Source: Haplodiscus bocki
Lineage: Eukaryota
Assembly: GCA_965655095.1 (NCBI GenBank)
Contig: OZ296659.1
Location: 54,684,001 to 54,748,000 of the forward strand
Length of the DNA: 64,000 nt
Reading direction: 5' to 3'
The translations under genes and the position numbers were made by a program. This document shows positions 1 to 64,000 of the stretch, one piece after another. Positions within the stretch are counted from its first letter, which is position 1, and each line of letters starts with the position of its first letter. The notes under the pieces were generated by a model. It worked only from the letters and a program-made list of their open reading frames with translations. It had not been told where the DNA came from and searched no databases.

Positions 1-2859
1 TGTCTTCCGCTAAGAATTCCGTGAACTTTACAAATTGTTCGATGTTAGCTGCGTTGTTTCGCGCGTCGTTGACAAGATCCAAAAATTCTCTAAGTTCGTA
101 CTCTCCTTCCTATTGCAAGCGCAATTCCTGCTCCAAATATTCCAACGCAAGCAAGCACCATCATTGCAAGTGGCGCCGCTCTTGGTGACCGATTGTGTCC
201 GCGGGCGGCACCATGTGCTGTGTTCAGGAAAGATTAAGTATAAATGTGGAAAGCGATAAGTTCGTACCCTGCAAGACGTGCATCATGGGCTCCAACTACT
301 GGAGCGACAGCTGCGGTAACGGCAACCGCTATACCAGCAAGTGCTCCTCGTATAATGAGTTGCACTTCATCATGTTCTTTTTCGATTGTCTAGCTGTTAA
401 TCGGTTGTTGCGTGTCGTCTTTCGCTCCCTGCGTTGTTCGTTTGTCGTTCGACTCCTTGGCTGGTCAGACGTTGTTAGTGCTATGACTGTATATCCTAAC
501 CCATAGAAACTGTTCAAGCTAAATAATTGACATGTAACTTTGTTTATCGCAATAACAATTTTTTCCCACTAATTCAAAGTTTGACCAAAATGTATGCTGG
601 GAAAGCGTATTCAGGTACGACTTCATTGGAATAGGGGGTACGACAGAGCACACCAAGTTGAAAGACGACGAGTTCGATTTTTTTTCTTGAGCGCAGTTTT
701 TTCATCATGAAGTTCTTTATCCCATTAAAATTGCAACATCCAAACACTTTCTTGCGACAGTGACATGATTTCAACTCTTATACTGTTGTTACCTGAAGTG
801 TAAAACTGAACGAACAGCAGCAGAACAAGAGAGACTAAATGTACACAGTCGAAGCTTACAAAAAATTCAAGAAGGATTGTAGGCTGTCAGTGAAAGAAAA
901 AACACGGCTGAAAAAGAGGAAGAAACACTTTTGAGAAGGAATTCGAGTACTATATACCCCTAGAAATTGTAATTCAATTATGTTTTCAGTTATGCACGGG
1001 AATGTTGATGCAAGTGTTTGAGACCGAACTCTCTCCTTCCATCATAAATCAATCTTACACATCATAAATCAATCTTTCCTGGTTCCAATGATATTGTCAC
1101 CATGTTGTAGTGGTTGCTTTTTTTCTGCTTTTATCGGACGGACTTGCAATCGATGGCACGCAAATTGAGGGTTGGAATGCTTTCACTGCTTGGCGAGGTT
1201 CATCTTGCCTTTCTCAGTGATTACCAAAATTATGTGAATGCAAGGTTCCGATTGCCATCGAACGTTTCCTAATTTTTATTTTCACATTATAAGTCGACCC
1301 TGGTAAAACGTCGGTATACCTTCACGCGATGAAATACATAATCAAGCATTTTTTCTGGCCAACAACTGATCAGATGATTTCTCAATTTAATATGCTCTTA
1401 TAAAAATCCAGCATGGCTTTCATGCTACATCAATGCCCAACGGTGTTCTTGTAGAGGTTAATTGATTTCAAAAATGTATCAAATCACTTCGACAAGGCAT
1501 GCCATTTCACATATTTCAATCCGTTGCGAGGCACTTTCACAACGCTATCCTGTAGCTTTCACGTTCATTGCAGGGCAGTTCCGTATAAAGACGTTTTGTT
1601 AAGCATGGATTTTAAGTTCGATATTCTCAGTTGTCTGAAGTTGTGCTGCACCAAATTATTTTCTGATGAACAACAGCCGTTTCTTTCACTCCTAACATTG
1701 ACCCAAGCAGATACCAGCGTGGTGCAGAGGATTTATTTGAAATTCTTCCACAACTTTCAATAGATTTATTTGACAGAAAAAGGATCCTAGAGTGTCAATA
1801 CATGCATCAGAGGCAGCTGCTGCCGCCCATGAGATCCAAGCCAATGGTTAAAATTGTTTTATTCAATTCGTTTGTGATACAGTCCTTTTGTGACTCTATT
1901 CTGTGAATGTCACGTAAAACCATTGCTGAATACTTACAGCTCTGGAGAACGACTTGAAACACTGCAGAAGAAGGCTTACGCTCCAAAAAGCTGGAAACGA
2001 ACAGAAAATTCGACGTGAGTGATTCAAGTTACGTCTCATTTAAGTTTTGTCCAAATCAAGTACCTGTGGAGCTTCACTACACTAAAATGGGTTTCGTTTT
2101 GAGAAACGGCGAAATTTCACAAAAGAAGAAGGTAAGTAGCTAAAAGTACGATTGTCGAAAATCCATAACTTCCGCATAACAAACAATTTCGACACAGTCC
2201 CTAATATTTCAAGTTCACCGTTGAAAGAAGAACCTAAAAAGAGACGCAAGCTCCGAGTAGACTCGAAAGAAGAGTTGTTGGTTCCACGAAAAGTTTGTTT
2301 TCTTTTGCGGGGTCCTCCGGAAGTGTAATTCAGAATCATCCTTCTTTTCGTTGTTTGCAGAAATAAAGTTGATGCGTGCTACAAGTAGGTTTCAAGAAAA
2401 GTTCACGATTTCCTTGACTTGATCTACCATCGTTCTTCAATTTTCCTGTTTTTCAGCCAGTAAACAATTTCAATGTCTGGAGCACAGAGCTGCTGATTAG
2501 TGAAGGAATTGATCACTTAACAAATGATGAAACTTTATTTTAGTAGCCAAACTACCGGCAAATATGGAAAACCTGACAAAATTTGCCAAATTGCCTGGGG
2601 TCAAAAACGGTGGTCGTTTCTTAGCCCATTTTTCTGAAAATTTTTTCCGGGCGGTGTTCAAATTCAAACAAAAAAACTTCCAGAAAAAAGAAAGAACACA
2701 TCTCGGACATTTGAGCAACACTTCCAGAGAAACAGAGAACTCAGCTGGGACATTTGAGAAGCACTAATTCTTGAAACAAAAAAACACATAAATTGCCACC
2801 GAAATTACACCTTTTCAGGGACGGAAGCGAGCATTTATGAAAGCAATTCATTTTTCAGC

Positions 2860-5800
2860 TCCATATCAACTCCTCGCAGAACTTGCAAAGAGTAATTTAC
2901 TTACATTTGGCACTTGATCAAACAAACTACCTTATCTATGGCCACCGACTTCTACAAGAATTTTTATGCCGTGCCTGGTCCTCAATCGAACTCTAACGTC
3001 TCCTGTTGATTAAAAATCAACAGTCAAACGTGATGGCAGAGATGTACAGTCAGTCCATGGACGGAGTACATGATGATCAGATGATAAAGCCTGGCACTAA
3101 AACAATACTTCCAACCTCTTTCGAGGGATCGTATAGACAGAATGAAAAGGTAACTTGGGAAATTTTTGTTTCTTGTGCAACAAACAGTTCAAAAAAATCG
3201 ACTTTTCTTCTATGTTTCAAGACGGTATGACAATTTGTATGAAGTATCATAAACCCGATTTGTTTATTACCTTCATCACTAATCCAAAGTGGAATGAAAT
3301 TACACAAAACTTGGAAAAGTCAATGCCCTCAAGACAGACCGAATATTGTTGCCAGAATTTTCCAACAAAAACTAGAGCAATGATTGACATCACAAACGAA
3401 GGTACATTATTTTGTAGTCAATTTGACTACGATTTTGAAAGTCTTCAACCAAATGATCATTTAGTTTCTGTCCATTTACAGCTTTTCTGCAAAGTTGCAG
3501 CGTATATATGCGTTGTCGAGTTCCAGAAACGAGGATCACCACTTGCCCATATTCTGATTATAATTTGTGAAAAAAGTAGGCGACTACTCCAAACAGACAT
3601 TGCTATGTTCGTTTTGGCCGGTATTCTGAAAGTGGTAATCGATGCTTCTTCTTGTGGGGAACCCAGCAACATTAATTACGATTAGTGAGAGCACATATAA
3701 TTCGTGGTCCATGTGGCCAGTTCAACCCCTCTTGCCCTTGCATGCTGGAAAACAAGTGTAGGAACCATTATCCTAAACAATTTTCCGACCACAGATCATA
3801 AAATGAAAATAGCCACCCAGCACATCTACGATGGTCTCCTGAAGCAACCAGAGCTACTCTGGATTTGAATAACGTAAATGTGGACAACCGATGGATTGTG
3901 CCATTCTGCCTGGCTTTGCTGCTGAAGTACGAATGCCACATTAAAAAAGGAAGTCTGCTCGAGTTCGATTGCGGCCAAGTATTTATACATGTACATTACG
4001 AAGGTGACATTCTTTGCCGTCCATCATTGGTAAGTTTAGTTTTAAATCTCAATCCTTTGGCACATAATTGGATGTTTTTAAGAGTGGCGACAGAAGAATG
4101 GTAAATTTGAATAGCGATAACATTGTCAACGAGGTCCAACATTATTAAGATATGCGATCAGTTGGTGCAACTGAAGCAGCCTTCCTATTATTTGGTTTCG
4201 ACATCCATCATCACAGCACCCCAGGTAAAAACTTGCCTGTTCATCTCGAGGATCAAAACCGCGTCATTGTTCCCGAAGCAACAGAAGCACAAGCTGCCAG
4301 CAACCCAAAAAAGCCGAAAAACTCAATTAAAGGAGTTCCTTACATTCAACCAAAAGAATCCAGCTTGTCGAAAAAGGCATGTTGAGTTCCCGGAAAAGTT
4401 CATATAGTACAAAAGACAAATTGTGAACAAATCGCAAACGTGCTATGGAAATGATTCGTAGGATTCACCGTGTCTCATCTGTTGCGAGCAAAAGTTCTAC
4501 TTGGGGATTCTTCCACAAAATCGTCACTTCTCAGGTTAATTTCAGCAATTCAGTTGAGCAACAAAAACCTAGCGAATCAAACAAACGTACAGTCGAAATT
4601 TTCAAATTGATTTGTCGTAAATTTAAACGAGTTACAAAACTCAGCCGGTGTACCAAATCCTGCGAAATAACCTTCCGGAAGTATGATGCAAAAACCAAAA
4701 ACAAACTCAAAATCCGAGGTTCTGTTTAGGGGCAACTTCGTTGGCAAATTTGAAATCCACAGGGGAAGCGCACTTATGAAATTCATCAACAAGTATGTCA
4801 AGCTCTCGGACTTCTGCAAAGGAATGGGATAACTTACTAACAGAAAAAGACTTGCTAAAAACGAGCAAAAACTTGAGACAGCTTTTCGGGACATTGCTAA
4901 TGTTTCCTTCCATATGTCTTTCTCGGAAACTCTTCGACAAGCACCTCATCTAATGGGGAGATGATATAGCAAGTTGAGCGGGCGAAAAAAACCTCCGTTC
5001 CTTTGTTCTTCAGGAGATTGATAAATAGTTGCTTCTGTTCCACAGAAGAACCACTGACTTTGGTTTACCAGCAGCTTTGTTCTAAAAAAAACCAAACACG
5101 TCAGATCAAAGCAACGTTAAAATTGAAAAGGAAATACAATTGTGTCGAACACTCACTCGGTCTTTTGTAGATAGTGATTGTCAAAAACTGAATGTGGATC
5201 AGAAGAGACTTGATGATGAAGCCTTTGTCACCAGTACCAGCAATCAATGTCGTTTTTTCTTGCTCGATGCTCACGGTGGCTCTGGAAAAACTTTTACCTT
5301 AAATGTTTTGCTCCATCAACTTCGTGCCAAAGGCAATAAATGAGTAGCTTCTGCAACAAGGGGTGTTGCTGCTTCGCTTTTACACGGTGGTCGAACTTTC
5401 CATACCATTTCCAAATGTCAGCTGAAAGTTGATGACACAACTGTCCCAAAAATCAATTATCAGTCCAACCTGGCCATCTTACGGGAAGTGAAAGTTTTTG
5501 TTGGCGATGAGGCACCAATGACAAACATCTTCCAGCTCGAATCGATGGATCGCACACTCCAAGACATCATGGGTGTTAAACACTTCTTCGAGGCAAAGCA
5601 ATAGTCCTAGCTGGAGACTTCAGACACACGTTACCGGTCATCAAGAAGGGTTCGCGTCGAAAAATTGTCGAAGTCTGCTTCAAAATCTTCATGTCTTTGG
5701 AAACTCTTTGAAGGTTACACGTTATCAAAAAACATGCGCCTTTCTAAAATTGCTTCAACGTCATTCCATCAATGGCTTCTAAAGATGGGAAATGGGGAAC

Positions 5801-6790
5801 TGGAATCAGACACAGAATGAAATTACGTTACCAGCCGGCTTAATCAATCCAAAAACTTCAAATGTTTCGTCCGACCAATATCAGAAGGAATTGGTGCAGT
5901 GGACATATCCACACTTAAGCCAGGTTAATTTCATTTGGCGTTTTGTTCTTTCCCTTCAACAGCCAGCAAGTGACAATCCTCAATCATTAATTTTTCTTCG
6001 ACTCCTTGACCACTGATGATGCGAACAGCACTATTCTTTGCATCCTCAACTCTACTGAAGAAACAATTATAAATAACGTGTTAGAAGAACTTACAGGTAA
6101 TAGGAATCTTCCAATGATGCTGATGGAACACCTAAAAATTCTTTCCCTGAGTAAATTTCGAGCCGCCTATTCAAACTCACACATGACGTTATTGCAATGT
6201 TTGCATCATCCTTGTGTTTTTCCATGAAAAGTTTTCTTTCAGGAGTATCTCACGCACTCAGCAGTGCTGAGAAAACCGCCGAGAAAAGTGATCTATCGAC
6301 GTTTCCTGTTGATTTTCTGAATTCCCTATCACCAAGTGGACTGCCTCCTGATCATTTTGACGTCAGAATTGGATAAGCTGTAATTTTGATGCGAACTTGA
6401 AGCCTCGAAGAAGCTTTTGCAACGGAACTCGCCTCAGAATGGTAAAAAATCAGCCATCATCTCACTGGATGCAGAGCGGTTAGCCAAGAATAGTCAAATT
6501 CAACCGTTCTAATTACACGCATTGATATGACGACAGGAGACAATGAGTCACTTTGGTGCATGGATTAGGCGTCAGTTTTCACTTCGGTGTACATTCGCGA
6601 TGACTATCAATAAAAATCAAGGTCGGGCGTTCAGACGAGTTGGGGTGTGCCCCGAAGATCCAGTTTTCAGTCATGGACAACTCTATAACTCTATGTTGAT
6701 TTGTCCAGAGTTTGAGGATTGTTGCACGAGTAAAAAACACAATGCCGGAAGCTGCCACTATCGTTTACAAGGAAGTGCTCAAAAAAGACG
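2860..6790 (+). mobile_element. Helitron Rep-Pif1 helicase (RepHel) gene, decayed, with spliceosomal introns
   Basis: Ordered Helitron motifs across frameshifts: RLLQEF..IE..RL, ILPTSFEGS, FQDGMTICMKYHKPDLFITFITNPKWNEI, DRPNIVARIF, VVEFQKRGSPLAHIL (Rep HUH motif), IRGPCG, VDNRWIVP, YLYMYITK. Pif1 motifs follow: LDAHGGSGKTF, GVAASLLHGGRTFH, DEAPM, AGDFRHTLPV, FLNSLSPSGLPP, CNGTRL, RRQFSLRCTFAMTINKNQG, VFSHGQLY, IVYKEVL. Confidence 0.95.
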
Positions 6791-7719
6791 GCGTTCAAAT
6801 AAATTTTTTCCAGGATATACTTCTTTTCCTTTTCCGAATTAAGTGCGCGCGCGAAAAAAAAACTCAACACGTCTCCTTTAACTTTCAAACTTCGAGCTGT
6901 CTCTTGGTGAAAAATATGGAACATGAAAGCAGGAGAACGCACAGGGAAGCCGTGGTACAAAAGTTTTTCCATCAGTTACTTAAACTAAGGTCTACTGTTC
7001 AAATAACCCACGGAGCACCTCCCAAAAAAGATGCCATTCAGAACATCGTCGTTTAACGGTTTCGGCTGTGCTCAATTTGACGAGTTGCGTTACGGTGGAC
7101 TCTTCCAAACAATTACATTCGTTTCTTTATTGTTTGAATCCAGTGCATTTGTTGATGATTACAATAACATGCGGCAGACTACTTTCCAACAAAGCTAATG
7201 ATTCTTCAGCTTCCAAGAAACTACCCTGCAACTCCGTTCAAGAAAGTAAGAGAACTGACACCCATGAATCTAATGGAGCAATACACTTTTAGTATTACTT
7301 CCAATAAGATCGAATCCCATATGAAATCCACTTTTCAAGAGCATCTCATCTTGGCACATTTTTTAAAATAAGAAGTATTCACAGAAAATAAATTCTGTCT
7401 TTTTCACTTCACGAATTACGTTCGCCACAACGTTTAGAGCAAATACAACTATACCAAAGTTCTTTTCAAAATGTCGTGGCAAAGTGTTTGCGCTCGACAG
7501 CGACAGATCGAGCTCCGAGTCATAGAGCTTTACCGAAGTTGTGGGTTTGATTCCAGGGCTGCTGTACAGTGATTGATTTCTTAGTAATGAATCTAAAGCA
7601 TCAGCTTTTGTTGAACCAATATCAACGAGCCAGCGCCTCAGTCCTATTCGTAGATTCTCAGTGCTTGAAACAATTTCCATACTTCAAAGGCCGCTAAATG
7701 CGGCTCACGGGCCTGCTAG

Positions 7720-10700
7720 ACTGCGGGTCGAGATTGTTCTAGGGCTGAGTCAAGTATTTCATGCTCAGAACGGAATTTACCTAGACTTGGATAACGTCGA
7801 AACTCATCTCTTGATACATATAGTTCTTCAACTTTATATTCAGCTGTAATCGGTCGCAGTCTAATGCGATGGACACATTGAGTGTACGGCGTACTAGCTT
7901 TTCTATTTAGGTAGTTTGAATTCTAAAAAACTTTTCCAACTTTATACAGTGAGAGCTAGATTGTTCTCTATTTGGCAGCAAAGTGACTTTCCGTATGCAA
8001 CAGAGGGTTCAAAAATAAGCAACACTCTTAGTTAGCCAAAGGTTTTGCTGCTCTTTTGTTTGTCGTAGTAGGTACGGTATTTATGAAGTGCATCGAGCAG
8101 TCTCGATTTTGTGTAAAAAAATTGTTGCAACAAAGAATCTTGCAAATCAACTAATTAAACTGACTTGAGTTCTTTTTTGCTAAAACAAGACTCTGAAACC
8201 GCAAATCAATAGGTTTGGCTGGGTCTCGGCCGTGGAATAGTGAGCTGGGCGTACATCCCATGGATGAATGGTAAGAAGTATTGTGAATGAATTTCGCTAG
8301 GTCAACATACTTGTACAATGTGTACGTCATCTGTATTAAGTTTGACTATGCGTTCCAGTATAGAATGGGAACGTTCAACTACGCCAATTGTTTGTGGATG
8401 TTTCAAGGAAGCGTGTTGCAATTGGACTTCGAATAAATCAGTCAGCTCGTGTTGTTATTTTGCTACAAAAGTTTTTCGTAAGTCGGACAGAAGTGTCGTA
8501 GGAATGTAAATGTGTTGGAAAAATAGTGAGACTAATGCTTTGGCCACCGTCCCGGCGTATACCGATGTTATCCGAACCGGAAAAGGGTATTTTGAGAAGA
8601 CATGAACGTCTGAGATAGCGTAATTTCAAGTCTGCGATTGCGAGGGACCAACCAAATAAATTTAAATCATATCTCCCGGGAAGAGACGGGTTGCAAAAGT
8701 GATTCCATTGTTTTTTGTTGACTTTTTTCAGCGTCGAATATGGGAGAGTTTTTGATGTAATCCATGAGGAACTCAGTGAATCCCGGAAAGTAGAATCTAA
8801 TGCGGAACTCTTGGGTGGTGCGGACGAGGCCGATGCGGCCACCTGTTGGTGAGTTGTTAATTCTATAAAGTAATTCTTGTCTCAAATGTTTCGGAATGCA
8901 CACTTGATAGGAAATATTCCGGAAAACGTCAAAAAAGTGGCGAGTTAATATTCCTTTCTGTATTTGTGAGTGGGAAAGGTGCTTGTGATATTTTCTTCAG
9001 TACAAATGATGCATATGTAATGTCATCTGTGCATCCACTTTGAACCCAGACCATACCTTTACGCAAGACTGGATCTTTTTCAGCTTTGTCTGAATGTCTA
9101 CCACTTGTGTATTCGAATACATTTCAAAAAAATTAAATGGATCATTTGATTGAATTGAATTACTTCCAGAGGCTCGCTTTAGAGCAAAAGTTCAATTGTC
9201 TCTTTGGTGAAGCAGGCTCAAGAATTTCGTTTAGGTTAGGAGTCAAATTCTGTGAGGTAACGCTGACTTGTAACTGTGTCATTGGATCTTTTGGTATTCA
9301 CGGTAGTTCTGTGTCATAGAACATGCTACTCGATTCTGTCGACAGCATAGATGGATCCGGTGTTTGAGCTTTCTTTTCAATGGAAATTTGTCAGTGGAAT
9401 TGAGTCGAGCAATTGGCGTTCTAAGCTTTGACTAGGATCAGTTTGCATTCTTGAAAAACTGCCGCTGCATTTGCTCGGCCAGGCATATGCGCTAAGTCTA
9501 CGTTGTAACCGATCATTCTGTCCATAAAGTTCCACAATGATGGATGGAGTGACTTCGATTGAAACAAAAGTGTTATCCGTGAAAATAACCACTGGTTTTT
9601 CTACGCCCAGATGAAATGGGACAATTATTCTAGCGCAAAAAAAACGCTGAAAAATTTACACAGAACGTAAACATCTTTAACTGACTCGAGTTGAAAAGTT
9701 GAGAACCAAACGACACTGGTGCGTATGCTTGTTTCTTCTTTCCGTCTTTGCAATCGAGGTAATCATGAGAACAGGTCCACTACTGTAATATCTTGCATCA
9801 CAAAAAATTACATATTGTTATTCAGGCTTCGCTAGTCTGAGCTTCGTTAGTATGGCTTGTAAAAGATCTAACTTTATTGTTTAAAAAGTTTTCAAATGAT
9901 CGTCACCGAAGGAAAAATAAACAGCTTTCCGAAGTAATTTTTAACAAGGAAGCAAAGTTTGAGCAAGATTAGACAAAAATCTACGAAAGAATAAAACGCA
10001 GCCAACCAGCCATTTCACTTGTGTAACCGTTGCTGGTAATTCCATTGTCTTCACAAATTTATCTATCTTCTCATTTTCCTGTCGAAGTCTTTTTGGAGTG
10101 ATTGCACTGCCAAGAAATTTAGTTTATCGAGGTCACTCCGAATTTGCATTTATGATGTCTTAATCTAAGTCCTGATTTTCGCAAGCAATCAAAAATTTGT
10201 CTAAGTGTGGGGACCTTTTGTTCAAATGTCCCCACTCGACATCCGATATCATCCACAAATTGTGTAAGTTGGCCGCAAGGCAACAATCAGGATAAGATCT
10301 GACAAATGAGCTAAATCCGGTCATTGATTTGTTTAATCTTTGAGCCAATGTTGTGCCGGCGTATGTTCTCGAGGCAAAGTTGAATGATAAAAGCTGGTCT
10401 GATAGGGGGTTAGCCATTTGTACAGAGTGATAAGCTAATGAACAACCTAACTTTGTGAACAACGTTTTACCTGCAAGAAGATGAACGGCATCTGTTATAT
10501 TCGAGATTGGAAAGTTGTTATCACTACAATCGTTTCAGAGGAGGTGATTAACACATCTCGAATCGATCAAAATTCTCAGTTTCTCATTCATTGTGCAAAT
10601 TTTCGACAGCAAAATTTAGAGATCGTTAAAGTGTGACGTCATGGTGTTGCATGAGAGCTAATTCAAGCAAAATTTCATCCAACAGGTGAATCGATTTCGG

Positions 10701-13700
10701 GTGACCTAGTACATAAACTGATAAATCATGCGGTATATCAGCTTAACTTTCAACTCAGTATTGTATTCAACCTCGAATCTATGTTCCGCAAAACATGTCG
10801 TAACGCTCAACTAAAAGTTTTTGCATTTCGGAAATTTGATCCTCGTTCAAGGCAGAACGCGATCAATCACATTGAGCTTAAAACGTTTTTGTCAGTTTCG
10901 CTATTTTGCGGATCTACATTACACTTCAAATTCAGCTATGTTGTTGGAAATTTTTCTCTACAAAGTGGGTACGTTAAAAGGGTTTTGACATATTACTGGC
11001 GTAGGGAACCAAATTTTGTCATTTTCAGCAGGGTTGCGTCTAGGTTGTTTTTCTCTTGCTTTTGCCACTCGCATAATTGGATTAATTTTGCGGAGAACTT
11101 CGCAAGTTTTCATTTTATCAAGCGCCAGATTTCCTGCTCCAATTTCAAAAATTTACCTTTCCTCCTATGGAGAGAAAAATTTGTTTGATTTTTGTGAAAG
11201 TCACAGCCCGGTCTTTCAAAATGATTGCTAGAATTGGAACTATTGTCTTTTCCAGCTGTCACAACTGATGATGAAAATCTCAATTCTGTAATTTTTTCAA
11301 GATCTTCAGGTGGAATAGTCATTCCAGTGTGCCCTTCAGGGAGTTCCCGAACATCTGGTTTTGTCTGTAGACTTTCTTGATGCTGAGGTCCGATGAAGAC
11401 TGGTTCATCACAACTGGGTGAAGTTGTTTAGGAATCTTTTTGCGAGGGGTTCTTACGTCCTTCATTTCGCAAGTCATTTCCGGTTGTTCAAGTGAATATT
11501 CTCGCGGGCTAATTTCGATACTGTTTTGGCGAAAGCATGGGTTGCCCATGACCACACGGTTCATTGAAGGAAATTTGTGGAATGTATACTCGCAGTTATC
11601 CTCAATAATTTTAATTTTGACATAAAATTGGCCAAGAACTTTAGCATTGCGCCCTGATGCCACTTTAACATTTAGGAATGTAGCTTGTGGTAAATCTTGG
11701 GGTGAAGTCAGCGATGTTTCTTTCAGTCTTCGATACAAATCTGCTGGCATCGCGTTTGCAAACGTTCTTTTGTCAATTAATACTTTCCTTCTGACTTCAT
11801 TTTCAAACTTCAACGGTAGGTACATCAAGGTTTCTCCATTAAGTGGTAAGACTGCATTTATTTCTAAAGCTGTTGGAAGTTGAGATTCATCTATATTAAG
11901 TATGAGGGTTTCTTTAGTCTGAGTGCGCGTTCATCAATTTTTATCTGGTGAAAAAATAATTAGACTATTATTCTTAGTATAATGCTTTGAATTTGAAAGT
12001 TTAGCGGTTTCTCGACTGTTTAACGTGTGTAGCGTTATTAGTTTTTTGACTGCGAGTCGACTGGAAGTTGTCCACCTCATGAACTGCTTCTTCCTTTCGC
12101 TTCCTTTTTTTGCTGTGTGCTCAGGATAACCACAAGAGTCGCAAAATGCTTGTGATAATGTTGTCTCAACATGTCCGTCAGCATTTCCTGTTTTTATTGT
12201 CGTTTCAGTGTTTTGATAGGTTTTTGGCGTAAGAAACCACATTTTGGAGGAGGGCGCTTTGGTTGTCTTCCTCCTCTTGTCCTTCCCACTCAGAAGTTGA
12301 TTAAAAAATTTTGCCATTTTGCATTTAGTCAAGTGCTAGAGTTGGTGGTCATATTTCAATAAGCTACTCCTCTTCCTGCGGAAAGAGTAATAGGAAAACT
12401 GCTACTTGTTTTTTGTGAAAGTTAGAGCGTGGTCCTATATAGCTAAACTTAAAACTGTGACGACAGATAATGAAAGTCTGAATTGGGTACTATTTTCGAC
12501 ATCTTCAACTAGGATAATGAATCCAGTTTGTTTTTCAAGTTTTTACTGCAAAACTACATCTGTCTGCAGAAATTACCGAAGCTGAGGATTGATTATGACT
12601 TTTCGGTTCATCACAACTGGGTAATGTCGTTTAGGAGTAGTATCTCTTCCTTCGCTAGGGGTCTTTATTTCATTCAGTTCGCAACTCACTCTGATATTTC
12701 GAGTAAGTTTTCTGCAGGACTATTTTCAAAACTGTATTTTCGGAAGAATGCGTTGCCTGCTACAACACTGTTCATCGAGGAAAGTAGGAAAAATACATCC
12801 TCAAAATTAGGCTCATTAATTTCGAAAACGACGTCAATTTGGCCTAGACATTCATCATTACGCCCTGATGCTACTTTTACAATTAAGATTGAAGGTTGCT
12901 GTAATTCTGAGAGTGAATTAGGCATTATTTCTCTCAACTTCTCAAAAAACATTGCCGGCATGGCGTTAGCACAAGCTCCTGTGTCAATTATTGCTTTCCT
13001 CTTGACGTGTTTTTTAAACTTCAACAGTAAGTGGAATGACCGCGTTAATTTCTAAATCCACTGGATGCTGAGATTCATCGGCATTGAGGATTAGGGTTTC
13101 CTCAAATTGATTGTGTTACAAAGTTTGGTTCTAGCGAGAAAACATTTAGATAACGATTCTCAGTGTAGTGCATTGAATTTGAATGTTCAGAGGCTTCTGG
13201 ACTGACTGACGTGTGTTGCGTTATTAGTTTATTGACTGGGAGTTGAACAGAAATTGTCCACCTCGTGAGCTGCTTCTTCCTCTCGCTTCGCAATCTTTTC
13301 CTGTGTGATTACGATAACCACAAGAATGAAACGTTTTGTGAGAACGCTGTTGTCTCAATATAACCTTCCTCGTTTCCTGTGTTAAAGTTCGTTTGAGCAT
13401 TTTGACTACCAGATTGTTGAAAATTATTATCTCTCTTGTCATTTTCCACGGTTGTGTCCTCTGTAATTGCTACCTCTATAAATATTTCGTCCGCGAAAAT
13501 TTTCTTTAGAATTTTTCCAGTATCTTATTTGATTTTGATTTCGGTTCTGGTAGTATTCCGATCCTTGATTATAAGATCCTCTCTTTCCACCATTGTGATT
13601 AAAGTGTCCTATTGAATTTCCTATTCATCCCTTATGGGGCTTGAAATTTTGGGTTGAGTTTTGGCTGGATGTGCTTTGTTGTGGCTGGGTAATTTTTTCA

Positions 13701-14974
13701 GTCAATGCCTTAATTCTATTTTCGAGAGAATCTTAGTTTTCTGTCGTTTTGGTCAGGACCGTTGAGAAAATTTCTGAGTTATCTGTACTCAACTCATTAA
13801 ATCCGTCTCTAGAAAAATCTTCTACACAGCAAAAATCCCTGAAAATCAGTTTTTCTTTGCCTTTCAGGCACTATTCATGGCTTGTGGTATCTTCGGGTTC
13901 TTCTAAAAGTTTAGGTTTTATGAAATTGGGCACTGCTCTCTTGAACAATCTAATTACGTGCCTGTTTCGTTCCATTCGGGCAAAAATTCTCCTATTGTCA
14001 TTTTTCTCTCGTTTCCCGATCGAATCTGTCTTGGTCAATTGTACATTCTTGTCAACCGGTGCCACTGGCTGTTCTGCTCGTGTTGGATGAGCGTTCACCT
14101 CTAAATTTTGAAGTTTAACCAATTATTTTGCAGGACACTGTTTTTTGGTTGAATTTCATGTTTTCTAAGATTGTGTGACGAGTTCTCTCAAATTCGGTTT
14201 GAAAAAAATATTTTTTCAATGCTGTGATTGTTAAATCTAAGTCTGCTTTCCTGTTCACTCTTAGTGTGCGGAGAAATTGCAGTGCTATATCTTTCAAATG
14301 AAGTTTCAAGCATCCTACTCGTTGATTTGCTTGGATTCCTGTAGCATCAACTATGCTTCGAAAAAGACACTCGAAGTCAGTCTAATTGTCAGGTGAACTT
14401 ACATATTTTGGAAGAGAAACTGTTGACTGTACGTTAGCTGCCATCTTTACAAAACGAATTGACGTCGTATCGATTCACGAGATTTTTCCGGAAGATGATA
14501 GCCTAAGGAAATGATTTAGTTTCAGAACGTAAGAAGTGAAAATGAAAGAAAAGTAACAACTACTTCCTTATCAACAATTTAGGTCATCAAGCTCTCCCAA
14601 TAAAATGTGTGGTTTCAGGATGAAAGACGAGAACAATTGTTTTGAAAACAATCGGAGCGCAACTATCAATTTACTGCACCTAAGTTAAGCTTCTGAGGTT
14701 AGGATTAGGAATAGGACTAACAGAGAAATAGGAGGGCGGCTTTCTGCCCTCTAGGACTAGTGTAGTTCCCCTTAAGTGTCTGTCCTCTGCTTCAATAGGA
14801 AAAGGCGTCTTCCTCTTTTGATAGGTAGGCCTGTAGTCCATATGCTTTAGGCTGACTTTAGTATGACAAGATCGTTCTGTCCTTCTTGTACTGTTCAAAC
14901 TAACGAGTGAATTCAGACGTCTTTTGCAGCTGCTGGCCTTCACTGCGTAGGTCGCCGCACCCGAACTGTCAACA
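7720..14974 (-). mobile_element. Ty3/Gypsy LTR retrotransposon, decayed (5' LTR candidate, gag, protease x2, RT, RNase H, integrase)
   Basis: gag start MAANVQSTVSLPKY at 14444; CCHC-like knuckles at ~13300 and ~12130; protease AIIDTGACANAMP (12686-13024) and a second copy (11319-11828); RT KLGCSLAYHSVQMAN..FNFASRTY (10160-10462); RNase H YCDARYYSSG/AYAPVSFGS (~9700-9810); integrase VCIPKHLRQELL..GGRIG and C-terminal YTQCVHRIRLRPI (~7860). Domain order PR-RT-RH-IN is the Gypsy order. Confidence 0.92.
14606..14974 (-). repeat. Probable 5' LTR of the Gypsy element
   Basis: On the minus strand begins TGTTGACA and ends CCACACA, followed by a TTTTATTGGGAGAGC PBS-like stretch, with the gag ATG ~160 bp downstream. 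No matching 3' LTR seen. Confidence 0.5.
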
Positions 14975-15699
14975 TACCATGTATGTGCATCTACTTCTAA
15001 ATATTCTTAGCCGGAGCGGGTTTTATTGTTCAATTCTTCTTTCAGATTGTTGATGAGAGTAATGGATGCGAGGTCCCGCGATTAGACTTGCAACCAGTAG
15101 CGCCTCAACAGTTTGTCTCAGAAGAGAAAATAGGTTAGTTGAAATAACTTCAATTGAGAACCCGCAATTGATTTTTGTCCTTCAAACGAAAAATCTAAGC
15201 TATTGATAAAGGTCTGATTAATGACAAGAGGGAGTGGTTTATCCTAAATATAGCGCCAAACATTGACTACCCAAAAGTGAAAAGTTTGAATACAATTAGG
15301 AGTTTTTTTGAAGATAAGAGAGGTCAAAGTTTTTTTGGGCAAATTCCTGAGATAAGCCTTTCCTGCCTTAGTGACTTCATAACATGGAATGATACAGTCC
15401 GAATCCATGAATGGTCTACAATATTGTTGCCGTGATACCAAGGATCATTATTAACCGGAATTTCTCAGTCCCTAAGACCGTTTTCGTATTCAAATTGATG
15501 TATTTCGGTGCTAGGAAAACTAAACAGTTCTCAACACTGAAATTCACAACTGTCTCCTATCGCCAGGAGGCAGGTTTGTTTGTATTCGAAACACATTCTG
15601 ATCTAATTGTGTCTCTCATTTTTCCCCAACAATAGGGGGACGCCCAATTTGCTTGACGCCCAATAATTTTACAAGCAAAAACCTTGAAGGCAGAAACCT

Positions 15700-17950
15700 C
15701 TGATATAAAGTTACCGGCGTTGACCTCAGATAGAAGTAGTGAGACAATTTCCAGTTGGGGGACCATAAAATTTGTAACAAAAAAGAACAGATATTGATCG
15801 TTATCTGTTGACCTAATGGCATCATCTAATAACATCCATGTCGACCACTTTATGACTTGCTTGCCATAAACCATGATCAGTTTGTCAGGAAAAAAATCAA
15901 TTTCATATAATTATACTTGTAATAGAAACCTTCTAGTTATTTCAGACCTGAGATCGAGTAATTCCAAAAAACTCCAAATCCATATCATATGCTTCTTCAA
16001 ATATTGGGCAGAGGAGCAGTCAGAAAGTGAAGAGGCGAAAAAACGCAAGCACGCCAAGGAAAAAGCCGGTCAAAAAGTTGCTGGAACAAAAATCCCGATC
16101 AGACCAGGCACTCCAACATATTTATTTAGTTTAGATATTATGGACCATCGATAAAATGATATTAATTCAAGAAAGTTCTCTTTATATCTTTGCTTCCGCT
16201 ACTGGGTAAAGAAACCTAGCTATACCGATCAGATGGCCATCTGTTTCACTAAGCGACTTCAGGTCTGAGTTAGTCGGCAAAGCGTTAGTTTCGCACCAAT
16301 TCAACAATTCACAGAGTACCCTTCTCTCTCCTCCCAGAGCGATCCTCTTTTTCCAACATCAAAATTGCCGGAAGTTCAGGCAGAGAATTCCGAAGGATTC
16401 TCTATGATTTCGTACTGCCGTTCCATCCCATGTAGTCAGTACCTGCCAACTGTTTCTACGAAAATTCGATTGGGTGGAAGGTCCTGAAAATTTCGAGATC
16501 TACCAACAGGAGTTGCTCACAGAAACTTAGAGTTTCTGTCACGGAAAAGGCCATGTTAGAGTTGCCCCGACATCTCCAAAATTAGATCACAGATAACACT
16601 TTTTAGCAACGGGATTGCACAGGAACTGCTTATTCACTTCCATCCAGTAGAAAATGAATCTCCAGGCAATTACTTTGATCGTTAGTCATCTCACTGCCAG
16701 ATTTTTTAAGCTTCACACTTTGATGTAGTATTGTCTTTCAAGTATCATAATTTCGCAATAGTTATCATACAATGTCCAAATAGGTTAGCCCGAGCCATGC
16801 ATGGTGTCAAGCAGCATTATGATCTTTTCATGACTTCAATGCAATATTATTTATATATGGAACAATATTTTAATTGATATAGTTGCCCTGATTCCATGGA
16901 ACAAACATACTGGAGAAAGATGCAGTTTCAGAAAAGCCCCGTATCTTCGAATGTTGAAAAAATTTCGAATCTTGAATAGGCATTTTATCGATATTGAATG
17001 CAAACTCAGCTATTATGGATTTAAAAAATCTTCGCAATTTTTGGCAAGATGATTTGCAGACACTGGAAAGTTTTTCCAAACCCTGCAAAAGCATTGTTCT
17101 GTTCAATAATTATCGACATTAGAGGAGAAACAGCGTTGATGGAAAGAAATAGGAATGGTTTTCTATCGGAAGTACATCGGACTTTTATTGTCGTAACATG
17201 AAAATTTTCGGCATTGCCTTACACTCGCTTTCAAGACCAACATATGCCTCAAAAAACTATTAAATAGTCACTTTGTACACGGTATACACCGAAAAAAAGT
17301 AGTAAAAAGCATTGGATGGACAGGAATGAAGCAATTTTACCGAAATACCGTTCAAACCGTGCTATTAACTTCGTAAGAGATTATTCCTTGTAACTTTCGC
17401 CAAGCTGCTTCCAAGACCCCGAGAAGTCCTTTGAAACCATACAGAAGCGAATTTTTGCTCAGAATTGATCAAGAGCAGAGACAAAACAAGACTTTGGTGG
17501 ACAAGGAATAAGCATTTTTTAATCGATGTAAGGTGTACCTGTGGCTTTTATGGGGTAGTAACAAAAAATTCTTTTTCTTTGTTGTTACAACCATTTTTAG
17601 AACACAGACATCTCTTGAATAAAATCCGAAACAAACAATGGAATGGCCATCCTAGCCTCGATAATACTCAAAGATATGGCAACAAAAATTAACTGAGGGT
17701 AAACAGTCATTTTTTTATCGATAAAGTTGTATATCGGGCTATTAATGGATGCAACAGAAACTTTCCTGTTGTAATTGAAAAATTGTTTTGAGAACACCGG
17801 CAGGTCCTCCAGGACGCTGCAAAATCAAGTGTGCATTTCGATTGGAGAGAGGTTCCAAAACTGGGCATATATAAGCAGTTATCACTGATATAGGCTGTAT
17901 TGGGCCATCTTTGATGTAACTGAAAGTTCTCCATTATTTTCGCAAAAAAA
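15700..17950 (-). mobile_element. Highly decayed non-LTR (LINE) remnant
   Basis: Weak ordered traces on the minus strand: endonuclease-like IMENFQL..W (~17930), QHG-like stretch (~16555), RFAD*L at ~16275 (FADD-like), and VPQLE C-terminal region. Confidence 0.35.
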
Positions 17951-18499
17951 AACTTCAGGGACCCTAGCAGAAATTCTAATCCAATGCAGTAGCCATATTG
18001 TACTCAAGATTCACTGTTATCATTTCCGAAAAAGTGTTGTTGGGCAAAGAAGCGATCGCTTTCAACATTAAAGGGTGCAAATCGGCCGCGGTAAGACAAC
18101 ACGAAAGCAATCCCCTGTTATCTGAGGCAGTTTTCGGAAAAGAAATATACCTCAAGTCATCCTTAATTTGAAGCTATAGTATCAGGAAGAGTTTTGAAAC
18201 CAGAAAATTGCCGGAATCTACGTTTTTCGACCGAGCCGAGGCGGCTGTAACGTCATAAAAGTCAGGGCTTGATTGAAAACGTGCCAGGTTTGATCAAAAA
18301 CGTGCTTCAGAAAACTTGGTGAAAAAAAACGAGAGAACTGGCAACTAATTTTGAGCGATTGGGAATGACAGCTGAATTCGAAAAAAAACCTTCACTTTTC
18401 TCGGAAGTGAAAAATTTACATATTCGAAAGAGAACAGTGGTTAAAAAATTACAATTCATTAAAAACAGCCCATCAACTCTAAGTTCTGACGTCTTTCGA

Positions 18500-18985
18500 C
18501 TTTCATAGAACGGCCGGCTAGCTACTACCGTCATATTTTCCGCCATCCAATTTTGCTGAAGATGCCTTTTAAAAGGATGGAGATGTTTTCTCTCAAAAAA
18601 TAACCATTCTTCACAAAATTTCGAATTTTCCCAACTTTTTTTCAAGAAATGATATCATTTGACACCTATTTTACAGCAAAGTTGTCACTTCTAACGGTTC
18701 TGAAAAAATCAAGTTCTTTTCGAAAAAAGCCAACTATTTCTTCCAAAAAGAACCCAATTTCGTACATCTTGAGGAATCTTTCTATTTCAGTGGCATTTCA
18801 CGGCAAGTTTGCAATAAGTTGGTGATTACAGAATTTCACCTTCAGAATCGTTATTTTCATCATAGTTTTGCCGGACACTAGGACACTATCAATTTGCAAA
18901 AACCCTGAAAAAAGTTCAATTTCAGGGTTTTGAGTGGAAGATTTTCTTTCCATATTATAAATATGGGCGGAAAAAATAAAGTGCT
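18500..18985. repeat. Interspersed non-coding repeat, related to 63612-63780
   Basis: CGGCCGG..TAC(T/C)AC..CATATT..CGCC....TTG.T.AAGATGCCTTTT..TTCTTCA is shared with the copy at ~63612. Confidence 0.55.
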
Positions 18986-19941
18986 CAAAGAAGGAACAAA
19001 TAATATTTGTTGTGACGAAACAACGTGGGCGATTACAACGATGTTCCCGTCACCGCTCGGTGGGATCTGTTACTGCATGGCAGTTTTTCACACGGGCGTT
19101 TTTCCTGTTGAACGAGGTCACTACGTGCCCTCCGTCAACGGAAAAAACTCCCAATAGCTGAACGCTCCAATTTTTCGAAAAGTTTTCATCGACTATTTGG
19201 AAGTTCTTCAGTTGATAATCTATCAGCTTTAAAAAAACAAGGATTGACCAGGTACACGGGTAGGCTAGGTACTGCTTCTACGGTACTGTTTCTACAACGC
19301 CTATCCTGCATCTGCTTTTTAGGTAGGAAAAAAACTTGGCTTTCCGGTAGATAAAGGGTGGCCTCTTCCAGATGGCGTGACTTCTTCAGGTATGCCCCAT
19401 ATCCGATATCCAGAAAGGAATAAGATATAAAGAGTAACTTCAAATGAAACCAGGTCTCAATCTAAGTCTTAGTTCGAGAATCAGATCCGGAAATTCATTT
19501 CATGTTCCAGTTTTTTCTAGATTTTTTCTCGTTTTACTTTAGATCTTATTTCCGTTTTCCTCAGATCTTATTCCATTTTGAAATCTTTTTCCCGTTATTT
19601 CAGACCTTAATTATTCCAGTTTTTTTCAGGAGTTCGCTCCCATTCGAAATAGTAAGCAGTGTGGAACACTTAAGAAATTCGATAGTAGGAGATGGAACTT
19701 GAGTTTGCTGTACTCGAAGTACATGATATTACTGTCAGTGCTGGTTGAAAAGCAGATCAATAGATCTCATTACCAGTCCTCTCCGAGTCTCTGCACTAAA
19801 TAAATACTCCTAATGTTTAATAATACTATACTCGGAGAAATTAACTCTCTATCTCTCTCTTCTGTGGATATCATTCCTGTCTCCCGGAAATGAGAATAAT
19901 ATATAAACAACTCGGGAAGTGTTCAAGTTGCGCTACCGGCA

Positions 19942-20393
19942 TGGCTCAAAATATCAATTGGCGAACCCTTTTGGAAAATTTGATCAAAAGTTTGAATTGT
20001 TTTCCTTAGATTATTTTCCGTTTTTTTAAAATTCCATTCCCATATTTAAAAAAAAATATTCAGGTTTTCCGGACCGTAATCCAGTTTTTTTAGATAACCT
20101 TTAAATCTTAATCTCGTTTTTTTTTGGACATGGCTCTTTTTTTTTCAGCTCTTCCCTCCACTTCTTGGATTGGCTCAAAATATCAATGGGCGAACCCTTT
20201 TGGAAAATTTGATCAAAAGTTTGAATTGTTTTCCTTCGATTATTTTCCGTTTTTTAAGATTCCATTCCCATATTTGAAAAAATATTCAGGTTTTCCAGAC
20301 CCTAATCCAGTTTTTTCAGATAACCTTTAAATCTTAATCTCGTTTTTTTGGACATGGCTCGTTTTTTTCAGCTCTTCCCTCCACTTCTTGGAT
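19942..20393 (+). repeat. Tandem duplication of a ~225-bp unit
   Basis: TGGCTCAAAATATCAAT...CCACTTCTTGGAT occurs at 19942-20170 and 20171-20393, near-identical. Confidence 0.95.
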
Positions 20394-21447
20394 TATAAGG
20401 TAAGGTCTAAAAAAGAGTGAGTCTGAAAGTAGAAATTCCGCAAAAACAACAATAGTGTCGGTACCAGTTAAGAAGTATGGGGCGGTAGTAATCAAGATTG
20501 CTAACTAAATGAATCGGATTAAATTTTTTTCATTGGAATCGATCTGCACCTAAACTTCGTTGCTGTGCATACTGTTCGGTTTTGGCATAATAATAATCAT
20601 GATAGTTTTTTGAAGAGTAATTGCAGGCCTGTCGCGGCTGCATTGACGGCAAAAACACAAATGGTTGCTGAAGGAAGCTCAAAACGAAAAGATTCCTACA
20701 GTTTAGTACTCGGAGCTCTAAATCAAAAGGTAATTAGATCTTGAGATGCCGTTACAACTTCCGGCCTCTCGGTACAAAATCTGCAGTAATTCTAGGAGGA
20801 AGCGTGTCGAGTCGCAAATAAGTTGCATGTTCGGAAAGATAGTAATTTAACTTCTAATTTAACTTCGTGACTATCTCACTCCGCATTTTTGAGAACGAGC
20901 TATTGTTAGTTATCCCGCAGGCCTTCGTCTTCGTGCGAAGATTAAGTAACTCTAAACTTTCTGCAGGACAACGCGAACGCGCTAGATTTGCGATGCATAA
21001 ACATTGAGACAAAATGATCATTTTAGCATTGAGGGTCTTGAAATACTGCACCGTGATTTGTATTGACAGTTTGGCCGCGTCTGGGTGAGACGATGCGAAG
21101 TCTATCAAGACTTTTCCATAGAATATACCGAGATTATCTTTGCGTGGGTGCTTCCCCGGTTAAAAAACATTTTCTGCAGAGAGAAGCGCAAAAACCCTGA
21201 GATTCTTTCCCTAGCTTCGAATAATTTTGATGCGCTCGGCACTCCATGATTTCGTTTGAGATACTGCTTTTGACCGTTTACTCTAGATGACTATCCAATA
21301 CGCATTCTTTCTTTCAGTCAGAATGTGTAAAAAAAAGTTGTACACCTTTCACGTGAGAATTACTCAATGCTTGTAATGTTTACTGAAGGTGTCACTAAAG
21401 AAACTCGACTGAAAGTTCGACCGTTTTGGAACCTTTGCATCACGTTA

Positions 21448-21753
<306 letters not shown>

Positions 21754-21954
21754 TCAATGTTTGCATAGGCTGTTTCTACATTTTTTGCACTATAGAAATA
21801 AGCACCTCGAAGACAGAAGTGGTTCAAAACATCAGGCCCACTAAAAATAAATTTCACAACCTTCGCTGTACAATAATCAAGTGACATGTTAAAATTCAGC
21901 ATATGTATACGACAAATTCAAAGACTCGTCATTGCAGCACTTCAAAATGTATCA

Positions 21955-23014
21955 CTACGCAATTACCATCTCTGATCCAATTTTGTGCTGGATCGAACAA
22001 TTGAGAACGGCTGACACAATCCCAAATGATGTTTTTCTCTTTCGGGTGCTAAAAATTCCACTCTTCCATTTCATTTTACTACTCTTGTTACTAAAGAGAC
22101 ACAGAGAATATTCGAATTCGAATGCCGGTAGATCTTTTCCCCATCGATGCCGACACACGGCTGTTAGTCTAACCATTTGCTCAGAATGATTCGCAGAACA
22201 TTTGACCAACTTGCTTCTAACCGAAATTGGAAACAACAAATCGGCAAACCATCAGAAATACCTATTTCAAAAGGCTTTCTTTTCAAAATCTTGAGCCCAG
22301 CGAAAAATCCGATAAGTTGCATCAAAGGCGGTATTCGCGGATTTTTGTGTAAAGAGAAGCAATCTCCAAAAGCAGAGCCTGATTGCAAACCAGGGAAACA
22401 TTTGTCGTACTTTCTTTTTTCAAGTGTAAATCAGAACCATGAGAACTTGATGAGTACGTATTTCAAGTTCCTCGACGAAAGTTTTCAGGTGTAAAGTTCG
22501 GAAAATTCAATTTCAGGAGATCCATTTTTGACAGTTCCAAAAGAACTGACATATTAACGGCAATAGTTCCTTTAGATTCGCTAATTTTGCAGCATTTCCT
22601 ATTTCTTTGTAGTTTTTCAATTCATCCAACTCCGATGCTTTCAAATCGATAGCCTTTCGGAAAAAATTCCAAAACTCCTTCCGAAAAAGCTTTTCTGATA
22701 CTGCTCTATTTTTTTTATCAAAAACTTTCAGAGTCTCCGAATTGAATGTTCATCGTGTTCACATTCAGAGCATTCGTCACATATCATAGCTCCGCATTGT
22801 TTGCACCAAAAAATGCTTTCACTTTTTTCGTGTTTCGAATTCAATTTTTTTGTGTTTCGAGCAAGGAATTTGTGGTTTTTCAGGAGACTCCGTGGACAGC
22901 TCCTGGAATTAATATCGAATTCCATAGAGGGGTTTGATTTCCCCTTGGGATCAATTCGTGATCTACTCGGCATACTGCACACCGCATTTTCCCATTAATT
23001 TCCATGGAAAAAAA
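21955..23014 (-). pseudogene. C-terminal part of RING/B-box/coiled-coil/MATH (TRIM-like) gene
   Basis: End of RING (MEINGKMRCAVCRVDH), B-box (KH...FWCKQCGAMICDECSECEHDEHSIRRL), K/E-rich coiled-coil, then beta-rich MATH-like tail (FEFEYSLCLFSNKSSKMKWKSGIF). Frameshifted. The MATH call is less certain than RING/B-box. Confidence 0.75.
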
Positions 23015-24054
23015 GGATCCACCCCAAAACACCCAAAGTCCCAAAATACCAAAGGCCAAAATAACCAATGTCCCAAAATACCCAAGATTGAAAGAACAAC
23101 ACCAATTATGTAATTAAAAGCGTCTTAACATTAAAAGGACCTGAAATACTGGAATGTTGAAGAATTACTTAATTGATATCTTATTTATGACCGCAATATT
23201 ATTGCTTCTTACGATAAACTTCTATTTGCAATAATAAATAACAGTAGTATATGTTGGGGGGGGGGGGGGGTGTTGCCGCACAACTTCACGGCTCCCTAAA
23301 TTTCATCATAAATTTTATTCAATTTTCGAGCCAGAAAGGTTATTAAAGATGCCAACACATCGATATAGTTATGCTACAGTAAGAACAATGTATACAATTG
23401 GACCATACCAACAATGACTACTGAAGTTTGGCATTATTTCTCAAATAAAATCAGAACATGAAACAGGATAGGCATGGTGGCACAAGTGCTTAAGCCTGCA
23501 GTTCTGACCTCATAGTATCCGAATTCGAGGCCCGATCAAATCACTTGTATTACACTACTATTTTGATGCAATTGTAAAACTAACCAATTTTCTGAGAAAG
23601 CAAGGAGTAAATTACGTTGAAGATAAAAAATTGAAGATATTTTTGTTGCATATAATTGATACACCGACAGCCAACGAAATATGAATCAAAAAGTCCGAAT
23701 CTTTGCCATAAATTACACGAACATTGTCATACGTTCAAGAATTGAGACATCCTAAACAAAAAAGAACACATTCAATGAGAAGGCGTGGGAAATTTTTTAT
23801 ATCTCTAAAAGAGTTGTGAGAGTGTGTGAAAAGTTCAGATAAACTCCCCGATCAAATGTGGCAAAGTGACGGATTTATCACCATTCATTTTCCGCCAAGT
23901 CACTTTCCCAGCTATTTTAACGTTATCAATAGATCAGATTTAATTATAGTAAGGTTATTTTCTTTTAAGTCCACACGAGTTACTTTTTGAACGCATATTG
24001 CCATTAGATATCAATTTCAAAATTTCATAAGGGAAAGAATGCTCTATTGAACGA

Positions 24055-24896
24055 ATGCGCTACCTGATAAACGAAACCGACAAGATACAAACACAAAAAA
24101 TGTGGCACTCAACAGATGAAGAAGTGCTAGAACCAGTTGCCAAAAAAGAATTCAATCGTTTGATGACAACACCTGGTCGAAAGTCTCAAAAAAATCCTCA
24201 AATGGGCAATCGATTTTTCAAACTTGGAGTTTCCAATGGCTCTGCATTTGAGAACTGATCAAGACAGTGACCGTTCAGAAGGACACGGTTGTCATGAATT
24301 CGGGCGAATGCTTGATATTTCAAAGCACTAAATTCCGAAGATCATGGACAAAATAATCAAAAACAACTTCAATTTGACACTGAAAAAAAATGGGACCAGA
24401 CAACAACTACAAAGTTGAATTGTTTCCCACGAGTAGCTCAGGATTACGATGGGAATTTTTGAGACAAACGAAAACGTTATTGACACATGGGACAGCAATA
24501 GAGCTTCATTTGAGAGCAATTAAGCAATCCAACCTTAGGAGTAATATTGACTGCATTTGGGAAAACAGTCAAACGGCAGCATCTATCGAGAGCAGTACAT
24601 TCAACAAGACGGGAGTGCTGAAACAACTCGAGCAGCTAGAAAAATCATCAAGTCAATTCAAGCACGCGGTACCAGACTTAATCAACTTTTTGGCAGAGAA
24701 CAATTACGGGACTTTCACGGTGACAGAACACAGTTCCATTTTGCGAGTTTCTATCGACGTGACGAATGCACAATGGAACTGCGAGGAATGCTTTCAAACA
24801 ATCGATATCAAAGAAACTCAACCACAAAACACCTTTAGTTATATTGACGAAGACACCGTCCTTTATGAGCACTCATTTAACGAAATTTTTGGATAG
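24055..24896 (+). pseudogene. Polinton accessory ORF(s) of unknown function
   Basis: Consecutive + strand ORFs (67 aa and 168 aa) heading the Polinton + strand gene run; no recognised domain. Confidence 0.45.
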
Positions 24897-24916
24897 CAAA
24901 CAGTTGAGTTTGAAGC

Positions 24917-25316
24917 ATGTATCTCAATTGTAGTTTTATTGAGCAAGTAATTCAAACCTTTCAGGAAGCACAATTTTTCCCTAGCAACCCAACGGGCAAA
25001 AACGCTTTTATTGCGGTTGGTATTGTTATTGATCCGAATAAAGACTTGGAACTGATCAACTCTCAGTGTGAATACGGCGGATTGATAGGACCAGAGAATA
25101 GTAAACCAATTTCTCTGCTGATAGGTTTCAAAGTGTTTCGCCTTCACGCCGCATTCCATGATGCTTTTGGTTTCATGAAGCGGCAGTACAACTTAGGACC
25201 AGGCTACGCCTACTCTCTCGGAGAGACAGCCACTTTTTGAAAACAATTGCCTGCTCGGACGCTTTACAGAACTGTCTTATCGGATTCAATTGAAATTTTG
25301 TAGGGCCGAAATTTAA
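24917..25316 (+). pseudogene. Phospholipase A2-like (PLA2X-type) protein of Polinton/adintovirus
   Basis: GGLIGPENS...FRLHAAFHDAFG..GPGY resembles the viral PLA2 GPG Ca-loop and HD catalytic dyad; frameshift near 25235. Confidence 0.6.
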
Positions 25317-25687
25317 AGAAACTTGCCATTCTAACAAAAAGACACCCATATGTCAGTTGCTAACATTCTGAAGCAATCGATCACAACTCTGAAAAAATCG
25401 CAAAACACAAGTTTGCAAATTCAAAACAACTTTCGGAACCAATATAAAATTTACCTCGAAAAATTGTCAACGAATCGTGTGCCTCCCAAAGACACTACAG
25501 GGAAGAGATTTTACTCCACTCACATTCGACGAGCTTCTTCATTTGAAAGAGACATCAAAGATATCTGTTCGACACTGCAGTACAATCACCACTATCTTGC
25601 CCGACACAACTTTTCGATTGACCACCACCCATCAAAATTGCAGTAAAAATGAAATCAAGCAATCGGACACTCCCATCACTGTGACAG

Positions 25688-25951
25688 GTGGTAGCATTAT
25701 CTTCGACAACGCCGAAAACGAAAAACCTCCATGGCAAATTACATGCTGCAGCATTGAGAGACAGTGAGAGATCACTTCTGGTAGTGTTGCTACACTATGG
25801 AATAAAACTGCTGGTTGTGTCGGCCAGCATCGTCTTTCTCTTCTTCAGCAACAACACCTACGAGATCATCAGCAGCATAGCACTAGTTGCCGTCATATTG
25901 GCGTGCTTTGGGTATATCATACTTTTGCCAAGGCAGGGAACAAAATCATGA
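25688..25951 (+). pseudogene. Small two-TM membrane protein upstream of the ATPase
   Basis: Two hydrophobic stretches (LLVVLLHYGIKLLVVSASIVFLFF; IISSIALVAVILACFGYIILL); the stop overlaps the ATPase ATG (ATGA). Confidence 0.45.
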
Positions 25952-26625
25952 GCCCCGATCCCCATTGTTCCATGATGGCGGTGGGGCGCTCCGGCTCGGG
26001 CAAGACTAATATGGTCTCCCAATTACTGAAGTAACATCCCGAAATTTTTAGACTAAACTTTGAACACTTTGTGTATTTCTACAATCACTTTCAGCCAGTG
26101 TACCAAGATGTGCAAATAGCCGTAGGCGCTGAAGCGTTTCAGCTTTATCAAGGAGTTGACAGGCTCATCCTAGACAAATTCACAGCAACCAACAAACAAA
26201 CTCTCTTGATATTCGACGATGTTTTTCAAGACAGTTGTGGCTCGAAGAAATTTCTGAATCTAGCTATATCTGGACGTCATTAAAACTACACTTGTTAGTT
26301 CCTAAGCACAACTTATATCAAGTCACCAAACTCTAAAACGATAGACATGAACGTATCACAAATGCTACTACTTCGCAACCCAAGGGACACTACCCAAGTT
26401 GATTGTTTGAGGCGACAACTGGGATGTCGCGAATTATTGCCCAGTGCATATAAAAGAGCAACACAAGGGCAGTTTGGTCATTTGCTCACTGATCTAAATC
26501 CACGCTTGAACGAGCACCAACGTCTATCTTCAAACATACTCTCCAAACCAGCCATTTTCTATTGTAGCTCCAGCGATAAAGTGATACCTATAAATTATTC
26601 CTTCACAGCAATAAGTTATAAATGA
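25948..26625 (+). pseudogene. A32/FtsK-like genome-packaging ATPase
   Basis: Walker A AVGRSGSGKT, Walker B LLIFDD, SGRH motif, LLRNPRD..QV..L.RQL; internal stops. Confidence 0.9.
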
Positions 26626-27470
26626 AACCTTTTCATATTTCAAACCTATGCTAAAGAAACATTTTATTTTGCGTTGCAGTGATGACATAATTAAAATGTT
26701 CTAGAACTGCATAGGCAACATTTAAGAAAGTCTAATCGGACTGGAAAACGTTAACTTAAAGTCATTAAAGAAGAACAAACTTCTTATTGAGAAGCTTTGT
26801 TCGACCAGAATCAAGTTGAGTCTCAAAAGACAATAACTCGCCTCAAAACAAGAAACCAGTCTGTTGCGTCTGCTGAATAGTTCAATCTTGCGATACCTGA
26901 AGCTGCAATGCTATGAACAACAAAACAGCAAGAGGTTTGTACTTGTTCCCGCCGAATTATAATACACCCAAGATCAACGATTCACACACATTCCACAAAC
27001 CTTTGGAAAAGGAAAGGATTAGGCTATGTGAGCAGCAGCTGAAGCAAGAAATAGTCGGAGCAGACGAAACTGTGCAAGAGACAACATTGGAAGCAACACA
27101 TAAAACAACCCTAGTCAATGTCCTCGATAGCCAGAAGTCGACAAGTGAAACGCAACACACAAGTTCAGGATCAATTAGCATAAACACAAAAATACAATCG
27201 GTCATCACCAAACTGATTGAATTGGGTCTAAGCAGCAGCAAGTTGGAGCGATCGCGAATCATAATACAAGCAATTTTCAAAAATTCAAAAGTCTCACTCA
27301 ATGAGCAGCTGGATATACTGTTGGAGGGCAGTGCAACTCAAGAGAACCTCCAAACGTTTCTGAGTAACCTACAAGTACCAAGGAAGAAACTAAGCGAAAA
27401 AATTTTGTGATCACTGCAAGTTAGCACGCATATAGTAGCAAACGTCAAAGGAAAAGATGTCGCTTAGCAG
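26622..27470 (+). pseudogene. Two Polinton ORFs of unknown function between ATPase and integrase
   Basis: CSDDIIKMFL.CIGNI-type small ORF followed by the 165-aa ORF 26913-27410; tightly packed and co-oriented. Confidence 0.45.
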
Positions 27471-27589
27471 TTCTCAACAGTCCAATGAACTGATCGTTTC
27501 TGAATGTTGCTTACACTGGCTGGAAGAATGTGTTAGAACACTGTTGGTTCGCGCAGGAGTCTAGATAAATACGGGGCTTCCTCTGAAAT

Positions 27590-28530
27590 GTCACTGTTGC
27601 TCGAAGCCTTTGGGAAAAAGTACCAAGAAAAACCCTACAATATGGTCTCGTGTGTGCGACCGGGTACATTTAAAATGCAGTGGCTTGAGCAGTCCAAATG
27701 ACTATGATAAATCACCCCACTTTCGGATGAATTGGTCCGCAAAAGACACTAAACTTGTCGTCGCGAGCGCCGACTTTTCATTTTTGCATTTACAAGAAAA
27801 TTATAGCACACCCAACAATAAAGCAGCTTTTGGCTCGCAACAAGCATTGATCAAGGCTGCACCAAAAGGAACAACGTGCAAACTAGCAGACAAATTTCTA
27901 TCACAAAGCGAAACCAGCACAAAGTTTCGAGGTAGTCGAAACTAATTCTAGCGTTTAAAAGTTCAGTGCTACCGTATCAATGAAATTTCATCGGGTGATT
28001 TGGCGGACAAGCATCAGTTGGCGCGACAGAATGACGGAACAAAAATTCTGCTGGTTTTTATCGACTGTCTCAGCCGATTCCTGCGGGTAAAACCGATAGA
28101 CAGCAAGTCCGCTAGCCAAACAAAATGTGCTCTACAAAAGATAAAAAAAAACCACCCGAAAAAATCTGGGTGGACGAGGGCAAAGAATTCAAAGGTGACT
28201 TCGCTTGGTTCTGCGCGAAAAAGGACATTGTTGTTTATAACACACACAGTGAGATGAAGTTTTGCTTCGCCGAGCGCTACATAAAGACCTTGAAATCAAT
28301 TTTGTTTATATTCTTACACGAAAACAACACAAGTCGGTACATTGATCATCATCAAAGCTTTGTCAGTCTCATCAAATCCCGTCCAAACAGAACAACAAAG
28401 GCTACAAAATCCAACACACTGAAGAAGTTTTTGAAATTGCAGCAAATCCAGCACTAAACCCACCGTCCTACAACATCAAAGACAAAGGGTCAGATTATTG
28501 AGGGAAAATTTTATGAAACAAAAATAGTTT
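27590..28530 (+). pseudogene. Retroviral-like (rve) DDE integrase with N-terminal PHD-like finger
   Basis: YSTPNNKAAFGS, DLAD..QLARQNDG.KILLVFIDCLSRF, PEKIWVDEGKEF, AERYIKTLK. Upstream CHCCSK..W.RVCD..VHLKCSGL. Confidence 0.9.
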
Positions 28531-28566
28531 TGTTCCGCTAAAGTTAGGCAGCAGGCTCCTTTCATC

Positions 28567-29408
28567 ATGTCGGACACTACCACTTTTACAATCAACCTAG
28601 TTGCCAATGCTTCCATGCAGTTGTTTGAAACAAACACTATGGCTCGCTTCACTACCCTATTGCCGCAAATGATTGAACTAATCGGAGGAGATTGGGATGT
28701 TGCACTGTTGGAAGAATCATGACCAACCAAAGTCAAAAACATTACAAACGCAGCCCTTACAATCAGTCGATTCGATGATGTCACAAACAAAACAACTAGA
28801 CCAAAGCACAACCAATCAATACCAGACGGCTTCTATCCCACGATTGACAGTATCATGAAAAAAATGTTGGACGAAATATAAGTCAATCAGCGTGATCACG
28901 ACGTCAGCATTGATGCGCCGCCGCCGCAGTCCGTATCGGGGCAAGTTGACCCGGCTATAGAGAAGCTACAGATTCATTCCAGCTGCCAGAGTCCTCAAAG
29001 CCAATTTTTGCTCTTGTTCAAATCTGACGACCTAAGCAGTACATTGGGCATAACCGAAGTCATTCGCTGCACGATGGATGCCGGTGATGAAAACAAACAA
29101 GCGTCGAACCGCATAGCAGCGCAAGGTACCTAGCCAGTAGACTTACAAGGCGGTCGCCACACACTGTTTTTGTACTGTGACTTGACTCAGAATGAACCTT
29201 TGGGAGACGCTCGATACATCAACACGATCTGCTGTTTCTTCGAAAACGTTCTATAAATTGCAATCGAAGCCAATAAACAAGAAAAATTTTTGAATCGATA
29301 ACCATTACTCTGTGCGACGAGAGTAGACAGTTGATTCCTTTTGTAGGCGTCGGCCGAACTAACCTTACCCTAGCAATTCGACGCCTCAAATCATTCGCTC
29401 AACATTAA
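28567..29408 (+). pseudogene. Minor capsid protein (penton)
   Basis: MSDTTTFTINLVANASMQLFETNTMARFTTLLPQMIELIGGDWDVALLE; later LFLYCDL.QNE.LGD and ITITLCDE..QLIPFVG.GRTNLTL. Confidence 0.85.
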
Positions 29409-29485
29409 AATTTCTGAGCAGTTGCAGTGTGTGTGTTTTGCCGCTCCGCCAAGCCGCAAAAAAGGATAATTATTAGGCATTTCAA

Positions 29486-29741
29486 ATGGCTAGTACCTTT
29501 CAAGGTCCCACAAGACAGTTTGGTTCAGGCGCAAGAATCGGCGCTTTGGCTCTGCGAGTGGGGCGCACAGCAAAGCCCCTGTTGAAAAAGTATGTGGGCC
29601 CGTTTGTGAAAAGTCGGACAAAATGTGTTGGAGGCCGCTTTACCTGAAGTTGTCACTCTAATTCAAGGCAAAAAGAAGTTTAAGAGAGCCAATGAAGAGG
29701 GCACAAACAAAAACTTTGGCTAAAACTCGTGCCGCTTCAAG
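29486..29741 (+). pseudogene. Small basic putative core protein
   Basis: MASTFQGPTRQFGSGARIGALALRVGRTAKPLLKKYVGP; Gly/Arg/Lys-rich; located between penton and hexon. Confidence 0.6.
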
Positions 29742-30493
29742 CATACTCATCCAAAGCACCACAAACTGGAAAAGATATTCAACCGACTGGACGAGAAATT
29801 TTTTCCCATTGAAATTCCATTGGCTCTAAGAGAATATCGGGAGTCTTACCGGAAGCCCTTTCATGAAATAGTTCTAGAGTTTGATGTCCACTGTCAGGGA
29901 CTTGCAGATGACGGAGATGTCGTGTCTGTGTCGTCTATGTCAATAACTCTTCGTCAGTTTCTCGGTTTTGTTGTTTCTCAGACTAAACAATTTAGCGAAA
30001 CAACGTCCTTGGCACCTTGCATTCGCAAATTTATGACTGACCACAACTTGAAGCGAAAAACAATATCCAACTATCTCTGCAAACTGAAGAAGTTCATGCG
30101 TTATTTGCAGTTACATTCTAGAGACAGGTATCCTGATTTCAAAACACACCCAAGGAAAAAGATTCTGGATGAAGTTAGAGTACGGTACCGAGTCGGATCG
30201 CAGAAGAGGAGAAAAGCCAAAGAATTGTTTGAGAAGGTCCCAAGTCTTCAAGAAGTTCAAAAGCTCAATTTTCAAGTTGAAGATTTTCTCAACAAGGACC
30301 TTGAAGAGCAAGTGCTTTATTTCAAAGAACTTTCTTTATTCAATTTTTTAATTTTGTCTTTCCGTTTGAACTACAGGGCTGGACCTTTACTAAATCTGAC
30401 TTGGAGGGGCGTTGCAAAAATCAAAAAACAGGCCAGTTAGATACAGAGCAGAATAAGACAAGTCGCTATTACGACGTCACGATTGCCATAAAG
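29742..30493 (+). pseudogene. Tyrosine-recombinase fragment (core-binding domain plus start of catalytic domain)
   Basis: LKRKTISNYLCKLKKFMRYL (SAM-like core-binding helix), LILSFRLNYRAGPLLNLTW (first catalytic Arg box), then frameshifted TEQNKTSRYY (HKT-like Lys). Truncated before HxxR/Tyr. Confidence 0.72.
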
Positions 30494-31238
30494 TATTATT
30501 AACTGGGGTGACGCACCATCTCGGCCTACATAGGTCGAGCAGTGACTCTGCACCGACGTCTGGGGCCACAAGTGAGGCCCGTGATTGAAAGGGCATCGTT
30601 GCTGGTGATGAAATTCATTGTTGATTTTGTACGTTTGTCCATAGAGAAGGCACTTCTGAACGCACCGGTACATTACCTATAAAATGAAATGATGAACACA
30701 AGCTTCATCATTCAAGCCGGTCAAAACAGTTTTGCCAAGGAGAACTTATTTGGAACGGAACCAGTTAGAAGAATCACTCTTTGCATGACAGCCAACGAAC
30801 AATTCCGCGGAAAAAGCAACATGGATGCATTCCACTATCAAACATTCGGATTAGAGCGGCTAGAGATTACCCGCGGAAATGGTGTCCCAGTACCTGGCAC
30901 ACCTCTCGACACGAGGAATGGAAGAATGAGAGCCTAATACAACGCAATTTGTTCTTTGGGCTCTGCAGCTGGCTCTGGAGGAAACGGCATCAAGCTCAAA
31001 AATTTTGAGGACCATTTTGTGCTGGTGTTCGACATAACGTCTACGAGGGAGGCGTCAAAAAGCCTCACATTTTCCCCCGAGCTCACTGGAGCCAGTCTCA
31101 CATTGAAACTATCATTTGAACAAGCACTGGAAAAGACGGTTGATCTTTCTGTCATTGCCGAACGATTCAGTCAAATATTCATTGATTCGCACCGCAACAT
31201 TGCCAAACATTCACTACTTCAACAAATTTGTGCGGAGG
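30494..31238 (+). pseudogene. Major capsid protein (hexon, double jelly-roll), C-terminal half, copy 1
   Basis: IERASLLV..LSIEKAL, SFIIQAGQNSFAKENLFGTEPVRRITLCM, FHYQTFGL, HFVLVFDITST, PELTGASLTLKLSF; internal TAA at 30935. Confidence 0.85.
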
Positions 31239-31698
31239 ATGGACAATGTCACTTTGGAGCAATTAGTTCAGAGATGCAATCAATTGAGCGAACACTTGTG
31301 GAGTGTGGAGCGCCGACAACATTCCACCAATGGAACAGGGAGAATCATTTCAAAGAGTGAACACGGAAGTGAGCTGTAGCCCTGGCCGACACTGGATACT
31401 ACTTTGCACACAAAACGACTTTGCTCGACGTGCAAAAGCGGACATTGTTTTTTGGGACAAATTAGGGGAGAAACCAAAAACTTACAAAAAGCTCTACATG
31501 AGGCTACTTTGTTTCTATGACAAAATTTTTGCTTTCAACCATCTTCTTCAGGGCCGTTTCTCTAACTGCTGTGGACTATATTGCATATTGATGGCACACC
31601 ATCTACCATTCACATCGGATAACAAAAAGATTGCAAAAACATTGCCTAAGAGGATGGTTGATGAACTATCGCTGGTGCGTTCCATTATTCACCATTAG
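31239..31698 (+). pseudogene. Adenain-like (C5) maturation protease, copy 1
   Basis: WSADN, VNT....PGRHW, FWDKLG, LQGRFSNCCGLYC give the His/Asp/Gln/Cys signature. Confidence 0.88.
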
Positions 31699-32974
31699 AA
31701 GACTGATTATAACTTTGCAGCTGTATGACTAACTCAGTATTCTTGGTTTTCCACATCCTGCTACTCTACCACGCCCAACTCGGTGTCGTCGCAATTATGA
31801 AGATTAGTAGTAGTAGTGGTGGTACACTCCGGTCTGGCGCTTTTAGTTCTGTCAAAAACGCCATTTTTCGGGAAACGCCAAATATTCTCACCCCTCTCTC
31901 TGAAAAACGCCAGTAGCTTTATACATTCACATTTGTCAGCTAATTTTGTGTTTCAAGCTAGTCCGCTATGTTACCGCACTCCTCGACTGCTTTACTCGAA
32001 AGTTTGAGCTGAAAGTTATTTTCAGCTACTACTGGCTCTATTCGATAGTTATGAGGCACTTCTAGTTCAATAACGCCTGTCAAAAATTCTAAATCAGCCA
32101 TTTTATAGTTATTACTTCTCTCAGTGAGGACGAAATAGTATCTAGACTAGAAGTAAAGGACTAGAATCTGAATCAAATTCGGGATTACTATTTGAAAACT
32201 CACGGCTGCGATCATTTTTTTGGAATTAATATCTAAAGATTCTGATACTATTCGTTTTTCGATACCTGTTTTGAGAATAATATCTAAAGTCTTGGATACT
32301 TCCCCGTTTTCTGAATACCTGTTTTCGGGAAAATTTTTATTAAATCAATGTATTTCGGGGCGTCATGAACTATTAAAGAATTGCGGGTCGTCTTGAAGGT
32401 ACCAGCATTTTTTGTTGTGATATTTATTTTGATTAAAACAATGAGTACAAGGTCTAAATTAACTTGCGGTTCCTTCCCTACAGAAAACACTCCCCGTACT
32501 GCCTGTATTGAATTTGAGAAGTTTGGAATTAATCGAAAGCACAGTCACTAAAAAGTTTTGCATAGATCGAAAGAAAATTCAAAGCAAAACAAAAGAACGA
32601 GCTTCAAAAATGAAGAACGATACCGTTCCTGGTCCCTGAGTTGCTCATACGACAACCATCCTAAATTATTTGTAACAGCATAATACTCAACTTATGAACA
32701 ATCCATTTTGGACGTTTCATGGGGAAACAGGTATTCAGTCCTCATGGGGAAACAGAAAACGTCTTCATTCAGAGATAATAGAGAATTCTTTGATTATGAT
32801 TTATTAAAGATGAAAAGTCGAGAACAATGGTACAAGTGTCAACTAGGTTTCTCTGGTAGGCTCCTGTTACTTTCAAGAAAAATTCATTCTCTAGTTTTCA
32901 GGTGGCTGTTGTTTGTGTTGCGCGGAGTTGATTCCCGTTGGAATAAACCGCACGCTAGATTCTCAAAAAGGTTG

Positions 32975-33627
32975 TTATCCCGCGAAAAGCGGGATATTGC
33001 AATCACCTTCGTGTGTTTGTTTGTTAGCAGGATTTCTCATAAACTACTGGTCGGATTTTGATGAAATTTGGTGAGTAGGGAGGTAATGATCATAGGAAGA
33101 CCGAGTTCAAAGTTGGGCGTGATCCGGATTGAAATCCGGATCTGAGATCCGGATAACTGTTTCTCATGAACTACTGGTCGGATTTTGATAGTGGGAAAAT
33201 ATAGCCAGTCTTTTAGTGCAGTAGTGGTTCATACATATATACAACTTATTCCGACGATGACTTGCGCAAGGGTGGACGAGTGGTATATATGCGAGTCTCG
33301 GGAGATGAAGATTGTGGGTTCGATCCCCGGTGACAACAGATTTTTCAATTTTATATTTTGTTACTGTTCTGATCCGCGGGACAATTATAAAATTTCGTGG
33401 TCACCGGGGATTCAACCCAGAATCTTCATCTCCGGAGTCTCCCGTTTGCACCACTGCTGTACACTGCCAAGATGACTAGAGAAATTGTCGTTTTTAAATC
33501 TGTGTAAACGCAAAGACACAAAAAGGATCAGCGATCTGAAATATCAACGAATGGGTTAAGATCCAGGATATCGGAGTGTCCAAGGGCTTTCGCGGGATCT
33601 GCGCTCTCCGAGTGCCATTTTCTAGTT
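32975..33627 (+). mobile_element. Non-autonomous Helentron-type element (HINE/DINE-1-like)
   Basis: 5' subTIR ATCCCGCGAAA with hairpin, GTGTGTTTGTTTGTT microsatellite, CGGATTTTGATGAAATTTGG core, 3' subTIR TTTCGCGGGAT, GCGCTCtccGAGTGC hairpin, CTAGTTT end. Confidence 0.85.
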
Positions 33628-33864
33628 TCAATTGGAAACAAGCTGTTCGGCCTCTCCGAAATAACCGACTTTCGTTTTGATGAAAAGAAAGTGCCTCAAA
33701 GTAGGCATTTAGCCATTGGATATACCAGTTCTGTGCGTAACGGGGACAGAAATCTAATTTACAATTTTTTTTAGTGATTTGGTTCTGTTTATTGCATATT
33801 AATAATTTCTTGCAACCGATGCATTTTCAGATTTTCAATTTGTTGTGCAGTTCTCTCGGCTTCA

Positions 33865-34255
33865 ATGGAATCGAGGAGCCGGCGAAAAGTGAGTGGAATC
33901 CTCCACGACTCATATCGTCAGAATCCCTTAATTTTCCAAGATGGGGACCCCGATGACTTTATTGTCCAGGACACCGAGTTTGCTGGAAAAGGACTTTTCG
34001 CAAAGCGTTTTTTCCCGGAAAGGGGAGTATCTTTTGAACTACCGAGGTTACAGAAGGGATGACAACAATAGCGATACTGTGTACATGTTCGATGTTGGAA
34101 AACCCGAAAGCATAGTGATCGACGCAATGAGTAGACCCGATTGCATGGGGCGCTACATAAAGGATATTGACCCGTTTATTGTTCAAAATTGCCACCCGAG
34201 AAAACAAGTCAATAAAAACAAGGGGGTTCTTACTTGCTTTTTTTGCCAAGGAGAA
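33865..34255 (+). pseudogene. SET-domain (PR-Set7/KMT5A-like) methyltransferase fragment
   Basis: FAGKGLFAKRFF/KGEYLLNYRG...VYMFDVG....VIDAM....CMGRYIKD....NCHP. One frameshift; truncated where hexon copy 2 begins. Confidence 0.8.
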
Positions 34256-35313
34256 TTTGTTTGGAAAGGAACCAGTTAGAAGACTCACTCTGCATGAAAG
34301 CCAACGACGAATTCCGCGGAAAAAGCAACATGGATGCATTCCACTATCAAACATTTGGATTAGAGCGGCTAGAGATTACCCGCGGAAATGGTGTCCCAGT
34401 ACCTGGCACACCTCTCGACACGAGGAATGGAAGAATGAGAGCCTAATACAACGCAATTTGTTCTTTGGGCTCTGCAGCTGGCTCTGGAGGAAACGGCATC
34501 AAGCTCAAAAATTTTGAGGACCATTTTGTGCTGGTGTTCGACATAACGTCTACGAGGGAGGCGTCAAAAAGCCTCACATTTTCCCCCGAGCTCACTGGAG
34601 CCAGTCTCACATTGAAACTATCATTTGAACAAGCACTGGAAAAGACGGTTGATCTTTCTGTCATTGCCGAACGATTCAGTCAAATATTCATTGATTCGCA
34701 CCGCAACATTGCCAAACATTCACTACTTCAACAAATTTGTGCGGAGGATGGACAATGTCACTTTGGAGCAATTAGTTCAGAGATGCAATCAATTGAGCGA
34801 ACACTTGTGGAGTGTGGAGCGCCGACAACATTCCACCAATGGAACAGGGAGAATCATTTCAAAGAGTGAACACGGAAGTGAGCTGTAGCCCTGGCCGACA
34901 CTGGATACTACTTTGCACACAAAACGACTTTGCTCGACGTGCAAAAGCGGACATTGTTTTTTGGGACAAATTAGGGGAGAAACCAAAAACTTACAAAAAG
35001 CTCTACATGAGGCTACTTTGTTTCTATGACAAAATTTTTGCTTTCAACCATCTTCTTCAGGGCCGTTTCTCTAACTGCTGTGGACTATATTGCATATTGA
35101 TGGCACACCATCTACCATTCACATCGGATAACAAAAAGATTGCAAAAACATTGCCTAAGAGGATGGTTGATGAACTATCGCTGGTGCGTTTCATTATTCA
35201 CCATTATAAGACTGATTATAATTTTGCAGCCGTATGACTAATTCAGTATTCCTGGTTTTCCACATCCTGCTCCTCTACCACGCACAACTCGGTGTCGTCG
35301 TCATCGTGAAGAT

Positions 35314-35325
<12 letters not shown>
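34242..35325 (+). repeat. Second copy of hexon C-terminus plus adenain (34748-35237); duplicate of 30731-31815
   Basis: Near-identical ORF translations at offset ~3509, sharing the same hexon stop codon and protease frameshift. Confidence 0.95.
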
Positions 35326-35346
<21 letters not shown>

Positions 35347-35351
35347 CAGTA

Positions 35352-38300
35352 TTGTTATCGATGACAGTTTAAAGTCCTAGTAGTAGTTGGTAGCATGACA
35401 CTTTAAAGCATCAAGGACTTTAAATTGTCATTTTAAATTGGACCTGCCATTTTCAAAAATCTGAGCGGCTCTAACTACCAAATATTAACTTGGGTTGATT
35501 CAGAAAACCCGAAGACACTGTTTATAACTTTCGGAAAGCTTCTGAAAAAGGTTTTTTTAAAAGTAGTAGATGACATTTTTTGGTGACAATTTGGATTTTC
35601 TGTTGGCTGGAGGGCCAATTTGAATCGTCTCCAAACCTTTAAAATGGACTTCACACCAAGTGAGTAGCAAGTGTATCTGTCGGTCATAAGTGACAGCTGT
35701 GACAAATAAAATCACAACAAGATATCACTTTTGACCAGCTTAATGTATTTTTAAAGAGGCTCTCAGTTTGGAGATCGCATTGTGTCACCCATAACAAGCC
35801 CCCACGAAGAGAACATAGCCTCTGAAGGGTTTCGTAAATTTGTTAATGAATATACATGAATGGGATATTCCACAGGTCATTTTTCAGATAGCAGACCAGC
35901 AGTCAATCGCCCGTTTGTTCAAAAGTCACTTGATACGGTAATTGCACCATACAGAACGCGAAAAGAACAAGTGCTTCCGAAACTGTCCCATAAATATTTT
36001 ATAGAACAAATTTCAAAATCCTGCCATCCATCATGGGACAACAACTTGGACTCAATTTCAGCGTTTCCATAGTAGTTGAAGTGTTGCAAAAATATCAGAA
36101 GCACCTCGAGAAAATCCGAAAGTACAAATTGCCATTAATTAAATTCTCATGAATATTATTATATACCGTCAATGAAAACCCCGAGATGTCTCAGACATGA
36201 TTACCTCTCACATGTTATAACACTTACGAAATTTTTGGAACACTTGCAGAATAATATGTCAAATTTCGATCGAAACTTTGAAAAAACTGCCATGAAATTC
36301 CAAATAAACTCTGTGATAAAACTCTGCGTAACATGGCTTAACTGAAACGATATTTTGAGTTTTTGTATATCCCAAAACCTTTTTTTTCACCTAACTTGAA
36401 TGATCTGCGCTCCAACTCTGTTAACTCATTTAACTCTCTAAAACTGATCCAACTCTGTATAACTGGTGATATTCTATATGTAAGAAAGCTCTAAGTATTG
36501 AAGATGGGTGAAATAACAAAGTAAAAAAGTGAACTAACAAAGTTAGTTCATTCGATTATGTATTAATTATATTTTATGACTATAAACTCTATAAAATTAT
36601 AAAAAGATACGATAACTATAAAAAGAGTTTAACTATTCAGCCGCTTATATTTGAAGGCATCCATTGCGGTGTATACATGTATTTTAGCCCGTTGAATAAT
36701 TTTGCTTAATTTCTACGCGATGAATAGTCGCTTTTCTATTTGTTGGTCTGGCTATCACACTACCTCCAGTAAACGTCATTTACAAACGAGATTTAAGAAC
36801 ATCATTGCATTAATTTCTGTAATAAAAGTTGTTGAAAATATTACGGATTAAAACAAAACAAAAATTAACTCTAGTGAGGATCGAACTTGCAACCCTCTAC
36901 TTCTTAGGCCAATTTACTTTCCACCACACCACAACACCTTATCAACTTGTCCTTCATTTCTATATTTTATTACAAACAACGCTGAATAAATGCTTCAGTA
37001 TATGAGCATGTGTTTGAGAGACAAATATCGAATCTCTGCCTTTTATTTTTAAATACTCTTTGCCTCGATTGTTTGCCTTCATTTGTACGAAGTTCAATAC
37101 ACCGAAAATTAATTATGGTTTGTAAAAAAACACAAACACACACTAAGCTGATCTTGAATAAGGTGTAATTAGGGTCTTTTCCGTTTTTCCCCCCAGCGGA
37201 AACTTGAACCATACTGCTCAGCTGAGCATATCAGCTAGGGGGGGGAAATAATAATTTTGTCAGTAGGGCTGGGGGGGGGGGGAAGAAACGGAAAAGACCC
37301 GTGTAATTTACATCTAACGATGAAACACGAGCTCACAGCTAGAAACATATCAAGTCACTACCGTTGGCTCGGTTACAAAAAATATACAATCAACTTAGGT
37401 GCATATTAGGCAAATGAACTCATTTAAAGCAAAAAAAAATAGTTTTAATAAAATTTGAAATCGACAGCAAGTACAAAATGAACAAGCTAAGTCCATTTTT
37501 TATAAATGAAATGAGAAATTTATTTTTGTTCACTTGCCCACAAAACTTAATTATTTGGGAAAAATCTGGTCAACATACAATTAATGATAAAGGTCTATAT
37601 GTTCTATAATTTAATAGGAGTAAGATTTGAACACGCCATGATGCGCGCTCTGATTCGACGGAAATTCATGCTATTTTCGCGGCGTGGTTTTATAGTATGC
37701 TTGCTTGTAGACCCAAATTTTAGCTGACAGCCAATCAGATTGCGAGAAAGTGGTTGAACCGAAACGAAATCCAAACAGAACCGATTTTTTTGGAATTCAA
37801 CTTTCTATCCAGCTCGGGACTAAAACAGGGGCTAATAAAATACTGCTAATTAGCGATATTTGTGGCCTTGAGTGATAGGTGGCGAAGCGAAGCGAGCCAC
37901 TCGGCCCAGGAAGCTAGTATTTTTATAACTCCCACCTCACCATCCACTGATTGAATTTCAGAGCTAAAAATTTCACTGCGAGATTTCATATGAGAGTGAG
38001 AGATATGAACTATAGATTGCATCGTTAGAATAAAAACTAACTTATTGTTGGCTATTTTGACCAACTGAATAAATTCATCAAAAAACTGGTTATTGACGAA
38101 TTTATTCCCTTTTTAAAAATATATATATATTATGGATCAAGAATAAAGCAAAATTTGTTGCATATCAATATTAATGATTGAAACATTATCCGAAGTCGAA
38201 AGTCGACTTACAAGTTTTGTAGACATTTTGTACAATTTTGGCTGAGGTTGGCGGTAATTTACATTTTTGACCCACTGTACATGTATATGAATTTCCTGAA

Positions 38301-40438
38301 AAATTTCATTTTTTTTGGATCTTGAATTTTAATTTTAAATTTAATGCAAATTTTTTTCATAATACTCTATATTTCAAAACAACTGCGCCATTTTTAACTT
38401 TTGCTGTATTGGTCCCAAAGTCTTGAAACAAAAACGATTGTAAACTAGATAGAAATCTAAGAAACTTTTCTCTCCACCAAAAGTAACCATTTCGAATAGT
38501 TTCAGGTATTGATGTCAAAGTTGGTCAATTTATGGATCGGATCTCCTTTTTTTAAAACACTACTGTACATGTAGTGAACAAGCCATGTGTACATGTATTT
38601 AGTGTGACATGTAGTGACAGTGTAGTCACTACACAGTGTGTGAGCTGTGAACATGTAATAATTAAACAAGCTGCTTGTAGTTAAACGTAATAACAAACAC
38701 AGCTTCACTGTGAAGTGTGACTCTTTCACTAATTACACTTAATTAATAACTCACCGCTGAAAAACCAAAAATATTAATTCAATTATAAGAGTTCACAAAA
38801 TTATTTTCCCAACCTGATCTTCTGGATTGGTATTCAATACTTTGAAAATGAATCTTTCTTCCCATTACTGCTTCATTCCCATTCAATAAAAAAATACAAT
38901 AATTTGATTCAAGAGAAATTAAATCAAAACAAACTCAAACTAGCTCCCCGTCCACTTCTTCAACCCCTCACTCTTCAACTCTTCAACCCCCCACCCCCCC
39001 CCCCACTTACACAGTATTTTTGGCTTTCAAACATTACGCTGCTTATTATTCCGCTTACGCATTATGATGTGGAAGGGGGGAGGAGGAGGGCTATGGGGAG
39101 TTAATTGGTGGGGTGAGGGGGTGGGGGGCAAATTTTCAGGACTATTTACAAAATAGGTGATAAAACAGCTATGAAGGAATGAATCTTTGGACTGAAATTG
39201 CAAAATTATTAGGAGAAATTTTCCAATGTCAATATCTCTCTCAACTACCCATGCTCTGCGACACATATGAGCAGAAAACGTAAAATTATGAAATTTTTAG
39301 GAAACGAAAAAGAGTATCATCATTCAATGCTAATTCAATGCTGAAAACTGGCGCCAATTTGAAGCCAACCAAAGAGGTCAGAAAATTTGAATTTCCGGCG
39401 CGAAAATTCGAAGAAAATTTCATTATTAATAATTTTGATTGCTCGTCATTTATTCCCTTTACTCAGAAAATAATTTTTATTCACATTTCTCCGAAAAATT
39501 TTAGACATTACTCCGAGAACCTAATGAAATATTAGAAAGTTTGTTTTTTCAGACAATGGAATAATAAAAATTGAGGGTAGTTGAATCCAGACATCACCGA
39601 TTTCTGCAACCCCCATTTCTGCAACACCCCATTTGTGCAACTCGGCTCCCCCATTTCTGCAGTTCTCCGCTTTCTGCAATTCTGCAACACGCTGCCGCAT
39701 TTTCGAACCCCCCCCCCCCCACCCACACAGAGACACACACACGCACACACACATTCGCAGACCCACTTCTTCAGTCTCTTCCACCGTAATTGTTCAATAC
39801 CCACACTTGAGTGAAGAATTAACGAAAGGGGTGGGTGAATGAAGACACAAGCTAACAATGGGTGACGGAAGTGAGAAAACAATGGGGGAGTAAACCGACC
39901 GCCATTGACCTGTTTATGAATTCTCTCAGAAATTTCAGGGTTGAAGCAAACGCGCCTACTTGTAGTGATGAGGAAAAGGAAGCATGACTGCTCTTCAAAA
40001 AACTGCAAGGGGACAGGTTCCAAATCGGAAGTGGGGAAAAGACGCAAGAAGGGGGCTACCAAATAACTGCCCTGCAATATCATCACGGGTCGATTTTTTT
40101 AGATTCGCCGTTGTTTTTCTAAGATCACCGGTAAATGTTCCCGTTTCATTTTTTCCAGTAGTGTGAATCCACTGTGGGATTTTCTTTAATCTCCGAACAA
40201 ATGAGGTACCGTTTAATGGTAGAAGTTTTCCTTTTGACGTTTTTTGCCAACCAATGAACCGTGCAGACTGTCTAAAATTTTAAAATGGCTGAGCTACCAA
40301 CTCGGTAGTAACAACGAAATGACATTTTAAACCCTAATACCGGGTATTAAGTACATTTTAAAATGTCATTAATGCCAATAGTGACACTTTAAAATGTCAT
40401 GCTACCACCATATTTTCCTTTAAATTGTCATCGATAAC

Positions 40439-40440
<2 letters not shown>
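35352..40440 (+). mobile_element. 5.1-kb non-coding TIR element, copy 1, in (GTA)n
   Basis: Ends TTGTTATCGATGACAGTTTAAAG / CTTTAAATTGTCATCGATAACTA are inverted repeats. GTA repeats on both sides; no credible long ORF. Confidence 0.85.
37603..37917 (+). mobile_element. Short non-autonomous Helitron inside the 5.1-kb unit (also ~42846-43160)
   Basis: TCTATAAT start, GTGGC..GCGAAGC..GCCAC hairpin, CTAG|T end. Confidence 0.5.

Positions 40441-40500
<60 letters not shown>
40441..40500. repeat. (GTA)20 microsatellite spacer
   Basis: Perfect 60-bp GTA array between the two copies; a ~(GTA)12 array precedes copy 1 (35316-35351). Confidence 0.98.
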
Positions 40501-43500
40501 TTGTTATCGATGACAGTTTAAAGTCCTAGTAGTAGTTGGTAGCATGACACTTTAAAGCATCAACGACTTTAAATTGTCATTTTAAATTGGACCTGCCATT
40601 TTCAAAAATCTGAGCGGCTCTAACTACCAAATATTAACTTGGGTTGATTCAGAAAACCCGAAGACACTGTTTATAACTTTCGGAAAACTTCTGAAAAAGG
40701 TTTTTTTAAAAGTAGTAGATGACATTTTTTGGTGACAATTTGGATTTTCTGTTGGCTGGAGGGCCAATTTGAATCGTCTCCAAACCTTTAAAATGGACTT
40801 CACACCAAGTGAGTAGCAAGTGTATCTGTCGGTCATAAGTGACAGCTGTGACAAATAAAATCACAACAAGATATCACTTTTGACCAGCTTAATGTATTTT
40901 TAAAGATGCTCTCAGTTTGGAGATCGCATTGTGTCACCGATAACAAGCCCCCACGAAGAGAACATAGCCTCTGAAGGGTTTCGTAAATTTGTTAATGAAT
41001 ATACATGAATGGGATATTCCACAGGTCATTTTTCAGATAGCAGACCAGCAGTCAATCGCCCGTTTGTTCAAAAGTCACTTGATACGGTAATTGCACCATA
41101 CAGAACGCGAAAAGAACAAGTGCTTCCGAAACTGTGTCAAATATTTTATAGAACAAATTTCAAAATCCTGCCATCCATCATGGGACAACAACTTGGACTC
41201 AATTTCAGCGTTTCCATAGTAGTTGAAGTGTTGCAAAAATATCAGAAGCACCACGAAAAATCCGAAAGTACAAATTGCCATTAATTAAATGCTCATGAAT
41301 ATTATTATAAACCGTCAATGAAAACCCCGAGATGTCTCAGACATGATTACCTCTCACATGTTATAACGAAATTTTTGGAACACTTGCAGAATAATATGTC
41401 AAATTTCGATCGAAACGTTGAAAAAACTGCCATGAAATTCCAAATAAACTCTGTGATAAAACTCTGCGTAACATGGCTTAACTAAAACGATATTTTGAGT
41501 TTTTGTATATCCCAAAACCTTTTTTTTCACCTAACTTGAATGATCTGCGCTCCAACTCTGTTAACTCATTTAACTCTCTAAAACTGATCCAACTCTGTAT
41601 AACTGGTGATATTCTATATGTAAGAAAGCTCTAAGTATTGAAGATGGGTGAAATAACAAAGTAAAAAAGTGAACTAACAAAGTTAGTTCATTCGATTATG
41701 TATTAATTATATTTTATGACTATAAACTCTATAAAATTATAAAAAGATACGATAACTATAAAAAGAGTTTAACTATTCAGCCGCTTATATTTGAAGGCAT
41801 CCATTGCGGTGTATACATGTATTTTAGCCCGTTGAATAATTTTGCTTAATTTCTACGCGATGAATAGTCGCTTTTCTATTTGTTGGTCTGGCTATCACAC
41901 TACCTCCAGTAAACGTCATTTACAAACGAGATTTAAGAACATCATTGCATTAATTTCTGTAAAAGTTGTTGAAAATATTACGGATTAAAACAAAACAAAA
42001 ATTAACTCTAGTGAGGATCGAACTTGCAACCCTCTACTTCTTAGGCCAATTTACTTTCCACCACACCACAACACCTTATCAACTTGTCCTTCATTTCTAT
42101 ATTTTATTACAAACAACGCTGAATAAATGCTTCAGTATATGAGCATGTGTTTGAGAGACAAATATCGAATCTCTGCCTTTTATTTTTAAATACTCTTTGC
42201 CTCGATTGTTTGCCTTCATTTGTACGAAGTTCAGTACACCGAAAATTAATTATGGTTTGTAAAAAAACACAAACACACACTAAGCTGATCTTGAATAAGG
42301 TGTAATTAGGGTCTTCTCCGTTTTTTCCCCCCAGCGGATTATTTCCCCCCCCCAGTCGAAGCTGTAGCTGCTGCTACCAGTGTACATGTATTTATTCACT
42401 GAATACGTCTTTCGCGAGTCAGTAGACAGTGCACGCAATTCACAAATCTCAAGTACCTTCCAAGAAGCTGACTGCTTGCTGAAGCTAGTTAAAGTAAACA
42501 AACAGGTATTTGCAATAACTTTATTAAGCAGAAACTTGAACCATACTGCTCAGCTGAGCATATCAGCTAGGGGGGGGGGGGGGGGAATAATAATTTTGTC
42601 AGTAGGGCTGGGGGAAGAAATGGAAAAGACCCGTGTAATTTACATCTAAAGATGAAACACGAGCTCAAAGCTAGAAGCATATCAAGTCACTACCGTTGGC
42701 TCGGTTACAAAAAATATACAATCAACAAGTTAAGTCCATTTTTTATAAATGAAATGAGAAATTTATTTTTGTTCACTTGCCCACAAAACTTAATTATTTG
42801 GGAAAAATCTGGTCAACATACAATTAATGATAAAGGTCTATATGTTCTATAATTTAATAGGAGTAAGATTTGAACACGCCATGATGCGCGCTCTGATTCG
42901 ACGAAAATCCATGCTATTTTCGCGGCGTGGTTTTATAGTATGCTTGCTTGTAGACCCAAAGTTTAGCTGACAGCCAATCAGATTGCGAGAAAGTGGTTGA
43001 ACCGAAACGAAATCCAAACAGAACCGATTTTTTTGGAATTCAACTTTCTATCCAGCTCGGGACTAAAACAGGGGCTAATAAAATACTGCTAATTAGCGAT
43101 ATTTGTGGCCTTGAGTGATAGGTGGCGAAGCGAAGCGAGCCACTCGGCCCAGGAAGCTAGTATTTTTATAACTCCCACCTCACCATCCACTGATTGAATT
43201 TCAGAGCTAAAAATTTCACTGCGAGATTTCATATGAGAGTGAGAGATATGAACTATAGATTGCATCGTTAGAATAAAAACTAACTTATTGTTGGCTATTT
43301 TGACCAACTGAATAAATTCATCAAAAAACTGGTTATTGACGAATTTATTCCCTTTTTAAAAATATATATATATTCTGGATCAAGAATAAAGCAAAATTTG
43401 TTGCATATCAATATTAATGATTGAAACATTATCCGAAGTCGAAAGTCGACTCACAAGATTTGTAGACATTTTGTACAATTTTGGCTGAGGTTGGCGGTAA

Positions 43501-45689
43501 TTTACATTTTTGACCCACTGTACATGTATATGAATTTCCTGAAAAATTTCATTTTTTTTGGATCTTGAATTTTAATTTTAAATTTAATGCAAATTTTTTT
43601 CATAATACTCTTTATTTCAAAACAACTGCGCCATTTTTAACTTTTGCTGTATTGGTCCCAAAGTCTTGAAACAAAAACGATTGTAAACTAGATAGAAATC
43701 TAAGAAACTTTTCTCTCCACCAAAAGTAACCATTTCGAATAGTTTCAGGTATTGATGTCAAAGTTGGTCAATTTATGGATCGGATCTCCTTTTTTTAAAA
43801 CACTACTGTACATGTAGTGAACAAGCCATGTGTACATGTATTTAGTGTGACATGTAGTGACAGTGTAGTCACTACACAGTGTGTGAGCTGTGAACATGTA
43901 ATAATTAAACAAGCTGCTTGTAGTTAAACGTAATAACAAACACAGCTTCACTGTGAAGTGTGACTCTTTCACTAATTACACTTAATTAATAACTCACCGC
44001 TGAAAAACCAAAGATATTAATTTAATTATAAGATTTCACAAAATTATTTTCCCAACCTGATCTTCTGGATAGGTATTCAATACTTTGAAAATGAATCTTT
44101 CTTCCCATTACTGCTTCATTCCCATTCAATAAAAAAATACAATAATTTGATTCAAGAGAAATTAAATCAAAACAAACTCAAACTAGCTCCCCGTCCACTT
44201 CTTCAACCCCTCACTCTTCAACTCTTCAACCCCCCACCCCCCCCCCCCCACTTACACAGTATTTTTGGCTTTCAAACATTACGCAGCTTATTATTCCGCT
44301 TACGCATTATGATGTGGAAGGGGGGAGGAGGAGGGCTATGGGGAGTTAATTGGTGGGGTGAGGGGGTGGGGGGCAAATTTTCAGGACTATTTACAAAATA
44401 GGTGATAAAACAGCTATGAAGGAATGAATCTTTGGACTGAAATTGCAAAATTATTAGGAGAAATTTTCCAATCTCAATCTCTATCTCTCTCAACTACCCA
44501 TGCCCATGCTCTGCGACACATATGAGCAGAAAACGTAAAATTACGAAATTTTTAGGAAACGAAAAAGAGTATCATCATTCAATGCTAATTCAATGCTGAA
44601 AACTGGCGCCAATTTGAGGCCAACCAAAGAGGTCAGAAAATTTGAATTTCCGGCGCGAAAATTCGAAGAAAATTTCATTATTAATAATTTTGATTGCTCG
44701 TCATTTATTCCCTTTACTCAGAAAATAATTTTTATTCACATTTCTCCGAAAAATTTTAGACATTACTCCGAGAACCTAATGAAATTTTAGAAAGTTTATT
44801 TTTTCAGACAATGGAATAATAAAAATTGAGGGTAGTTGAATCCAGACATCACCCTTTTCTGCAACCCCCATTTCTGCAACACCCCATTTGTGCAACTCGG
44901 CTCCCCCATTTCTGCAGTTCTCCGCTTTCTGCAATTCTGCAACACGCTGCCGCATTTTCGAACCCCCCCACCCACACAGAGACACACACACGCACACACA
45001 CATTCGCAGACCCACTTCTTCAGTCTCTTCCACCGTAATTGTTCAATACCCACACTTGAGTGAAGAATTAACGAAAGGGGTGGGTGAATGAAGACACAAG
45101 CTAACAATGGGTGACGGAAGTGAGAAAACAATGGGGGAGTAAACCGACCGCCATTGACCTGTTTATGAATTCTCTCAGAAATTTCAGGGTTGAAGCAAAC
45201 GCGCCTACTTGTAGTGATGAGGAAAAGGAAGCATGACTGCTCTTCAAAAAACTGCAAGGGGATAGGTTCCAAACCGGAAGTGGGGAAAAGACGCAAGAAG
45301 GGGGCTACCAAATAACTGCCCTGCAATATCATCACGGGTCGACTTTTTTAGATTCGCCGTTGTTTTTCTAAGATCACCGGTAAATGTTCCCGTTTCATTT
45401 TTTCCAGTAGTGTGAATCCACTGTGGGATTTTCTTTAATCTCCGAACAAATGAGGTACCGTTTAATAGTAGAAGTTTTCCTTTTGACGTTTTTTGCCAAC
45501 CAATGAACCGTGCAGACTGTCTAAAATTTTAAAATGGCTGAGCTACCAACTCGGTAGTAACAACGAAATGACATTTTAAACCCTAATACCGGGTATTAAG
45601 TCCATTTTAAAATGTCATTAATGCCAATAGTGACACTTTAAAATGTCATGCTACCACCATATTTTCCTTTAAATTGTCATCGATAACTA
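40501..45689 (+). mobile_element. 5.1-kb non-coding TIR element, copy 2
   Basis: Near-identical to 35352-40440, same ends, head-to-tail. Confidence 0.85.
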
Positions 45690-46133
45690 GTAGTAGTGGT
45701 AGTAGTAGAGTCAAAACTTTCATCACAACTGTAATTAGTATGTGGTCCGTGTTCCTCTTCGGTTTCACTAAGAATAAAATGACATTTCCCTTGTGTACAA
45801 CGGCATCATCATCGCCAAAATTTGAAAGATTGTCAAAATCTACATTGTTGGATGATGAAAATTCATCGTCATCATCAGATCGCGGAATGAATCCAAGGTC
45901 GATTGAGCCTAAAACGTAATCAAAAACAAAATCATGAGCAAAACGACAAAACAAAAATTCGAAGCCGTACAGAAACTAGCAGAAAGTGGCACAACTGTAA
46001 CAGTGTCCTTCTCGCTTTTTGCGGGTTCCTTGTACGATGGTGATATACAAGGAGAAACTCGTCTTCGTCGCGTCCATATTGTCGTCAGAGCTTTCTGACT
46101 CCGCGCAAGCGCTGGGCAAATCTGTAAGAACAT
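45690..46133 (-). pseudogene. Acidic ORF downstream of pPolB; its C-terminus continues at ~35243-35315 beyond the insertion
   Basis: IDLGFIPRSDDDDEF (compare APDPGF in the second Polinton). Joining the flanks gives ...DESFDSTTTTTT|NLHDDDDTELCVVEEQDVENQEY*. Confidence 0.65.
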
Positions 46134-46181
46134 GAGAGGATTAGGACACTTTTCAAAAATTGCAAATTCAATGATGAAATG

Positions 46182-49100
46182 TTATGTAGTACTTGTTTGG
46201 TTGAGGGAGTAATGACCGTGAGCAAGGGGTTGAAGTCCACCTTCCAATACAAAACGTTTGTCGTCGCATGCACTCAAAGCAATTTTTTCTTCGAGTCAAA
46301 ATAATTTGATGCTGTTGCGAGTGAATTTGAAGCACAGATCTCTCAAGATTGTTTTTTCCGCCAGAACTTCAGTGAAGAAATCGTGATGTAGTTTTTTGAC
46401 AACCTTTTGGATGCATCTGGCGCTCTGTTTCAAACCTAATACTTTATAGCTTGGAACGAAGGCAGGTGCACTCAAGCATCACTTTTCCATTCAATTCGTC
46501 TTTCATTGCGAGAGGAACTTTTTGTTGCTGAGGTCAAAAAACTTGTGCGTTTTCGGATAATCAGAGAGGTCGAGCAAATTCTTGAAGGATTCCATGTCTG
46601 AGCACAAGTCGTCTGTTTGAATACGGTACAAAAGGGACTAGGTCTTTATAAACAACTGTGAGGTTGCTTCCAAACCTTGCGTCATTACATCGTAATGGAG
46701 GTCGTACAGAACTATTTGGGAAAAATTTTTATTGCTGCTCGGACAGGTGTGGTTTTAATCCAGAAAATTGACGAATGCGTTAAGTTGAGAGATACTAAAG
46801 TGTAGTGAAAAAATTGGAAAGCTAGGAAGTCGGGTTTGAGTGTGCACAACTTGGCCTCCATTGGAGTAGACAAAAACTTGGTTTGTGTACGGTTTCTCAG
46901 ATTATCCATTAATTTGCCAAAACAAGCGTTTGAGAGCAGTTTGGAAAAAAAATGTCGAAGTCAGTTTGGGAATTTTTCCTCATTTCGGTATTTTTTGAAA
47001 TATATGTCCCCAACCAACAGCTTCGGTCAAACTGTAAAACGCGATGCAGTTTGGTTACTGTTAGGCCTTGTTCGACATAAAACTTCAAGTTTCAAAAGTG
47101 GCAAACGTAGAAAAAACTATCAAAAAGGGTTTCAACAAGTTTCGCTACCCCTGAAGTCGGGTAGCCAAAAGATAGAGCATAGTCTGACAACCATTCACTT
47201 ACATTCAACTTTTCAGCAGCCAAAGGAAAACCGTCATGAAAATCGTGTAAACTGCTGGGGTACTGCAGGTCATTTTCGACAAAAAAAAATCCACACCACT
47301 AAAGGAGTCGGTATACAAAACATCATCGATCATCAAGTCTGTTCCCCATTTATAATTACCCAATGGAAGAGGTTGTTGCATTGTTCCGGCATATAAGGAG
47401 GTGACATCAAAAAAAGCGCCATACACGGAAGGCTTGGAGGAATCGATATTTGTCATATATTTATTGTTAGCTTTGAAGTGTCTCATCAAGGCACCGTTTC
47501 CATTGATACCGCCACGTATAGCTCGTTCACAAAAAAGAAGCATGTCAATATCAGTCAAAAGTCCGAGTTCCACTTTAGTACCGATGAGCATTCCTTCCCA
47601 GCTGAAATTTGAAGCCAAAGAGAAAAGAGCGGGATCGAGTTGATATTCCTTCCAGTCAACTTCGCGATACCTGCGAGAAGATAGACATCAAGAGTCAAAT
47701 ACAGGTCAAGATATTCACCAAAGTTCTTGCAACCCATCAAATCGTAGATTTCTTTTCCTTTTTGATAATGCACTTCGGTAATATCAACTTTCCCCGTTAG
47801 GTTAATTGTCCAAGAACTTCCATAGTCAGGGAACGGCGAATCAAACTTTTCAAAACTATCCAAAAAAACTGTGAGGGAAGTAACCCTTTACTCGAGGTTT
47901 TTCAAAATTATCATCGCTCAAAGATCAAAATTTTCGCCACAGGTACAGAAGCTCAGAAGTCGCCATTGTCTTTGCTAAACCTTCAAGAATTTGAGACATG
48001 AATTGAAAGCTGTCCAGAAACCTGATTTCGCTGTATCAAGGAACAACTCTCCCGTCTTTGCACGTGTACTGTGAAACTTTCATGCGAAGACTAAAGGAGA
48101 TATAAACCTCATCTGTGCGGCTGATGGCTGAAAGTTTCTCATCTATCAACAAAATCAGTTGCTTTACAATGTGGTGAGTGTCATACCTCTCGAGATTATG
48201 GAAAAACACTGGAAGGAAGCGTTTAGTTCTTGCTTGGAGATTGCATTTCGAGGGAGCAACACCAATGATTTTTCGTGAAGAATGACAGTGATGAACAACT
48301 GAGCATGTTTGAACCACTTCACCGCAGATGCAACATTTTGCTCCGTTTGCTGTCTCAGTCATCTGCTTTTGCTGTTGAGTGCTGAGAACATCACTCAGAT
48401 ATCTGTATTTTTGACTTTCCGAGTCACACCACGCAAGCCACCTTCGATGCAGATTCATCAGTTTACTGATACAGTCTTCGCCACGACAGAAGGATTCTGC
48501 AACAACAGAGTTTGTTCGACAGTCAACGGGAAAATCAGCGTAGCTTGCAAGATATTGCTTTTCAAAAATAACAGTCTTTTTCTCTTTTTCTATATCTGCT
48601 GGAACGTTTAGCGCTTCCAAGTCGGCATACCCAACAAACGGACATTCTCGGGTCTTTTCCCAATTGTCGAACTTCAAGTTTTTTATCTCCGTTGGGAATA
48701 ACAATTCTCAATGGCTGGTTGTCCTCGCGCAGTCTGACATGATCACGGTACTTAACTTTCCCAATTGATTGCATACATTTAACGCAAAATTTCGTTTTGG
48801 GACCTTTCATAGCTTCCTGCGGAGAAAGGCACAAGCTATGCATGAAATGTTGAAAACTAGTTATGAGACAATCATGAGAGTTAAGACCGTCTGTTAGCAG
48901 CAAGAGAAACACTTCGAATTTTGGCTTTTACTTCACTTCGATGACAACATATTAGGCTTCCCTTTTCATCGAAATTGAACATTGTTATCGAAAGTTGGTT
49001 TTTATTCTCAAACTGTGCAATAACGCTTCAACTAGTTGGCATGGCAGATTTGTCGAAAACAAGTCGATTGAATTTATCTTTGTACATGGATGGTCTCTCG

Positions 49101-49994
49101 ATTTAATTTACAGGGGTACAGAAAAGCCAGCATGCAGATAGAGCAAAAATTGTCGAACAGGTTATTGATATTGAGGAGGCTGCGGCGTAAACTGGAAGGT
49201 TTAGCAGGCATTGGCAGTTAAGAACTATTAGCAAGCGATTTGGTTTTACAAATCTTGATGTCCAAGCATATAAGCTTTTTAAGTACCCAAGCTGAACCAC
49301 CAGAGCAGAGAACGTTCAGCTGCCTCAAGACTTGGTCTACCAGTTCATTAAAATCATCATTGATAGACTCCACCACACGCATTAGGCGCGAAGAAAAATG
49401 AGGGTACACGCTATCCGCATCCATGGCTATCGAAAATTTAACTTGAAGACAAAGACTAACACGCGATATGCTTTGACTAGTTATTTCCCAACCAATGAGG
49501 GCGGCAATAGTTGCACGATTTCTCATGACAAAGACATCAGATCGACATCCTTTTGTTGGACGTTCAGCCTCGAAACTTTGAAGTGAGAATTAAGGGCTGA
49601 AACAACTTTTAAAACTTGTGGCACGGAGACCCAATTGGCTTCTTTTCTCAATCGAGAGAATGGAAGGGTACTTGTGCGAAATATGATTTTGGAGACGATT
49701 CATTTCCATAAAATTTGGAACATGCATTGCAGGGCATAATTTTGGAAAGCTTATGAACATTGCGAAGGTGCCATAATAAATTATTCGAGGCAGTGAAGCT
49801 ACTATTACAATGCCCACAGATGAATGTATATAGCTCAGGCTCACGCCGATGAGTTTCCCGAATATGCGTAGATAGCCCTGGTTTGTTTGGGGATGAGAAT
49901 GAGCAGCCAGGGCAGAGAAACATTTTGCAGAATACCTCAGGGATGAGAATGAGCAGCCAGGGCAGGGAAACATTTTGCAGAATACCTCATTCAT
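46182..49994 (-). pseudogene. Protein-primed family B DNA polymerase (pPolB) with N-terminal C2H2 fingers and endonuclease VII-like insert
   Basis: FICGHCNSSF..NLLWHLRNVH; GGSAW; YADLEA (ExoI); CCICG..VVHHCH..CNL; FFHNLERYDTH; IRGGI; FDVTSLY (motif A); KLLSNACFGK (motif B); degenerate YxDTDS (motif C); KIALSACDDKRF..LAHGHY*. Confidence 0.95.
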
Positions 49995-50541
49995 ACATCA
50001 CAGGAAGCAAGAAAATGATCAGTCAAAACGTTTGACTGTGAAAAGATCAATAAAAACATTCGCAACTCGGAACTTTTTTAAACTATTAATCTTTTTTTTT
50101 CAACCATCAAGAGCTAGTTTATTACTTTAAGTAACGGAGCTTGGCAGCTGTTCTTGGTAGATAAATGGGTCTCTAAATCTATATAGTGGCTATTGACTAG
50201 TTGAACCTAAATCGAAGTCCAATCTTATCAAAGTTGTATGCTTCATATAAACCGAAACTGTCCACAAGATCTGAGAAAATGTCTCAGGCGGGGCAAGCAT
50301 TTCACACTAACAAGGGAAAACCCGGGTCTCCTTTTTTCCATTTTGGGTTATGGACTGCCTCAGGATAATAAAATATACTGGTTTTGTTCAAACCGAAGTC
50401 AAGATAGGGATAATCGCCTGTCTGGGTGAAGGTATATAAGAAGGTGCCATACTACAGCACCATTATAGGACTGAACTAGAGTTAAATAATTTTAATAGAA
50501 TCTATCAGCTCTCTATCCATCTACTGCCTACATTTTAAAAA

Positions 50542-51568
50542 ATGGACCGTTTTCTAGCAATTATTTTTCACGAATCTCGAGAAGTCACAGTTCTTGAAAT
50601 TGGCAACGAAGGCAACCCGGAGGAAATAAACATCAAAGTACTGAAGAAAAGGGTCGACGAAATTGGTGAAGCCGGTAGTCAATGGGACTAAGGGCACATT
50701 CCCTCAAAAAACGTTCACCAATTTGATGCGCATCAACAGGACGAATTTTTTTCAATGCTGGGAATGTCTGAGGTGCCGGAGGACATGAAGGTTCCATCGC
50801 GGCCGGACGATGAGGTCGGTCTCCAGAATGAATCCCGGTTCACAACAGCAATCTTCTTGACAGCGATGAATAAACAATCAGGTGAGATGAATTAAATTCC
50901 ACAAAACCTAACTCAAAGTCAAAACATTGAAGATAATGCTAGCAAGGCAGAACAAAGACTTTTGTAACTATAAGTGATAAAGCATTCATCTTTAAAGGAG
51001 TATTATACTGAAGCTTCAACATTAGTTCACAAATATTGATTGAATTGAATGTTTAGGGCAAAGAACGGCATTTCGAGCGTGTGTCAATATTTTGAACAAC
51101 AACTGCCATACCAGGAAGTCGGTGTATGTGACCCTAAGAGAGTTCAAATAAGAAGCTGAATTCTCACAATATACGAGCGCCGGGCAGGTCATCATTCTGC
51201 ACCACTGCTAAATGATGAAACTTATACAAGAATACAATGCATACACAGATGCGAGAGTGGGACGACTAGAAGAGGATGCCGCGGATGAGAAAATCGGCGG
51301 CGGCGAGGAGGAGGAGGAGGAGGAGGAGGAGGAGGAGGAGGAGGAGGAGGAGGAGGAGGAGGAGGAGGAGGAGGAGGAGGATGAAGAAAGGCCTTACGTT
51401 GTTTTTAGGCCGCCATCAAAAAGGCCACGAAAGCCAACTGCGACCGCAACAATCAAGAGAATTACCAAAAAGACACCCCTTAAACAGATAGAAAGCGTGG
51501 CGTCAAGCTCTACTGCCACAAATCTGCCACAGGAAACTCCAGAATTTACGCTTGACAGCCATGAATAA
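50542..51568 (+). pseudogene. Two-exon Polinton accessory gene with poly-Glu tract
   Basis: ATG 50542; G|GTGAGA..TTTAG intron 50882-51056 whose removal keeps the frame into the poly-Glu ORF; three in-frame stops. Confidence 0.55.
51306..51380 (+). repeat. (GAG)~25 microsatellite
   Basis: Perfect GAG run encoding poly-Glu. Confidence 0.97.
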
Positions 51569-52559
51569 GATGGATCAGAATTTACGCTTGACAGCCATGA
51601 ATAAGATGGATATATGAGATTATATAACTTTGAAGTTGGTTAATGGCCTATACATACATTCTACATTGTACCTCAAATACTATCAAAAATGAATTTATGA
51701 AGGAAAACAGTCTTCTTTCGGGCGACTACATTCGAATTAGCAAAAATTAGTCGGAAAATTGAGAGAAAAGTGATTGAACTGAAACAGGATCGCGAAAAAT
51801 TATTGAGAACAAAAGTAGTATCTTATGATCTCGGTTGGTTTCGACCGCCTGAAATGCAGAACAGTTGAATTTCAATCTGGTTGCAGAGCTGAAAATCGAA
51901 AGATTCTATGGATGCGAAAATGAAATAGGCAGGAAAATTCAAAAGCTCAAAACCCCTTCCAATTTTGTTTCAAACGCGCCAACACTAGCGCGATAAACCA
52001 TTTGGTCCCGAATTCGCAACTTATATGAAATCCCAGTTGAATAAACCACCAGGCTACAGGCACCATTGCTGTGAAATGAAACTAACCGATTATATGTACA
52101 GCTCATCTGTGTAACAGCACCGTTTAATAGTTCAACTGTATTAGGTAGAACAGCGTATAAAGGAATATAAATGAACTGCAATCACAATCACATCTTTATG
52201 GCTTATGTAGCGGCTATATAAACTTTAAGTATTCACTCAGTATTTGATTTGTAATACTATGTCAAGGACAAAAGAAATGAAACAATGACGAAATTTAGGG
52301 AGCCATCGAGTTTTGCGGCAACCCCCCAACATATACTACGTCGTAACATTAAAAGGACCTAAAATAGTGAATGTTGAATAATTACTTAATTGATATCTTA
52401 TTTATGATGGCAAGATTATTGCTTACAATAAACTTTTATGTGCAATAATAAATACACTGTACAAAATTACCGCACTCAGGATCAAATTTGCAAAAATTCA
52501 CCCTTTTGAAATTTTTCTTTTAAAATTTTCTTTTGAAATTTGAAAGTTTTCCTTAGTAA

Positions 52560-53305
52560 CGAAAATTTTGTTGGGGGTCACAATTTTGTCTCACAGTGTC
52601 GATGTCGAAAAATTTGTGAGGTGAATTACAATTTTGTATCGCAGTGGCGAGAAATTTGTGAGGTGGATTACAATTTTTAGAAAATTATATTGTGTGAAAA
52701 TTTTTTGGACAGAAAATACGGAATTTTGGAACTGCAAGTTTCCGTTGATTTTATACAGAAAACTAGTTTTGAATTTTTCAAGAATCTTTTTCCGTTCAAG
52801 GTTTTTTGTAATAATTTTGACTTGCGGTACTTTATTTTGACACCACTAATATTTGAAGGGTTCCACCCCAAAGTCCCAAAATACCCAAGGCCAAAAACTT
52901 CTATACGCCATTATAAATACACTGTACAAAATCACTACCACATCTAGGATCAACTTTGCAAAAACTCACCTTTTTGAAATTCAAAGTTTTCCAAATTACC
53001 GAAAATTTTGTTAGGGGGATCACAATTCTGTCTCACGGTTGAGAAGTCTTTGTGAGGTGAATTACAATTTTGTCCCACATTGCCAAAAAGTTTGAGAGGT
53101 GAATTACAATTTATGTCTCACAGTGTTGAAAAATTTGAGGTGAATTACAATTTTATCTCAAAGTGCCGAAAAATTTGTGAGGTCAATTAGTGTATTGTCC
53201 CACATTGCCAAAAAGTTTGAGAGGTGAATTACAATTTTGTCTCACAGTGTCGAAAAATTTGTGAGGTGAATTACAATATTATCTCACAGTGCCGAAAAAT
53301 GTGTG
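52560..53305 (+). repeat. ~42-bp minisatellite (AAAAATTTGTGAGGTGAATTACAATTTTGTCTCACAGTGTCG) in two blocks within a larger duplicated unit
   Basis: About 3 units at 52560-52680 and about 7 units at 53000-53305; the leader ATAAATACACTGTACAAAA..GGATCAA is repeated at ~52447 and ~52913. Confidence 0.9.
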
Positions 53306-53561
53306 GGGTACCCCCGTGTATACCCAACTTTTTGAACTTCGCGGCTGTTTTTCTGTTCAACGTAATTTTCTGAGAATATTTTGACTTGTGGTATTTTATT
53401 TTGCCAGCACTAATATTTTAAAACATCAATAAACTCAAATAATTAGAGGCGTCTTGAAACTTCTAGTTCAAGACGCTGTTAATTCTCTAATTAATATCGC
53501 TATTCAATCTTGGGTATTTTGGCCTTGGATATTTTGTGCTTGGGTATTTTGTCCTGCCACC

Positions 53562-53673
53562 AAAAAAGAATCGACGAGACCCGCAATAATTATGAGGAAG
53601 GCAGAGCTGTGGGGTCAACTAAGTACTCATTGCAAATGACACATTCCAAACTTTCGATTTTCGAAGCCATCAT
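53562..53673 (-). pseudogene. N-terminal RING half of the same TRIM-like gene
   Basis: Minus-strand translation MMASKIESLECVICNEYLVDPTALP/HNYCG = Cx2C...LP(CG)HxxC. Abuts the right end of the insertion and complements CAVCR at ~22975. Confidence 0.8.
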
Positions 53674-54699
53674 GCAACACGCACTAGAGAAATTATAAAA
53701 TAAAGATCTCTTGAAATTATTTTTTCCACTCATATACACGTGGAAGATAAATCATCCACTCCCCGCTTGCGACCTTTTTACGTATACCTGTGAAGTGCAC
53801 GCTTCTAACTGAAAATTTTTCACCACCAATTATATCGATTTACTGCAGAATGCATCTGAAAAAAAATATTTCTTTCGAAAATATTTCTTTAAAAAAGGCA
53901 TCTTTCGAACAAAATTCAGGGAAATTTGAAAGAATTATGAAGTTCAATAGAAAGTCTTCAAAAACCAGAAGGGACTCAAGAGAAGTTCTCAGCAGTAACA
54001 ATCAGGCAATCCTTCGTTACAGAAACGGATTAAAATCAATCAACTTTCGAGTGAACAATACTCTCGTTGATAATGATTAAAGATGATTAAAAAATAACAA
54101 AAATGAAAAACCGCAATTTGATAAAAGCTCAAAATTATTTGCTAAACAAGCATAGACTTTTTCAGTTTTCCAAATTTTCTTTGCGCATTCCATATTATTT
54201 AAAGTTTGTCTTGCAACTTCATAACGTCACTTTACAAAGATTTCATCTACAAGTAGAGCTTGCGGGGGCTAACAAATCAGTTTCCTTGAAGGAAAACATT
54301 TTGGCATCTCCTCTATTTTCTTTTAGGATATGAGAACAAATGAAACAAAATACATCACACAACCATACTTTCATTCATTTCATCAGCGGTGAAGACAGAG
54401 ATACGTCATCATGAAAAAACCCTCTAATGAGAATTGTTGTTTTTGTGAAATTCCAGCGTAACTGGAAAGGATTTCTCCCTTGAATTTCCATGGGCTCCAG
54501 GTATTTCGGCACGTTTGGCAGTCGCATGCATACTGCCAGGCACATGAGTTATGTTCGGCGTATCGTTTCTCGCCATATTTGCAGAAGAATATTGTGATGC
54601 GTTTCTTAAATCCAATGGAGTTACAGAGATCAAAGCTAGAGGGCAGATGGTTGGCTGATCTGCAAGTTCAGTAGAAAAAATCAGCCCGCGCTTCCTCGA

Positions 54700-55400
54700 T
54701 TCTGACTTGTGGAAGGATAAATATGTTTGTCATTGTCCAGTTATTTAGCGCAATAATAAGAGATTCCACACAATCTAAATTTTGTTGGCAGAATGTTGAC
54801 AATTGAAACAAATCCAGAATTTGGAAGAGCAGAAAAAGAGGTAGTGCTGATTTTTTAACAGAAGAGACTCGCATGTCGATTAAAAATCAAACAATACCCA
54901 CTTTAGCACCCAATTTTGGAATATTTCAAGTTTGAATAAGGTAGTTTATTAAGATGTACACAGGGAGAAGCATATGTAATAAATTGGAGAATCATCGATT
55001 CAAAGAGGCATAATTTAGCATCTACGTTCACATTTGGAGACGAGTTGCGTTTGACAAAATAGAATATTCGTACTGTTTTCACAAGTTCCTTATCAATGTG
55101 CATGTTCCGCGTGAGATCATCCTTACATACACTCCAAGATCCTTCATATAATCTGCCTACTGAAGGGTTTTCATTGTTCAGTCCAGAACACATATTTGAT
55201 CCACAAAATGCAGAAAGCCATTCTTGCCATTTGCAAAATACCCTTTGTTTTGACCATTCCATCCTTCAAATCGTTTGAGATCAAGGTTTATCCAAACTTA
55301 ATAGTTGGCTTTCGCGACAAACTTCAGATCATCAGCAAAGAGCAGTGTGTCGAAGTTTCAAAGATACCTGGTTAGTCGTTTATAAAACATACGCGCTTAG
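54700..55400 (-). mobile_element. 5'-truncated LINE (CR1/L2-like) RT fragment
   Basis: TLLFADDLKF at ~55330, DLQTI..W, DDLTRNMHI, VKRN....KLCLFESMILQFITYASPC. Confidence 0.8.
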
Positions 55401-58400
55401 ATGCTTAGAGCAAGGCCCGCGAAGGTACTCAACCTCTTGACTACAAAGCTGACCCGATTCTTATGCAATCCCAGAGAGCATGTAATGAAATCTGGGGAGA
55501 TTAGGCAGAAAACCATGAGATGACAGCGGAGGTGCAAGGTAACTATCCTAACTTCAAGAAAAAATTAGCTGAGAAAGAAAACTTTGTCAAGTTAAAAGTC
55601 AACGGAAGCCAGCTGCTTTTTAGCATATGCTATATCAGAGCAGCGAGGTTCCGAAAGTTGACAACTGTATGTTAAGTAAGATTAACGAAATTGGAAACAA
55701 AAAATATCCCAAAAAGCCGTGTTTTCTCGATAAACAATCTCAGAAAACTCGACTAAAGATTTTTGGCGCAACCCTGAGGACATATGGGCCCTCCGGAAAG
55801 GCTGAAGGATAATAGTAGACACACTTGAGGCAATTTTCCAGGTGATGAGAGTCGTAGTAAATTATCGCAAAGGGCAAAAACAATTGAAAAAAAATGTTCT
55901 ACATCTAGAGTACCTCGGCCGTAAGACCCATCTACGACTGACCGTAACCAGAAAGCCTTTCAACTGCTTCTATAGGCAATCTGCTGAAAATCACGAAGCC
56001 TAGTTCACTTTTATTGTTTGTGCAACTGGATACAAAGTTTTTGGAAGAGTCGACAAAGGTTAAGGAGACCGACTTTTTGACATTAGGCAATAAATACAAG
56101 AGAAAAAATCGCTCCAGTCGAAACTTGCATCAAAACTCATTGCTATACACACCGCTTAAACTGCTCCTCAATTCGAGTGATAAGCATCTCTTTGAGACGT
56201 GCTGAACGCGCTAAACTTTAGATAATGCCAAAATTTATTTGAAAATTCAATTTTTTGTTTAAAAATTTTATGCAAAAATTTATTTGAAAATTCAATTTTT
56301 TGTTTAAAAACTTTCGGCCGAAAAATTCTGAAAAATCAGACAAAATCGGCTAAAGATTGAATGCAACTGATGTTTGATATTCCATCGCCTAACCAGAATT
56401 GAGATGCCATACAAAGGTTATTAGGGCAGAGAATTGTGAAAAAGTAACATTTGTTCTCTGAAAAAAATCTTGGTTTTCAGTTATTTTCGCCAAAAACTCG
56501 CCGGCCGAAAAAATCGGCAGCGGTCAATTACGACTTTGCCAGTCCAGCTAAGCAAAAAGCAAATGGACCCTCCAAATAATTCTGCAGAAAAAGAGCGTCA
56601 AAGTTAAGACACGCATACGGCAATGGGGAATGTCGAATCTGTCTCGAAAAATTTCAAAAAATTAAGCTTTTTCTGACGAAAACTGGCCGCAAAAAGATTT
56701 CTAGCAAAAACTATCACAGCACGCCGCTCAAAGTGAAGAGTGTTCCTTCGATTAATGCAAAAATATTACAATTCGAAGCTTACTGTAACGACAGGACTCA
56801 AAAATATACCGATTGCCCTCTAAAAAATCCGAAATTTGAAATTTTTATAGCTAATAACTCACCGAAAAAAACTTCTCGGCGGCCGAAAGTTTGGAATACA
56901 ATAGATCCTGAACCCGTGGTAGTGTATATGCAAAAATAGGATGAATCCGATAATACAATAGCTGCCGAGAAAATTAGATTCAAAGAGATGAAACGCAGAG
57001 GGATGTCACGGACGGGAAGAAAAAACGAAATCATTTTGACGTGTCCTTGTGCGAAAAGGCTTCGCTTCGCTCGCCTAAAAATAGAAGCGGTCAGACCACA
57101 GAACTCTTCGCAACGCCACTGCTTACTCTCATTTTCGTTGATTCTGTTCAACCAAGACGCAGATTTTGCTGTCTATCTTTCAGGTAGTTTTCCTGTATCT
57201 GCATGAAACAGTCCCCGACTCGAATTTTCTTCATTTTGTTAAAACTCCAGGTGCGGCACTTTATCGGATGCCTTTGCAAAATTTGTGTAGAAAGACAGTA
57301 CTTCAGTTTTGGGTCGTCATCAAGCAAGGTATGAATAGTTTTGAGATATGCAATAAAGTTCGTCTCTGTCAGCCAAAAACGTACTTAATTTTCTTCCAAT
57401 AAGGAGATAGAAACTGCCACCTTTCAGCAAGAGCGTTGCTTTCGTTGAGTTTTGTGGATTTACTTTATGATGGTGTTTGATGTGATACGCATCGAGAAAT
57501 ATCTGCGGAAAGACCATGTAATAGCTTAAGAACTATTTCTGGTTCTGCTTTTGGAGGTTCGTTTTACAAGAACTTTCAATCCGCATTCCTGCATATCTGT
57601 AGTTCCAGCAAAAACCTGTTAATGCAGCAAAACCTGCACAAGATGGATCCGACAATTCATTTATTTCCCACCACCCAGCAACCCATGTAGACTGTCGTGT
57701 TTTCTACGAGTGGAAGTATGAAATCTTACCAACGAGGTGCATTTTTCATAATGGAATCCATTGATTAGGAGGCATTTCCCAGATTCTGATTTGCAAAAAC
57801 CAACCACGGAAGACGGTTATCACAGCATCATTTTGTTGCGAGTGGAGCAACTTCAGCTGTCACCTTACCTTGATGCGAGACAGACTACCCACCCCATCAC
57901 CGAGACAAAGATGTTACTCCTTACCAAAAGGCGATTTCATTGACACAATGGCTCTGGATTGAGACGCCTTTGTTCCCATCCTGGGGACAAACTTTCATGA
58001 GGTGGTTAGCTACACCAAGTTCAACTGGAGTGCCGCCATTTTGGACAACCGTTACCCCGGATTGACGCACTTTCTGGATTTTCAGTTGTTGGCAGACCTG
58101 TTATAATTATGAGCAGCTTGCTTCATTAGACGAGGATAATTTTTGTATCATGTCCAGAATGCCTTTGAAATTAAATTGGTTCAAACGAAAACTTCATTGT
58201 CATATAGGTAACCCGCACTCGACCACTCTCATTTGCCAGCATTCAGGTTTGCACAGGAGGTAAACTGTATTACTTGTACATGTGAGGTGTAGGTTGTCGA
58301 CACCGTCTTTTTGGTGCTAGAATTTCATTTTCAACGAAGTGGACCAAAACCATTTAGAGATAGTGCAACAACCCTTCCGCTGGGGCGACTGTTATCTGGA

Positions 58401-60299
58401 AATCGCATCCCAATTTTGAGAAGGAACCGATATATCGGGAAGTTTCCAGAATCTAGAAGAAAAAAGATCAGATGCTCGCCTAAAAACCGACATAACAAAA
58501 AAGGGGAAAGTTCTCAGGATAAACCGACGTATGAACAAGAAGCGCCCGTACAAAACCTGGAAGAAGAACTGCCAAGTTACATTTGCTGATAGCTCCTTTG
58601 TGTACTTGCCTGGGAATCAGCAAGACCTCCAAAATTGAAGGGCTGTCCTGGTTAATAAAAAAGTGATATACAATGGCTCTACCATTCTATTAAAAACTGA
58701 GAATCAATTTTTGTGAAATCTCTTCAGAGGATTGGAAAAGAACCGGATTAAAACTTTCAATTCAAGTGCAATAAAAAAATTCACATCAAAGGTGAAGAAC
58801 TAAGCTTCGCAGGGTCCTAGGAATCGGTTTCACATTTGTTTGCAGGGGAATGAAGTTTGCGTCGCTTGGACATATCCTTTCGTATCGCCCGTTCATCGTT
58901 CTCCTTCATCGGGAATGGGTTTTTCAGAGGAATATCCTCCAATTGTCGATGATTGCATGGAATTCGTTTACTCAGAGACCAGGCCTCTGATCGATCATAT
59001 AATCACTCGAAGTGTTCTCTCGCTTGAACAGCTTGATAAACACATAGACCAGTCTTATTCCAGCTGATGTTGCTGATTCTGAGAATGCGTTTTTCAGCTC
59101 TTGTGACGTCAGATTTCGAGACACTAAGGACTTCTTTAAATTTTGCGGAGAAAGGCCTTCCGGGGAAACTGAGGAGAGAAGACACAGTTCTATCAGCAAG
59201 AATGAAGTCGGAAAAACTTCAGTAATGATCTACTGGATTTTTCCAAACCATCGGGAATTAGAAGTTCAAATAATGATACTACGGAGAAAAATTCGAAGTT
59301 AAATTAGGTTTGTCAATTAATTCACTCAAATCGACATCTCTATCCTGATGATTAAAGTAAAGTTACCACAAGTCCAGAAAGAAAAGAAAGCTTTGTGTCT
59401 GGACAACCCATTTCTTGTGCATTAGATTGTATGTAATTCCAAAAATCAAAGTTGCGAAGCATTATGAGGATCAATGATCAAACGTTGCACTGTCTGCTCA
59501 ATTAAATGTAAAACCATAGGTGAACAAAACGTCCAGCCTGAACAATCAAGCTCCACTTATTATCAAAGTAGAAGATTCCGTCAGTACAGACATGAGCCGA
59601 TGTTGCTTGTATCGGCAAGCGTGATCACTTTTACAACATTGCAAAGAATTTTTTTTCAATTCACAGCTCAAAGACCTACAAGTATAAAGAAAACAATTGA
59701 GCATTCCGCTTTTAGCCATTTATATGTATAATCCTCATTTATAAAAACTACAAAGAAACAGTCTGGTCTGCATTTCATTGATCTTCAAATAGGCACAAGT
59801 TTATTGAAGAAAACTAAACATTTCATAAACGTTTGTTATTCTTCGAGGCGAACAGCAACTGCTTTCTATCGAAACTTCATTGCACTTTCTCTCAGATCGA
59901 CAAAAGAGTGTGAAGTTGAAATATTCGAAAATGAAAAATCTCGAACACGCTACACTCTGTATAAAACTTATTTCAATGACTCAGTGGTGATGGAGAATGA
60001 ATCCTTTACATGTGGTGGTTGGACAATTGAGTCTTCTATGAAATTACCACCGGAAGTGTTTGAGGAAGTCGAAGAATGCTAACTTTCTTCAAAGCAAAAT
60101 CCGACGACGAAGTGAACGATCGAACTACTCTCCTTGGAACCTAAATGAATTTAACATTCCAAGTTAGACGAGTCTTATTCGACCATGACTGTAGGAACAT
60201 ACCATGTAGAGAAAATGAGACTGGATATCCGTTGATAAGGAAAAGACATTACTGTCAATATTGGTGCGCAAGACAATTAGTTCACGGATAAAAGAGGTA

Positions 60300-61917
60300 A
60301 TACCGAAAACATTTTCAACAAATTGAGATTTCTTGATTTTTTCGGATCCTATAATCGACGTAAAAGAAACTGGTTTCCATTAACCTAAACTAAATATGCG
60401 CAGGTTGAAGAAGTTTCGATTGTCGAAGATTGAGCCACTACCATGATATGTACTTGGGAAAGGATACATTACTGCTGGGCTCTAAAAAGCAAGAGTTTAG
60501 AAAAATTTTATGTGCTGTACGGTCCCGATAGCGCGAACTATTTTACCAGCTCTCATCAAGTGATGCATTCTTCAGACACACAACTTTCACCTGTGAACAT
60601 CAAGTGATAGTAGAAAACATGATTTGAGGTGGTGTAGCTATTCTCTTTTAGATTCTTTAGAGCTAACAAATGTAAAAACAGTTTTCATCCTCAAGAGGAC
60701 TACACTTTTGGACCACTTCTTTATGCTACAACTGGTATGGCAGTCAGACGGAAGAACTACCCCTAACCCTTAAAGATTTTCAAGATGTTTAGATTCTACT
60801 GGAACACACTCTCAATACGAGCATCGACTCGAACTTTGGATACAATTTCGAGGTAGATCTGGAACACCCAGACTAGTCACACACCTCGCATACAGAATTC
60901 CTTTGAGCACCCAGAAAAGAAAATATGAAAGGTCGATCAGTGAACTTCATTTGAAACTCCTGGAAAAAAAGATTGTGAAAACTGAACAAACAGAAAGTAT
61001 TGCAGACACTCAACCACAAAAACAATTAAACAGTTCATTATTTTAATTTGAAGCTATGTTGAGATTGGTTTCATCATCAAAAAAGTACATCGGGTTTTAT
61101 TATTCCCCCCGTCAGTCCGTCTACCACCATAAAGAAGAGACAACGATCGGAGATCAAGCTCCAAGAAGGATTATTCAAGTTAATGAACAACTGCTACGGA
61201 AAAACTCGCGAAGATAAGCGGAACAGAGTTCAAGTTCATCTGATGCGACCAATCGACGAACTGCAACGCACGACCGAAAAATCTTTGAAGTCATTCAAAA
61301 ACTTTGACAAGAGCTTAGCTGCCCTGAATGTCAAGCATACAAGAATGTTATGACACAAACCGACTTTAGTAGCAGTATGCGTCGTCGATTTTGCCAAGTT
61401 TCATAAGCTTTCTTTTCACAATACAGCTATGAAAAATATATGATTGTCAATTAATCTACCCGAATACCGACTTACTAGTATACGAAAACAAACACCGTGA
61501 TGTCTACAAAAAGTTAACAGATAATGAGCAGTAGAGAATTTTTCGACTTCTACAACTATCCCCAAAATCACCCCTGGTATCACAATGGAAACAAAAGGCC
61601 ACCATCTTGTTGACAAAAGAGATAGCTGGCAAAATAATAGAAGATTTTAAAGGACTCAAACCAAAAACGTTTTCTATACAGTATGGAGACAGACAAAAGC
61701 TATCAGCCAAAGGAGTTTCTCCGCTTGCACACAATATGCTTGAACATGCTATTTATTAATAACCAACATCATTAGAACTAGAAGCATACGCATCGGATCG
61801 AACCATCATCAATTGGCAACAGTTTCCAGCAGTAAAATATCGCTATCCGCAATCGATGAAAAACGCTAAATTCTAGGGAACGGTATCAACACTTTACGAT
61901 TTGGTCATTATCTTGTG
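60300..61917 (+). pseudogene. pPolB of a second, more decayed Polinton (5' boundary uncertain, may extend to ~59 kb)
   Basis: YGPDSANYFTS, EVDLEHP, KLMNNCYGKTREDKRNR (motif B), degenerate Y.DTD.LVYE, DFYNYP..HP.Y, FKGLKPK.FS, KLSAKGV, KISLSAIDEKR.ILGNGINTLRFGHY. Confidence 0.85.
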
Positions 61918-61963
61918 AGAGGCAAAGCAGCGTTCCGTGAAATAATAGAAGAGCCTGACTTCG

Positions 61964-62380
61964 GTGAAGAAAACTAATGCAGCTGATTGGCAAACATTAT
62001 CCAGATTATGGATCCGGTCAATTCGACAACAGATCCAACAGAACCTCTGCCCAACCGGGCACTTTCCCTCGAAGGTGGCAAAGTCAAAACGATTTTCAAG
62101 CCAATTTTCGAACGATAGTTGGACTGCACCTGACCCCGGCTTCCAACAAGATGAATATATCGAATGAGATTTAGATGATGTTTGGCTTGCAGAAAAAGAA
62201 ACTGACATGAAAGAACATATTACTGACTTTTAAGCAGTCTATGAAGGAGGAATTTCTATGCCCCAAAGAACACCATACAATGATGAAGAAGCGGTTGAAG
62301 TTGAGGAGAAAAGATTTACATTTGAGCATCATGAACAACCAGATCGAAAAAAAACGTCTTGTGGTAATCCTTGGTTCCGA
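61964..62380 (+). pseudogene. Acidic ORF downstream of second pPolB
   Basis: SWTAPDPGFQQDEY then D/E-rich sequence; same position and character as 45690-46133. Confidence 0.5.
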
Positions 62381-62479
62381 TAAGGAAATATAGCCTTTCT
62401 ACATCTAATTCATAAAAAATTTCATTCATATAGACACTTTTTCATTTTTGTTTTGTTCGAATGTTAGCCTCCCATAATA

Positions 62480-62910
62480 TCACAAAATATCAAGGTCGAC
62501 TTATTGTAAATATTCGACATAAGTGGGAAGACATTTTTTTGATAAGACTCTATGCACAGCTTGTAGAGCCAGCTTGAGCCGAGCAACTACGTTGATAAAG
62601 TCCCAGTTATACAGAAAACCACAGATCGAAAACGCTACCGTTCCCATGCTATAGCGAATAGTTCGCAAAGGACGCTGCTTGATCAAGAGATGAGTTTATG
62701 TGGGTCGAAATAAAACCGTCTAAATGTTTGTTTACAATTCATATTTAAAGAAATCAAGGGTTTAGAAAAGACGAGAGCATTCAAGGCTGCAGCGCAGCGG
62801 CCGGTCCCATTAGTCGTGTCACAACAAACAACTCGAAAGGGATGAGAATTGAAGAAATGGAGCTCGTGAATACAAATCAAATACAAGTTTACGGAGCACA
62901 CGCGCAGTGA
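62480..62910 (-). pseudogene. Possible decayed adenain of the second Polinton
   Basis: VVCCDTTNGTGR..FYFDPH..FSICGFLY spacing resembles vNtd..pG.HW..yFDsyG..CG.yc; convergent with pPolB as in the first element. Confidence 0.35.
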
Positions 62911-63611
62911 AAAACCTTAGCATGTGGGAATGAGACTCACTAATAGACCATACAAAGGCGCTTCAAATGCCCACCTTGGCGAAAACCTGGAAATGCACAA
63001 TTTACTAAAACAGCAAACTCGTGAAAAAAAATTGGCGAAATTAAGAATGCATGGGGGAACACTAGCGCTCGCAAACAACTCCTCCCCCCTCGATAGCACA
63101 CTTCATGTCAGTTCGAAGGGTTTCAACCCCGCGCTGAGAAGTTCCTAGTTGCAGATATATTCACAGAAAGCAAGAAAAAAACAATTTGGAAAAGTTTTTT
63201 CAACCGAAGTCGTTCAACGATGGCAAAAATTCTTTAAACGCCGAACAAAACAATCGTCCAATGGTACCAACCGCCAACATGGGGGAACCTAGACATGGAG
63301 AGTGTCAAAAAACATCGAAAAATGCGAAGAGAAAATAATTCCTCCTGAGCCAAAAATCGAGGAAAATCCATTGAAAGATTATTAGCGACCGGGAAAACAG
63401 CCCCTGATAGGTCACTTCATGGTGGTTCGAAAATATTTAACCCCCCTACGCCTTGAGATAATACCATGCGGATACAATTAAAAAGAGAAAAACTGAAAAA
63501 ATTATCAACTAGCAGTTTCTCCCAATTGAACAAAAGTTGATCGGGAAGTTGACCTAATGAGCTTCAATAAGCGAAACTCTATTATAGGTCTAAACTCCGG
63601 TAAATCTAATA

Positions 63612-63780
63612 AGGCGGCCGGTTACCACTGGCATATTATGCGCCTTACCATGTTGGTAAAGATGCCTTTTTGAACGAAAGCGTTTTTTCCAAAATACTCC
63701 GTTCTTCATCATATTTTTAAATTCTTCCAACTTTAAAAAGCTTATGATTTTTAGCCGAAAAATCGCGCTAAAACTTGGTA
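63612..63780. repeat. Interspersed repeat related to 18500-18985
   Basis: Shared CGGCCGG..CATATT..AAGATGCCTTTT core. Confidence 0.5.
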
Positions 63781-64000
63781 TACGCGGCTTTTGGGGCAAG
63801 TGTTAGAGTCCCCTCTTGTTTATACACCTCGTGTTGTCCGAAATTTTCCGATTGGATCTCTCCTACAGGTTCGATTCACTCCTACAATTCAATTTACCGA
63901 GTATGGCGCCACTATTATAGCATGGAGAATACATTTTCTATAAGGAACTCAGAACGAGAAACTATGATAGCTCCTTTTCAAATACAGTAATCCCTCGATT

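Follow-up and report, generated by a model that had tools for sequence, protein, structure and literature searches.

A non-autonomous DNA transposon that probably homes to GTA repeats, present in tandem at one microsatellite

Two head-to-tail copies of a ~5.1-kb element with inverted ends occupy a GTA microsatellite in the window (the whole 64,000-nucleotide stretch of DNA that we analysed), and the conclusion that the element targets (GTA)n is well supported. As it stands, the locus is one well-preserved case of a behaviour that is already known, that of the microsatellite-targeting transposon: the element probably homes to GTA repeats, as some known transposons do. The account of its history that we favour, tentatively and with a little less than even confidence, is that of a non-autonomous (GTA)n-targeting DNA transposon whose members inserted sequentially in a tract lengthened by slippage, using an enzyme supplied in trans, of which a recombinase is the likeliest kind.

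Copy 1 spans positions 35352-40440 (5089 bp) and copy 2 positions 40501-45689 (5189 bp), both on the plus strand, much as an earlier note on this DNA had described them. If the border is placed in the GTA frame, copy 1 has TTG...CTA ends, and the end architecture of copy 2 is the same. The copies are 99.1% identical, their alignment containing 4930 matches, 45 substitutions (23 of them transitions) and 12 indels, which include 195 bp unique to copy 2 and 89 bp unique to copy 1; the substitutions are evenly distributed along the copies (chi-square p=0.22, ten 500-bp bins). A nested MITE-like insert (37172-37300) has 23-bp inverted ends and an 8-bp flanking direct repeat, and is 195 bp longer in copy 2.

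The element ends are rich in repeated sequence. At the left end of copy 1 (35354-35431, plus strand), a 21-bp terminal arm (35354-35374) is followed by an internal (TAG)3 (35378-35386) and by a second arm from 35388, while the right end (40319-40438, minus strand) consists of an inner arm (40382-40407) and a terminal arm (40418-40438). The terminal arms pair at 20 of 21 bases to form a 21-bp TIR, and the arm pattern, with up to 3 mismatches allowed, occurs four times in the window where 0.02 occurrences are expected (100 shuffles). A 13-bp motif is found three times at the left end of copy 1 (35361+, 35395+ and 35419-) and five times at the right end (40319+, 40357-, 40381+, 40388- and 40419-), and all 16 of its matches in the window fall within the four element ends. 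In both copies the left tip reads TTG and the right tip CTA, such that the second base is unpaired between them. The (TAG)3 is present in both left ends, one 34-bp unit inward of the tip; when aligned by hand, this unit matches the real tract junction at 27 of 30 bases, and its inner 21 bases match the right-end inner arm at 20 positions. RGTAG/CTACY, for which both the motif and the span were picked post hoc, is found at 10 places in the 460 bases at the ends of copy 1, against an expectation of 1.2. The one match to the arm pattern in prokaryotic genomes, in a Chlamydiae MAG, has ~27 bases in common and no GTA flank, and we rejected it as chance-level.

The left target tract (35315-35351) reads A(GTA)10 GCA GTA, its 12 units agreeing with the ~(GTA)12 of the earlier note; the middle tract (40441-40500) is a perfect (GTA)20, again as that note had counted it; and the right target remnant (45690-45707) reads GTA GTA GTG GTA GTA GTA, all on the plus strand. 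From left to right, the copies are thus flanked by 12, 20 and 2 GTA units. All four junctions between element and tract agree in phase and orientation, and each tract flank, when translated separately, yields Thr codons on the minus strand, in keeping with the poly-Thr tract that had been proposed. Outside the site (53.6 kb), TAGTAGTAG occurs twice on the plus strand and not at all on the minus strand, both times within a paralog of the site. The (GTA)n specificity claimed earlier is supported as a preference, because elsewhere in the window, over ~54 kb, the sole other run of at least 3 TAG units also lies in this paralog and because the left end reproduces the junction within itself, as (TAG)3; microsatellite-specific insertion is seen at one site, in two copies, and by our own arithmetic the chance of a random insertion landing in such a ~20-bp site is about 4e-4. 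Two other views of the target were rejected: the tracts are not Polinton-type AGTAGT termini of the element, as the repeat at the right end is not inverted, and RNA genes are not the target, as the window has no Rfam match at gathering score.

Under the reading we favour, replication slippage would have lengthened a short run of Thr codons within a dead Polinton, and two family members would have inserted in turn into (GTA)n/(TAC)n, in fixed orientation and phase, with a gain of no more than one GTA unit per insertion. The 13-bp motifs would be bound by an enzyme encoded elsewhere, and its choice of site may be guided by a GTAG-type motif that the ends have in common with the target. Tandem insertion at one target has been reported for the target-specific Dada elements (PMC3706591). 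A single locus stands behind this reading and growth from ~3 to ~32 units is large, both of which count against it. An internal control for slippage is provided by a perfect (GAG)25 tract (51305-51381, plus strand), which lies within the Polinton span with no element adjoining and probably grew through replication slippage; it is the one perfect 25-mer among 21 trinucleotide runs of at least 3 units outside the site, although the other 20, with only 3-4 units each, count against the reading.

The paralog that carries the other TAG run (30730-31824, plus strand) corresponds to 34241-35333 and spans the insertion site without the element, its short tract at 31806-31824 reading A(GTA)3 GTG GTG GTA. 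The earlier note had pointed to it as a duplicate keeping only A(GTA)3GTG; it is no recent duplicate at this site. Its middle 834 bp are free of differences, but its ends carry 10 and 12; over the 124 bases preceding the tract 12 are changed (~10%), and the paralog therefore does not represent the pre-insertion state, so we rejected it as a true empty site. We also rejected a second related insertion at the paralog end (31824), where the end motif is absent.

These observations bear on the proposal, made in the earlier note, that the element carries its left (GTA)n with it, for example in a circle junction, or lengthens the tract in each round, and so seeds its own target. Each insertion would leave 10-20 GTA units on one side as the next landing site, microsatellites would be seeded genome-wide, and the (TAG)3 inside the left end would be left over from an earlier event of this sort. 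The left tracts are indeed long in both copies, as compared to 2 units in the right remnant and 3 in the paralog; the long tracts, with 1 change in 97 bases, are almost pure and resemble young sequence; and the left end does contain a (TAG)3. However, the paralog is diverged at the site and its similarity stops at the tract, the (GAG)25 shows that no element is needed here for a long pure tract to form, and an element that prefers long tracts would in any case be found at rare expanded ones. A recombinase crossing over beside the arms would not normally be expected to take 10-20 flanking units, and the two long-tract cases may not be independent. We therefore consider it unlikely that the copies bring their own tracts, and with one site only this could not be demonstrated. 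The literature searched, which lay outside Repbase Reports and most subscription journals, contained no self-seeding DNA transposon.

If only one targeted insertion took place, and unequal crossing-over or single-strand annealing of the left with the right GTA tract then duplicated the element in tandem where it stood, the middle tract would copy the left one and the two long left tracts would reduce to one event. This predicts exactly the observed order of left tract, copy, hybrid tract, copy and short right remnant, accounts for the TTG tip and the nested inserts common to both copies, and sits well with the even spread of the substitutions; the window also holds other local tandem duplication (19942-20394, 94%). 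Yet the right remnant provides only ~8 perfectly homologous bases before its GTG, and the GCA of the left tract is missing from the middle tract, such that a later mutation is needed, which is plausible at 0.9% divergence. We hold duplication in place to be rather improbable.

The 0.9% difference between the copies, with indels, also fits the allelic range of many invertebrates, and two alleles of one insertion might have been joined head to tail at the microsatellite during assembly; the neighbouring paralog pair, too, has an odd stretch of perfect identity between its diverged ends. However, the junction is base-precise, with no duplicated flanking sequence and no N in the window, and the right tract is too short for overlap, making an artefact very unlikely. 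We find it barely credible that the element is a non-autonomous Helitron2/Helentron, for which rolling-circle copying would give tandem arrays without target duplication. In Helitron2/Helentron the inverted repeats are asymmetric and the hairpin is located beyond the 3' repeat, whereas in the GTA element the arms are terminal at both ends, stopping no more than 2 bases short of either tip, and the hairpins are inside them and are just inverted copies of the 13-bp motif; moreover, 20 target units stand between the copies, which are not directly joined. Hairpin folding is possible at both ends (z -2.2 to -4.1), and the minus strand can be read as having a 5' T and inserting before a T with no need of a duplication, all of which are Helitron2/Helentron features (PMC8969392).

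The favoured reading calls for an enzyme in trans, and the earlier statement that none is encoded by the element agrees with our searches. None of the 61 element ORFs of at least 40 aa has a relevant Pfam match, and there is no YR, DUF3504 or integrase among them; 12 six-frame read-throughs likewise revealed no enzyme, the top matches (DUF5711 and VPS13_C) being below cut-off; and six element pieces compared with Pfam, PHROGs and NCBIfam gave weak unrelated matches only, again with no YR, DUF3504 or integrase. In the family databases the right-hand segment at 39856-40236 likewise had weak unrelated matches only. A repeated segment at the left (35755-36342, plus strand), which may be non-coding, could be assigned to no family or enzyme and has just three short database relatives (P0003-P0005; 61-81% identity), and an LRH-like motif noticed there by eye has no HMM support. 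Matches of database relatives to SPOB_a (E=2.5e-4) and to an argonaute model (E=1.5e-4) fall far below cut-off and are unrelated. No relatives were found among longer proteins (0 of 32 and 0 of 6293 candidates at E<=10), the PDB search returned weak unrelated matches only, and the ESM Atlas only unnamed hypothetical clusters. Because no enzyme domain was detected in it, the element is read as non-autonomous and dependent on an enzyme in trans, a conclusion that is supported.

As to the class of that enzyme, we lean slightly, at just above even, towards a CryptonV-type tyrosine recombinase that would act on an excised circle and cross over within a short TAGTA overlap. A recombinase would explain the fixed orientation and the unequal tips, with their second-base mismatch in both copies, and in PMC8869645 CryptonV is the DNA transposon lineage that inserts in microsatellites and for which an enzyme is named. 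Against it, no recombinase remnant was detected; the element also has TIRs, whereas Crypton groups A, I, F and S are described as having none and at most 4-6 bp terminal direct repeats (PMC3212892), and YR transposons are said to be without TIRs (PMC3627910). A 5-bp TAGTA direct repeat is readable at copy 2, and at copy 1 with one mismatch. A 7-bp spacer, obtained when the ends are joined over one TAGTA, was rejected as support for a recombinase; it has no discriminating power and is no evidence, because any 3-step series enters the 6-8 bp recombinase window once. The earlier view that the junctions fit recombinase-type integration better than cut-and-paste was not borne out, because 0, 2, 3 or 5 duplicated bases are all compatible with a period-3 target.

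On the enzyme question only, ordinary DDE cut-and-paste with a 3-bp GTA or a 2-bp TA duplication (AcademX-, Zator-, Harbinger- or CACTA-like) has a somewhat less than even likelihood. It would fit the combination of TIRs and subterminal motif arrays, such motifs in many subterminal copies being characteristic of DDE elements, and both junctions are compatible with a 3-bp GTA duplication. However, the TTG and CTA tips do not pair at the second base in either copy and match neither TAG...CTA, the termini of Academ, nor the CAC or GG starts of CACTA and Zator/Harbinger; no transposase remnant was found. The Academ-like TAG...CTA alternative raised earlier fails at the left, where both ends begin TTG, and only the right ends read CTA. 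Target duplications are 3-4 bp in AcademX, compatible with the GTA junctions, and 3 bp in Zator, and the accessible text of PMC10045372, from which these values come, does not mention microsatellite targeting by AcademX.

Among known systems, CryptonV includes some microsatellite-specific families (Kapitonov and Jurka 2012, Repbase Reports 12:2034, as cited in PMC8869645). The likeness, as far as the published description goes, is to an animal DNA transposon lineage with microsatellite-specific insertion; the difference is that the tyrosine recombinase (R-H-R-Y) was not detected in the GTA element, although a non-autonomous copy need not retain the gene. The MiM group and rice Micron are also non-autonomous inverted-repeat elements in microsatellites, with no known transposase, but they are plant MITEs with poor TIRs that occupy (TA)n or (CA)n/(GT)n (PMC3964958), whereas the GTA element is ~5.1 kb and probably of animal origin, has a clear 21-bp arm and lies in a trinucleotide repeat. 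Dada elements are likewise target-specific with tandem insertions at one target, and a short motif common to their ends and target has been proposed to guide site choice (PMC3706591 and PMC8869645); they differ in having no TIRs, 6-7 bp duplications and small RNA genes as targets.

According to PMC8869645, little is known of DNA transposons with specific targets in eukaryotes, and PMC3964958 gives the enzyme of the MiM elements as unknown. With its clean ends and trinucleotide target, a young family of this sort offers an exact bait for the autonomous partner. Tract carrying, if true, would add a DNA-transposon route to the making of microsatellites, which a review ties to the tails of non-LTR retrotransposons (PMC8232201).

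The element lies in what appears to be a decayed Polinton-like element with putative limits at 23243 and 52339, probably an incidental landing site. The acidic ORF interrupted by the insertion is itself broken and has no family matches, and proteins of the span have no relevant PDB match. Polintons typically combine a protein-primed PolB, an A32 ATPase, a protease, capsids and an integrase with long TIRs and a 6-bp duplication; this span has no integrase match, only a short terminal inverted repeat and no visible 6-bp duplication. The assignment draws on motifs recognised by eye and on weak Pfam matches in a fitting order, all below curated cut-offs: an A32-like ATPase (26035-26280, plus strand; Pox_A32, E=0.0075), a cysteine-protease-like frame (34797-35234, plus strand; ElaD-SseL, E=0.064), PolB pieces (47208-47687, minus strand; DNA_pol_B_2, E=0.003) and an EndoVII (48039-48707, minus strand; Endonuclease_7, E=0.001).

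Comparison of the window with itself revealed two head-to-tail copies of one element, at 35352-40440 and 40501-45689, in agreement with the two ~5.1-kb copies with inverted ends described in the earlier note. The copies share 4930 matching positions and differ by 45 substitutions and 12 indels (0.9% divergence), and each contains one block, of 195 bp or 89 bp, that is absent from the other. The inverted arm at the element ends is 21 bp long with 20/21 bases matching, and its pattern occurs four times in the window where 0.02 occurrences are expected; a second arm lies one unit inward of the tip, where 35388-35413 pairs with 40382-40407. All 16 occurrences in the window of a 13-bp motif (at most one mismatch) fall in the four element ends, three at each left end and five at each right end. 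The tips are TTG at both left ends and CTA at both right ends and are therefore unequal at the second base. This is a real, young, non-autonomous TIR element. Nested in it and common to both copies are a MITE flanked by an 8-bp direct repeat (37172-37300), a Helentron-like end recognised by eye (37870-37925) and a 16-bp tandem unit (39590-39700).

As had been read from the sequence, the element appears to encode no enzyme: none was detected by Pfam in 61 ORFs and 12 read-through frames, by comparison of six pieces with three family libraries, or in searches of the PDB, of 1.84 billion representatives and of longer proteins. For the segment 35755-36342, three short relatives were found (61-81% identity, no domain), indicating that it is repeated in other assemblies; it may be part of the element or an insert within it. 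The junctions do not discriminate the chemistry, since duplications of 0, 2, 3 or 5 bases all fit. For the enzyme acting in trans we lean slightly towards a tyrosine recombinase of the CryptonV type, consistent with the unequal tips and with the microsatellite-specific insertion of some CryptonV families reported in PMC8869645. A DDE enzyme, only a little less probable, is favoured by the TIRs and subterminal motif arrays, and the Crypton groups described in PMC3212892 are without TIRs, which counts against a recombinase. Joining the arms over one TAGTA leaves a 7-bp spacer; we rejected this as support for a recombinase because any series in steps of three reaches the 6-8 bp window given for tyrosine recombinases in PMC3212892.

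In choosing a microsatellite as target the element resembles CryptonV and plant MiM/Micron (PMC3964958); in being stacked at one target, with a motif common to ends and target, it resembles Dada (PMC3706591). The feature sets of Dada, MiM, classic Cryptons (PMC3212892) and Helitron2 were looked for in the element and not found. Academ-like TAG...CTA ends, the alternative offered earlier, are excluded by the TTG of both left tips. The element cannot be filed as a member of CryptonV, MiM/Micron or Dada. The literature searches, whose coverage stops short of Repbase Reports, the usual place of description for such families, yielded no DNA transposon that is specific for (GTA)n or seeds its own target.

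The GTA tracts comprise 12 units including one GCA on the left (35315-35351), (GTA)20 between the copies (40441-40500), and two units, GTG and three units on the right (45690-45707); the left and middle counts are those of the earlier note. Outside the site (53.6 kb), TAG occurs three times in a row only in a paralog of the same tract, and all four element/tract junctions have identical phase and orientation. As the paralog has a short tract (31806-31824) without the element, random insertion into such a tract has a chance of ~4e-4. From this rarity and uniformity, the (GTA)n specificity proposed earlier is upheld as probable. (TAG)3 also lies inside both left ends (35378-35386 and 40527-40535), within a 34-bp unit resembling flank plus tip; its inner part matches the right end's inner arm (20/21) rather than the left tip, so the unit seems to be an old part of the family's architecture. 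GTAG-type words in the ends number 10 against 1.2 expected, in a test picked post hoc, after inspection.

Whether the element brings its repeat is a separate matter. Up to the GTG, the tracts outside the elements add up to 34 units, whereas the paralog has three, leaving ~30 to account for. The earlier note had each copy carrying or generating its own tract and took the paralog as a record of the original target. However, the paralog (30730-31824) and its partner (34241-35333) are identical across the middle 834 bp only, with 10 differences in the first 118 bases and 12 in the last 124, just before the tract, where similarity stops; judged by these differences, it is a sibling and not the pre-insertion allele. 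The pattern of an unchanged middle and diverged ends may stem from a chimeric assembly or from gene conversion among sibling Polintons. Furthermore, a perfect (GAG)25 encoding a Glu run (51305-51381, in an open Glu-rich frame, 51212-51568 +) lies in the same Polinton span with no element adjoining. Among 21 background runs of at least three units, 18 have three and two have four, the remaining one being (GAG)25, so slippage alone is able to produce a tract of this kind here, if only rarely; an element preferring long tracts will turn up at exactly the rare lengthened ones. We tentatively favour a history in which slippage would have lengthened the tract first and two insertions into it would have followed. 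One insertion followed by duplication in place across the tracts is a less likely account, under which the middle tract was copied from the left one and two long-tract cases become one. With these points against it, an element that carries or generates its tract is doubtful, and an assembly artefact or some other history of the pair is in each case quite improbable.

The surrounding sequence points to a decayed Polinton: weak Pfam matches to type B polymerase, A32 ATPase and endonuclease VII are accompanied by a cysteine-protease-like frame and a short inverted repeat at ~23243 and ~52339; none of the matches reaches the Pfam cut-offs. Beyond these matches, capsid, protease and polymerase motifs were identified by eye. 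With both element copies and the duplicated stretch taken out, the Polinton would be ~15 kb. The window contains no reading frame longer than 238 codons. The element lies ~80 bases beyond the end of the protease-like frame, and the insertion point falls among the Thr codons of a short, acidic frame on the minus strand, which is itself broken and matches no family. Outside a G-run, the Polinton inverted repeats differ at 5 of 55 bases; the element copies are thus much younger, and the landing place was probably already dead. The likely termini (23121-23309 and 52285-52454), with the short inverted repeat and an AGTAGT start on the left, have a 120-bp direct repeat (88%) on their outer sides where a 6-bp duplication would be expected. 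Between the paralogs lie 2.4 kb of mixed repeats (31825-34240), including an inverted repeat (33279-33455) and, by eye, a Helitron-like 3' end (~33600-33630) and a SET-like peptide (33932-34243) with no Pfam match.

Elsewhere in the window are an exon-like piece of mitochondrial elongation factor G (21448-21753 -; GTP_EFTU, E=2.8e-8), which together with the repeat content points to eukaryotic, probably animal, DNA, a decayed Helitron Rep/helicase (3146-5601 +; Helitron_like_N, E=1.7e-21; PIF1, E=3e-13), an LTR-retrotransposon integrase zinc-binding piece (8670-8996 -; E=9e-7), a tandem pair of ~960 bp, 69% identical (11256-13405), and a 42-bp minisatellite with a higher-order period of 125 bp (53000-53320).
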